NCBI GenBank assembly: GCA_051744985.1
Contig: JBNJDP010000005.1
Location: forward strand, 1-48,633
Length of the DNA: 48,633 nucleotides
Source: Chlamydiota bacterium
GTDB taxonomy: Bacteria > Chlamydiota > Chlamydiia > Chlamydiales > JABHNK01
Direction: 5' to 3'
Part shown: positions 1-48,633 of the stretch, piece by piece
How positions within the stretch are numbered: the stretch's first letter is position 1
Layout of the letters: each line of letters begins with the position of its first letter
Made by a program: the position numbers and the translations under genes
The notes under the pieces: model-generated
The model's database searches: none
What the model was told of the DNA's origin: nothing
What the model saw: only the letters and a program-made list of their open reading frames with translations

Positions 1-15
1 TTTTGTGAAAAGAAC

Positions 16-44
16 TTGTCTTTTAATGGAAGGAAAGTTATTTT
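16..44 (+). promoter_or_regulatory. putative sigma70/sigma66-type promoter for rpmE2
   Basis: TTGTCT (16-21), 17-bp spacer, TATTTT (39-44), upstream of ATG 78. Confidence 0.4.
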
Positions 45-77
45 AGTAGTTTGAATTCGAAAGACGCGGAGATATTG

Positions 78-317
78 ATGAAAAAGAATATTCACCCTAA
101 ATATCAAAAAGTTTTGTTCGTGGATACAGCGACAGGAGCTAAATTCTTATGCGGCACTACTTTGGAAACAAAAGAAACAGAGATGTATGAAGGTAAGGAG
201 TATCCTGTTTATCGCGTTGCGGTAACTTCTGCTTCTCATCCTTTCTTTACTGGTAGCCAACAGTTTGTCGATTCCGAAGGACGGGTTGATAAATTTAGGA
301 AACGTTACGCTAAATAA
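78..317 (+). CDS. rpmE2: 50S ribosomal protein L31 type B (Zn-independent)
   Basis: MKKNIHPKY...SASHPFFTG...[10 protein letters not shown] motifs, no CxxC pairs; ATG 78 follows GGAG, preferred over the TTG at 51. Confidence 0.95.
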
Positions 318-389
318 ATCTTTAGCTATTGCTTGCAGATTTATTTGCGCGAAGTTGCTTAGGTGTGCCTGAGAGCTTTAAAAACTACT

Positions 390-421
390 GCCTCGCCATT
401 GTATGACGAGGTATTTTTTTT
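390..421 (+). terminator. Rho-independent terminator after rpmE2
   Basis: cctcgccat-tgt-atgacgagg stem (one mismatch) followed by an 8-T run. Confidence 0.65.
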
Positions 422-463
422 AATTATGATGCTGATCATTAATACAGCGGAAACATTATTCTT

Positions 464-1534
464 ATGGAAACAAAGATAAAAAATCTTTTGGGGCGTTTTT
501 CAGAGGTGGAAGCGGAACTTGGCAACCCTGAAGTCTTCAGCGACAAAAAAAAATATCGTCAACTAACTCAAGAACATGCCTATCTGAGTGAGATAAAAAA
601 AGTTTGGGAAGAGTTTCAAGCCTGTCAACAGGACCTCGAGGATAATGAAGAACTTTTGAGTGTTGAAGAAGATCCTGAGCTGGTGGCGGTTCTTAAAGAA
701 GATATTGCTAAGCTTGAAAAACATTTACCAGAATTGGAACAGCGTTTGTCGATACTCTTGGTGCCTCCTGATCCTCGAGATAATGCTAATACTATCTTAG
801 AAATAAGGGCAGGAACAGGTGGCGATGAAGCAGCCTTGTTTGTTGGTGATTGTGTTAGGATGTACCAGTTTTATGCCGATCATCAAGGCTGGAAGTATGA
901 GCACCTATCAAGTACTCCTTCGGAAGCAGGAGGGTATAAAGAATATATTATGGTTCTTTCAGGAAGTAATGTTTACCGTAAATTGCAATATGAAGGCGGC
1001 ACTCACCGTGTTCAACGGGTTCCTGCCACAGAATCTCAAGGACGTGTCCATACTTCAGCGATAACGGTCGCTGTTATGTTGGAGCCCGATGAGGAAGAAG
1101 ATTTTGATATCGATGATAAGGACTTGCGTATCGATACCCAAAGAGCTTCTGGCGCGGGAGGACAGCATGTTAACACCACAGATTCAGCAGTCAGGGTTAC
1201 CCATTTACCGACAGGTATCATCGCTTACTGTCAAGAAGAAAAAAGTCAGCATAAGAATAAGGAAAAGGCTCTTAGAATTCTTAAGGCACGAGTTATGGAA
1301 ATTGAGCGCGAAAAACAAGCCAAAGAAGAGGCTAGCATGCGCATGGCGCAGGTGGGCTCGGGAGATCGTTCCGAACGCATAAGGACCTATAACTTCCCTC
1401 AGAATCGATTGACAGACCACCGTATTAATTTAACTAAATACAACCTCGACAAAGTTATGGATGGCGACCTTGAAGACATCATCAGCGCCTTGGTTAATCA
1501 TTTCTACCAAAAGCAACTCCAAGAACAGCAATAA
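464..1534 (+). CDS. prfA: peptide chain release factor 1
   Basis: GGQ motif (GAGGQHVN), PAT tripeptide (RVPATE), RIRTYNFPQ; followed by prmC. Confidence 0.98.
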
Positions 1535-1536
1535 CG

Positions 1537-2382
1537 ATGAAAAGCATCAAAGAGATTCTTGATCTTAGCGTAGATTTTTTGGAGCAAAAAGGTGTTGCCA
1601 ATCCCCGTCGTCAGGCTGAGGAGTTGCTTGGTGCTGTTTTGGGATGTCATAGGGTTGATTTATATATTAATTTTGACCGCCCTCTTAATGAAGATGAGCT
1701 TAAGCGCTCTAGGGAAGTTTTGGCGCGGCGCGGTCAACGAGAGCCTCTTCAATACATTTTGGGCGAAGTAGATTTTTACGGCTGCAATATAGCCGTTTCG
1801 TCAGCTGTTCTTATCCCTCGCCAGGAGACTGAGATTCTCGTCGATAATATTGTTCGGCAATTGTCGAGACAGGAAAGTTTGGAAGGTAAAGTTTTGTGGG
1901 ATGTGTGCTGCGGCTCTGGCTGTATTGGTATAGCTCTTAAAAAGGCTTTGCCTCAGCTCGAGGTGATGCTTTCCGATAACGACCCTCAAGCTTTGAAAAT
2001 AGCTCAAACCAATGCCGAATCTAATCAGGTAGAAGTTGAGATTTTACCAGGAGACTTCTTGGAACCTTTTCACGGCAGAAAGGCTGACTTTGTTGTGTGC
2101 AACCCTCCCTATATATCTGATGAAGAATATGCTAACCTCGACCCTGAAGTTAGAGAATATGAGCCAAAAGTATCTTTGGTGTCTGGAAGGACGGGCTTGG
2201 AGTTTTATCATCGCTTAGCAGAAGGTTTGCCTGAGCTTTTGAATGCCGGTGCTTTAGTGTGGCTAGAAATAGGATTTGACCAAGGAGCGCAGCTTCAGAA
2301 ACTCTTCTCGCAACCTCCTTGGCGTGAATGCTCTTTGTTGCAAGACTGGGCGGGCCATGATCGCTTTATCGCTCTTAAGTGA
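1537..2382 (+). CDS. prmC: release factor glutamine N5-methyltransferase
   Basis: EPLQYILG, LIPRQETE, DVCCGSG SAM motif, NPPY; adjacent to prfA. Confidence 0.96.
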   Translation: MKSIKEILDLSVDFLEQKGVANPRRQAEELLGAVLGCHRVDLYINFDRPLNEDELKRSREVLARRGQREPLQYILGEVDFYGCNIAVSSAVLIPRQETEILVDNIVRQLSRQESLEGKVLWDVCCGSGCIGIALKKALPQLEVMLSDNDPQALKIAQTNAESNQVEVEILPGDFLEPFHGRKADFVVCNPPYISDEEYANLDPEVREYEPKVSLVSGRTGLEFYHRLAEGLPELLNAGALVWLEIGFDQGAQLQKLFSQPPWRECSLLQDWAGHDRFIALK

Positions 2383-2443
2383 TGTCTCCCTGATCTTATT
2401 CTTTAGCTGGGAAACATCAAGGGTTAAATTCTGAGGTTTTTAC

Positions 2444-2472
2444 TTGATCGGGAATTATTTTTTCAGTAGACT
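2444..2472 (+). promoter_or_regulatory. putative sigma70/sigma66 promoter of the ffh-rpsP-trmD-rplS operon
   Basis: TTGATC (2444-2449), 17-bp spacer, TAGACT (2467-2472). Confidence 0.5.
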
Positions 2473-2547
2473 ATTCCCTTTAAAATTAGGCGTTTCTATT
2501 TTTGTTTTTAATAATATATAGCAATGCGAACCTAACATAGGTTATTG

Positions 2548-3879
2548 ATGTTTGGATCTTTATCGGAAAAAATGCAAGATGTCTTCTCAGGCTTAAGAGG
2601 GAAGAATAAACTTACCGAAGGCAATATCAATGACGCCGTTCGGCAAGTCCGTTTGGCGTTATTAGAAGCCGATGTTAATTATAGTGTTGCGAAAATTCTT
2701 ATAAAGAGAGTTAAAGAGAAAGCTCTGGGCGACAAAGTCTTAAAGTCCGTATCTCCAGGTCAGCAATTTATCAAAGTTATTCATGATGAGTTGGTAGACC
2801 TTATGGGAGGAGAAGAAGGTGAGCTCAACTTGGACGGTAAGCCCGCGGTTATTATGCTATGTGGCCTGCAGGGCTCAGGGAAGACTACTCTTAGCGTTAA
2901 GCTTGCCAAGTTTTTAAAGAAAAAAGATTATGCTAAAAAAACCCTGCTAGCAGCTTGTGACTTACAAAGACCCGCAGCTATTGAACAGCTAAAAGCTTTA
3001 GGTGAGCGTGCTGCTGTTGAAGTATTTTCTCTGCCTGGCGAGCAAGATCCCGTCAAGGTCGCTAAAGAAGCCCATAAATATGCTAAAGCTCAAGGTTATG
3101 ATGTTCTGGTCGTGGACACTGCAGGGCGCCTCCATATTGATGATGAGCTGATGAAGCAGCTTACCAAAATGAAAAAAGTCCTTGACCCTCAAGAGCTACT
3201 CTTTGTAGCCAATGCTGCTACCGGCCAAGATGCAGTCAACATTGCCGCTGAATTTAACAGTCAGATGGAAGTTACTGGCAATATCTTAACTATGCTAGAT
3301 AGTAATGTAAGGGGTGGGGCAGCGATCTCTATCAGAGAGGTTACTAAAAAACCTCTGAAATTTGAAGGTGTAGGGGAAAGGCTCGATGACCTCCAGGTTT
3401 TTAATCCTACCTCGATGGCTGACCGTATTCTTGGTATGGGTGACACCATCAATCTCGTCAAACATGCTCAAGAACATGTAGACGAAGATGAAGCTAAAAA
3501 ATTAGAAGCTAAATTGCGAAAAGCGCAATTCTCTTTCGATGATTATTTGAAACAGATGCAGACCATCAAAAAGATGGGCTCTCTAAAAAAATTAATGGGT
3601 ATGATGCCCGGCATGGGTAATCTCAAGGATATTGATGTCCCTGAAAAAGAATTTATAAAAGTCGAAGCTATTATACTTTCGATGACTCCTGACGAACGTC
3701 AAGGCAAAGCTGAGCTGGCAGTCAGTCGTCGCAAACGTATAGCTAAAGGCAGTGGAACCAAGATTGAAGATATAAATAAATTGATAAAGTCCTTTAAAAG
3801 GGCAAAACAGTTTTTTAAGAAAATGCCAAATATGAAACAACTAGAAAAGATGATGGGAGGTTCATTACCATGGCGCTAA
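2548..3879 (+). CDS. ffh: signal recognition particle protein Ffh
   Basis: [21 protein letters not shown], Met-rich M domain; ATG 2548 chosen over TTG 2545. Confidence 0.98.
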
Positions 3880-4205
3880 AAATACGGTTAAGAAGACAAG
3901 GCCGTTCCAATCGTCCCTTTTATCGTATCGTCGTTGCTGACATACGTGAACGTCGCGATGGAAAATATATAGAAGCAATAGGCTGGTATAATCCTATTGA
4001 AAAAGACGAAGCTAAAACTTTGTATATTGACAATGACCGTGCTAGCCATTGGCTAAAAGCTGGTGCTCAGCCTACTGAAAAGGCTTGGCATTTGCTATCT
4101 AATGGTGCTCCTGAAGTGGTTAAAGAACACCACGAACAGAAGCAAGCTCGCAAAGTAGCGCAAGCTGCTAAGCGCCGCGAAGCCCGTCATACCGAGCAAA
4201 AGTAA
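3870..4205 (+). CDS. rpsP: 30S ribosomal protein S16
   Basis: [11 protein letters not shown]...PFYRIVVAD...RDGKYIE.IG.YNP; overlaps the ffh stop by 10 nt. Confidence 0.97.
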
Positions 4206-4223
4206 GAACGCTTAGGAATCAGG

Positions 4224-4904
4224 ATGCTCATCGATATCTTGTCGTTATTTCCTGCCTATTTTCAAGGGCCTTTTGATGAGAGTATCATCAAAAGGGCTCG
4301 TGATAAGGGCTTGTTGAATATTAGACATACTGATATCAGGGGCTTCACTGATAATAAGCATAACCGAGTTGATGATCGCCCCTATGGGGGTGGACCAGGA
4401 ATGGTGATGATGGCCGATCCGGTAGTGAAAGCTGTGCGGAGCGTAAGTGATGAGAGTTCTAGAGTTATCCACCTTTCACCACAAGGTAAAAGTTTGGATG
4501 CCCAAAAAGCTCGTCAACTAGCTAATAATGATCACTTGGTTTTACTTTGTGGACACTATGAAGGTATTGATCAAAGAGCTCTAGATCTCGTAGTTGATGA
4601 AGAGGTCAGCATCGGAGATTATGTTTTAACAAATGGTTGCCTAGCAGCTATAGTGCTTTTAGATGCTGTAGCACGCTTTGTCCCCGGAGTGTTAGGCGAT
4701 GAAAATGCTGCCAATCAAGATTCTTTCGAAGAAGGAATCTTGGATTGTCCCCACTATACACGACCACCAGTTTTTGAAGGGCTTCAAGTGCCTGAAGTGC
4801 TGCTGGGCGGCAACCATCAGGAAATAAAAAAATGGCGGCATGCAGCGGCTTTGCAAAAAACCGCTCGTATCCGTCCAGACTTAATCGGAGAAAAAATACA
4901 ATGA
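4224..4904 (+). CDS. trmD: tRNA (guanine37-N1)-methyltransferase
   Basis: [36 protein letters not shown]. Confidence 0.98.
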
Positions 4905-5347
4905 GCAAGAGCGCATTAGTACAAAAGTTGGAAGAACGCCAATTGCGCCAAGATATCCCTGCTTTTAATGTAGGTGATACTGTGAGCGTAGATGTACGTA
5001 TTATCGAAGGTGGTAAAGAGAGAATTCAGGTATTTACCGGTACTGTTATTGCCCGTAAAGGTTATGGCCTCTCAGAGACTTTCACCTTGCATAGGATAGC
5101 TTACGGTGAAGGTATGGAGCGTGTTTTTCTGCTACATAGCCCTCGCGTTGCTAAAATTGAATTGGTTCGTAAAGGTAAAGCTCGCCGAGCTAAATTATAC
5201 AACTTGCGTGGCAAATACGGTAAGGCTGCTAAAGTTAAAGGACTTTACGAAGGACGTCGCAAGGTTCAGAAGCCTGTTACTAAAGTTTCTACTGCTAAAA
5301 AGAGTGTTGAAGCAAAGGCTACAGGTGACTCCTCCTCAGCAGAGTAG
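4901..5347 (+). CDS. rplS: 50S ribosomal protein L19
   Basis: PAFNVGDTV...[10 protein letters not shown]...GMERVF...RRAKLY; ATG 4901 forms an ATGA overlap with trmD; the ORF-track start at 4832 is too long. Confidence 0.96.
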
Positions 5348-5972
5348 TTCCCTGCCATTGACGAGCTTCGAAGACGAAGCTCGTCAACAAGGCTTTCTGC
5401 GTATCGCGGGAGTTGACGAGGTTGGACGTGGTCCACTAGCTGGTCCTGTAGTAGCTGCTGCATGCATTGTCCCCGAGGGAATGGTATTGCATGGTGTTGG
5501 CGACAGTAAAAAACTAACTCCTCGATGCCGTAAAGAAGTTTTTCAGGATATTAAAGATAATCCCCACATAAACTGGGGGATAGGTGTTGTTTCTCATCAA
5601 ATTATTGATGAAATTAACATCCTCCAAGCTACTATCAGAGCTATGCAGATAGCTGTTGAGGCTTTGGATGACCCTCATTTTTTATTAGTCGACGGCACGG
5701 TAGATCTTTCACACCTCTCTGTTCCTTCGCGATCAATTATTAAAGGCGACAGCCTTTCTCAATCGATTGCTGCGGCATCGATTATCGCCAAAGAGATCCG
5801 TGATAGTATTATGGAAGAATACCATCATCGGTGGCCTTATTATGATTTTATTAAACATAAAGGGTATCCTACTAAAAAGCATCGTGAGATGCTTGAGCAA
5901 TATGGACCCTCATCAATTCATCGCAAAAGCTTTCAACCTGTAAAATCTATAGCAAAGAGGAGTTTATTATGA
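5325..5972 (+). CDS. rnhB: ribonuclease HII
   Basis: [45 protein letters not shown]; start uncertain (GTG 5325 or TTG 5358). Confidence 0.95.
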
Positions 5973-6793
5973 AAATATTTGTCGATAGCGCTGACATCGA
6001 AGAAATTAGACAGGCTTATCAGTGGGGTATTGCTGATGGGGTAACTACTAACCCTAGCTTATTGAAAAAAGCTGTAGATAAAAAAGTTGCTGCAGGGGAA
6101 GACCTCGACCTTGCCAGTTATATTACAGAAATTTTGGAAGTGGCCGAAGGTACACCGGTAAGTTTGGAAGTTACTGCTACTTCTGCTGAAAAGATGGTCG
6201 AGCAAGGTAAGAATCTTTATCATACTTTTAATTCAGTGGCAGGCAACGTCTATATAAAAATACCCGTTAACCCTTCTTTCAGCACTGAAGATACTACGCA
6301 GTTTGATGGTATTAGGGCTATCAAAGAACTTAAGGCTGAGGGTATCCCTGTTAACTGCACCTTGGTTTTTACTCCTGAGCAAGCTTTGTTGGCAGCTAAG
6401 GCAGGTGCTGATTTTGTAAGCCCTTTTGCTGGCAGGGTCGATGATGATTTACGCTCTAGCTATGATATCTTTTTTGAAAAGACCGAATACTATCCTCAGG
6501 AAGGCTTGGAGATCGATGAAGAGTTAGTAGAAGATAACGGTGTTGTCTCTGGAGTTGATCTTGTCGAACAGTGTGTTGATCTTATTAATTACTACGGATT
6601 TTCTACCGAGGTTTTAGCAGCTTCATTGCGTAACACTCGCCAAGTTCGAGAAGCGGCTTTGGTGGGAGCAGATATTGCTACTCTGCCGTTTGGAGTTGTC
6701 AAAGCTATGTTGGAACACCATAAAACATACGAAGGTATGGAGCTTTTTACTAGAGATACCGTCGCTGAATATGACGACCTCTGTAATGGCTAA
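5969..6793 (+). CDS. tal: transaldolase (small Tal/FSA-fold type with insertions)
   Basis: GVTTNPSL, VSLEV (Glu), YIKIP (Schiff-base Lys), NCTLVF, VSPFAGR (Phe), AASLR; the Glu+Phe combination indicates transaldolase rather than FSA. Confidence 0.85.
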   Translation: MKIFVDSADIEEIRQAYQWGIADGVTTNPSLLKKAVDKKVAAGEDLDLASYITEILEVAEGTPVSLEVTATSAEKMVEQGKNLYHTFNSVAGNVYIKIPVNPSFSTEDTTQFDGIRAIKELKAEGIPVNCTLVFTPEQALLAAKAGADFVSPFAGRVDDDLRSSYDIFFEKTEYYPQEGLEIDEELVEDNGVVSGVDLVEQCVDLINYYGFSTEVLAASLRNTRQVREAALVGADIATLPFGVVKAMLEHHKTYEGMELFTRDTVAEYDDLCNG

Positions 6794-6803
6794 CCTTTCC
6801 TTA

Positions 6804-6834
6804 TAATACCATTTATTAAAAATAAATGGTATTA
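6804..6834. terminator. likely bidirectional terminator hairpin between convergent genes
   Basis: perfect 14-bp inverted repeat taataccatttatt-aaa-aataaatggtatta. Confidence 0.6.
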
Positions 6835-7329
6835 ACCAACAGTTAAGCGGTTAACAATACAATCAGAGTGACGGAAATTCCTTGCTAATTCTGCAGGAGT
6901 GTGGCCAGCATCGTTGCGAGCCTCTAGCAACTCTCTAATATCGATGTATCTTATGGCAAGGAATTCTACCAGGTAATCCAGGTTGTCAGCTAAATCATAA
7001 AAGCCTGCCAAGTCTTTTTCGCTGTCGCGCTCAGCATAGCTTATATTAAAAGGGAGGCGTGCAAATAAATAGTGAATAACCTTACTGCCATTATGCTCTT
7101 GAGAAAGACTCTCTATTAGTAGCGATCGATTTCCATATTCAGCATGTACTTTTAAGCAATCGACGAGATGTAAGTACGTTTCTTGTGCTCTGTATTCATC
7201 ATATTCTTTAACAACATCGAGTATATGTTGGCTTGAAGGAGGGGTTTCGACAAGTTTCCTTTGAGGGGGTTCAAAAAAAGGTTTGTCTTCAAAGACAGTA
7301 GGTAAACGGGGATAGAAAGTAGAGCGCAT
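6832..7329 (-). CDS. hypothetical protein with a C-terminal ankyrin-like repeat
   Basis: 165-aa ORF 15 nt downstream of the NUDIX gene; LLEARNDAGHTPAELAR resembles the ankyrin consensus. Confidence 0.6.
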   Translation of the reverse strand: MRSTFYPRLPTVFEDKPFFEPPQRKLVETPPSSQHILDVVKEYDEYRAQETYLHLVDCLKVHAEYGNRSLLIESLSQEHNGSKVIHYLFARLPFNISYAERDSEKDLAGFYDLADNLDYLVEFLAIRYIDIRELLEARNDAGHTPAELARNFRHSDCIVNRLTVG

Positions 7330-7344
7330 AGTTTATTTACAGCT

Positions 7345-7881
7345 TTATAATATGTTGTTGAGCTTGGCTTGCCCGTAGGCAGCAATAGTTTTTACATCGC
7401 TTATCTTTCCTTCACGGATACTATCTTCAAAGTCTTCAATAGTCATCTCGATAACTTCAATGATCTCGTCTTCTTCCTCTTGACCTTCGGCAGGTTCTAG
7501 ACCACAGGCATAAAAACAGTGGATAATTTCGTCGCTAAAGCCGGGAGTGGTATAAATTTTACCTATGGCTTTCCAGTAGTTGGCACTCATCTTTATCTCT
7601 TCTTTCATCTCACGTTGAGCACAAGCCAAAGGTGCCTCTTCGGAGTTGTCCAAAGTGCCAGCAGGGAACTCTAAAAGATACTCTTGAACAGCTTCGCGGT
7701 ACTGTTTAACCAAAATTAGGTTTCCTGCACTATTTTGAGGGATAAAAACCGCGGCTCCGGGATGACGCACAATATATCGCGAAATCTGAAGACCCGTAGG
7801 TTGTAGGAATTGACATTCATCGACAGAGAAAAGGGGATTACGATGAACTTGTTGGGAATCTAATAATTTGTAATCTCCCAT
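7345..7881 (-). CDS. NUDIX hydrolase, ADP-ribose pyrophosphatase (NudF)-like
   Basis: VRHPGAA, LVKQYR, LLEFPAG, Nudix box G...E...REMKEE, YTTPGFSDE, ISDVKT. Confidence 0.88.
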   Translation of the reverse strand: MGDYKLLDSQQVHRNPLFSVDECQFLQPTGLQISRYIVRHPGAAVFIPQNSAGNLILVKQYREAVQEYLLEFPAGTLDNSEEAPLACAQREMKEEIKMSANYWKAIGKIYTTPGFSDEIIHCFYACGLEPAEGQEEEDEIIEVIEMTIEDFEDSIREGKISDVKTIAAYGQAKLNNIL

Positions 7882-7985
7882 AGATGGAGTCCTTTGCTTT
7901 TAAAATAGACCTTATGCCTAAGAAGATTAGCGCCTAAGGTGGGATGTAAGTATTTTTTTAACTATGATACTATTTTTAGTTTAGA

Positions 7986-8015
7986 TTGACAAACCTTAAT
8001 TTTTCATGGTACGAT
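7986..8015 (+). promoter_or_regulatory. putative strong sigma70/sigma66 promoter for the yicC-gmk-omega-metG operon
   Basis: TTGACA (7986-7991), 18-bp spacer containing extended -10 TG, TACGAT (8010-8015). Confidence 0.6.
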
Positions 8016-8060
8016 ACGCCTTTCTTTTACTATATTAATTTAGCATCATAGGATTTGTTG

Positions 8061-8951
8061 ATGATTAGGGGTATGACAGGATACGGTCGTGCAGAAGTTT
8101 CTGCGTCTGCTGCCCGCTTTGTAGTGGAAATTCGCTCTGTTAACAAAAAACACTTGGATACTCAGGTGATACTTCCTAAGGAATTGACATGTTTTGAAGT
8201 CGAGGTAAAAAAGCGTTTTATTGCAGCCATGGGAAGGGGAAGCGTTAACTGTTTTATTACAGCTTCTTATGAAAGACAATCACCCGTAACCGTTCAACTT
8301 AACTTGCCGCTTGTAAGGCAATTAAAAAAGTGCTGGGAAGAGCTCGCGGATGAATTGGGTGAAAAATTTACTCCCCAGCTTGCTGCTGATATATTAAGAA
8401 AAGATAATATGTTGCTGTCCTTTCAAACCGATATAAGTGATAGCGAAGTTTACCGGCAGCCTTTGTTAGACGCTGTAGATCAAGCTCTTAAAAATGTTAA
8501 TGCTATGAAGGAGCAAGAGGGTTTGATGCTTTATCGGGATATTGAGTCACGCCTCAACATCCTTGAAGAGCTTATTGTTAAGATCGAAAATGATAGCTCC
8601 GACGCTACAGAAAAATATCGCCAAAAGCTCCACAGCCGCCTTCAGGAGCTTTTTGAAGGTGTTAATACCGATCTTGAAGAAAGAGTTTTGCGGGAGGTCG
8701 CTATTTACGCTGAACGGGTGGACATCGCGGAAGAAATTACCCGCTTTAAAGGTGCTTTGACCCATTTCCGTGAGCAAGTCGAAAATGCTACAGGATCGGT
8801 AGGCAAAACTTTGGATTTTATTGTCCAGGAGCTTAATAGAGAAATTAATACTATAGGCTCTAAGTCTTCTAATAGCCGAATTTCTCATAAGGTCGTTGAA
8901 GCCAAAGCAGAGTTAGAAAGAATTAGAGAACAGCTGCAAAACGTAGAATGA
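8061..8951 (+). CDS. yicC: YicC/YloC family endoribonuclease
   Basis: MTGYGR, EIRSVN, DIAEEITR, GKTLDFIVQELNREINTIGSK, REQLQNVE; canonical position upstream of gmk. Confidence 0.93.
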   Translation: MIRGMTGYGRAEVSASAARFVVEIRSVNKKHLDTQVILPKELTCFEVEVKKRFIAAMGRGSVNCFITASYERQSPVTVQLNLPLVRQLKKCWEELADELGEKFTPQLAADILRKDNMLLSFQTDISDSEVYRQPLLDAVDQALKNVNAMKEQEGLMLYRDIESRLNILEELIVKIENDSSDATEKYRQKLHSRLQELFEGVNTDLEERVLREVAIYAERVDIAEEITRFKGALTHFREQVENATGSVGKTLDFIVQELNREINTIGSKSSNSRISHKVVEAKAELERIREQLQNVE

Positions 8952-9556
8952 GCCAGAAATTACTAGGAAACTTAGATCAAGGTATTGCTTTTGTTTTGAG
9001 TGCTCCAGCAGGCACAGGGAAAAATACTCTCCTATATCGGTTGATGGATGAGTATGATTGCGTCCAGGAAAGTGTTTCTTGTACAACACGCCCCAAGCGC
9101 CCAGGAGAGATTGATGGTGTTCATTACAACTTCCTGTCTCGTGAAGATTTCGAAAACAAAATCGTCGCGAGAGAGTTTTTGGAGTATGCTCAAGTTTTTG
9201 GCAAGCATTATTATGGTACATTGCGCGAAGAAGTCTTGAGAAAGACCCGCCAAGGTAAGCACGTTTTTATGGTTATCGATGTCAAGGGAGCTCAACAGGT
9301 AAGAGAGCGTTTTCCTCAAGCGGTTTTTGTTTTTATTAGTCCTCCTTCTTTAGAGGAAGCTCGCCGCCGTTTAGAAGGCAGACATACTGAACCTTCGGAA
9401 GTTATTGATAAGCGTATCAAAGAAGCTTTTCATGAGATGAAGTTTGTTGTAGACTATGATTATAATATCCTCAACGATGACCTAGAAGTTGCTTATCAAG
9501 TCTTTAAGAGCGTAGTTGTCGCTGAAGAATATAAAATTAGAAATTATCATAACTAG
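8948..9556 (+). CDS. gmk: guanylate kinase
   Basis: SAPAGTGK P-loop, SCTTRPKRPGEIDGVHY, YYGT, IDVKG. Confidence 0.97.
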   Translation: MSQKLLGNLDQGIAFVLSAPAGTGKNTLLYRLMDEYDCVQESVSCTTRPKRPGEIDGVHYNFLSREDFENKIVAREFLEYAQVFGKHYYGTLREEVLRKTRQGKHVFMVIDVKGAQQVRERFPQAVFVFISPPSLEEARRRLEGRHTEPSEVIDKRIKEAFHEMKFVVDYDYNILNDDLEVAYQVFKSVVVAEEYKIRNYHN

Positions 9557-9567
9557 GAGAAAAATTA

Positions 9568-9870
9568 ATGGTTTATTTGAAAGATCTGATGACTACTGAG
9601 ATGTTGCGTAAAAAGTTCAACAGCTCTTTTGCTTTGGTTAACTATGCCATCGCTTTGTCGCATAACATCATCAAAACAGGCAGACCTTCTAAAGCTGCTT
9701 ATAAGTATGAAAACCCTGCCTTGATAGCCTTAGAAGAAATTATCGAAGGTGTTGATGAATTGGTGGAATTCGAAGATGAAGATGAAAACCAAGCTCTCCA
9801 AGAAGCTAGAGAGGCTATGGCTAAAAAAGGCCTAGAAATTGCCAATGCTGGTATCTCCGGACACAAATAA
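9568..9870 (+). CDS. rpoZ: probable RNA polymerase omega subunit (chlamydial type)
   Basis: 100 aa directly after gmk; KKFNSSFALVNYAI and ALIALEEI resemble omega CR1 and CR3. Confidence 0.65.
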   Translation: MVYLKDLMTTEMLRKKFNSSFALVNYAIALSHNIIKTGRPSKAAYKYENPALIALEEIIEGVDELVEFEDEDENQALQEAREAMAKKGLEIANAGISGHK

Positions 9871-9875
9871 CTTCG

Positions 9876-10436
9876 ATGGTTAACCTCGCATCGACCCTCT
9901 TTTTGATTAGCTTATCATTGGCTACAGTAGCTCTCGTGGTAGGGCTTTTCTGGGGAGCTAGATGGATGGTCAAGCGACCAGGGGGTGTTAGTCCTTATGG
10001 CGGAGGGCAGATGTTGCGGGGGACAGAATTGTCTATGGCTGCTATCAAAAAAATTGATCATTATCTTACTAGATTTGAATCCGACGCCAATCCTAACCTC
10101 GAATTTTCTAAGGCAGCAGTATGCAAGAAAACAGGTAGAGTGTTCCCTAATGCTACGACATTTTGGGGTATTATTATTGTAGGGCGCAACTTTTTAGCTA
10201 GGCGATACCCTGGGGATTATAAAGCTTGGGAAACCTTGACAGTAGATGAACAGGAAGATATCCGTAAGTCCCACGATACCTTCGATGATTACAATCTAGA
10301 CTACCCTGATACCGAGAAGCCGGGGCCTCTTTATGTAGATATGAAAACAAAAACTCTTCTAGGCTGGCAATGTGTGCCTGATACTGTTTTGGAAGTGATG
10401 ATAGTCCAGAAATCGCAAAATAGGAACGATCGATGA
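9876..10436 (+). CDS. hypothetical protein with an N-terminal membrane anchor
   Basis: hydrophobic residues ~4-29; ATGA overlap with metG. Confidence 0.7.
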   Translation: MVNLASTLFLISLSLATVALVVGLFWGARWMVKRPGGVSPYGGGQMLRGTELSMAAIKKIDHYLTRFESDANPNLEFSKAAVCKKTGRVFPNATTFWGIIIVGRNFLARRYPGDYKAWETLTVDEQEDIRKSHDTFDDYNLDYPDTEKPGPLYVDMKTKTLLGWQCVPDTVLEVMIVQKSQNRNDR

Positions 10437-12484
10437 AAAAAATTTTGATAACTTCAGCACTACCCTATGCTAATGGACCCTTGCATTTTGGCCATATCGC
10501 CGGAGCTTATCTGCCAGGGGATTGTTATGCTCGTTTTCAAAGAATGCACGGCAATGATGTCCGTTACTTCTGTGGTTCCGATGAATATGGAGTAGCTATC
10601 ACCATGAGCGCTGAGCTTGCAGGAAGAACTCCTAAGGAGCATGTTGATATTTTTCATGAAACTAACAAGGCTCTCTTCGAGCAGCTTAATTTCTCCTTTG
10701 ACCATTACTCTAGGACTACTTCTTCTGAGCACCAAGCTCCTGTCCAAGAGTTTTTCCTCGACCTCCTAAAAAATGGCTACATCGAAGAAAAAGTCTCCGA
10801 CCATCTTTACTCTGAAGCCGATGAAAAATTTCTTGCTGACCGCTATGTAGTAGGAACATGCCCACGCTGTGGCTATGATAATGCTCGTGGTGATGAATGT
10901 CAACATTGTGGGGCTGCTTATGATGTTGAGGATTTGATCGATCCGCGGTCTAAGATTTCTAATGCTCCTTTGGTGAAAAGACCTACTAAACATTGGTTTT
11001 TACTACTCGATAAATTTAAGGATAAATTATCGGCCTGGATAGAAACCAAAAATTGGAAGCCTAATGTTATTAACTTTATCAAAAATTATATCGATGACCT
11101 TAGACCTAGGGCTATTACACGCGATTCTAAATGGGGGATCCCCATACCACTGGAAGATACTGAAGGTAAAGTTCTGTATGTTTGGTTTGATGCCCCTGTA
11201 GGGTATATAACTTCTGCTATGGAGTGGGCTAAACAGCTAGGTCAACCTGATAAATGGCAAGATTATTGGTTTGATAATGATACTAAGTTGGTTCAATTTA
11301 TCGGTAAAGATAATATCCCTTTTCACTCTGTTATCTTTCCTGCAATGATTATGGGACAAGATAAGCCCTATAAGCTCGTCGATGACTTGCCAGCCAATGA
11401 GTTTTATAACCTTGAGGGCCGCAGGTTTAGTAAGTCTGAAGGGTGGTATATAGACTTGCAAGATTTCTTTACCAAATATACTGCTGATCAGATTCGCTAT
11501 ACTATTGCTGCCAATGCACCTGAAAATGCTGACTCGGAATTTACTTGGAGTGACTTTCAACGACGTTGTAATGTAGACCTGTTAGGGAAGTACGGTAATT
11601 TTGTTAATAGAACCTTGGTTTTTGCTGCCAAGCATTGCCAATCTAAAGTGCCAGATTGCCAAGATCTATCTCCTGAAGACCGGAAATTCCTCGGTAATAT
11701 TAACGCCACTATCAGCTTGGCAGCCGATAATTATGAGCAATATAGCTTGAGAAGAGCGTCTCAAGCAATTATGGAGTTGGCGCAGCAGGGCAATGTTTAT
11801 TTTGATCAGCAGAAACCTTGGCAGGATGCTAAGGACCCTGAGCGCCAGCAACGTTTGAGAAATACCATTAGCTGTTGCTTGGAGTGTGTTAAAGCTATGG
11901 CACTGATATCTTCACCGATAATGCCCGATGCGGCTCAGAAAGTCTGGCAGATGCTAGGTAATACGACATCTTTAGCGGCACAATTATGGAAAGACGTAGC
12001 TTCTCAGCCTTTGCCTGTTGGACAACCTTTGCCTAAACCAGAGATCTTGTTTTCTAAGGTTGAAGATCAGCAGACAGCTGATGAAATCGCTAAATTAAAA
12101 AATAACCTAGCTCAAGCACAACAAAAACAAAGGTCTTTAAAAGAAGAGCTACCCCCTTTAAAGGTAGAGGTTGACTATGAACACTTTGATCAGCTTGACT
12201 TGCGTGTAGGGGAGATTAAAGAAGCTCATAAAGTTAAAAAAAGTAAAAAGCTCCTGCAGCTTAAAGTCGATATAGGCTTAGAAGAGCGTACCCTTGTATC
12301 AGGGGTTAGCCAACATTATGATCCTCAAGAGCTAATAGGTAAAAAAGTTGTCGTCGTCGCCAACCTCAAGCCAGCAAAAATCATGGGAGTAACTAGCCAT
12401 GGAATGGTTTTAGCTGGCAGCCTATCTGGGATGCTTAGAATCGCCAAAATCGATGAGCTGCCAGCAGGCGCTAAAGTATCCTAG
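10433..12484 (+). CDS. metG: methionine--tRNA ligase with C-terminal tRNA-binding (Trbp111-like) domain
   Basis: LPYANG, HFGH, Zn knuckle CPRC/CQHC, YVWFDA, IGKDN, RFSKS; C-terminal DLRVGEI...VVANLKP...SHGMVLA. Confidence 0.98.
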   Translation: MKKILITSALPYANGPLHFGHIAGAYLPGDCYARFQRMHGNDVRYFCGSDEYGVAITMSAELAGRTPKEHVDIFHETNKALFEQLNFSFDHYSRTTSSEHQAPVQEFFLDLLKNGYIEEKVSDHLYSEADEKFLADRYVVGTCPRCGYDNARGDECQHCGAAYDVEDLIDPRSKISNAPLVKRPTKHWFLLLDKFKDKLSAWIETKNWKPNVINFIKNYIDDLRPRAITRDSKWGIPIPLEDTEGKVLYVWFDAPVGYITSAMEWAKQLGQPDKWQDYWFDNDTKLVQFIGKDNIPFHSVIFPAMIMGQDKPYKLVDDLPANEFYNLEGRRFSKSEGWYIDLQDFFTKYTADQIRYTIAANAPENADSEFTWSDFQRRCNVDLLGKYGNFVNRTLVFAAKHCQSKVPDCQDLSPEDRKFLGNINATISLAADNYEQYSLRRASQAIMELAQQGNVYFDQQKPWQDAKDPERQQRLRNTISCCLECVKAMALISSPIMPDAAQKVWQMLGNTTSLAAQLWKDVASQPLPVGQPLPKPEILFSKVEDQQTADEIAKLKNNLAQAQQKQRSLKEELPPLKVEVDYEHFDQLDLRVGEIKEAHKVKKSKKLLQLKVDIGLEERTLVSGVSQHYDPQELIGKKVVVVANLKPAKIMGVTSHGMVLAGSLSGMLRIAKIDELPAGAKVS

Positions 12485-12492
12485 TCGTGGGC

Positions 12493-13260
12493 TTAACGCG
12501 CCGTATATCCACCATCGATTACTAATTCACTGCCTGTCATGAATTTAGACTCGTCGGATGCAAGAAAGAGAATGCCATGGGCAATATCTAAAGGTTCACC
12601 TACATAACCTAAAGGGTGCTTGCTAGCTAATTGTTGGCGAAATTCCTCAACACCTTGCCCTGATTCTTCTGCCAAATTTTCTACTAGAGGCGTCCAAATA
12701 TAACCGGGATGGACGGAATTGACTCTAATATTTTGGGGTGCATACCAGATGGCATCGGTCTTGGTCATCTCCCTCACAGCTCCTTTGGAAGTATGGTAGG
12801 GAGGGATATCGGCAGCGCCGATGATGCCATAGATGGAAGAAAGATTGATAATGCTTCCTCCACTGTCTTCCATGAAGGGGATAGCATGTTTGGTACAAAA
12901 GAATACTCCATTAACATTGATATTCATAACATGTTGCCACTCTTCTTCGGAAACTTGATGGGGTGGCTTGTTGGCACCGCTAATTCCGGCGTTGTTTACG
13001 AGTATATCGATTTTCCCAAACTTTTCCATTACCATAGAAAAAGTATCTTTAACTTCCTCCTCTTGGGAAACATCGAGATGCCAATAGTTTGCTTCGCCTC
13101 CGGCTTGTTTAATCTCTTGGACTACTTGCTGCCCTTCCTCTTCCAGGATATCAGTAACAGCGACTTTTGCGCCTTCTTTAGCTAAGAGTAGCGCACTTTC
13201 TCTTCCGATCCCTAAGGCGCCTCCAGTGATAATGGCTACCTTGCCTTTTACTCTATTCAT
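12493..13260 (-). CDS. classical short-chain dehydrogenase/reductase
   Basis: TGGALGIG, NNAG, SSIYG, YHTSK, VHPG, GSELVIDGG; ATG 13260 preceded by GAGGAGG. Confidence 0.93.
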   Translation of the reverse strand: MNRVKGKVAIITGGALGIGRESALLLAKEGAKVAVTDILEEEGQQVVQEIKQAGGEANYWHLDVSQEEEVKDTFSMVMEKFGKIDILVNNAGISGANKPPHQVSEEEWQHVMNINVNGVFFCTKHAIPFMEDSGGSIINLSSIYGIIGAADIPPYHTSKGAVREMTKTDAIWYAPQNIRVNSVHPGYIWTPLVENLAEESGQGVEEFRQQLASKHPLGYVGEPLDIAHGILFLASDESKFMTGSELVIDGGYTAR

Positions 13261-13456
13261 ATAATCCTCCTCGTATGGTAGTGTTATTTTTATTCTTCCC
13301 TCACATGTATCAGATAGAAATTTTTGAGTAAACACACAAGTTGTCAATAGCCATAACTCAAGGGTGGTGCGCAATATTTAGTTAATAAAGTTGAAATCTT
13401 TTCCTAGATTGCTGTAAAACCAAATTAATTATAGTCATTTTTTGGGAGGCGGAAAT

Positions 13457-14116
13457 ATGTGTAAGAGTGTCAAAATAGCCCTTTTGTTGCTAATAACCCC
13501 TTTAGTATTGTGGGGGGTAGAAGCTCAAGGGCCTCTGGATGAACCGCAAAACGGTCAATGTATGACCATTACGGGCTTTAAGGATTATGGCAGCCATAAA
13601 TACATACAGTTTTGCGACGGCTCCCTCTGGATTATCGATCCTTTAGATGTTTATATTCTCAATAATCATTTAAGGGAGGATAACTTTTTGATCCAATCCA
13701 GCTATGATTATGAATATCCTCATCTGATATATTATACTGATGATGGGGCAACAGCTAAGATAGCATTAATACGCCTTGATGATGATGACCCCTTTATTCC
13801 CCAACAATCAGAACATTTATTAGACTCTTATTATATTTTGGATGAGCTCGAAAACGGCCTCGAAAGCTCATCGAGAGGAAATTATAATTACCGCGAAAAA
13901 AAATACGCTTCACATGGAATGCTGCGTCTTAAAGGGAACTATTATTGGCATATCGAGTCGGAAGAAGGAGTGAATTTGGCTGACTGGGAACATGGTGACA
14001 CTATTATGTTGATGATAAGGGTTCATGATACTGGCACATACTATTCTCAAGAAGGTTATGTTGCTGCCAATTTAGACAAAAATGAATGGGTATACGTTAC
14101 CCCTGTATTGATATAA
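13457..14116 (+). CDS. secreted hypothetical protein with two degenerate internal repeats
   Basis: signal-peptide-like N-terminus after GGAGG; YIQFCDGSLWII and MLRLKGNYYWHI segments. Confidence 0.7.
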   Translation: MCKSVKIALLLLITPLVLWGVEAQGPLDEPQNGQCMTITGFKDYGSHKYIQFCDGSLWIIDPLDVYILNNHLREDNFLIQSSYDYEYPHLIYYTDDGATAKIALIRLDDDDPFIPQQSEHLLDSYYILDELENGLESSSRGNYNYREKKYASHGMLRLKGNYYWHIESEEGVNLADWEHGDTIMLMIRVHDTGTYYSQEGYVAANLDKNEWVYVTPVLI

Positions 14117-14136
14117 ATGTGGAAAGAGGAAGGATA

Positions 14137-14928
14137 ATGGCGCTTTTAAGAAAAATAACCCTAGCAATGCTATTAAGTAGTGTACAGCTTTTTGGTGCTA
14201 CTTTAAACAGTAACAACCATACTATTCAGACTATCGGCGATGAAGAAAATAATGAAATTCAAATCTATTATAAGCCGGGATGGGTTACCAATACTCTTTA
14301 TAAAGATGGAATTTGGACCGGCAATGAAGATCTCGATGGCTTAACAAACAGCCTTAGGGTCGTTGCTCAAGTAACTTCGCCGAAAGGTGCCTATGCGGGG
14401 ATTTCTGCAAATCAAGTGCGTAGTGCCATGCAGGCGACATTAGAAGACAAAGGTTTTGTAGAAGAAATTCCTTTAAATCCCGATGATATTTTACCCTTCT
14501 TGCATGCTTCGGTAGTTATTATGCCTTCAGGTTTGACTTATGCTGTTAACTGCAGCTTACGTCTTGTAGAAGAAGTAACTTTGAAAAGAGATTCTTGGGC
14601 TAAAGACTTTACATGGCAAGCCATTACTTGGCAGGATGAGAAGCTGTTGCTCACTCGCCGCGATAGGGTCGATGATGATATTATCAGGGTTGTATCTGCT
14701 ATGGTTGACGATTTTCGCAAGCAATTTCAAACCGATAAAAAAATGGGGGGATCGCTAGAAAAAGAAGTCGAGCAGATAAGGCAAGAGATTGAAAAAGATT
14801 ACCAAAGAATGGAAGAGGCTGTCGAAGAGCATAATCAAAAGCTAAGCGAAAAGTATCGTGAAATTCTCGAAAAAGAAGAAGAGGAAGAGCTGGAAAAAGA
14901 ACAGCAGCTAGAACAGCAAGTAGAATAG
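14137..14928 (+). CDS. secreted hypothetical protein with a Glu-rich coiled-coil C-terminus
   Basis: signal peptide MALLRKITLAMLLSSVQLFG; purine-rich RBS before ATG 14137; acidic helical tail. Confidence 0.7.
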   Translation: MALLRKITLAMLLSSVQLFGATLNSNNHTIQTIGDEENNEIQIYYKPGWVTNTLYKDGIWTGNEDLDGLTNSLRVVAQVTSPKGAYAGISANQVRSAMQATLEDKGFVEEIPLNPDDILPFLHASVVIMPSGLTYAVNCSLRLVEEVTLKRDSWAKDFTWQAITWQDEKLLLTRRDRVDDDIIRVVSAMVDDFRKQFQTDKKMGGSLEKEVEQIRQEIEKDYQRMEEAVEEHNQKLSEKYREILEKEEEEELEKEQQLEQQVE

Positions 14929-14954
14929 TTAAAAAAATACCGAGGGAGAGGATA

Positions 14955-15890
14955 ATGAGTAAAATATTTCGTGCCATCAAAGATGGCTTTGTATTGGCAT
15001 TGCGACGATGGTTTATTTTAACGGGCTTTCTAATTTTTATTACGCTCTTTTTATATGCCTTAGGAGGTGTGGGTAAATACTTGGTAAACACTTATGAAGC
15101 CAAGACCCTCGACCTCAATAAGAAGTATTATGAAGAGGTTCAGGAGCTCAAGCAAGACGATCAACTTCAAGGTGATAATCTTCAAAACCTTCAAGAAAGA
15201 TATCAGCAAAAAATACAAAATAAAACCCGGCTATATCAGGTTTTAACCATAGCCTATAGTGTTGGGTATTGCTTTGTTGCCGGTTGGATAGGCCTGGGAT
15301 TTGTCAACATTATCTTAAAAATGAGTCAAGGGCGTAAAATGCGCTTCAGACATCTGTTTCCCAATATTTGCTTATTCCTGAAATATTTAGGCTCGGCATT
15401 ATTGTTTGTTTTACTTGTCATCCTTTGTAGTTTGCCGGCAGTGTTCCTTGTATGGGTAGGCACACAATATCCTACGGGACAAGCTTCGATAGGGGATATT
15501 AAATATAACCTGTGGCTGACAATAGCAGCAGCAGCTTACTTGTTGGTGATCAAGATTTACCTATATTTACGCTACCAGTTTTTCCCGCTCTATATTTTGG
15601 ATCATAAGATAGGGCCCATAAAGGCTTTAAGAAGTAGCGCTATCACCATGGGTGGCAATAAGTTTAAAATGCTGGTTTTCCATTTTCTGATGATAGCGGC
15701 TGCAGCGTGGGTGGTGGTGTTGGTGACAGCTCCTTTTTCTTACCTCAAGATCACTAATCAGTGGGCTTTGGGTTTTGGAAGCGTTGTTTTCTTGTTTGCC
15801 ATTTTGCTATGGTATTTTACATGGGTTGCCAGCTTTATCTATGCTTACCAAGCGTTGGATCAAGAAGACAGGCCAGCAGTTGAGGTTTAG
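14955..15890 (+). CDS. integral membrane protein (DUF975-like)
   Basis: about 6 hydrophobic segments; YLRYQFFPLYILDHKIGPIKALRSS...GNKFK pattern. Confidence 0.7.
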   Translation: MSKIFRAIKDGFVLALRRWFILTGFLIFITLFLYALGGVGKYLVNTYEAKTLDLNKKYYEEVQELKQDDQLQGDNLQNLQERYQQKIQNKTRLYQVLTIAYSVGYCFVAGWIGLGFVNIILKMSQGRKMRFRHLFPNICLFLKYLGSALLFVLLVILCSLPAVFLVWVGTQYPTGQASIGDIKYNLWLTIAAAAYLLVIKIYLYLRYQFFPLYILDHKIGPIKALRSSAITMGGNKFKMLVFHFLMIAAAAWVVVLVTAPFSYLKITNQWALGFGSVVFLFAILLWYFTWVASFIYAYQALDQEDRPAVEV

Positions 15891-15930
15891 CATTCACAAA
15901 AAGTTTTTATAGTTCGATAAGCTGTATGAT

Positions 15931-15964
15931 AGATACCCCTATGGCATAGGCCATAGGGGTATCT
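15931..15964. repeat. perfect 15-bp inverted repeat (terminator or REP-like hairpin)
   Basis: agatacccctatggc-atag-gccataggggtatct between convergent genes. Confidence 0.75.
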
Positions 15965-16052
15965 TATTGTCTGATTTTTTTTGATAATTGGTATAACTCT
16001 GAATAGTGCTACACCTTGAAAATCATCGCGCATGGTAAGATTGAAGAATGGG

Positions 16053-16895
16053 TTAATGGCGCAGTGTGCCTGCCCAGCCTAGCTTTTCACGCAGTGTGGA
16101 AAAATAGTCGTGACGCTTGAACTTTACTAGGCGGAAGCGGCGCTGGCAATAGGTGATATGAAAAACTTCACCTGTAGCAAGGTTGAACTTGGAGATGCCG
16201 TCGAAAGCAACTTCAACGGGAGGATAGTCGCTAAGATACTGAATTTGGATTTCCTGGTGAGGTAGAAAAACTAAGGGGCGATTGGAAACGGTGTGTGGGC
16301 AGATAGGCGTTAGCACCAGAGCGTGAAGCTCAGGGTATAGCAATGGCCCTCCTGCCGCCAAAGAATAAGCCGTAGAGCCGCTAGGAGTAGCTACAATAAT
16401 ACCATCAGCAGAAAAAGTGTTGAGATACTCTCCATCGATATGGATTGCAAGGTCGATTAAATGAGGGTTTTGAGCACGGTGTAAGACCATCTCGTTCACT
16501 GCCAAGCACGATTCACCATTATTAGTATTGCCTTGCATCATCACCCGCTCTTCAACCCTATAGTTGCCGTCCAAGATATCTTGGAGGCTAGGATATACAT
16601 CGGGGAGGGGGACATCTGCTAGAAAACCTAAGTTACCCAAATTTATAGCGATAATGGGTACATCAAGCTGAGGGTATTCGTGGACAAGCCTTAAGATAGT
16701 GCCATCACCGCCCATGGAGATGATAAAATCGACATCTTTAGCAGTGATCGAAGAGAGCGGGTCAGCACAAATTTCTTCAGCAAATTCATCGGGAGTGACA
16801 ACTTGTACCTTGCGCTGCTTCAAAAATTCGCATATCCCCAAAGCTAATTTTTTGCTAGCGCTTTTGTTAGTATTGGGAAATAAGGCTATAATCAT
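16053..16895 (-). CDS. nadK: NAD kinase
   Basis: GGDGT, NLGNLGFL, VNE, DGIIVATPSGSTAYSLAAGG, PICPH. Confidence 0.95.
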   Translation of the reverse strand: MIIALFPNTNKSASKKLALGICEFLKQRKVQVVTPDEFAEEICADPLSSITAKDVDFIISMGGDGTILRLVHEYPQLDVPIIAINLGNLGFLADVPLPDVYPSLQDILDGNYRVEERVMMQGNTNNGESCLAVNEMVLHRAQNPHLIDLAIHIDGEYLNTFSADGIIVATPSGSTAYSLAAGGPLLYPELHALVLTPICPHTVSNRPLVFLPHQEIQIQYLSDYPPVEVAFDGISKFNLATGEVFHITYCQRRFRLVKFKRHDYFSTLREKLGWAGTLRH

Positions 16896-16906
16896 TGGAT
16901 ATACTC

Positions 16907-18808
16907 CTAGTGCGTGGTGGCATAAACTCCACTATCTAAGGGTATATTATTCATTATGTTAGTAGCAATATCTTTATGCGTTAAGCCCAATTCTGCTAAA
17001 AGCTCTTCCTGGCTGCCGTGTTCTACAAAAGTGTCAGGAATACCAAAGTTTAAGGCTTTAATATTATTATAGCCATGGCTTACGAGGAAGTTGTTGATGA
17101 TAGAGCCCAACCCTCCCGACAAGGCATGCTCCTCAATAGTTACAATATTCTGGTGAGTGGTAAGCAAATCGCAAAGCAGATCGCTATCGAGAGGCTTGAC
17201 GAAGATAGGGTCGAGAACAGTAGCTTTGATGCCGGCTTCTTCATAGAGCTTTTTCTGCACCTTGCAGGCTGTTTCGCACATGTGCCCCAAGGCTATTATC
17301 AAGATATTTTCTCCCTCAATAAGAACTTCACCTTTACCTAGAGGACGATCCTGTAGTGGCAGTTCAACATCAGTGGTTGGCAGGTTAGGGTAGCGTATAG
17401 CTGTCGGGCGCTGCCAGGAAAAGGCTGAACTCATCAATTCCTTGAGGCGGTGTCCATCACGAGGTTGGGCGATGACCATGTTGGGCATAGTATTGAGGAA
17501 AGAAATGTCATATATTCCATGGTGAGTAGCTCCGTCGGCAGCAGAAAGCCCTGCTCGGTCAACATAAAAAACAACCGGTAATTCTTGCAGGCAAACATCA
17601 TGGAAAAGATTGTCGAACGCACGCTGTAGAAAGCTTGAGTAAATGGAGACGACAACATTGGCTTTATGCTTATAGGCAAGACCACCAGCAAAAGTTACAG
17701 CATGCCCTTCGGCAATACCTACGTCAAAGCAGCGCTCAGGGAACTTTTGGTTAAGCTTTTCTAAACATGACCCCGCCAACATTGCCGGCGTTACTGCCAT
17801 GAGGTCGTTGTCAGTTTCAGCCATTTTCACCATATGGTTACCGAAGATGCTAGGAAAAGAAGCTCCGCCAGATGATTTTTTAAATTTTCCGGACTTAGTG
17901 CAAAAAGGTTTGGCACCGTGGTAGGCGGTAGGGTTTTTGAGGGCTTCATCCATCCCCTGACCCTTATTGGTGACGGTGTGGATGATCACAGGCCATTGGG
18001 AGTCGCGAACACTTTCAAAAACACCGACGAGCTGCTCGATGTTGTGTCCATCAAAGGGGCCTAGATAAGAAAGGCCATACTCTTCGAAAAAGTTTGCCGG
18101 GCTTACTAACCCTTGGATCGATTCACGAACCTTCTTGCTCTGCTTCGCAAGAGTCGTCCCGTAAGGGGCCTTGGATAGCAGAGTTTCTAGCTCATGATAG
18201 AATTTACTCATCTTAGGGTTGCTAAGCCAGCGACTAAGGATGCTCGAAATAGCCCCCACATTTTTAGAGATCGACATCTTGTTATCATTAAGGATAATAA
18301 TAAATTTGCGTAAGTCTTTAGGGATGTTGTTTAGAGCTTCTAATGATAATCCGCAGGTGAGACTTCCATCGCCACTAACAGGAATAACATGATAATCTTC
18401 ATTATAAAGTTCGCGAGCTGCGGCTATCCCCAATGAAGAAGATATTGCCGTTCCGGCATGGCCTGTTAAAAAAGTGTCGTGGGGAGATTCTTTGGGAGAG
18501 GTAAAACCACAAACACCTTGGTATTGGCGTAGCGTATCTAAATTTTCATTGCGTCCCGTTAATATTTTGTGAGTATAACATTGATGGCTGACATCCCAGA
18601 TAAGCTTGTCTTTAGGAGAATTAAAACAGTAGTGTAGAGCGAGGCTAAGCTCGACTGTTCCCAAGTTGGAAGATAGGTGCCCTCCGGTTTGAGAGACAAC
18701 TTCAATGATACGTTGACGAATTTCTTCGGCTACAGCAGGAAGCTCATCGACAGACAGTTTTTTTAAGTCTTCGGGAGAGTGCAATGAAGGTAATCTAGAT
18801 AGGGTCAT
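16907..18808 (-). CDS. dxs: 1-deoxy-D-xylulose-5-phosphate synthase
   Basis: [19 protein letters not shown]...NDN ThDP motif, DVGIAE, DRAG, TIEE. Confidence 0.97.
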
Positions 18809-18820
18809 AAAAGTTGTTTC

Positions 18821-19093
18821 CTATGGTTGTTCAGAGAAAGGAAAATCTTGAGTTAAAGGCTGCGAGTTTTCATCGGTAGCTAGTCCACCTTGGCGGTTTT
18901 TTATTAGAACCTCAACTTTCTTTTCCGCTTGAGAAAGGCGACCTTGGCAGATAGCGATAAGCTTGTCGGCTTCTTCATAAAGCTTTAAAGCTTCTTCTAG
19001 AGGAACATTGCCGCTGTTCATCGTTTCTAGAATATCTTCTAGGCGTTCGAAAGCTTTCTCAAACTGAACTTCTTGCTGTTCTTTGTCAGTCAT
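18821..19093 (-). CDS. xseB: exodeoxyribonuclease VII small subunit
   Basis: FEKAFERLEDI...LEEALKLYEE...AEKKV; follows xseA. Confidence 0.93.
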   Translation of the reverse strand: MTDKEQQEVQFEKAFERLEDILETMNSGNVPLEEALKLYEEADKLIAICQGRLSQAEKKVEVLIKNRQGGLATDENSQPLTQDFPFSEQP

Positions 19094-20444
19094 TGGTTGT
19101 TACCTCGTTTGCTACAGCTTTTATATCACCATCAAATAAATGGATCTTTAATTTATCGCCTTTATTAACATTTTCCGTAGAAAATATAACTGAATTTTCT
19201 TTTTCAGAAAAGATAATACTGTATCCCTTTTGGAGAACATTGCGAGGGTTTAAGGCTTGCAGAGTGTTGCTGACAGCGGCAAGCTTTTCTTGCCTACTAG
19301 CGATAAGGTGGTTTATGGCGGTGTTGAGGCTGCTCTTTAGCTGGCAAAGTTTATTAGAATAGTAAGATAGCTGTGCTTGGGGTTTAAGTGCGATAAGGTG
19401 CTTTTGGCTAGCCTGAATCTTAGCCTTTTCAGTATCAATAAAATTGAAGATGGCTTCGTCAATGTTATGCCTGAAATCATCGACCCTTTGGAAATAGGTG
19501 CCTAGCAAGTAATCAGTATTGGTGAAAAAAGGATGGCCGGTGATAGCTGCTAAACGCTGGCGGTCATGCCTGATAATTTGCTGTAAACTTTGCTGTAGGC
19601 GACGTTGGACTTGTTGCAGGTTTTTTTCCTGCTGGGCTTTTTCAGCCATCGCTATTTCGGCAGCGGCCGAAGGTGTAGGAGCGCGAAGGTCAGCAACAAA
19701 GTCGGCAATGCAGTAATCAGTTTCATGGCCTACAGCGGAAATGATAGGGATTTGGCTTTCAAAGATGGCGCGCGCAGTGAGTTCTTCATTGAAAGCCCAA
19801 AGGTCTTCGATAGAACCTCCTCCACGGCCGACGATGATAACATCAGCAAGTTGGTAGCGGTTGAATTGTTCGATGGCCTGAGCGATTTCTTTAGATGCTT
19901 CGGGGCCCTGAACTTTTACTGGGTTGAGGGTAAGGTGGAAATCACTAAAGCGGCGGTTGAGAACGTTGAGAATATCTTGAATTACGGAACCTGTCGGGCT
20001 GGTAATAACCCCAATTCTTTTGGGGAGGTGGGGGAGCTCCTTCTTGTGCTCGGGGTTAAACCAGCCGCGCTGACGTAAATCTTTTTTTAATTCCTCAAAA
20101 CGCTGCCAATGTTGCCCTAGGCCGACATGGAATAATTCTTGGACAACAATTTGATATTTGCCATGAGGAGGATATACGTTGAGAGCACCTTGCACGATAA
20201 CCTGGTCACCAGCTTTAGGGAGGGTTGCAAGTTGTTGTGCAGAGCTGCGGAACATTACGGCCGAAATTTGAGCAGCATTGTCTTTTAAAGAAAAATAGAG
20301 GTGGCCTGAAGATTGGCGCTTGAAGTTGCTGATCTCTCCTTGAAGAGCAATGTTACTAAAAGAGCCTTCTAGTTGTTGTTTAACAAGGTGGGTTATCTGC
20401 GAGATCGTTAAGATTCTAGGTTGTGGCGGGAAGTTTTTTTTCAT
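19086..20444 (-). CDS. xseA: exodeoxyribonuclease VII large subunit
   Basis: GEISNF, SGHLYFSLKD, IGVITSPTG, RGGGSIEDLW, SAVGHETD, APTPSAAAE; start placed at ATG 20444. Confidence 0.97.
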   Translation of the reverse strand: MKKNFPPQPRILTISQITHLVKQQLEGSFSNIALQGEISNFKRQSSGHLYFSLKDNAAQISAVMFRSSAQQLATLPKAGDQVIVQGALNVYPPHGKYQIVVQELFHVGLGQHWQRFEELKKDLRQRGWFNPEHKKELPHLPKRIGVITSPTGSVIQDILNVLNRRFSDFHLTLNPVKVQGPEASKEIAQAIEQFNRYQLADVIIVGRGGGSIEDLWAFNEELTARAIFESQIPIISAVGHETDYCIADFVADLRAPTPSAAAEIAMAEKAQQEKNLQQVQRRLQQSLQQIIRHDRQRLAAITGHPFFTNTDYLLGTYFQRVDDFRHNIDEAIFNFIDTEKAKIQASQKHLIALKPQAQLSYYSNKLCQLKSSLNTAINHLIASRQEKLAAVSNTLQALNPRNVLQKGYSIIFSEKENSVIFSTENVNKGDKLKIHLFDGDIKAVANEVTTND

Positions 20445-20568
20445 GTCGACAAGCTGAGCATTACTGTTTTTTAACCTTGAATATTTTTGGGTTGAGAAGG
20501 TAAAATTGTTTTTGCTTAGTTTATTATTAAACCCTAAAAGTTTTAAACCTTCAACAGGCGTTTGTGTT

Positions 20569-21327
20569 ATGGCAAAAAAATATATTATGGCCGGCAACTG
20601 GAAGATGTATAAGACTATCGATGAAGCAGTAGGCTTTATCGAAAAATTGCGCCCTTTGGTGGAAGATACTCCTCACAAAGTATACTTGGGAGTGCCTTTT
20701 ACAGCTATTAAGCCCGCAGCAGAGAAAGCTCACGGCTCGCCAATAGTTATCGGTGCCCAAAACATGAACGATGCTAGTGAAGGGGGTTTTACTGGCGAAA
20801 TTGCTGGCAAGATGCTCGTCGATGCAGGGGCTCAATTTGTCATCTTAGGCCATTCCGAGCGTCGTCAATATTTTTTTGAAAGTGATGATTTCATCAATAA
20901 AAAGGTTAAAAAAGCTCTTCTCGATGGCTTGGAAGTAATTTTGTGTGTTGGGGAAACTTTGGAAGAACGGCAAGATGGTAAGACCCAGGAGGTTCTTAAA
21001 AATCAGATTATAGCTGGCCTTCAAGGTATAAGTGCTGATGAGCTTTCGAAGGTGATTTTGGCTTATGAGCCTATCTGGGCTATAGGTACAGGAGAAACCG
21101 CTACCCCTGATGTTGCTCAAGATAACCATCACTATTGCCGCCAGCAAGTTAAAGAACAATGGGGAGATAAAGTTGCCGCTGAGCTGAGTATTCTTTATGG
21201 CGGATCGGTAAAACCTGCTAACGTCGACGAGTTGATGCGTCAAGACGATATCGATGGTGCTTTGGTAGGAGGGGCTTCCCTAGATCCGGAAACTTTTAGT
21301 AAAATAACAAATTTTGGTGACCGATAA
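20569..21327 (+). CDS. tpiA: triosephosphate isomerase
   Basis: AGNWKM, GHSERR, AYEPIWAIGTG, YGGSV, LVGGAS; ATG 20569. Confidence 0.98.
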   Translation: MAKKYIMAGNWKMYKTIDEAVGFIEKLRPLVEDTPHKVYLGVPFTAIKPAAEKAHGSPIVIGAQNMNDASEGGFTGEIAGKMLVDAGAQFVILGHSERRQYFFESDDFINKKVKKALLDGLEVILCVGETLEERQDGKTQEVLKNQIIAGLQGISADELSKVILAYEPIWAIGTGETATPDVAQDNHHYCRQQVKEQWGDKVAAELSILYGGSVKPANVDELMRQDDIDGALVGGASLDPETFSKITNFGDR

Positions 21328-21623
21328 TGAGTTTTGTATTCTATCTCGCTCTAATTTCATTCGTATTATTGACAGTATTACTGTGCTTTGTAATCTTAAT
21401 TCAGGAAAGTAAATCCTCAGGGCTGGGAGCTGCCTTTGGTGCCGGCGACTCAGGTGATTCCCTTTTTGGAACTTCTACTGCTGATATTCTAAGAAAATTT
21501 ACCTCGTGGTTAGTAGTTATTTTTGTAGTATCTTGCATCATGTTATCGATGTGGACCGCTTCTTTAGGTAGGGCCAAAAATAGCGCTTCACCTGTGATAT
21601 TGGAACAAACAGAAAATAATTGA
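21327..21623 (+). CDS. secG: preprotein translocase subunit SecG
   Basis: two TM helices flanking LIQESKSSGLGAAFG...LFG; canonical tpiA-secG linkage. Confidence 0.92.
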   Translation: MSFVFYLALISFVLLTVLLCFVILIQESKSSGLGAAFGAGDSGDSLFGTSTADILRKFTSWLVVIFVVSCIMLSMWTASLGRAKNSASPVILEQTENN

Positions 21624-21625
21624 TT

Positions 21626-22162
21626 ATGGATTTGCAATTAGCTTATTATGGCGACCCCATTTTACGCCAAAAAGCTCAAGAAGTTGGTGAGATCGATGAG
21701 GAAATCAAAGCCTTAGTGGCTGCGATGATTGACGTTATGGACCAAAAAAGCGGTATAGGGTTAGCGGCTCCTCAAGTTAGCAAGTCTTTGCGTATCTTTA
21801 TCATCAGACAATATGACAAAGGGACCAGCGGGGATATAGGGGAGCCACAGGTTTTTATCAACCCTAAGCTATCCTACCCTTCGCAAGAGATCTTGGAGGA
21901 CGAAGAAGGCTGCTTGTCAGTGCCGGGAGTTTATGCAGAGATCGAGAGGCCGGCGGCTATCACTGTAGAGGCTCAAGACCTTGAAGGTAACTTTTTCACT
22001 AAAACTTTCCATGGCTATCCTGCTAGGGAAATTATGCATGAAAATGATCACCTTAACGGAGTCTTGTTCATTGACAGGATGATGGCTAAAGAGCGTAAAG
22101 AAATAGATCAAATGCTCAAGAAGCTTAAAAAGAAGCTCTCAAAGAAAAAATGGCGCTCTTAA
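21626..22162 (+). CDS. def: peptide deformylase
   Basis: GIGLAAPQ, EGCLS, HENDH. Confidence 0.97.
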   Translation: MDLQLAYYGDPILRQKAQEVGEIDEEIKALVAAMIDVMDQKSGIGLAAPQVSKSLRIFIIRQYDKGTSGDIGEPQVFINPKLSYPSQEILEDEEGCLSVPGVYAEIERPAAITVEAQDLEGNFFTKTFHGYPAREIMHENDHLNGVLFIDRMMAKERKEIDQMLKKLKKKLSKKKWRS

Positions 22163-22171
22163 CAAGCGCCA
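22141..22171 (-). terminator. putative terminator for the minus-strand 767-aa gene
   Basis: tggcgct...agcgcca 7-bp stem preceded by an A-run, which reads as a U-tract on the minus strand. Confidence 0.45.
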
Positions 22172-22227
22172 CCTCAAGGTCAATATCACCACAATCTTCA
22201 ACCCATAATTATTCACGGGGTTAACCT

Positions 22228-24519
22228 TCATAAGGCCTTACGTCGTTTTTTTAGCCAACCATCTTCATCTTCAGGGGTAATATGAAACTTTTCGATATTG
22301 TCATAACAAAGATCGTTGAGTTTTTTGTTTTTTAGCTCTAGCACAGAGTATAAAAAGTTTACGCGTTCCTGCTGACTGAGGTTGTTAAGGAATTTATCAG
22401 CGTTTTTTATCCAGCTAGCAATAGCGGTGGTATTTTCCGCAGCAAACACGTAATCCGCTAGCATCTTTTGAGAAGAGGCTTCTAGCTCTAATTTTCTCAG
22501 AGATTTTAATAAGGAATAGTACGCTTTTGAATAGTTGGGGCGTGTGGCACAACTTTTTAAAAGTTGCTCAACGACACATACTAGATAATCTCTAGGAAGG
22601 TCTTTGAAGATCAAGAGACCAGCTGCTAAGTCGTCACTCTCAAGGGCTGGGATATCATCGATAGCATAAAAAATCCTGCTAACCTCTTCATAATTTTCTT
22701 GGCCAGCCCAGATAAAAATTTCCTTTAAAAGATGAGGGAATTGTCCTAATGGGCTGCCGATTTCTTTGCCGAATTTATCTTTAAAAAAACCTTTGCAGGT
22801 TTTTTTGGTGAGGATTTTTTTTGCCATTAACATTCTAATGCGGGGATCTGTAATCTTCAAGCATCCCAAATTTTTTATTATCGGCGCATAGTGGATACTG
22901 TCGGTTTCAAATTTCGTATGTAAGGCAAGGAAAAATTTAAGGTTTTCGTCATCGCTCAAATTATGCTCTTCGTTAAGGTGCTTGATAGTCTCCATGATAG
23001 CTTTAAAATATATATTTGCCCCATCAGTAATCCATTCCCATAGAAATGGTGGACGCCAGCTTAAAAATGAGGAGGGGGTGTTTTCAATATAATCATTTAA
23101 TAATGTGAGCGTTAAACCAGGGTTGTTATTCAGTTCTTTGACCGTTATTTGCATATCTTCAGGGGAGATATTTTTAACGGATCCTTTGTGTAAACCTATA
23201 GTATATTTTAAGAGCACTAGGTTCTCTATAGGTGAAAAACCGAAACTTCTGTAACACCCTAGAATCCTATTAGAATGGTCTTTTTCGACAATCATCTTGG
23301 TCGCTAGCGAGTAAAACTCCCTTCTATCACCCTTATTTTTTAGCTTATGGAAAGCAGCAGAGTTAAAGAGCTCATTATAATATGGTAGAGCTTTTCGTGC
23401 CTTGGCTGTTTCGTAACTCGTTCCCTGTTCAAAATGTTCTATGAGCCAATCGAAGAAGTTAGGTTTTGCTTTTTTAGCTTTATCAAGAATTTTGTATGCG
23501 TTCTTGGCTTCAGGACTTAAATTTTTATTTTTGCTACAACAATTAACCTCTGCGACCGTGGGCGGGAAATTAATCCTAGAACTAAGATATCGTTCTCCTA
23601 AGGGTTCGACAAGTTCAAAATCTTCCATTTCTAAGTTGGGGTTGAGATAGCTAGGGTTGTATTTGATATAGCCTTTCTCAGCGATAGCAACCCTGATAAG
23701 ATCCTTATCAAGAGGCAATCCAAAATCGTTTAGTGTATTGCTAGAGCAAAAGTATTGTTCGAAGTCTAATCCAGGGGCTACTGTTAAAATATTAAAAAAA
23801 ATATTTTGAGGTAAAGCATTAGTGATTTTGGTAATATCCTCCCTTAACCCAAAAATAAGCTGTCTCACCTCCGACTTATCCATAAGGTTTTTTTTTATAA
23901 ATTGACCGGTTACTTTTAAATCAACATAATCATCAACTCCAGATGAGATATCTAGAACGCCTTTATCAAGCTCATATCGACATACCAAAACATGAGCCCA
24001 TTTATTCCAATTAGTAGGCTGGGGTACCTCAAGGTCGGTAGGTGTCTCAAAAAGGGAGAGGTCTAACGCTTGCTTTTTGCAGGCATCCTCCAACCTTATG
24101 ACATGACTGTCCGATATTAAGCTGCTACTGGAAAAGTCAATATTATCGAGGGTGATAGCACCTTTGTCAAAGGTGGTCACTTTTATGCAATCACCTTGTT
24201 TTTGCAGTACTCTTAAACGAATATTGTTGAGATCTAACGAGGAGGGGGCGGAATCTGAGGATTTCACAAATTCTTGAATATCCCATAAAAGACTTAAAAA
24301 TTGGATGTGCAGGTCTTCGGGTGTGTAATCATGGTTGGCAATAAAAACAAAGTCATAATGATCACTAAGAGGGTCTGTTGATAAATCTACCAAGGATAAA
24401 TTGTAAGTCTGAGCGAAATCGATACTATAAGTCTGCAAGCTGGAAAAGCTGTTGCTACCAAATAATCCGCCGGTTGTTAAGAACAAGAGAGGTAATAATA
24501 AATATCGTAACTTTTTCAT
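22228..24519 (-). CDS. large secreted hypothetical protein
   Basis: long ORF; signal peptide MKKLRYLLLPLLFLTTGGLFG after GGAG; no recognised domain; ends in KKRRKAL. Confidence 0.75.
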   Translation of the reverse strand: MKKLRYLLLPLLFLTTGGLFGSNSFSSLQTYSIDFAQTYNLSLVDLSTDPLSDHYDFVFIANHDYTPEDLHIQFLSLLWDIQEFVKSSDSAPSSLDLNNIRLRVLQKQGDCIKVTTFDKGAITLDNIDFSSSSLISDSHVIRLEDACKKQALDLSLFETPTDLEVPQPTNWNKWAHVLVCRYELDKGVLDISSGVDDYVDLKVTGQFIKKNLMDKSEVRQLIFGLREDITKITNALPQNIFFNILTVAPGLDFEQYFCSSNTLNDFGLPLDKDLIRVAIAEKGYIKYNPSYLNPNLEMEDFELVEPLGERYLSSRINFPPTVAEVNCCSKNKNLSPEAKNAYKILDKAKKAKPNFFDWLIEHFEQGTSYETAKARKALPYYNELFNSAAFHKLKNKGDRREFYSLATKMIVEKDHSNRILGCYRSFGFSPIENLVLLKYTIGLHKGSVKNISPEDMQITVKELNNNPGLTLTLLNDYIENTPSSFLSWRPPFLWEWITDGANIYFKAIMETIKHLNEEHNLSDDENLKFFLALHTKFETDSIHYAPIIKNLGCLKITDPRIRMLMAKKILTKKTCKGFFKDKFGKEIGSPLGQFPHLLKEIFIWAGQENYEEVSRIFYAIDDIPALESDDLAAGLLIFKDLPRDYLVCVVEQLLKSCATRPNYSKAYYSLLKSLRKLELEASSQKMLADYVFAAENTTAIASWIKNADKFLNNLSQQERVNFLYSVLELKNKKLNDLCYDNIEKFHITPEDEDGWLKKRRKAL

Positions 24520-24745
24520 TTCTATCTCCATAATAAGCTTAGAGAATTTTTATATAATTAAAGTTAAAATTAAATTAAAAAATATTTCACAACTACCGAT
24601 ATGAGCAACAATTAAAATTTTCCGTTTACTAAAAAAGCGGACCGGATCATAAAAGATTCAAGTTATAATAGCTTAAATCTTTGATAGGCAGAGGCATTTT
24701 TATAAGATGCGGGCCTCTAGTTTTATATTGTTTTAGGAGGGGAAG

Positions 24746-26767
24746 ATGCAGTCGGACAATAAAAATTATAGTAGCAACAACGGAGGAGATAATTCTCATC
24801 ATGCTCATATGGTTGCTGACTTTAGAACAAGGTTCTGGGTATCTTTAATAGCTACTATACCTGTTTTGTTACTATCGCCGCTTATTCAATCCTTTTGGGG
24901 TTATCACCTAGAATTTGCTGGTTCACGACTTACCCTTTTAGTATTATCTACTTTTGTTTATTTCTATGGAGGATGGCCCTTTTTAAGGGGGCTAGTCAGC
25001 GAGATTAGCAAAAAGCTGCCGGGAATGATGACTCTTATCGCTGTAGCTATTTCGGTAGCATATTTTTATAGCGCCGCAGTGGCCTTGGGGTTACAAGGTA
25101 AAGTGTTCTTTTGGGAGTTGGTAACTCTTATTGATATTATGCTCCTAGGCCATTGGATAGAGATGAAGTCCGTAATGGGAGCTTCCAAAGCTTTGGAAGA
25201 GCTGGCAAAGCTCATGCCTTCAGAGGCTCATCGTTTAAAGGACGATGGTGAAGCTGTTGACGTTAAGCTTGAGGCATTGCATGCGGGCGATAAGGTTTTG
25301 GTAAAGCCGGGAGAGAAAATACCCGTCGATGGAAAAGTTTCGGAAGGAGCTTCGGAGGTTAATGAAGCTGCCATAACCGGAGAGTCAAAACCAGTAACTA
25401 AGCAGGAGGGTGATAAGGTTATCGGAGGCGCGGTCAACGGCGAAGGTTCTTTAACGGTAGAGGTGACTAAAACGGGAGAAGATTCTTATCTTTCCCAAGT
25501 GATAGAATTGGTAAAATCAGCCAGTGAAAGTAAGTCCAAGGTTCAAGGTCTTGCGGATAAGGCTGCTTTTTGGCTGACACTGGTAGCCGTTTCAGTAGGG
25601 GTAATAACTCTTATAAGCTGGCTTTTTGTCGGCAAGGAATTTGTCTTTGCCCTAGAGCGTATGGTGACAGTGATGGTTATTACCTGCCCCCATGCTTTGG
25701 GATTGGCTATACCTCTCGTCATCGCAGTTATCACAGCGATCTCCGCAAAGAATGGCCTTCTAATTAGAAATAGGACAGCTTTCGAAGGCGCTCGAAACCT
25801 CGATGTTGTCGTATTCGATAAGACAGGAACCTTGACAAAAGGGGAGTTCGGCGTATCGGATATTATATCTTTTGGTGATTGGAAAAAAGAAGAGCTGCTA
25901 AGAAAAGTTGCCGCTATTGAAACCCATTCTGAACACACCATTGCCTTGGGTATTATCAATAAGGCCAAACAGCAGGAACTTTCGTTGCCCAAAAGTGAAG
26001 ATTTTTCCTCATTGCCGGGCAAGGGAGCCCAAGCGCGTATTGAAAAAGAGGAGATTTTTGTTGGCAATAGAGGTATTTTGGAAAAGGGAGAAGCTTCTTT
26101 ATCCTCTGAGGAACGAGAAAAAAGTGAGGATCTAGCTTCTCAAGGTAAGACTTTGGTGTTTGTTGTCGCCAACAAACAAGTTCAAGGGGTCATTGCCCTT
26201 TCCGATATTATCAGAGAGGAGGCTAAAGAAGCTATCCAAAGGATTAAAAAGAGCGGTATTAAGGTTGGAATGATTACAGGTGATAACCATGCTACCGCGA
26301 AATTTGTTGCTAACGAATTAGGGATAGACGATTTTTTTGCTGAAGTATTGCCTGATAAAAAGTCTGAGAAGATTAAAGAGCTCCAAGAGCAGGGAAAACA
26401 GGTTGCTATGGTTGGCGATGGCGTAAATGATGCACCTGCATTAGCACAAGCCGATGTTGGGATAGCTATAGGAGCCGGCATGGACGTCGCTGGTGAAGCC
26501 GCTGACGTGGTCTTGACCGACAGTGATGCTGGAGATGTTCTTAGTGTCATCCAGTTATCAGGGATAACCTATCGCAAAACTGTGCAGAACCTTGCATGGG
26601 CTACAGGATATAACGTTTTTGCGATCCCTTTGGCGGCGGGGGTATTTTATCATTGGGGAATAATACTAGCGCCGGCGGTAGGGGCTTTGATAATGTCTTT
26701 GAGTACAATAATAGTAGCTATCAATGCTAAGCTTATAACCTTTCAGAAGAAGGGTAGAAAATTATAG
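24746..26767 (+). CDS. copper-translocating P1B-3 type ATPase (CopB-like)
   Basis: TGES, CPH metal motif, DKTGT, SEH, GDGVNDAP, YN and MSLST in the C-terminal TMs; short His-containing N-terminus; AGGAGG RBS. Confidence 0.92.
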   Translation: MQSDNKNYSSNNGGDNSHHAHMVADFRTRFWVSLIATIPVLLLSPLIQSFWGYHLEFAGSRLTLLVLSTFVYFYGGWPFLRGLVSEISKKLPGMMTLIAVAISVAYFYSAAVALGLQGKVFFWELVTLIDIMLLGHWIEMKSVMGASKALEELAKLMPSEAHRLKDDGEAVDVKLEALHAGDKVLVKPGEKIPVDGKVSEGASEVNEAAITGESKPVTKQEGDKVIGGAVNGEGSLTVEVTKTGEDSYLSQVIELVKSASESKSKVQGLADKAAFWLTLVAVSVGVITLISWLFVGKEFVFALERMVTVMVITCPHALGLAIPLVIAVITAISAKNGLLIRNRTAFEGARNLDVVVFDKTGTLTKGEFGVSDIISFGDWKKEELLRKVAAIETHSEHTIALGIINKAKQQELSLPKSEDFSSLPGKGAQARIEKEEIFVGNRGILEKGEASLSSEEREKSEDLASQGKTLVFVVANKQVQGVIALSDIIREEAKEAIQRIKKSGIKVGMITGDNHATAKFVANELGIDDFFAEVLPDKKSEKIKELQEQGKQVAMVGDGVNDAPALAQADVGIAIGAGMDVAGEAADVVLTDSDAGDVLSVIQLSGITYRKTVQNLAWATGYNVFAIPLAAGVFYHWGIILAPAVGALIMSLSTIIVAINAKLITFQKKGRKL

Positions 26768-26929
26768 TGTTTTGCCGGTGAAGAGAAAGATTATTTTCAT
26801 TTGTGAATGATTAGGCGGCTGGGCAGAGTATTTTTTATCCTTTGAAGAACGAGCTCTTTGCTGTTAGTTTGGCTTGCAGGAAATTGAAATAAAAAATATC
26901 TTCTATTAAAAGAGAAGGACGGCTTTGTA

Positions 26930-27247
26930 ATGATGATTAACAATTTGCAATTATATGAATGGGGAAGGGGGCTGGCGGCCATTTTTTTTGTTGGAGGTGT
27001 ATATTTTCTTTGGCAAGCATGGAAGATGAGAGATGGCCAAGGTAATTCCTTTAACAGGAAAGTGATGATCAAAGGAATCTTGGGAATGCTGATGTTATTT
27101 TCCATGGCTACTCTTTTGATCTATCATTATTCACAGGAGCCTATACCGGAAAGAATTAAGCAGAACGAAGTCTTGCGAAATATTGAAGATGATTTACCGG
27201 AAATCAGCGCATTGGAACAAGATAACCCTATAGGCTTTTCTGGATGA
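26930..27247 (+). CDS. small two-TM membrane protein
   Basis: two hydrophobic segments and an acidic tail; 25 nt upstream of the MFS gene on the same strand. Confidence 0.6.
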   Translation: MMINNLQLYEWGRGLAAIFFVGGVYFLWQAWKMRDGQGNSFNRKVMIKGILGMLMLFSMATLLIYHYSQEPIPERIKQNEVLRNIEDDLPEISALEQDNPIGFSG

Positions 27248-27272
27248 AGAAACCTTAAAATATTGGTAAACG

Positions 27273-28538
27273 ATGGTTAAATTAAAGGCGCAAAAAATTT
27301 TATGGGGCGAAGGCTTAGCAGCGACTTTAGCGATCGGGATAGAGTATTATAGCGTTTTTATTTATGGTTATTTAGCTCCTATTATCGCTCCCTATTTTTT
27401 TGCAGGCGGTAGCCACCTTCATATGTGGGGTTCGATAGCCTTAGGTTATTTATTAGCACCTTTAGGAGCCGTTATCTGTGGCCATTTCGGCGATACTAAA
27501 GGACGTAAAATAATTTCTGCCTGGACGATAGCTTTAGTAGCTATTCCTACTTTTGTTATGAGCATATTGCCCACCTATGACCACATCGGTATATGGGCTT
27601 CGATCTTATTTGTCATTCTTCATTCGATCCAGGGAATGGCTTTTGGAGGGGAATTTTTAGGTTTGTTTACCTTCATAATGGAAAAAGCGCCTCGTCATCG
27701 TCGCGGTTTTTTGGGAGGTATTATTTCTTGTGGGTCTGCTATAGGTGTGCTAGCAGCTTCTCTTATGGTTTCAGCATTACATTTGTTGGATCATCCCTAC
27801 TCCAATTGGCTATGGCGCATACCCCTAGCATTAGGCGGGGTGGGTATATTATTAGCACTATACTTTTATCACTTGCATGGAGATACCGAAGTTTTTATGG
27901 AAGAGAAAGCCGAAAACGATATGGTAGCATGGCCAATATTGGAGTTATTTAAAAATAATTTTGGTAAATTCATTAAGATTATCGGTATCACCACTTTAGC
28001 CCCCATTATCACTATTGTAGTTTTCGGCTTTCTGCCTTATGTGGCTATTAAAGAGCTCGGATTTTCTCAGGAAAAGGGGATGTGGTTTAATACCATGTCA
28101 TTAGGGATGTTTATTTTTGCTCCTCTATTTGGATGGTTATCCGATAAGGTGGGGCGCAAGCCTATTTTGATAGGAGTTTCTGGGGCTTTTTTGATCTTGG
28201 GATTGCCTTTATTTAAGCTAATGGCAGTGAAGTCCTTGGTATCCTTTATCACGATACAGTTTATTTTTGCATTTATCGCTTCTGCTTATTATGGAGTTGC
28301 CTTGATAGCAGCTTTAGAGCTTTTGCCGATAAACGTCCGCTTTACTGGTGCAGCTTTAGGGTATAATATAACATATGCCTTTTTTGGAGGAGCCGCAGGA
28401 GCTCATATTGTTAATTTGCTTATTGCGGAAACTCATTACAAGCTAGCCCCACTTTTTTATTTTATTATAGGAGCTGCTCTCGTAATGGGGACTGTTCTAA
28501 CAATTAAGGAAACAGCTGACGAGGGTTTAGATTTTTAA
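27273..28538 (+). CDS. MFS transporter, MHS (ProP-like) family
   Basis: about 12 TMs; GHFGDTKGRK and GWLSDKVGRK loops, LPTY..IG, GGE, WRIP. Confidence 0.9.
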   Translation: MVKLKAQKILWGEGLAATLAIGIEYYSVFIYGYLAPIIAPYFFAGGSHLHMWGSIALGYLLAPLGAVICGHFGDTKGRKIISAWTIALVAIPTFVMSILPTYDHIGIWASILFVILHSIQGMAFGGEFLGLFTFIMEKAPRHRRGFLGGIISCGSAIGVLAASLMVSALHLLDHPYSNWLWRIPLALGGVGILLALYFYHLHGDTEVFMEEKAENDMVAWPILELFKNNFGKFIKIIGITTLAPIITIVVFGFLPYVAIKELGFSQEKGMWFNTMSLGMFIFAPLFGWLSDKVGRKPILIGVSGAFLILGLPLFKLMAVKSLVSFITIQFIFAFIASAYYGVALIAALELLPINVRFTGAALGYNITYAFFGGAAGAHIVNLLIAETHYKLAPLFYFIIGAALVMGTVLTIKETADEGLDF

Positions 28539-28578
28539 ATTAAGATAATAGAAAAGCTTTATATGAAAAGGAGTCTAT

Positions 28579-31500
28579 ATGAAAAATGCGCCTGAAAATG
28601 ATTCTCTTCTGCCTCTAACAGGTGAACAGTATCCATTATGGCAGGAAAGCCAACTATATCCCGATGATTACTCTTATCATTTCAATTTTGTTGCCCAACT
28701 AAATCATAAGATTTCTTCGGCTAGACTTCAGGGAACTATTAGGATAATTGCTGAACAGCGTCCTTTTTTGCGCACCCTGTTTAAAGAAGTGGAAGGTGTA
28801 CCTAAAAGGGAGTATCAAAATTCAGATTCATTAGAACTAAAGATAGTAGAGTGCTCTAATCAAGAAGCTGTTAAACAGTTAGCGGAGAGCGCCTATCAAG
28901 AACCTTTCGACCTATTGCAAGAGCTTCCGGCGCGCTTTATCTTATATAAAACCTCTGATGGCAATAATTATTTGCAGGTTATCATTCACCATATAGCTTT
29001 AGATCTTGCAGGATACATTGACCTGATTCCTAAAATCTTTGAGGTCTATTCTGAAAACCTTGATGAAGCCCCTGCACCCTCTAAAGATGATGATTTTGCT
29101 CTGCAGCAACAACAATACCTCGCTTCCGAGAAGGGTAAGGAAGATTTGAACTACTGGAAGGAGTATCTTTCAGGAGAATTGCAGCCTCCTCTTTTGCCTT
29201 TGCATAATAGTCATTCCGAGTATCATTCTGGGGTGCTTTATCGCGAATTGGATGCAGATTTAGAAGCTAGGCTAAAAAAAACAGCTAAAGCATTGCATGC
29301 AACATTTTTTTCTTTGCAGATAGCCGCATTTCAGGCCTTCCTTCATCGCTACACCGGCCAACCAGAGGTTATCAGCGGTATACCTATTCAAGTTGTAAGA
29401 TCTAAAGCTTCTTTATCTTCTATAGGTTATAGTGTTAACACATTGCCTATAAGAAATAGTTTTATGGAAACACGACCTTTTAGTTCTTTGGTAGTCGCAG
29501 TTAGCGCAGATCTCAAAAGAGCAGTAGAACATTGTCGTATGCCCTTCCAAATGATCAAAGAAGCTTGTCCGGATGCTTCATTCCAAACAATGATAGTTTC
29601 TCAAAGATCTAGAAATTATCACCAGTTGATAGATTTTGGGGTTGCTAAGGCAGGGGTAAAAATGAAACTCGGTGATATTGAGCTGGAATCGATAGGTATG
29701 GGGCACTTTCCTGTGGGAAGGACAGGGCTAACATTAGCGGTGGTCGAAACATCTCAAGGATATTATCTTTCCTATCATTTTAATGCTTTACTTTATAGCT
29801 ACGAGGAAATTGAGCGCCTGCAGAAGAACTTTCAGACTTTTCTATACTCTATTGCAGATAATCCTCATAAGCAAGTTTCCGAGCTTAGTTTGCTATCCCC
29901 TTCGGAGTATCAGCAAGTGGTTTGCGACTTCAATGATACTGCTGTTGACTTTGACCTGCAGCGTAATTTTATAGATTTTTTTGAGCGCCAGTGCCAGCAG
30001 ACTCCTCATGGTATAGCAGCGGAATATCAGGGAGAAAAGATTAGCTATCAAGAGCTAAAGGCGAAAGTCGATAAGTATGCATATTTGCTTCAGCAAGAGG
30101 GAATAACACGAGGGAGCTTAGTAGCTCTTTGCTTAGACCGTGGGATAGACTTTATCATTGCTATGGTTAGTGTGATGAAAAGCGGAGCGGCTTACCTTCC
30201 ATTAGATCATAAACAGCCTGCGGAGCGCCTGAATTATATCCTCGAAAATTCTAAGGCCAACCTTCTAGTAACCACTGATGAATATAAGGCGATCTTTAAG
30301 GATTATGCTGGCAAAGTGCTGGAGTATAGTAGTTGTCTTAATGATTGGGATGATGCCAACGATTTTCATCCTTCTCAAGAACCTAATCCTGACGATTTAG
30401 CATACGTTATATATACTTCTGGATCTACTGGACAGCCCAAAGGGGTCGAGGTCGGCAATAGGGCTTTGAGTAACTTTTTGCAGGCTATGCAAACATTTTT
30501 TCAGGTAGGCCCTGCTAACCGTTGGCTTGCTGTTACCACGGTATCTTTCGATATCTTTAACATGGAAATCCTCCTCCCCTTAATGACAGGAGCTACCGTT
30601 GTTATAGCTGACAGTGCAACAACTGTAGACCCCGTCGCGCTATCTCAGTCAATAGAAGATTATAAGATTAATATCATGCAAGCAACCCCTGCTACTTGGC
30701 GCCTGCTGGTCGATGGAGGTTGGGAAGGAAAAAATGATCTTAAGATTCTTAGCGGGGGAGAGGCTTTACCCCACAGCTTGGCAGAAGCTTTGCGTTGCCG
30801 ATGTCTAGAGCTTTGGAACTTGTATGGTCCTACAGAAACTACCATCTGGTCGGCGGTGAGAAAGATCGAAAACGTCGATGAGAAGCTCAATACTGCTTAC
30901 CCCATTGCCAACACCACATGCTATGTTCTTGATAACAATTTAAATCCGCTACCTTTAGGAGTTCTAGGAGAGCTCTATATCGGTGGCATAGGACTAGCAG
31001 AGGGTTACCGTCATCGTCCCGATCTGACAGCTGAACGTTTTATAGAAAGCCCTTTCGATAACGCTTTAAGTAGCAAATTATATAAGACGGGCGATATTGC
31101 CCGCTATTTGCCATCGGGAAGGTTGCAATTCTTGGGCCGCGCCGATTTTCAAGTTAAAATCAGAGGCTTTAGGATTGAGTTAGGGGAAATAGAAGCAGCT
31201 CTTACCAGCCATCAGGAGGTGACCAATGCTGTAGTAGACGTCGATGATGACCCCGAAGTAGGTAAGCGTTTGATAGCTTATTATACAGGCTCCGTTGACA
31301 AAGCTGAGGTCAATAACCTGCTCGAAGAGCGCCTGCCGGCATATATGATACCTTCAGCCTACATAGCTTTAGAAAGCATGCCTTTAACGCATAATGGCAA
31401 AATCGATCGTAAAAAGCTGCCTAAACCCAAAGCAGCAGACCTTACAGCTTTATCGGAAATGGTAGTGCCAAGAAATGAGATAGAAGAATCTTTAGCAGAA

Positions 31501-34500
31501 ATTTGGCAAGAAATTTTGAAGTTAGAGAGAGTGTCCGTCAAAGATCATTTTATTAAATTGGGAGGCCATTCGCTTTTAGCAGCTCAAGTAGTGCATAAAA
31601 TTAACCGGCGTTTTCAGCTAGCGTTGCCCTTAAAAGTGATTTTCGAAAAGCCTACTATTGAGCTCTTAGCTCATGAAGTTGCGGATGAGCTTAGCTGTAC
31701 GGCTTCCGAAGGCAAGGCAGGCATCAAGCTATGCCCGCGCTCGGAAATGTTACCTCTTTCATACTCTCAAAACCGTTTATGGTTCCTCGATCAGCTTGAA
31801 GAGCATAGCCCAATCTATAATGTTCCTTATGTGGTAACTATTAAAGGGACTCTTAATGCTGCTAGGCTCGAAAAGGCTATCAATACTGTTGTCGAGCGCC
31901 ATGAGATCTTACGAACATCATTTCCCGCTAAAGATGGAGTACCTTATCAAGATATTGCACCTCGTGCTAACTTTAGATTGCAAACTTCCAATGTTGCCGA
32001 TGAAGCTGAAGCACAGCAAGAGATTCTTAAGAAGGCCCAAAAACCTTTCGATATTACACGCTTACCGCTTTTTAGAGTTGCTTTGGTAGAGGTTAACAGC
32101 CAAAAGAGTTTTATGGCCTGCGCGTTTCACCATATTATCTTTGACGGTAGATCGATAGAGCTCTTTCTTAAAGAGGTTTGTCATATATATAGTGAGAAGG
32201 ATGATGCACAACTTCCACAATTATCGATCCAATATGCTGATTACGCCTACTGGGAGCAACATGGCCATGATAATGAGGCCACGGAGCATAACCTTATCGA
32301 CTGGTGGCAAAAGTCCTTGGCAGGAGCGCCACATTTTCTAAACTTGCCTATCGATCACCCGCGCCCGCCAGTACAAACTTTTCGGGGTGCTCTATGGGAG
32401 TTTTATGTTCCCAATGAAATTTTGCTTCCTTTAAAAGCCTGGGGGCAAACATGTCATGCTTCGACTTTTATGGTATTATTAGCAGCTTTTAAAGTTCTCC
32501 TTTCGCGCTATAGCGGGCAGGATGATATTATCGTAGGGGTCCCTGCCGATGGGCGTCAGCGCCCCGAAGAGGAAAAGTTGCTAGGATGTTTTATCAATAC
32601 ATTGGCTTTTAGAACGAACTTGGGAAGGGAGCCTTCTTTTCAAGAGCTTGTTGAGAGAGTACGTGATTTTGCTCTTCAAGCCTATGCTCATCAGGAGGTG
32701 CCTTTCGAAGAGCTCGTCGACCACTTGCAATTAGAGCGCTCTTTGAGTTACTCGCCACTATTTCAGGTGATGTTTAACATGTTAGCTCCTATAGATCAGG
32801 CAACATTAGGAGGGCTAGATATTTCTGTCGATGAGGTCGACAGGGGGATGGCACATTTTGATCTTAGCTTGTCAGTGCAAGAGACACCTCAAGGTTTGAA
32901 AGCCGTTTTCGAGTATAGTACTGATCTATTTAAGGAAGAGACTATCAAAAGAATGTCCGGCCATTACCTTCATCTGCTAGAAAGTATTATAGATAACCCC
33001 TCTGAGCAGGCTGACCAACTGCCAATGTTGTCGCCTGAGGAGTTGCATACCTGCCTTGAAGAGTGGAACAAGCCTAATATCGATTATGAAGATTATGAGA
33101 TTGTTCATGAGGTTTTTGAGCGGTGCGCAGCTCAAAATCCCGACGCCATTGCTGTAACTTACGAAGGAGAATCGTGGGATTATCGTCACTTGAATGCTAA
33201 GGCCAATATGGTAGCCCACACCTTGCTGGATCGCGGTGTGAAACCGGGGGCGATGATAGCAATTTGTGCAGGGCGAACAGCGGATTTCCTTGCGGGTATT
33301 TTGGGGATTATGAAGGCAGGGTGTGCTTATGTACCCATAGATCACCATGCTCCGCAGGATAAAATTGCTTATATCTTGCAGGATATCAACCCGCCCTTGG
33401 CTCTGACAGTTAGTTCGACGGCAGGGCGTATCACTCCACTAGGAGTGAAAACTATCAATATTGATGGTATTGAAGGGGAAAAAGCCTTTAACCCTCAGCG
33501 AGCAGTTTCTGGAGACTCTTTAGCTTATGTTATCTATACTTCGGGGTCTACAGGAAAACCTAAAGGAGTAGAGATCAGCCATGCTAGCATTTGTGATAGG
33601 GTAGCTTGGAAGGCTGCTCAATATCCTCTTGATAGCGATGATGTGGTCTTACACACTTACTCGTTTATTTTTGATGGATCGATTATTAACTACCTCTGGC
33701 CTTTATGCTACGGCATTCAACTGGTGATCGCCTCTACGGAAGAGCGTTTGGATAGCCATGCTCTCTTGGAACTCATTAATCATTATAGGGTTACAACTGT
33801 AGACCTATTGCCGTCTTTGATTCATGCTATACTTGAAGAGCACGATGTTAACAAATGTGCTTCGTTGAAAACTGTCTTCTCAGGGGGAGAAGCATTGTCA
33901 GGGGAGATTGTTCAGCTTTTCTACCAAAAGCTTCCCCACGCCGAGTTGCATAATACTTACGGCCCCACGGAAGCGACGGTGGAGGCTAGCTTTTGGCCTT
34001 GTGAACGTAGCTTCGATAGCGGGATAGCCCCTATAGGTAGGCCGATGGCCGGGGCTAGGCTATATATTTTGGATGGCAACCTCAATCCCGTGCCAGTGGG
34101 TGTTCCCGGTGAACTCTATATCGGAGGCAAAGGGCTGGCGAGAGCTTATCTCAACCTCCCCGGAATGACGGCGGAAAAATTTGTTCCCGATCCTTTTAAT
34201 TCTGCGCCAGGGGCGAGAATGTATAGAAGTGGCGATATTGTGAAATATCGTTCCGATGGTGTGATAGATTTTATTGGTAGAGGTGATAACCAAGTCAAAG
34301 TTAGTGGGTTTAGGATAGAATTAGGGGAAATCGAAGCTGCTTTAATGCGTCACCCTAAAATTCAAGAAGCCTTGGTGGAAGCTAAGCAACATCCTTCAGG
34401 ACAGAAATTTTTGGCTGCTTACCTTATTCTTGAGGAGAAGCTTGATGAGAGTACGAACTTAACAGAAATGCTCAAAGAAGAGCTGTCGCGTAGTTTGCCG

Positions 34501-35643
34501 GAATATATGATACCAAAGTTTTATACTGTCATGGAAAGCTATCCTACCTTGCTGAACGGTAAAATAGATAGAAAGAGCTTGCCGGAGCCTACCGTCATCG
34601 AAGAGAAAAGTGGTGAAATTGTTCCTCCAGAAGGTGAGCGTGAGGAGCGCTTGTTAGAAATGTGGTGCGAGATCCTACAGCTTGATACTATTGGGGTAAC
34701 GAGTAACTTCTTCGATTTTGGAGGTAACTCCTTATTGGCAGTGCGCCTGATAGCGCGGATACGTCATGCTTTTCAAGTTTCGCTGCCTTTGGCGAGCTTA
34801 TTTCAGCATTCTGCCGTTAGGACTTTGTCTCATGCTATTAACGAAATTAAGCATGGTGTTGACTGGTCGCCGCTAGTGCCCATTCAGTCTAAAGGTAATA
34901 AGACTCCGGTCTTCTGTATCCATCCTATCGGAGGCAATGTTTTGTGCTACCAGCCTCTTGCAGCATCTATAGGCCAGGAACATCCTTTTTATGGCCTTCA
35001 AGCTCGTGGGTTTGAGGAGGGACAGGAACCTTATAGTTCTATAGAATCTATGGCAGCGGAATACGTTAAGGAGATATGCTTAGCATACCCTCAAGGTCCA
35101 TATTTTGTTGGGGGATGGAGCTTTGGCGGGTTAGTAGCTATAGAGGTTGCTAGGCAGTTGCACGATGCAGGTTACCCTGTGGGAAGGGTTTTTCTGTTAG
35201 ATGCTTCTTCCAATCTCTCAGCTATTAAAGCTATGGATTTGGATGATGAAGCAGCTTTTGTTAAAGATCTCGCTCATCAGTTTGGTGTGGAGGTTGATGA
35301 TATCGAAGAAGGCCATGTCGATGATGTGTTGGCAAACTTTATCGAGAATGGCTTGAAAAATCCGACGGATTCATCAGATGAATATACCTCTAGGCTAGCG
35401 GCTGTAGCTAAAGCTCATTACCGTGCTTTGAAGTATTATGATATTCCAGCGCTCGACGTTCCTGTTACTCTGATTAAAGCTGAGGATAATCCTGAAAAGG
35501 CATTGGATTTAGGTTGGCAAGAGTTTGTGAGCAACCTTAACATACATGAAATCCCTGGAGATCATTGGACAATCTTCGAGCAGCCCAACCTGGCGACTTT
35601 GAGCGCTATAATAAAAGATCTAGGGGTAAGTTGTGAAAGTTGA
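28579..35643 (+). CDS. two-module nonribosomal peptide synthetase, C-A-T-C-A-T-TE
   Basis: C1 HHIALD (28987), A1 YTSGSTGQPKG/YGPTE, T1 GGHSL (Ser 31570), C2 HHIIFDG (32128), A2 YTSGSTGKPKG/YGPTE, T2 GGNSL (Ser 34729), TE GWSFG (35119) with His in GDH; AAGGAG RBS. Confidence 0.97.
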   Translation: MKNAPENDSLLPLTGEQYPLWQESQLYPDDYSYHFNFVAQLNHKISSARLQGTIRIIAEQRPFLRTLFKEVEGVPKREYQNSDSLELKIVECSNQEAVKQLAESAYQEPFDLLQELPARFILYKTSDGNNYLQVIIHHIALDLAGYIDLIPKIFEVYSENLDEAPAPSKDDDFALQQQQYLASEKGKEDLNYWKEYLSGELQPPLLPLHNSHSEYHSGVLYRELDADLEARLKKTAKALHATFFSLQIAAFQAFLHRYTGQPEVISGIPIQVVRSKASLSSIGYSVNTLPIRNSFMETRPFSSLVVAVSADLKRAVEHCRMPFQMIKEACPDASFQTMIVSQRSRNYHQLIDFGVAKAGVKMKLGDIELESIGMGHFPVGRTGLTLAVVETSQGYYLSYHFNALLYSYEEIERLQKNFQTFLYSIADNPHKQVSELSLLSPSEYQQVVCDFNDTAVDFDLQRNFIDFFERQCQQTPHGIAAEYQGEKISYQELKAKVDKYAYLLQQEGITRGSLVALCLDRGIDFIIAMVSVMKSGAAYLPLDHKQPAERLNYILENSKANLLVTTDEYKAIFKDYAGKVLEYSSCLNDWDDANDFHPSQEPNPDDLAYVIYTSGSTGQPKGVEVGNRALSNFLQAMQTFFQVGPANRWLAVTTVSFDIFNMEILLPLMTGATVVIADSATTVDPVALSQSIEDYKINIMQATPATWRLLVDGGWEGKNDLKILSGGEALPHSLAEALRCRCLELWNLYGPTETTIWSAVRKIENVDEKLNTAYPIANTTCYVLDNNLNPLPLGVLGELYIGGIGLAEGYRHRPDLTAERFIESPFDNALSSKLYKTGDIARYLPSGRLQFLGRADFQVKIRGFRIELGEIEAALTSHQEVTNAVVDVDDDPEVGKRLIAYYTGSVDKAEVNNLLEERLPAYMIPSAYIALESMPLTHNGKIDRKKLPKPKAADLTALSEMVVPRNEIEESLAEIWQEILKLERVSVKDHFIKLGGHSLLAAQVVHKINRRFQLALPLKVIFEKPTIELLAHEVADELSCTASEGKAGIKLCPRSEMLPLSYSQNRLWFLDQLEEHSPIYNVPYVVTIKGTLNAARLEKAINTVVERHEILRTSFPAKDGVPYQDIAPRANFRLQTSNVADEAEAQQEILKKAQKPFDITRLPLFRVALVEVNSQKSFMACAFHHIIFDGRSIELFLKEVCHIYSEKDDAQLPQLSIQYADYAYWEQHGHDNEATEHNLIDWWQKSLAGAPHFLNLPIDHPRPPVQTFRGALWEFYVPNEILLPLKAWGQTCHASTFMVLLAAFKVLLSRYSGQDDIIVGVPADGRQRPEEEKLLGCFINTLAFRTNLGREPSFQELVERVRDFALQAYAHQEVPFEELVDHLQLERSLSYSPLFQVMFNMLAPIDQATLGGLDISVDEVDRGMAHFDLSLSVQETPQGLKAVFEYSTDLFKEETIKRMSGHYLHLLESIIDNPSEQADQLPMLSPEELHTCLEEWNKPNIDYEDYEIVHEVFERCAAQNPDAIAVTYEGESWDYRHLNAKANMVAHTLLDRGVKPGAMIAICAGRTADFLAGILGIMKAGCAYVPIDHHAPQDKIAYILQDINPPLALTVSSTAGRITPLGVKTINIDGIEGEKAFNPQRAVSGDSLAYVIYTSGSTGKPKGVEISHASICDRVAWKAAQYPLDSDDVVLHTYSFIFDGSIINYLWPLCYGIQLVIASTEERLDSHALLELINHYRVTTVDLLPSLIHAILEEHDVNKCASLKTVFSGGEALSGEIVQLFYQKLPHAELHNTYGPTEATVEASFWPCERSFDSGIAPIGRPMAGARLYILDGNLNPVPVGVPGELYIGGKGLARAYLNLPGMTAEKFVPDPFNSAPGARMYRSGDIVKYRSDGVIDFIGRGDNQVKVSGFRIELGEIEAALMRHPKIQEALVEAKQHPSGQKFLAAYLILEEKLDESTNLTEMLKEELSRSLPEYMIPKFYTVMESYPTLLNGKIDRKSLPEPTVIEEKSGEIVPPEGEREERLLEMWCEILQLDTIGVTSNFFDFGGNSLLAVRLIARIRHAFQVSLPLASLFQHSAVRTLSHAINEIKHGVDWSPLVPIQSKGNKTPVFCIHPIGGNVLCYQPLAASIGQEHPFYGLQARGFEEGQEPYSSIESMAAEYVKEICLAYPQGPYFVGGWSFGGLVAIEVARQLHDAGYPVGRVFLLDASSNLSAIKAMDLDDEAAFVKDLAHQFGVEVDDIEEGHVDDVLANFIENGLKNPTDSSDEYTSRLAAVAKAHYRALKYYDIPALDVPVTLIKAEDNPEKALDLGWQEFVSNLNIHEIPGDHWTIFEQPNLATLSAIIKDLGVSCES

Positions 35644-36379
35644 TAGCTGTTGGAGATTATGGTCGCCAGGCAAGACACTCACCCGGGATGCTATCCAGGT
35701 ATGGTTGGTGGATTTTTCCAATCAAAAATTAAAAGCTTGCTTAGAAGATTTCAGGGCCACACTTTCTAAAGAAGAGAAAGCGCGTGCCGATGGGTTTAAG
35801 GAACGATATTACGGTGAACGTTATACTCTTGCTCATGGTGTGCTTCGTAAGCTTTTAGCCTACCAGCTTGGAAGGGATCCTAGTGAGGTGTGTTATTATT
35901 ATAATCACTATGGTAAGCCGGGGTTAGTGGGAGATTCAATATATTTTAATATCTCTTATTCCAACAATTTGGCGCTCTTGGCGTTCTCTACTGAAACACA
36001 AGTCGGCGTAGATATTACTAGGGTAGAATCTTTCACTGAGGTCGAAGGGTTGATAAGCTGCTGTTTTTCTCATGAAGAAAAACAAGAGATAAAAACTTTG
36101 ACATCTCAAGCAAGGACAGAATCTTTCTTTAGGAGATGGGCCGCTAAGGAGTCGATTGTTAAAGCTTTAGGGGTTGGACTTTTTTGGCCTTTAGATGAGC
36201 TGACGGTATTTTGGGATTCGGAACAAGCTAATGAGGTTATAGCAGCACCTCGTGAAGTTAAGGATAATTTTCAGTGCCTAGCATTGCCAGAGATTTCTGG
36301 TTATCAGGCTAGGCTGACTGTTAAGTTAAGCGAGGATTTTAAAGATGTTGAGCTGATGACTTTGCTATACAGCCCATAA
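35633..36379 (+). CDS. Sfp-type 4'-phosphopantetheinyl transferase
   Basis: YGKP, FNISYS, VGVD, FFRRWAAKESIVKALG; overlaps the NRPS end by 11 nt. Confidence 0.92.
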   Translation: MKVDSCWRLWSPGKTLTRDAIQVWLVDFSNQKLKACLEDFRATLSKEEKARADGFKERYYGERYTLAHGVLRKLLAYQLGRDPSEVCYYYNHYGKPGLVGDSIYFNISYSNNLALLAFSTETQVGVDITRVESFTEVEGLISCCFSHEEKQEIKTLTSQARTESFFRRWAAKESIVKALGVGLFWPLDELTVFWDSEQANEVIAAPREVKDNFQCLALPEISGYQARLTVKLSEDFKDVELMTLLYSP

Positions 36380-36392
36380 GCATAATAAAAAA

Positions 36393-38054
36393 TTATTGTG
36401 TGGCGATAAAAAGTAAGCCTGCTAAGGCATACTTGTTTTTGGGGTTCCCATTAACGATAGCTTCCATTAACATTTGGACGCCTTCTCGAGTATGGGATTC
36501 CGCAAGGGTTTGATAAGAGTTTATCAAGAGCTGTGAAGTTTCCTTGGGGGTTAGCTGATGATGAGTACGGGAGTGATCCCAATTTCTGGGTACCATGCTG
36601 CGGAATTCTATCAGCGCTTGATCTTGCTGTTTATTGAGCCACTTTTGTAGCTGATTTTCGTAAAATTCATCTCCCGTAAGTCGGTAAAGAGCAAGGTTGC
36701 AATAGTTTCTTATCAGGGGGTTGCCTAAATGCTGGTGATGTTTTTCGAGAAGAGCGACAGCTTTAGGGGTTTGCATATTCTCTAGAAGACTCACCGTAGC
36801 AGGTATTAAGTCATTCTGTTCATTACTAAAGATTGTTTCCGCTAGCGTAATAAAATTATCACCAGGGAGGTTAAAAGCTTCGGTAAGAATTTTCTCTTTG
36901 GTAGTTAGCGATATTTCTTCTATGATAGCATTGTCATGAGGCTTGGAAGTAGTAGCGTAAACTGTTTTGATAGCCGACAGAACTTTTCCCGTCGAAGTTG
37001 TCGGAACTACAGCCAACCCTTGCTTATTGCATAATAAGAGTTCGCCTATCACCTCTACACACCGAGGATCGCGGTGCTGCAATAAAGCGCAAGCAGCATT
37101 ATAGCTAATTTGCAGATCCTTGTGATGGATAAGCGATGCAAGCTCTTCTTGGGTGCCTTCGATTTCACCCAAAGCATAGATGGCAAAAAGATTATGAGGT
37201 ATCAGCTTAAGAATAGTTTGGTAACCTTGGTGGTCACCTTGGCGGTATAGAGCTAATGCTGCTGCGATCTTAATATCGTCGAGTGATGATGTCAGACCTT
37301 TTTTTAATAAAGGTAAAGATTTAGTGTCATCAAATACTCCTAATGCCCAGAGGCTAGCTTCTTTTTGAGAAGCACTAGGCTGGCTCGCTAGGCGCCGAAT
37401 ATATGGTAATAAAGTGTCGATTTTATAATTGGCGACGCTAGTGATAGCTGCATTACGAACCATAGGGTCGGCGTCGTTGAGGAATCTTGCTAAGAGCTTA
37501 ATAGCCGTAGGGCTTCCATGGCGTGCGAGAAGTTCAGGAAAGACTACTTGAACCGAATGAGGTACTTTAACCATTAAAGCCTCGATTTGGGAAAGAGTCT
37601 CGGGCAGGCGCTTGGGAGCTAGATAGTACAGGGCTTCTAACCTTAAGAGCAGGAAATCCGAGCTCAAAGCTTTTTGAAGGATACGGTCGGCTTGACTATT
37701 TTGCTGCTGGCTTAGAAAATGGATAGCCGCCAGTTGTACCTGAGGGTTAGGGTAATCCAAGCCTTTCTCGAGAATAGGCAAAGCTGCTCGGTCATTGATG
37801 ATCCCAGCACCGTAGACAGTTAACAGGAGGTCTTCATGATTGTTACTCATCGAGCCTTGCTCTAAGATCATGAGGGCCATTTTACGCAAAACATCATAAT
37901 CGGGAGCATGAGAGTTATAAAGCTCCAAGGCTTGATCGAGATTATTTTCATGAACAAGATATAGTATGCGACTCTCCAAGTAATCGGCAGGCAGAACTGT
38001 GGCGGTCGTTAAGCTTAGGATTGTTAATGCTTTTGCTAGGCGAGGTAGTCCCAT
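36393..38054 (-). CDS. HEAT-repeat protein, probably exported
   Basis: signal-like N-terminus; repeated helical units (PQVQLAAIHFL, PMVRNAAITSV, DDIKIAAALAL); overlaps maf. Confidence 0.82.
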   Translation of the reverse strand: MGLPRLAKALTILSLTTATVLPADYLESRILYLVHENNLDQALELYNSHAPDYDVLRKMALMILEQGSMSNNHEDLLLTVYGAGIINDRAALPILEKGLDYPNPQVQLAAIHFLSQQQNSQADRILQKALSSDFLLLRLEALYYLAPKRLPETLSQIEALMVKVPHSVQVVFPELLARHGSPTAIKLLARFLNDADPMVRNAAITSVANYKIDTLLPYIRRLASQPSASQKEASLWALGVFDDTKSLPLLKKGLTSSLDDIKIAAALALYRQGDHQGYQTILKLIPHNLFAIYALGEIEGTQEELASLIHHKDLQISYNAACALLQHRDPRCVEVIGELLLCNKQGLAVVPTTSTGKVLSAIKTVYATTSKPHDNAIIEEISLTTKEKILTEAFNLPGDNFITLAETIFSNEQNDLIPATVSLLENMQTPKAVALLEKHHQHLGNPLIRNYCNLALYRLTGDEFYENQLQKWLNKQQDQALIEFRSMVPRNWDHSRTHHQLTPKETSQLLINSYQTLAESHTREGVQMLMEAIVNGNPKNKYALAGLLFIATQ

Positions 38055-38623
38055 AAATCAATGCCCATGATTGCTAATAACTTTTGGGTGGTGTTGATGG
38101 GCATCCCCATCACATTATAGAAGCAGCCGTCAATTTTTTTGACAATGATGCTGCCAGATTGCTGTACGGCATAGCCCCCCGCTTTATCATCACAGTGGAG
38201 TTGTTGATGATAGAGACGTAGCTTATCAGGGGAAGGGGAGTGAAAGAGAACTTTGGTCTCTTCGCTGTCGCTATACTCTTCGTCGCCGCAACGTACTGTT
38301 AGTCCGGTAAAGACGCTTTGCCAGTTGCCGGCAAGGTCGCATAGAATACGAAAAGCATCTTCGGAATCTTTAGGTTTAGTATAAATTTTGCCGTGGCAGT
38401 AGACGATAGTATCAGCGGTAAGTATGATGTCATCAGGATATTTTGCCGCCAAAGACGCTGCTTTGCCACTGGAAAGCTGGCATACATAGTCGTGAGGATT
38501 GTTATTGAAAATAACAGAATCTTCGTCGAAGTTGGGAGAGGCGACCTCAAAGGGTACCGAAAAGTAGCCTAGAATCTCACGGCGGCGAGGAGATTGTGAC
38601 CCTAAGATAAGTTTTTTGTTCAT
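38036..38623 (-). CDS. maf: Maf-family nucleotide pyrophosphatase
   Basis: LILGSQSPRRREIL, ADTIV, KP, KAGGY, NVMGMP. Confidence 0.94.
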   Translation of the reverse strand: MNKKLILGSQSPRRREILGYFSVPFEVASPNFDEDSVIFNNNPHDYVCQLSSGKAASLAAKYPDDIILTADTIVYCHGKIYTKPKDSEDAFRILCDLAGNWQSVFTGLTVRCGDEEYSDSEETKVLFHSPSPDKLRLYHQQLHCDDKAGGYAVQQSGSIIVKKIDGCFYNVMGMPINTTQKLLAIMGIDLWDYLA

Positions 38624-38919
38624 GAGATAAATACCTGTGGGAAGATTTTTATTGGAATAGCTTCAGGAGTAATTTCTGGACAGTCACCTTTAAGCTGGCG
38701 GCGCAGGGTCCTTTCTTGTTCCTTGACGGTATCTAAAGAAGGTTGCTCTTCAGCTACAAAAAATCCCAGAAATTGATTCCCTTGGTGGGTAATGACTTTT
38801 AAGGAGGTGGAGAATTGGGCTTCTTGCCAGGCAGTACTATGTTGTAAGGTATAGCTGCGCTCAGGAGTGAGTTTTACCCCTATAAAGAATTTAACGGGAA
38901 GGTGATTGTTGTCAGTCAT
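38620..38919 (-). CDS. hypothetical protein
   Basis: 99-aa ORF with ATGA overlap onto the maf start. Confidence 0.65.
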   Translation of the reverse strand: MTDNNHLPVKFFIGVKLTPERSYTLQHSTAWQEAQFSTSLKVITHQGNQFLGFFVAEEQPSLDTVKEQERTLRRQLKGDCPEITPEAIPIKIFPQVFIS

Positions 38920-38959
38920 AATTTATCCATATTAGAGTGCCAAGGTATCATAATGAGGC

Positions 38960-40441
38960 TTAATTGCCAAGGACCTTGAGGCTGTCAAAGTCTAGCAAAT
39001 GAGAGAATCCCCAGTCAACGATGATGATTGTTAAGCTTCCAAGAACTACAGCTTTAGTGATAACCTTAGGGACATCGCGGGGCTGTAGATGATGATCCTT
39101 GCTGCCGCAAATCTCGGCGGTAACCATGGTGATGATAATATAGGCGAGGCTGCGATAGACATTAATAACAGGCAACCACTGCCAAAAGTTTTTAGGAGGA
39201 AAAAGATTTTTATGGATCGAAGTCCAATATGCTGAGGCGTCGGGGAAAAAGTTGTAAGGAGCACCTATCCCTACGATTTGCCCAATCATAAGGGCAAAGG
39301 CCGTCCCTACAGCTGTTAAGATAGGTGCTGCTATCAAGGCTGCGATCATGCTGGGAAGCAAAGCCCAGCGGCGGGGGCTGATGCCCAGAGTTCTAAGAAG
39401 GTCATTTTGTTTGGTAGCTTCCATAGTAGCGACCTTTCCGGCATAACTGCCGCCTATGCGCCCTGCCAGTAAAAGAGCTGTTAAAAGGGGGCCGATTTCT
39501 ATGACGAATAGGTTGGCGATACCATAACTAAAAAGGTGCTGCTTGATGGAGGGAATGAATGCAGCGGACATCTTGCTAGCTTCCTTGTATACTATATGAC
39601 CAAAAATCGAAGGGTGTTTCTTTAAGATCACTTTTAACAAGCTAGTGACATCGACTTCATTGAGCAGTTGCGAGAAGAGGATATTGATAGCAAAACCCGC
39701 GGCTAAAAAGGCCAATATTATCAGAGGCAAAGAATATAGTAAGTAATCGGTGATGGCGCTAAAGGTGCGCTGATAAAATTTCCAGCCTTCACCTGTAGCT
39801 GAAAGGGGAGTAGCATAATTTTTGTGGCTGGCAGCGACTAAATCGATACTACGGGAAGAGAGCTGGGAAGCATATTGTTCCTGGTGCGAGATAATAATAA
39901 ATGATAGCCCTTGATCTAGCAGCTTTTGAAGCGTCTTGACAATCTCTCTGGCTGTTAGAGGGTCAAGACCTACAAAAGGTTCATCAAGGATTACTAGGCG
40001 CTTTTTTTGAGCCAAAATTTGTGCTAATGCTGCTCGACGTAGCATTCCTCCGCTGAGTTGCCCCGGCATCATAGGAAGAACATCAGAGGTGAGGTTGACG
40101 GCTTTTATAAGCTCATCAATTTTATCGGACGTTATCGGCTGATTGGCGGCTTTAAGGCCTAGGGTTATATTTTCTTTGACGTTTAGGGTGTCGATAAGGA
40201 CTCCCTGCTGAAAGAACATCCCCGCTCGCTCTTGAGGGTTTAAGGTCTTATCCCAGCACATCTTGACGTCGGCACCGCGAAGATATTGCATCCCCGTGAT
40301 ATGGTTGGCGATGGAGCTTTTTCCTATGCCTGAGGGGCCTCGCAGCCATAAAGCTTCTCCGTAGTCGAGACTGATCTCGATATTAGGGTTGCCGAAGGGG
40401 CAGGAAGCATCTTTTCTATGGAGCGAGGCCTCTAATAACAT
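38960..40441 (-). CDS. ABC ATPase (MlaF-like) fused to an MlaE-type permease
   Basis: Walker A GPSGIGKS, Q-loop, LSGGM, Walker B ILDEP, H-switch ISHQ; C-terminal EIGPLLTALLLAGRIGG...LRTLGISP MlaE signature. Confidence 0.85.
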   Translation of the reverse strand: MLLEASLHRKDASCPFGNPNIEISLDYGEALWLRGPSGIGKSSIANHITGMQYLRGADVKMCWDKTLNPQERAGMFFQQGVLIDTLNVKENITLGLKAANQPITSDKIDELIKAVNLTSDVLPMMPGQLSGGMLRRAALAQILAQKKRLVILDEPFVGLDPLTAREIVKTLQKLLDQGLSFIIISHQEQYASQLSSRSIDLVAASHKNYATPLSATGEGWKFYQRTFSAITDYLLYSLPLIILAFLAAGFAINILFSQLLNEVDVTSLLKVILKKHPSIFGHIVYKEASKMSAAFIPSIKQHLFSYGIANLFVIEIGPLLTALLLAGRIGGSYAGKVATMEATKQNDLLRTLGISPRRWALLPSMIAALIAAPILTAVGTAFALMIGQIVGIGAPYNFFPDASAYWTSIHKNLFPPKNFWQWLPVINVYRSLAYIIITMVTAEICGSKDHHLQPRDVPKVITKAVVLGSLTIIIVDWGFSHLLDFDSLKVLGN

Positions 40442-40449
40442 TATTGCTC

Positions 40450-41532
40450 TTAAGCTTGGATTTGGCGGGGCTTAGCAGCTTCGCCATATTTTCCAAGGTT
40501 ATATTCTTTAGCCATCTCTTCCAAAGTTACAAAAGGTACAGCATGAGCATGGCCAGATTGGCCAAATTGCTGCATACGCTCTTCACAAACTTTTTGCATA
40601 GCGTCTCTGGCAGGTGTCAGATACTTGCGAGGGTCGAAAACCTCGGGGCTTTCGCTCATAACTTTTCTTATAGCGCTTGTGATCGCCAACCTATTATCAG
40701 TATCGACATTGACCTTGCGCACACCTGCACGTATTCCTCGCTGGATAGCTTCTACAGGAACCCCGTAGGTTTCGGGGATTTCTCCTCCATATTGGTTGAT
40801 AAGCTGTATTAAATCTTGAGGGACGGAGCTGCTGCCATGCATGACCAAGTGGCAGTTAGGGATTTTCTTGTGGATTTCTTCAATTCTGTCTAGAGCTAGC
40901 ACATCACCGGTAGGCTTTTTAGTAAACTTATAAGCTCCATGGCTGGTGCCGATGGCTACTGCTAAAGCGTCGACGCCGGTGCGTTGGACAAAGTCGATAG
41001 CTTGATCGGGGTCGGTAAGTAGCTGGTCGAGGGTTAGCTTACCTTCAGCGCCATGGCCATCTTCTTTGTCGCCAGTGCCAGTTTCTAGGGAGCCTAGGAC
41101 CCCTAGTTCACCTTCTACCGAAACTCCTAAGGAGTGGGCAACATCAACGACATAGCGGGTGACGGCGACATTGTATTCGTAGCTGGAAGGGGTTTTGCCG
41201 TCAGCCTCGAGGGAGCCGTCCATCATCACACTCGTAAAACCTTGTTGGATAGCACTCAAGCAGGTCTCTGGGCTGTTGCCATGATCTTGGTGCATGACAA
41301 TCGGAATATCGGGATATAGTTCCGAAGCTGCTATCATCAGATGACGAAGGAAATTATCGTTAGTATACTTGCGTGCTCCTCGGCTAGCTTGGATGATAAC
41401 GGGACTGTTGGTGACTCTGGCGGCTTGCATGATAGCCTGAATTTGCTCCATGTTATTAACATTGAGAGCACAGATGCCGAACTTATTTTCTGCGGCATAG
41501 TCTAATAAGGGTCTTAAGGGAATCAAAGCCAT
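40450..41532 (-). CDS. fba: fructose-bisphosphate aldolase class II-B (CbbA/Calvin-cycle subtype)
   Basis: [48 protein letters not shown]; AGGAG RBS. Confidence 0.93.
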
Positions 41533-41973
41533 AAAATACCTCTCCTTTAAAATTGATTTTTACCTTTAAGCTTCAGTCATAATATCAATGGATAATAATT
41601 TCAACTTCCGATTTTATGAGGGGGGGCTAGCCGCTCTCTGTTATTAGCTTCATTAAGCTCTCAAAGCACCCTAGAGTATTGATTGTTATGGTAAAAAATC
41701 CGTGCTAAACGATTTCCTACATTACTTGATTATCAGACCTGTATATTGAGCTTTCTTCCTTTACCTCGGTCGTCTCCATCTTCTATTGACGTTAGACAGC
41801 AAGTTCATCTTTAAGTTATGTTATAGCGCTCTTTGTTGTTAATATGTAAACCAAAAAATCTACGGTATTATGCTACTCCGCTAGGGGATATCAGTCCATT
41901 GAGGCGTTCTCCTTCGAGTCTTTACCCTGTGGTTGCGATCTAATCCGAGGTGTCGAGTTATTAGTTTCTTGGA

Positions 41974-41986
41974 AATCAAGGAGTTA
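41974..41986 (+). promoter_or_regulatory. IHF-consensus site
   Basis: AATCAAGGAGTTA exactly matches WATCAANNNNTTR, in a divergent intergenic region. Confidence 0.35.
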
Positions 41987-42060
41987 TGAGGGTTTTAATC
42001 TTTTTTGTGGTTGCTAAAAATAGTCTTAGATAGAGTATAGTATCAAAATTAAAGTAATTG

Positions 42061-44139
42061 ATGAGAGTTTTTATGAGAGGTAGCAGCGACATTAAGCAGA
42101 TCCTTGACGAGGTTTTGTGCTCGAAAAATTACGAGCGGTTGGATGAGCTTAAAGGTTGGGAAAAGATTTCTAGCCTTTCTGATGATGATCGCGAGCTCCT
42201 AGGAGTGCTGTTTCTCAAGGCGGGAGAATCCAAGCTTAACACCGATGAAATCGGGGCGCGGCGATCTTTTGATCTCGCCCTGGAGGTTGCGCCTAAAAAC
42301 CCGGAAGTTCTTTACCAGAAGGGGGAAATTTATGCTAAGCAGAAAAATAGTATAAGCTCTTTGAAGTCAGCCATCGACTATTTTCGGCAGACAGTGGAAC
42401 TTGATAACACCTTTTGGCAAGCATGGTTTAAGTGGGCCTGTTCTCTTAAACGTTTGGCGGACATTTTGGGTGATTCTTTTTATTATCAAAAAGCTGACGA
42501 AAAATTTCATCACGCCGAAAAGCTGGTACCTCAGAATAAAGAACAGCGAGGAGATTTCTATTGGCAGTGGGGCTTGACATGGTATGAAAGCGGCCGGCAG
42601 TCTGAGGAGATCTATGATTATAAGATTGCTTTGGATAAGTTCGGTGAAGCTAGAACCTATGGAGCGCGTAGCCCTCAATTTTGGAATGATTATGCCCAAG
42701 CTCTTGCAGCTATGGGTAGGATCTCTGAGCGCCCAGAATTCCTGGAAGATGCTATCAGGTTTTACCGTAAAGCTGTTATGCAAGATCAGCAGCATTTTGA
42801 TGGTTGGTATAATTTAGCTTGCCTGCTTTCTTCAGAATATGAGAAAGACCCCCAAGAGAAAACTTTTTTTGAAGCCCACAATAGCTTTAGTAAAGCTTCG
42901 CGGATCGATGGCAGCCGCTGTGTCTTATGGTTAAAGTGGGGGCAGCTGTTAGCTTTTTCAGGAAAGATTAGAAGGCATGTTAAACGCTTAGAGCATGCCA
43001 TTAGCAAATATGCTAGCGCTAAGCGCTTACAGCCCGATCACCCTGTGGTCTATCGACAATTTGGGGAAGTTTTACTGATTTTAGGAAGCTTGATAGATTC
43101 GATAGACTTCCTTAAACAAGCCGAAAGCAATATCGTTAAAGCTTTGGAGATGGCTCCCGATGACCACGCTGCTTGGTACCATTATGGTCGCTGTTTGATA
43201 GCTTTAGGGCGCTATTTTGATGATGAAAGCTATTGCCACCAAGCTATCCAGAAATTTCAGCATGGTTTGAAGCTCGAAGATAATTCTCCTTTGCAATGGT
43301 ATGGCAATGCTTTAGCTTATCTTGCTATAGCCGAGATGAACCGTGATATCGAGCTATTATATAAAGCCGATCATTGCTTTAAACAGGCTTATAGTATTGG
43401 TGAAACCTATCCAGGCTTTTGGAATAATTGGGGGGTAGTATTGATCTGCATGGCAGAGTTTTCTGATGATAAATCTTCGCTAGCTGAAGCCGTCGAAAAG
43501 TTCGAGCACCTCTTGAATAATTACCCTGAAGAGCGTCAAGAAGCGGAATGGTTTTATAATTATGGTTGCACTTTAGATTTTCTGGGAGAACATACAGGCG
43601 ACGAAGAGTATTTTAATCTGGCGGTACAGCATCTTACTAGAGCTATCGTTCTCGATCCCGACAATAATGAAGCTTGCTATAACCTAGCCTTAGCACTTTC
43701 TCATTTAGGGGTTGCTAGTGGTGAATTGGAGCACCTGTATCGTTCGATAGAGTTTTTTCAAAGTGTTATCAATAGTGAAGAAGAAGATGATATGGCCTGG
43801 AATGAGTGGGGGATGGCGCTATTATGTCTTTCTCAAATGGTCTCCGATCCTGCTTGCCCTGAGAGTCATCATAAATTTCAGACAGAAGCCGAAGAAAAAT
43901 TTATGCGCGCAGCTTCGTTAGGCAACTTATCAGCTTTATACAATCTTGCAACGCTGTATTCTCTAGCAGAAAAATATGAAGAAGCTATCTACTACTTGGA
44001 GCGATCTTATGAACAAGGCGGCTTACCGAAAATCGAAGAGATCTTAACCGATAGTTGGTTAGAAGGGTTGAAAACCAGGCCTAGATTCCGGGAATTTCTG
44101 GATTATGTTCAACGTGATAGAGAACAGGAAGAGCTGTAA
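42061..44139 (+). CDS. tetratricopeptide repeat protein
   Basis: many TPR units (W/Y..LG/A...A...F..A...P); C-terminal ALYNLATLYSL unit; start uncertain (42058/42061/42073). Confidence 0.9.
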   Translation: MRVFMRGSSDIKQILDEVLCSKNYERLDELKGWEKISSLSDDDRELLGVLFLKAGESKLNTDEIGARRSFDLALEVAPKNPEVLYQKGEIYAKQKNSISSLKSAIDYFRQTVELDNTFWQAWFKWACSLKRLADILGDSFYYQKADEKFHHAEKLVPQNKEQRGDFYWQWGLTWYESGRQSEEIYDYKIALDKFGEARTYGARSPQFWNDYAQALAAMGRISERPEFLEDAIRFYRKAVMQDQQHFDGWYNLACLLSSEYEKDPQEKTFFEAHNSFSKASRIDGSRCVLWLKWGQLLAFSGKIRRHVKRLEHAISKYASAKRLQPDHPVVYRQFGEVLLILGSLIDSIDFLKQAESNIVKALEMAPDDHAAWYHYGRCLIALGRYFDDESYCHQAIQKFQHGLKLEDNSPLQWYGNALAYLAIAEMNRDIELLYKADHCFKQAYSIGETYPGFWNNWGVVLICMAEFSDDKSSLAEAVEKFEHLLNNYPEERQEAEWFYNYGCTLDFLGEHTGDEEYFNLAVQHLTRAIVLDPDNNEACYNLALALSHLGVASGELEHLYRSIEFFQSVINSEEEDDMAWNEWGMALLCLSQMVSDPACPESHHKFQTEAEEKFMRAASLGNLSALYNLATLYSLAEKYEEAIYYLERSYEQGGLPKIEEILTDSWLEGLKTRPRFREFLDYVQRDREQEEL

Positions 44140-44146
44140 AATAGGC

Positions 44147-44175
44147 TTGCATTAAAGGCCTAGAAGGTATAAATT
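44147..44175 (+). promoter_or_regulatory. putative sigma70/sigma66 promoter for mgtE
   Basis: TTGCAT (44147-44152), 17-bp spacer, TAAATT (44170-44175). Confidence 0.4.
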
Positions 44176-44235
44176 TCACTTTCTGTGTTAGGGTGACGGA
44201 ATTATAATGTAAATAGAAGCTATAAGAGGTGACTT

Positions 44236-45690
44236 ATGACTGAAGAAAGAGATGAAACTATTGTCGCCCATGCCTCTACTAGTATGACTGACACAAAAAC
44301 CTCTCAACTCGATGACCTGCTGGCCGGCACTCTTGAGCGTGCCTTATATAAAGAAGATGAAGATGAACAGCGCCACGATATAGCCAAAATCGTCAGCGAG
44401 CATTCGCCCCTGGATTTAGCTTACGCTACTGTCAATTTACCCTCATCATTTAGGTTCAAAGTTTATGAGCATCTAGAAAGCTTGGATGCTCAAGTTGTGT
44501 TCTTAATCAGCACCGATCGCAAAACACGGCGTCTCGTCTTTAAGCATCTTGAAGATGATGATATTAAGCTTATTGTCGACCAGATGCCGGCAGATGAAGC
44601 GGTATCGATCTTGGATGATTTGCCGGAATGGCGCTTCAAAGCTATTCTAGAGATCTTGGAAACGGAAAAAGCTGAACATATCCGTGAATTGGAGCAGTAT
44701 GACTTTAATACTGCCGGACGCTTGATGACCAATGAATTTTTTGCTTTTTCCCGAGAGAGAACCATCGGTGAGGTATCAAAATATATTCGTAACAACCCTA
44801 GGGTAGACTTTAGCCGACGGATTTTTGTCTTGGATGACGAAGGAGAGCTCGAAGGGTATGTTTCGGCGCGGAACCTTTTAATCAACAAGCCTACTACTCT
44901 TTTGCGTCACGTGATGCGCCCTATTCACCATACTGTTGGCCCTTATGCTTCTCGTACAGAGTTTATCGATATCGTCGAGCGTTATAAGATTTCGACGCTC
45001 CCCGTTATTGACGAAGAACATCGCTTGATAGGGGTTATCACTCATGATGATGTGATCGAGATTATGGAAGACTTTGCCGACGATACTATTGCTCAGATTG
45101 CAGGTACTGTTGAAGATGTTGGAGAACATGAGCCGATCTTTAAGCGCTTTCTTTTGCGGGCTCCTTGGCTGATAGTAACTCTTTGTGCTGGCACTATTAT
45201 TGCTACTGGCTTGTCAGCTTTACAGCATCATGCTTGGTATGTGATGATCTCTTTTTTTGTACCTTTGATCACAGGGATGTCTGGCAATGTGGGTATTCAA
45301 TGTAGTACGATCTTGGTGCGTAGCTTGGCGACAGGGGAGTTGTCGGAAGGGGAAAAAGGCGGGGCGATTTTAAAAGAACTTTCTCTAGGGCTTATCACCG
45401 GCACGATTTTTGGTGTGGCAGGCTTTTTATTGATCTATGCCATGTACGCTTTGGGTCTTAACCCTGCAGATGTTCATCCTTTTGACTTGGGGGCTATAGT
45501 AGGTTCAGGAATTTTAGGCGCTTGCTTGGTATCGAGCAGCTTAGGGGTTTTCTCGCCCCTATTTTTTAATAAAGTTGGTATCGACCCGGCTGTAGCTTCG
45601 GGCCCTATTGTGACCGCGTTTAATGATGTTTTGTCGTCGATGATGTTTTGCTTGATAGCTTATATTGTCAGCACCCTTATGTTCGGCTAG
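44236..45690 (+). CDS. mgtE: magnesium transporter MgtE
   Basis: N-domain, CBS pair (TAGRLMT...LPVID), RAPWL, GMSGNVGIQ, DPAVASGP...ND. Confidence 0.95.
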   Translation: MTEERDETIVAHASTSMTDTKTSQLDDLLAGTLERALYKEDEDEQRHDIAKIVSEHSPLDLAYATVNLPSSFRFKVYEHLESLDAQVVFLISTDRKTRRLVFKHLEDDDIKLIVDQMPADEAVSILDDLPEWRFKAILEILETEKAEHIRELEQYDFNTAGRLMTNEFFAFSRERTIGEVSKYIRNNPRVDFSRRIFVLDDEGELEGYVSARNLLINKPTTLLRHVMRPIHHTVGPYASRTEFIDIVERYKISTLPVIDEEHRLIGVITHDDVIEIMEDFADDTIAQIAGTVEDVGEHEPIFKRFLLRAPWLIVTLCAGTIIATGLSALQHHAWYVMISFFVPLITGMSGNVGIQCSTILVRSLATGELSEGEKGGAILKELSLGLITGTIFGVAGFLLIYAMYALGLNPADVHPFDLGAIVGSGILGACLVSSSLGVFSPLFFNKVGIDPAVASGPIVTAFNDVLSSMMFCLIAYIVSTLMFG

Positions 45691-45693
45691 CCT

Positions 45694-46359
45694 GTGCTTA
45701 AAGGGTGGTTGTTCGCTTGCAAGATTAGATTCTTAAGGCTATTTCAATATTTCCAAGAAGTTACCTCTTACTATCACCATTTTCGTTTTGCTGCTACTGA
45801 TTTACTCTTAATACTAGGATATCTCTGGAAGAATCCCTATCGTCTGAGTCGTCAATATGCTCAAAAATACGGTGATGATAACCTCCATGTCTATGGTGAA
45901 ACTCCTTTAAAGACTTTAGCTAAAATTACTTCTAGGGGGGGAGTGTCAGCTAAAGATAAGATCATAGAGCTAGGAGCCGGAAGAGGAAGAACGGTTTTTT
46001 GGCTTAGCAGCTTTGTCGGATGCCAAGTTGTCGGTATCGAATGTATTCCAGAGTTCGTTAAAAAAGCCCAAGGAATAGCTCGACTAACGAAAACAAATAA
46101 GGTCTCTTTCCTTCTTCAAGATATGTTGGAAGCAGATTTAAAAGGTGCTACGGTGGTTTATCTTTACGGTACTTGCCTAAGTGATGATATCATAGCTCTC
46201 ATCGCTGAAAAATTATCAGACCTTCCGGCGGGAGCTAGAGTCATCACTGTCAGCTATTCTCTTGCAGAATACAGCCCCGAATTTAAAGTTATAGATCAGT
46301 TCCCTGCACAGTTCTTGTGGGGTGAAGGCCAGGTTTTTGTAAACCAGAGGTTGCCCTGA
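45694..46359 (+). CDS. class I SAM-dependent methyltransferase (DOT1-like motif)
   Basis: VYGET followed by IIELGAGRG, VGIE, QDMLEAD; 3 nt after mgtE. Confidence 0.85.
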   Translation: MLKGWLFACKIRFLRLFQYFQEVTSYYHHFRFAATDLLLILGYLWKNPYRLSRQYAQKYGDDNLHVYGETPLKTLAKITSRGGVSAKDKIIELGAGRGRTVFWLSSFVGCQVVGIECIPEFVKKAQGIARLTKTNKVSFLLQDMLEADLKGATVVYLYGTCLSDDIIALIAEKLSDLPAGARVITVSYSLAEYSPEFKVIDQFPAQFLWGEGQVFVNQRLP

Positions 46360-46363
46360 TTTA

Positions 46364-48052
46364 TCACTCGGCTTTGATGAAGATCAGTTCATTTGATAAA
46401 ATCTGGCTGAAGACTTCAGCTGCGGCCTTTCCAGCCTTATAGCATGCTTGGGTGATGTTTTGGCATTGCTGAGGTGTGAGCCCCTGATCTTGCAAAGTTT
46501 GATATTGTATCATAATAATGTCGAGGTTCGCGATAAATTTTCTGATGACTTCTGCTTGTTTTGGAGGATTATGAGGATAGATAGTTTCGGCATATCTTCT
46601 CGCATAATCGTCTTTATGTCCGTAATCATCGACAGCTTGTAATAGTAAGTCTGCACGAGGTCTATAGCTATTGATGACTGTGGTAAGGTCATTTTTAGAG
46701 TATCGAGTTTCTTTTAAATTATAACTCAAGGTTATAGGATCGAAGGCGCCCAAGATTTTCGTGATGGGTTGAGTGATATATTCAACCCGACAGGTGATGG
46801 GGAGGGCATGGTAGATACTATCGGCAAACTGTTTGGGAAAGAAGTGGCTCTGGCCTACGCCTCTTAGAGCTTCTAAAATTTGTCTTTGTCCTATATTAGA
46901 AGCGTCTATCTTAGAGAACTTCTGGCTCTTCAGGGTGACTATCCTGGCAGTATCAGTTACTAGCGCCTGGCGGTACTCGAAAGCCATCCTTTGAGGGTCG
47001 AATAAACGTTGCTGTATACCGCTATCGATCAAACGTCTAGACTCTAGGCGGGCGCTACGGCCATTATTTTGGATGAAGCTTGCAGAAAGATTCCTTCCTT
47101 CAGGGTCGACATACCAGGCAAAGAAAGGCTCCGGGTAATAAGGGGCTTGAGGGAATATTTCACTTATCGCTGTTCTGACTTTCATATCCAACAAAACCCC
47201 TAGGCGAATTGAGGGCCACTGATCGGCAGCTGCTGAATATCCTAAGGTAAGGAGGTGGGGGAAGTTTTCGTTAGCTTGGTTAACAACATCGCGGGCATGG
47301 CTCAAAATGCCTTGGCCTTGCTCGTCACAGATGCTGATAAAGTCGGGGTCCATGGTAGCTAGGTATACTAAACGGTGTTCTTGCTCATAAAAACGTCTTA
47401 TCAGCTCAGCAGTAGCTTTGGAGTTTTTGATAGTCTCTCTGATAGCTTGGTAGGGGATACGAGAGGAGATCTGAGAAGTTTCTAGCTCCTTCAAAATTCT
47501 GGCACCTTTTTGGGGTTTTAAAACCTTTAATAGGAAATAGGCTTTTTCTTTAGGGTGCAGCTTTTGATCTTGAAAGGAGGGCTTAGCTTCCCATGGCAGT
47601 TGCCATAAAAATGCCAAGGCCCGAAAGGCTATCCCTTCGACCTCGGGGAGGTTTGCGATATAGTCTCTAAACTGTTGATTAGCTTTCGGATCGATAGAAT
47701 AAACTTTATTGAAACCTATGGTAACGGCAGGTTTTTCTTCCGAACGAGGTCCATAGCTTTCTTCTTTGATGTTCTTAAGCACAAGATTTAACTTAGCATA
47801 ATCTTCACCGGAGGGGACGAAGGGGATATTGAGGACAAAAGCGGGGTCTTCATTATTATGAAGGGGGAGGTTATTGTGAAGGCGGAGGGCGGTTACTTCG
47901 TGGTTAGAAATGAAGCCCACCTTATTGGGGGGTAACTGATAAGGGAAATACTCTTCAGGAGAATCTTCAGTAAAACATTGATATAGCCATGGCTGATTAT
48001 AGGTCTTGACTTTGAAATGGTCGATATATTGCTGCTCGTTTTCTAACCGCAT
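46364..48052 (-). CDS. hypothetical protein, possible GT-A glycosyltransferase fold
   Basis: 562-aa ORF; hydrophobic strand followed by DxD (VYLATMDPD); no confident family. Confidence 0.7.
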   Translation of the reverse strand: MRLENEQQYIDHFKVKTYNQPWLYQCFTEDSPEEYFPYQLPPNKVGFISNHEVTALRLHNNLPLHNNEDPAFVLNIPFVPSGEDYAKLNLVLKNIKEESYGPRSEEKPAVTIGFNKVYSIDPKANQQFRDYIANLPEVEGIAFRALAFLWQLPWEAKPSFQDQKLHPKEKAYFLLKVLKPQKGARILKELETSQISSRIPYQAIRETIKNSKATAELIRRFYEQEHRLVYLATMDPDFISICDEQGQGILSHARDVVNQANENFPHLLTLGYSAAADQWPSIRLGVLLDMKVRTAISEIFPQAPYYPEPFFAWYVDPEGRNLSASFIQNNGRSARLESRRLIDSGIQQRLFDPQRMAFEYRQALVTDTARIVTLKSQKFSKIDASNIGQRQILEALRGVGQSHFFPKQFADSIYHALPITCRVEYITQPITKILGAFDPITLSYNLKETRYSKNDLTTVINSYRPRADLLLQAVDDYGHKDDYARRYAETIYPHNPPKQAEVIRKFIANLDIIMIQYQTLQDQGLTPQQCQNITQACYKAGKAAAEVFSQILSNELIFIKAE

Positions 48053-48263
48053 ATTATCTCACGCTTAATTTAAGCATAAGTATATGATAATCAGGGATAT
48101 AATTCAATGTTTACAGGAGCTTGCATAGCAAACCTTAACTATTAATGAATTATAAAGTAGTCCACTCTTAGCGGATGGAAAGAAAGTGTAACACAATATT
48201 TTAAGATCTTATGCTAAATAAAACCCTGGTATTGTGGGGCGGTGCCGTGTAAAATGGATGCTT

Positions 48264-48590
48264 ATGGACAACTATTTTATCAAAGATATCTACGAAAAAA
48301 ACCGCTCTATGCTCAGCTTTGAGGGAGCGTTGAACCTTCATTACCTCCTTGCTCAGACACTGCTTCTCGATGTCGCTGGCGATGTGGTAGAGGTGGGATG
48401 CTACCGTGGCTTGACGGCCATCCTCATCCAGAAAACTCTCGAAGCCTATGTCAGCAGCAAGCGCTTGCATGTCTACGATTCCTTTGATGGTCTTCCTAAT
48501 AAAACTGTTGAAGACCTCGTCGAAAGTGCCGAGCATCCTGAATTCCCGCCAACTCATAACGAGGTTGGCGGCTCAATTCCAAGGTCGTGA
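48264..48590 (+). pseudogene. truncated TylF/MycF/NovP-type O-methyltransferase
   Basis: GDVVEVGCYRG and LHVYDSFDGLP motifs; stops at about half the usual length just after a GC-rich hairpin; start uncertain (48234/48258/48264). Confidence 0.6.
48540..48579. repeat. GC-rich imperfect palindrome, possible end of an inserted repeat/MITE-like element
   Basis: ccgccaactc-ataac-gaggttggcgg (48546-48571, one bulge) flanked by gaatt/aattc. Confidence 0.5.
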
Positions 48591-48633
48591 TATAGCAACT
48601 TCTGTTTTTCAAGTATTTCACCTACTCGTATTG

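Follow-up and report, generated by a model that had tools for sequence, protein, structure and literature searches.

A conserved four-gene NRPS cassette in a chlamydial genome, predicted to assemble a small peptide of glycine and a basic residue

We analyzed a window of 48,633 nucleotides (contig JBNJDP010000005.1, positions 1 to 48,633) from the Chlamydiota bacterium assembly GCA_051744985.1, and found it to carry a real orphan NRPS cluster of four co-oriented genes. These encode a small membrane protein, an MFS transporter, a bimodular NRPS and a phosphopantetheinyl transferase (PPTase). We consider it probable that this intact, chromosomally native cassette of an environmental chlamydia produces an acyl-capped peptide of glycine and a basic residue (Gly-X), served by a dedicated two-part transporter. 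The original prediction, made from the sequence of the window, had described four co-oriented genes forming a self-contained operon. All four open reading frames were recovered on the forward strand, with spacings in the ORF list of 25 nt and 40 nt followed by an 11-nt overlap, and Pfam confirmed the MFS_1, NRPS and ACPS assignments. The same four genes lie together in 3 of the 3 contexts that could be examined, and the cassette can therefore be regarded as self-contained.

Table 1. Genes of the cassette and domains of its NRPS, in window coordinates.
Feature	Coordinates	Strand	Size	Basis and motif
Small membrane protein	26930..27247	+	105 aa	ORF list; no Pfam or NCBIfam family
MFS transporter, ProP/MHS-like	27273..28538	+	421 aa	Pfam MFS_1, 8.3e-25
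Bimodular NRPS, C-A-T-C-A-T-TE	28579..35643	+	2354 aa	Pfam domains
C1, divergent N-terminal condensation domain	28579..29913	+		Pfam Condensation match 28609-29919; HHIALDL
A1, adenylation (Gly-like)	29944..31428	+		AMP-binding match 29980-31008; code DIMQLGLIWK
T1, carrier	31465..31695	+		PP-binding match 31489-31674; serine motif LGGHSLL
C2, canonical condensation domain	31729..33063	+		Pfam Condensation match 31744-33042; HHIIFDG
A2, adenylation (predicted basic residue)	33079..34593	+		AMP-binding match 33115-34152; code DGIDFGTVEK
T2, carrier	34624..34863	+		PP-binding match 34645-34839; serine motif FGGNSLL
TE, thioesterase	34894..35640	+		Pfam Thioesterase, 1.2e-34; nucleophile motif GGWSFGG
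Sfp/HetI-like 4'-phosphopantetheinyl transferase, GTG start	35633..36379	+	248 aa	Pfam ACPS

The NRPS has the organization of a modular (type I) synthetase, with two Condensation, two AMP-binding and two PP-binding domains and one Thioesterase in module order, all scoring above the Pfam cut-offs. Its catalytic motifs are present, including the carrier serines of T1 and T2, the TE nucleophile and the C2 HHIIFDG, and only the C1 motif deviates. The C2 and TE motifs are each identical in all four members of the family described below. As originally proposed, the assembly line lacks an epimerase and an MbtH partner: family searches at genome level found no E domain in the NRPS and no MbtH protein anywhere in the genome.

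Adenylation codes were read by motif anchoring and verified against 308 A domains aligned with MAFFT. For A1, this independent reading returned the code given in the original prediction, which agrees at 9 of 10 positions with DILQLGLIWK, a code that we take to specify glycine and that occurs 9 times among the aligned domains. The A1 code is Gly-like in three of the four family members, since two others (the protein P0010 and the copy in chlamydial genome G327) carry DILQLGMIWK, while the copy on metagenome contig L051 carries DVGHLSLIWK. DILQLGMIWK is named as a Gly signature in PMC12283262, which strengthens the earlier assignment, and A1 is predicted from its code to activate glycine. The A2 code is invariant in all four members, whose proteins are only 41-45% identical. 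It was carried by no other A domain of the alignment, and motif scans of 390 proteins returned no carrier outside the family. The closest other code was DGEDHGTVVK at 7 of 10 positions, with nothing at 9 of 10 or exact. DGEDHGTVVK is given as a Lys signature in PMC12283262, which also describes D278 as a hallmark of Lys, Orn and Arg codes, and the A2 pocket contains the acidic residues D278 and E331. These features suggest that X is a basic residue of the Lys, Orn or Arg type, which is a prediction of class rather than an identification. A2 is also the most conserved domain of the NRPS (51-55% identity, 210 of 505 positions invariant). The reading of X is narrower here than in the original prediction, which had left this residue open.

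The predicted A2 specificity bears on whether the enzyme might work iteratively. DhbF, the bacillibactin synthetase, has the domain order C-A(Gly)-T-C-A-T-TE, and a DhbF/EntF-like enzyme would take an aryl or other acid from a separate carrier and use its TE to oligomerise Gly-X into a metal-binding macrocycle. The shared domain order, generic NCBIfam matches to EntF (848 bits; cut-off 2400) and MxcG, both below cut-off, and a co-oriented CopA-like P1B ATPase directly upstream of the cassette, which might hint at a metal connection, would fit such a scheme. However, the A2 code resembles neither Ser nor Thr codes and would thus supply no hydroxyl for ester oligomerisation, and the genome contains no aryl-acid ligase, free-standing aryl carrier or other free-standing adenylating enzyme, nor MbtH. 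The ATPase has no homologue beside the G327 cassette, and no P-type ATPase ORF occurs on the L051 contig. We therefore regard iterative synthesis as highly improbable.

The first condensation domain is the least conventional part of the enzyme. Its Pfam Condensation score is 206.6 bits, compared with 362.5 bits for C2, and its motif reads HHIALDL, HHIATAL, HHIVITF and HHIAATI across the four members. Both histidines are retained in all four, whereas the Asp of HHxxxDG is missing from three, so that catalysis by C1 is not assured. Judged from the alignments, C1 is nevertheless under constraint and as conserved as C2, with 35-39% identity among the three intact members, similar to C2, and 107 of 445 positions invariant compared with 123 of 445. 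The best PDB match to C1 was Txo2 (90.9 bits), followed by PvdL (86.2 bits), within a range of 78-91 bits for elongation- and PvdL-type domains, whereas solved starter C domains scored lower (RzmA 63.9, CDA-C1 50.2 and SrfA-A 38.2 bits). Its placement in a tree of labelled C domains was unsupported (0.21-0.46). With subtype HMMs built from C domains labelled by genomic context (N-terminal, post-FAAL or internal), C1 leaned only mildly toward the N-terminal and post-FAAL classes (262 and 243 bits, versus 232 for internal), while C2 scored 540, 453 and 535 bits, respectively.

C1 begins at residue 1 of the protein and the genome encodes only two C domains, so there is no upstream module to supply it. 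No gene for an acyl ligase, FAAL or acyl carrier was found in the window cassette or in those of L051 and G327 (locus L067). Genome-wide, the AMP-binding domains number three (A1, A2 and a housekeeping Aas-like protein) and the carrier domains four (T1, T2, AcpP and the same Aas-like protein, of PlsC-carrier-AMP-binding architecture). The N-acyl product of the original prediction is favored by the conservation of C1, while the failure of C1 to group with starter C domains and the lack of an acyl-activating gene weigh against it; C1 may acylate the glycine. The alternative is that C1 is a non-catalytic structural or docking remnant and that the product, lacking an N-acyl cap, is free Gly-X, the corresponding diketopiperazine or a side-chain lactam. 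The degenerate motif, the low scores against every solved C domain and the missing acyl-activation gene all point that way, but C1 equals C2 and TE in conservation, both histidines persist in every member, and a 1.55-Mb genome is unlikely to have retained 1.3 kb of functionless coding DNA in lineages only 41-45% identical. We judge a non-catalytic C1 fairly unlikely.

Under the acyl-capped reading that we prefer, the Sfp-type PPTase would convert both NRPS carrier domains to the holo form, module 1 would activate glycine and module 2 the basic amino acid, and C2 would join them to give Gly-X on T2. C1 would most likely acylate the amine of glycine. Since neither a further NRPS module nor a free-standing adenylating enzyme is encoded in the genome, the donor would be an existing cellular thioester, either acyl-ACP or acyl-CoA. 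Release by TE could proceed through hydrolysis or through attack by the side-chain amine of X, and the MFS protein together with the small membrane protein would form a two-part pathway transporter for product export or precursor import.

The MFS protein scored highest against TIGR00883 (237.9 bits), below the cut-off of 443, and is thus MHS-like rather than a certified member; ProP gave 169.5 bits and drug-efflux models about 22. Its counterparts in the L051 and G327 cassettes are 47% and 44% identical to it, respectively, whereas other chlamydial MFS paralogues, found in 19 of 40 relatives, reach only 24-33%. By these scores the protein appears to belong to an importer-type family (ProP/MHS-like), and an exporter role is an assumption. 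A homologue of the small protein is encoded directly 5' of the cassette MFS gene in L051 (31% identity over 83 aa, E 1.7e-10) and in G327 (locus L067, ORF 5380-5643, E 2.9e-5), so this adjacency is kept in 3 of 3 contexts. The small protein had been described as having two transmembrane segments; by the Kyte-Doolittle method (19-residue window, threshold 1.6) both homologues indeed show two clear segments, but the window protein shows one (46-64). A complex model of the MFS and the small protein scored 0.62, compared with 0.00 for the best of three controls, and 58 of 80 solved complexes but 2 of 110 mismatched pairs attained that mark. The runs shared at least 77% of contacts, with a partner pLDDT of at least 67. 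The small protein is probably an accessory subunit of the adjacent MFS, as the model supports, but does not show, their binding.

The PPTase matches ACPS with 61.4 bits (cut-off 25) and the NCBIfam HetI model with 120.9 bits, under its cut-off of 370. With an ACPS-superfamily domain, a length within about 230-250 aa and a gene beside the synthetase, it has the features of an Sfp-type enzyme. PPTases also adjoin the NRPS genes in L051 (29% identity) and G327 (32% identity), where they additionally carry an AASDHPPT_N domain; among 40 relatives, only 2 yielded a homologue.

Chlamydiae have small genomes and live as obligate intracellular bacteria. The source genome (1.55 Mb, 100% completeness, a 74-contig draft) conforms to the chlamydial host that had been proposed: it encodes three TLC transporters and the type III secretion protein SctV/FHIPEP, and a search for FtsZ gave no match, compared with matches in 13 of 14 control genomes. 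The genes upstream of the cassette (nadK-dxs-xseA and two further genes) and downstream (HEAT-Maf) are syntenic with two related genomes (G002 and G005). The cluster has a GC content of 0.429, compared with 0.419 genome-wide, and by tetranucleotide distance it ranks at the 58th percentile among 226 windows. A chimeric contig, which would have undermined the original prediction, is unlikely because of the chlamydial synteny on both flanks and the genome-typical composition. An assembly or binning artefact, in which a non-chlamydial NRPS fragment had been joined to chlamydial DNA, deserves almost no credence. The draft state of the genome and the fact that the best NRPS relatives outside the family come from other phyla, at 28-38% identity, could be cited for it, but the flanking genes lie with the cluster in one contig and a second family member occurs in another chlamydial genome.

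This family has four members. The four-gene set recurs on L051, a 14-kb metagenome contig of 27.5% GC, whose NRPS is homologous to that of the window over its full length (41% identity), and on a 50-kb contig of G327; P0010, known from the protein alone, likewise shows full-length homology (42% identity). The family is rare: besides the source genome (G000), it was present in 1 of 399 genomes of an order sample and 0 of 399 of a phylum sample. The G327 NRPS is broken by three frame changes and one in-frame stop, and unless these are assembly errors, at least one lineage can do without the cassette. In the organism studied here, it is distinctly unlikely that the cassette is a silent or decaying relic that makes no product: a broken copy and a rare family would suit a relic, but the 7-kb ORF is uninterrupted with its core motifs intact, the PPTase, MFS and small ORFs are intact as well, and the composition is fully ameliorated. 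In the source genome, 9.4 kb of 1.55 Mb is devoted to a complete assembly line with its own activating enzyme, and the same four genes, with an invariant A2 pocket, are kept in genomes that differ greatly (27% and 40-42% GC); both observations argue for a selected function.

The original prediction had treated the system as a candidate for an undescribed one, with no characterised product known for this architecture in Chlamydiae, and its claim of novelty is overstated in part. Of 400 genomes scored in the order, 46 gave C-domain matches, the source genome included, and an antiSMASH survey of 2022 had already described BGCs and NRPS genes from the whole phylum (PMC9666466). Those clusters are likewise NRPS or NRPS-like, of unassigned function and in chlamydial hosts, but the survey section consulted presents cluster classes only, with no bimodular Gly-X synthetase, codes or conserved four-gene cassette. 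What is new is the cassette as a small conserved family, NRPS in chlamydiae as such having been reported already. We found no characterised chlamydial natural product in the searchable literature.

Among characterised enzymes, lipoinitiated NRPSs such as SrfA-A (surfactin), CDA PSI, RzmA (rhizomide) and those of PvdL type, whose C domain follows an acyl ligase and carrier, also have an N-terminal C domain that no other module precedes in the protein, and share the predicted logic of an acyl-thioester donor and an aminoacyl-T acceptor; the first C domain of PvdL is among the best PDB matches to C1. Unlike in these systems, C1 has a degenerate HHxxxDG, reaches only 38-64 bits against solved starter domains and joins no labelled group, and neither an acyl ligase nor an ACP is encoded in the cluster. 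AB3403 of Acinetobacter baumannii (PDB 4ZXH/4ZXI) gave the best PDB match to TE (99.1 bits) and matched A1 with 345.5 bits. It was crystallised with glycine in its A domain, its N-terminal C domain is fed by a separate carrier, and its product is undefined according to a review (PMC10510592). It differs in having one C-A-T-TE module rather than two, and a pathway that includes a free-standing adenylation domain and carrier, with no counterpart in this genome. The lubA-D cluster from a sponge metagenome (PMC3397433) shares the order C-A-T-C-A-T-TE in a 2401-aa protein, with an adjoining PPTase and an upstream transporter, and its product is a predicted, uncharacterised dipeptide; by the same account, it has 68% GC, A domains predicted to be aromatic, unrelated hosts and a 1128-aa "resistance protein" as transporter, where the present cassette has an MHS-type MFS and its small partner.

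A fuller account, which we regard as unlikely when all its parts are taken jointly, is an undescribed pathway of intracellular bacteria to a cationic lipodipeptide (fatty acyl-Gly-Lys/Orn) with a new two-component transporter. The acyl chains would come from AcpP or from the PlsC-carrier-ligase protein loading scavenged fatty acids, an atypical, Asp-less clade of C1 domains would perform the capping, the MHS-type MFS and its 2-TM subunit would carry the product to the inclusion or host, and there the product would act on membranes or competitors. Should the product indeed affect the host or co-infecting microbes, it would offer a chemical means of probing symbiont biology. Given its small size, the entire cassette could be expressed in E. 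coli, which makes its product, the function of C1 and the pairing of the MFS with its partner directly testable.

ORF calling recovered the four co-oriented genes of the cassette with exactly the coordinates and spacings of the original prediction, namely gaps of 25 nt and 40 nt followed by an 11-nt overlap. The predicted C-A-T-C-A-T-TE domain content of the NRPS (P0001) was borne out by Pfam and by family searches of the genome, and the latter likewise found no E domain in the cassette and no MbtH gene genome-wide. The core motifs were intact (T1, LGGHSLL; T2, FGGNSLL; TE, GGWSFGG; C2, HHIIFDG), and in architecture the cassette is a compact orphan NRPS cluster. A scan for promoters and terminators returned 33 promoter-like sites, where 26.5 were expected, and 11 terminator-like sites, where 12.3 were expected.

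Features of the cassette and of other genes in the window
Feature	Coordinates	Strand	Length	Family evidence
767-aa ORF	22228-24531	-	767 aa	no Pfam or NCBIfam family
P1B-type copper/heavy-metal ATPase (CopA-like)	24746-26767	+		TIGR01511, 608 bits; TIGR01525, 612 bits (both above cut-offs); no HMA domain found by Pfam
Small ORF	26930-27247	+	105 aa	no Pfam match
MFS	27273-28538	+		Pfam MFS_1
NRPS	28579-35643	+	2354 aa	Pfam 2x Condensation, 2x AMP-binding, 2x PP-binding, 1x Thioesterase
PPTase	35633-36379	+		Pfam ACPS
HEAT-repeat protein	36393-38054	-	553 aa	
ABC ATPase-permease fusion	38960-40441	-	493 aa	ABC ATPase (residues 20-156) fused to MlaE-type permease (307-480)
Methyltransferase	45694-46359	+	221 aa	weak DOT1 (histone methylation) Pfam match, 1.2e-8; protein-lysine methyltransferase NCBIfam match under cut-off

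The window is the entire contig C5 of a 1.55-Mb genome in 74 contigs, rated 100% complete. We accepted this genome as chlamydial because it encodes three TLC nucleotide transporters and an SctV-type export gate, because FtsZ was not found in it (present in 13 of the 14 control genomes), and because all kin listed from a 400-genome phylum sample belonged to the same order, including a genus with 1.0-1.2-Mb genomes. A chimeric contig had been named as one circumstance that would undermine the prediction. The cluster is situated between housekeeping blocks shared with G002 and G005, two relatives that belong to the order but to different families. Upstream, nadK, dxs, xseA and another two genes are syntenic in both, as are the HEAT-repeat protein and Maf downstream. 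With a GC content of 0.429 and tetranucleotide usage at the 58th percentile of 226 windows of the genome, the cluster does not stand out from its host genome. Given this flanking synteny and host-like composition, a chimera is very unlikely, and any acquisition of the cluster was not recent.

In G002 and G005, the gap between these blocks is occupied by a conserved ORF of about 700 aa (33% identity to each other). The corresponding gap of the window holds the 767-aa ORF, the CopA-like ATPase and then the cluster. The 767-aa ORF was considered as a diverged counterpart of the ORF in G002 and G005 and rejected, as the two are unrelated in sequence despite the syntenic slot. The co-oriented CopA-like ATPase, 163 nt upstream of the cassette, was not counted in the system because no homologue adjoins the cassette of a second chlamydial genome (G327) and no such ORF is present on a metagenome contig carrying the cassette (L051).

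The mere presence of NRPS genes is no rarity in the order: a C-domain match (E <= 1e-10) was obtained in 46 of the 400 scored order genomes, the window's own included and one further genome being unscored. This agrees with the accessible passages of PMC9666466, an antiSMASH survey of the phylum that reports chlamydial NRPS genes, and with a later genome paper, PMC13229535. None of 40 relatives carried an orthologue of the window NRPS. The best match among them was to an NRPS cluster of G031 that is larger and distinct from the cassette (33% identity), and most remaining matches were to a housekeeping ligase of about 900 aa; PPTase homologues occurred in only 2 of the 40, and MHS-like MFS paralogues in 19, at just 24-33% identity. 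A scan of genome contigs with the whole NRPS returned distant multi-gene NRPS clusters only (28-38% identity), none orthologous, and a metagenome scan with a C1 alignment found no relative. The window NRPS is its own 50% representative, with at most 46% identity among the matches listed in the C1 representative and A2-region searches, which rank by summed domain score, are dominated by giant NRPSs and do not constitute a family census.

Four members of the NRPS family were found: the window NRPS, a second protein (P0010; 2386 aa, same domain order, 42% identity over the full length), and those of L051 and G327. L051, a 14,003-nt contig of 27.5% GC found with a pattern for an A2 pocket motif, carries a 109-aa small ORF, an MFS (47% identity), a 2383-aa NRPS (41% identity to the window NRPS and 45% to that of P0010) and, in convergent orientation, a PPTase (29% identity). 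Its flanks (1-3400 and 13300-14003) contain short ORFs alone, without convincing families. G327 comes from a different family within the order. Its small ORF, MFS (44% identity) and PPTase (32% identity) lie beside an NRPS that spans query residues 11-2346 (L067:7644-14826, minus strand, from contig G327:C24). Three frame changes and an in-frame stop break this NRPS, whereas the reading frames of its three companion genes are open; either the gene is a pseudogene or the breaks are assembly errors in this genome, which is 74% complete. In the order sample, G327 alone rose above generic C-domain similarity (253.9 bits versus 125.5 for the next best), and none of the 399 other genomes of the phylum-wide sample gave a match at E <= 1e-45. 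Because of these counts, and because the four genes occur together in all three readable contexts (the window, L051 and G327), the cassette family is rare and its genes travel together.

Adenylation-domain codes were read with the A4, A5 and A10 motifs as anchors and checked against 308 A domains aligned with MAFFT; the same columns of that alignment return many textbook codes. Both procedures reproduced the original reading of A1 as DIMQLGLIWK, on which the assignment to Gly had been based, and gave DGIDFGTVEK for A2. The A1 code of P0010 and G327 is DILQLGMIWK, a Gly signature in the accessible text of PMC12283262; for P0010, the 308-domain alignment reads DILQTGMIWK, and the reading of the pairwise and BLAST alignments was adopted. 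The L051 code, DVGHLSLIWK, would be assignable no further than to a small residue. Of all the domains, A2 shows the strongest conservation, with 51-55% identity and 210 invariant positions out of 505, and its code is identical in all four members. When all 390 proteins fetched were scanned for motifs, no further carrier of this code appeared, and the closest other code in the 308-domain alignment, DGEDHGTVVK, matches at 7 of 10 positions. The portions of PMC12283262 available describe DGEDHGTVVK as a Lys signature, one residue off an Orn signature, and Asp278 as typical of Arg codes. Since the A2 pocket contains D278 and E331, its substrate is predicted to be a basic residue, a prediction of class and not an identification. 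The PDB ranking of A2 was uninformative on specificity.

The N-terminal condensation domain is divergent, with a Pfam Condensation score of 206.6 bits for C1 versus 362.5 for C2. In the PDB ranking, the best solved relative of C1 scored 90.9 bits, and the characterised starter C domains RzmA (63.9 bits), CDA (50.2) and SrfA-A (38.2) fell below Txo2, PvdL and TycC. In PvdL, the match covers chain residues of about 647-1020 and corresponds to the first C domain, which follows the N-terminal acyl-ligase and carrier of that protein. In a FastTree phylogeny of 365 C domains from the window NRPS and 119 other NRPS proteins returned by the homologue search, C1 paired with that of P0010 (support 1.0), with deeper nodes unsupported (0.21-0.46); neither the tree nor the PDB ranking settled the subtype. 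When these C domains were labelled by context with our own rough rules and one HMM was built per group, C1 scored 262 (N-terminal), 243 (post-acyl-ligase) and 232 (internal), compared with 540, 453 and 535 for C2, so that the C1 scores appear to lean mildly to initiating types.

Across the four members the C1 motif reads HHIALDL (window), HHIATAL, HHIVITF and HHIAATI, with both His kept in all four and the Asp lost in three. Judged by its conservation (35-39% identity, 107 of 445 positions invariant), C1 is as constrained as C2 and the TE. The genome contains no other C domains and no free-standing adenylating enzyme, which leaves as thioester donors in sight only acyl-AcpP, acyl-CoA or the carrier domain within a 904-aa PlsC-acyltransferase/PP-binding/AMP-binding protein (Aas-like; G000:C19, L074:1063-3777, minus strand). 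Besides the NRPS, this is the one protein of the genome that combines a carrier with a ligase. Most of the 40 relatives have ORFs of about 890-950 aa that match the ligase part. The N-acyl group of the predicted N-acyl-Gly-X product thus becomes, on present sequence evidence, a likely but unproven N-cap.

The MFS scored 237.9 bits against TIGR00883, under the cut-off, and about 22 bits against drug-efflux models; it is best described as ProP/MHS-like, and that family is of the uptake type. In all three contexts (the window, L051 and G327), the small ORF lies ahead of the MFS. A model of the small protein-MFS complex scored 0.62, and the best of three controls 0.00. The score of the pair was attained by 58 of the 80 solved complexes and by 2 of the 110 mismatched pairs; the alignments were our own, of three rows each, so that these benchmark counts hold only roughly. 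Runs shared at least 77% of contacts, the partner pLDDT was at least 67, and the interface was placed between residues 45-68 of the small protein and MFS residues 94-103 and 176-202. The model thus supports a putative binding of the two proteins.

Sets of transporter, C-A-T-C-A-T-TE NRPS and PPTase like that of the cassette are already known, lubA-D being one example (PMC3397433). Among solved structures, the TE closest to that of the window NRPS is from AB3403, which also matches A1 well; in the available passages of PMC10510592 it is a Gly-binding C-A-T-TE module with an undefined product. Full-text literature searches with chlamydial NRPS terms, code strings and the architecture, which do not cover supplementary tables, found no description of the family or of the A2 code. 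Three features merit testing, namely the invariant code of A2, the clade of Asp-less C1 domains, and the pair of MFS and small subunit.

Elsewhere in the window, conservation of the HEAT-repeat protein extends across the order (27-44% identity in all five genomes tested), and at the loci examined it always adjoins Maf. For the 493-aa fusion, five relatives have their best matches to each half in separate ORFs of about 260-290 aa. The 221-aa methyltransferase is, from its family matches, a possible eukaryote-like effector. GC skew is positive in all 2-kb windows of positions 1-48633.
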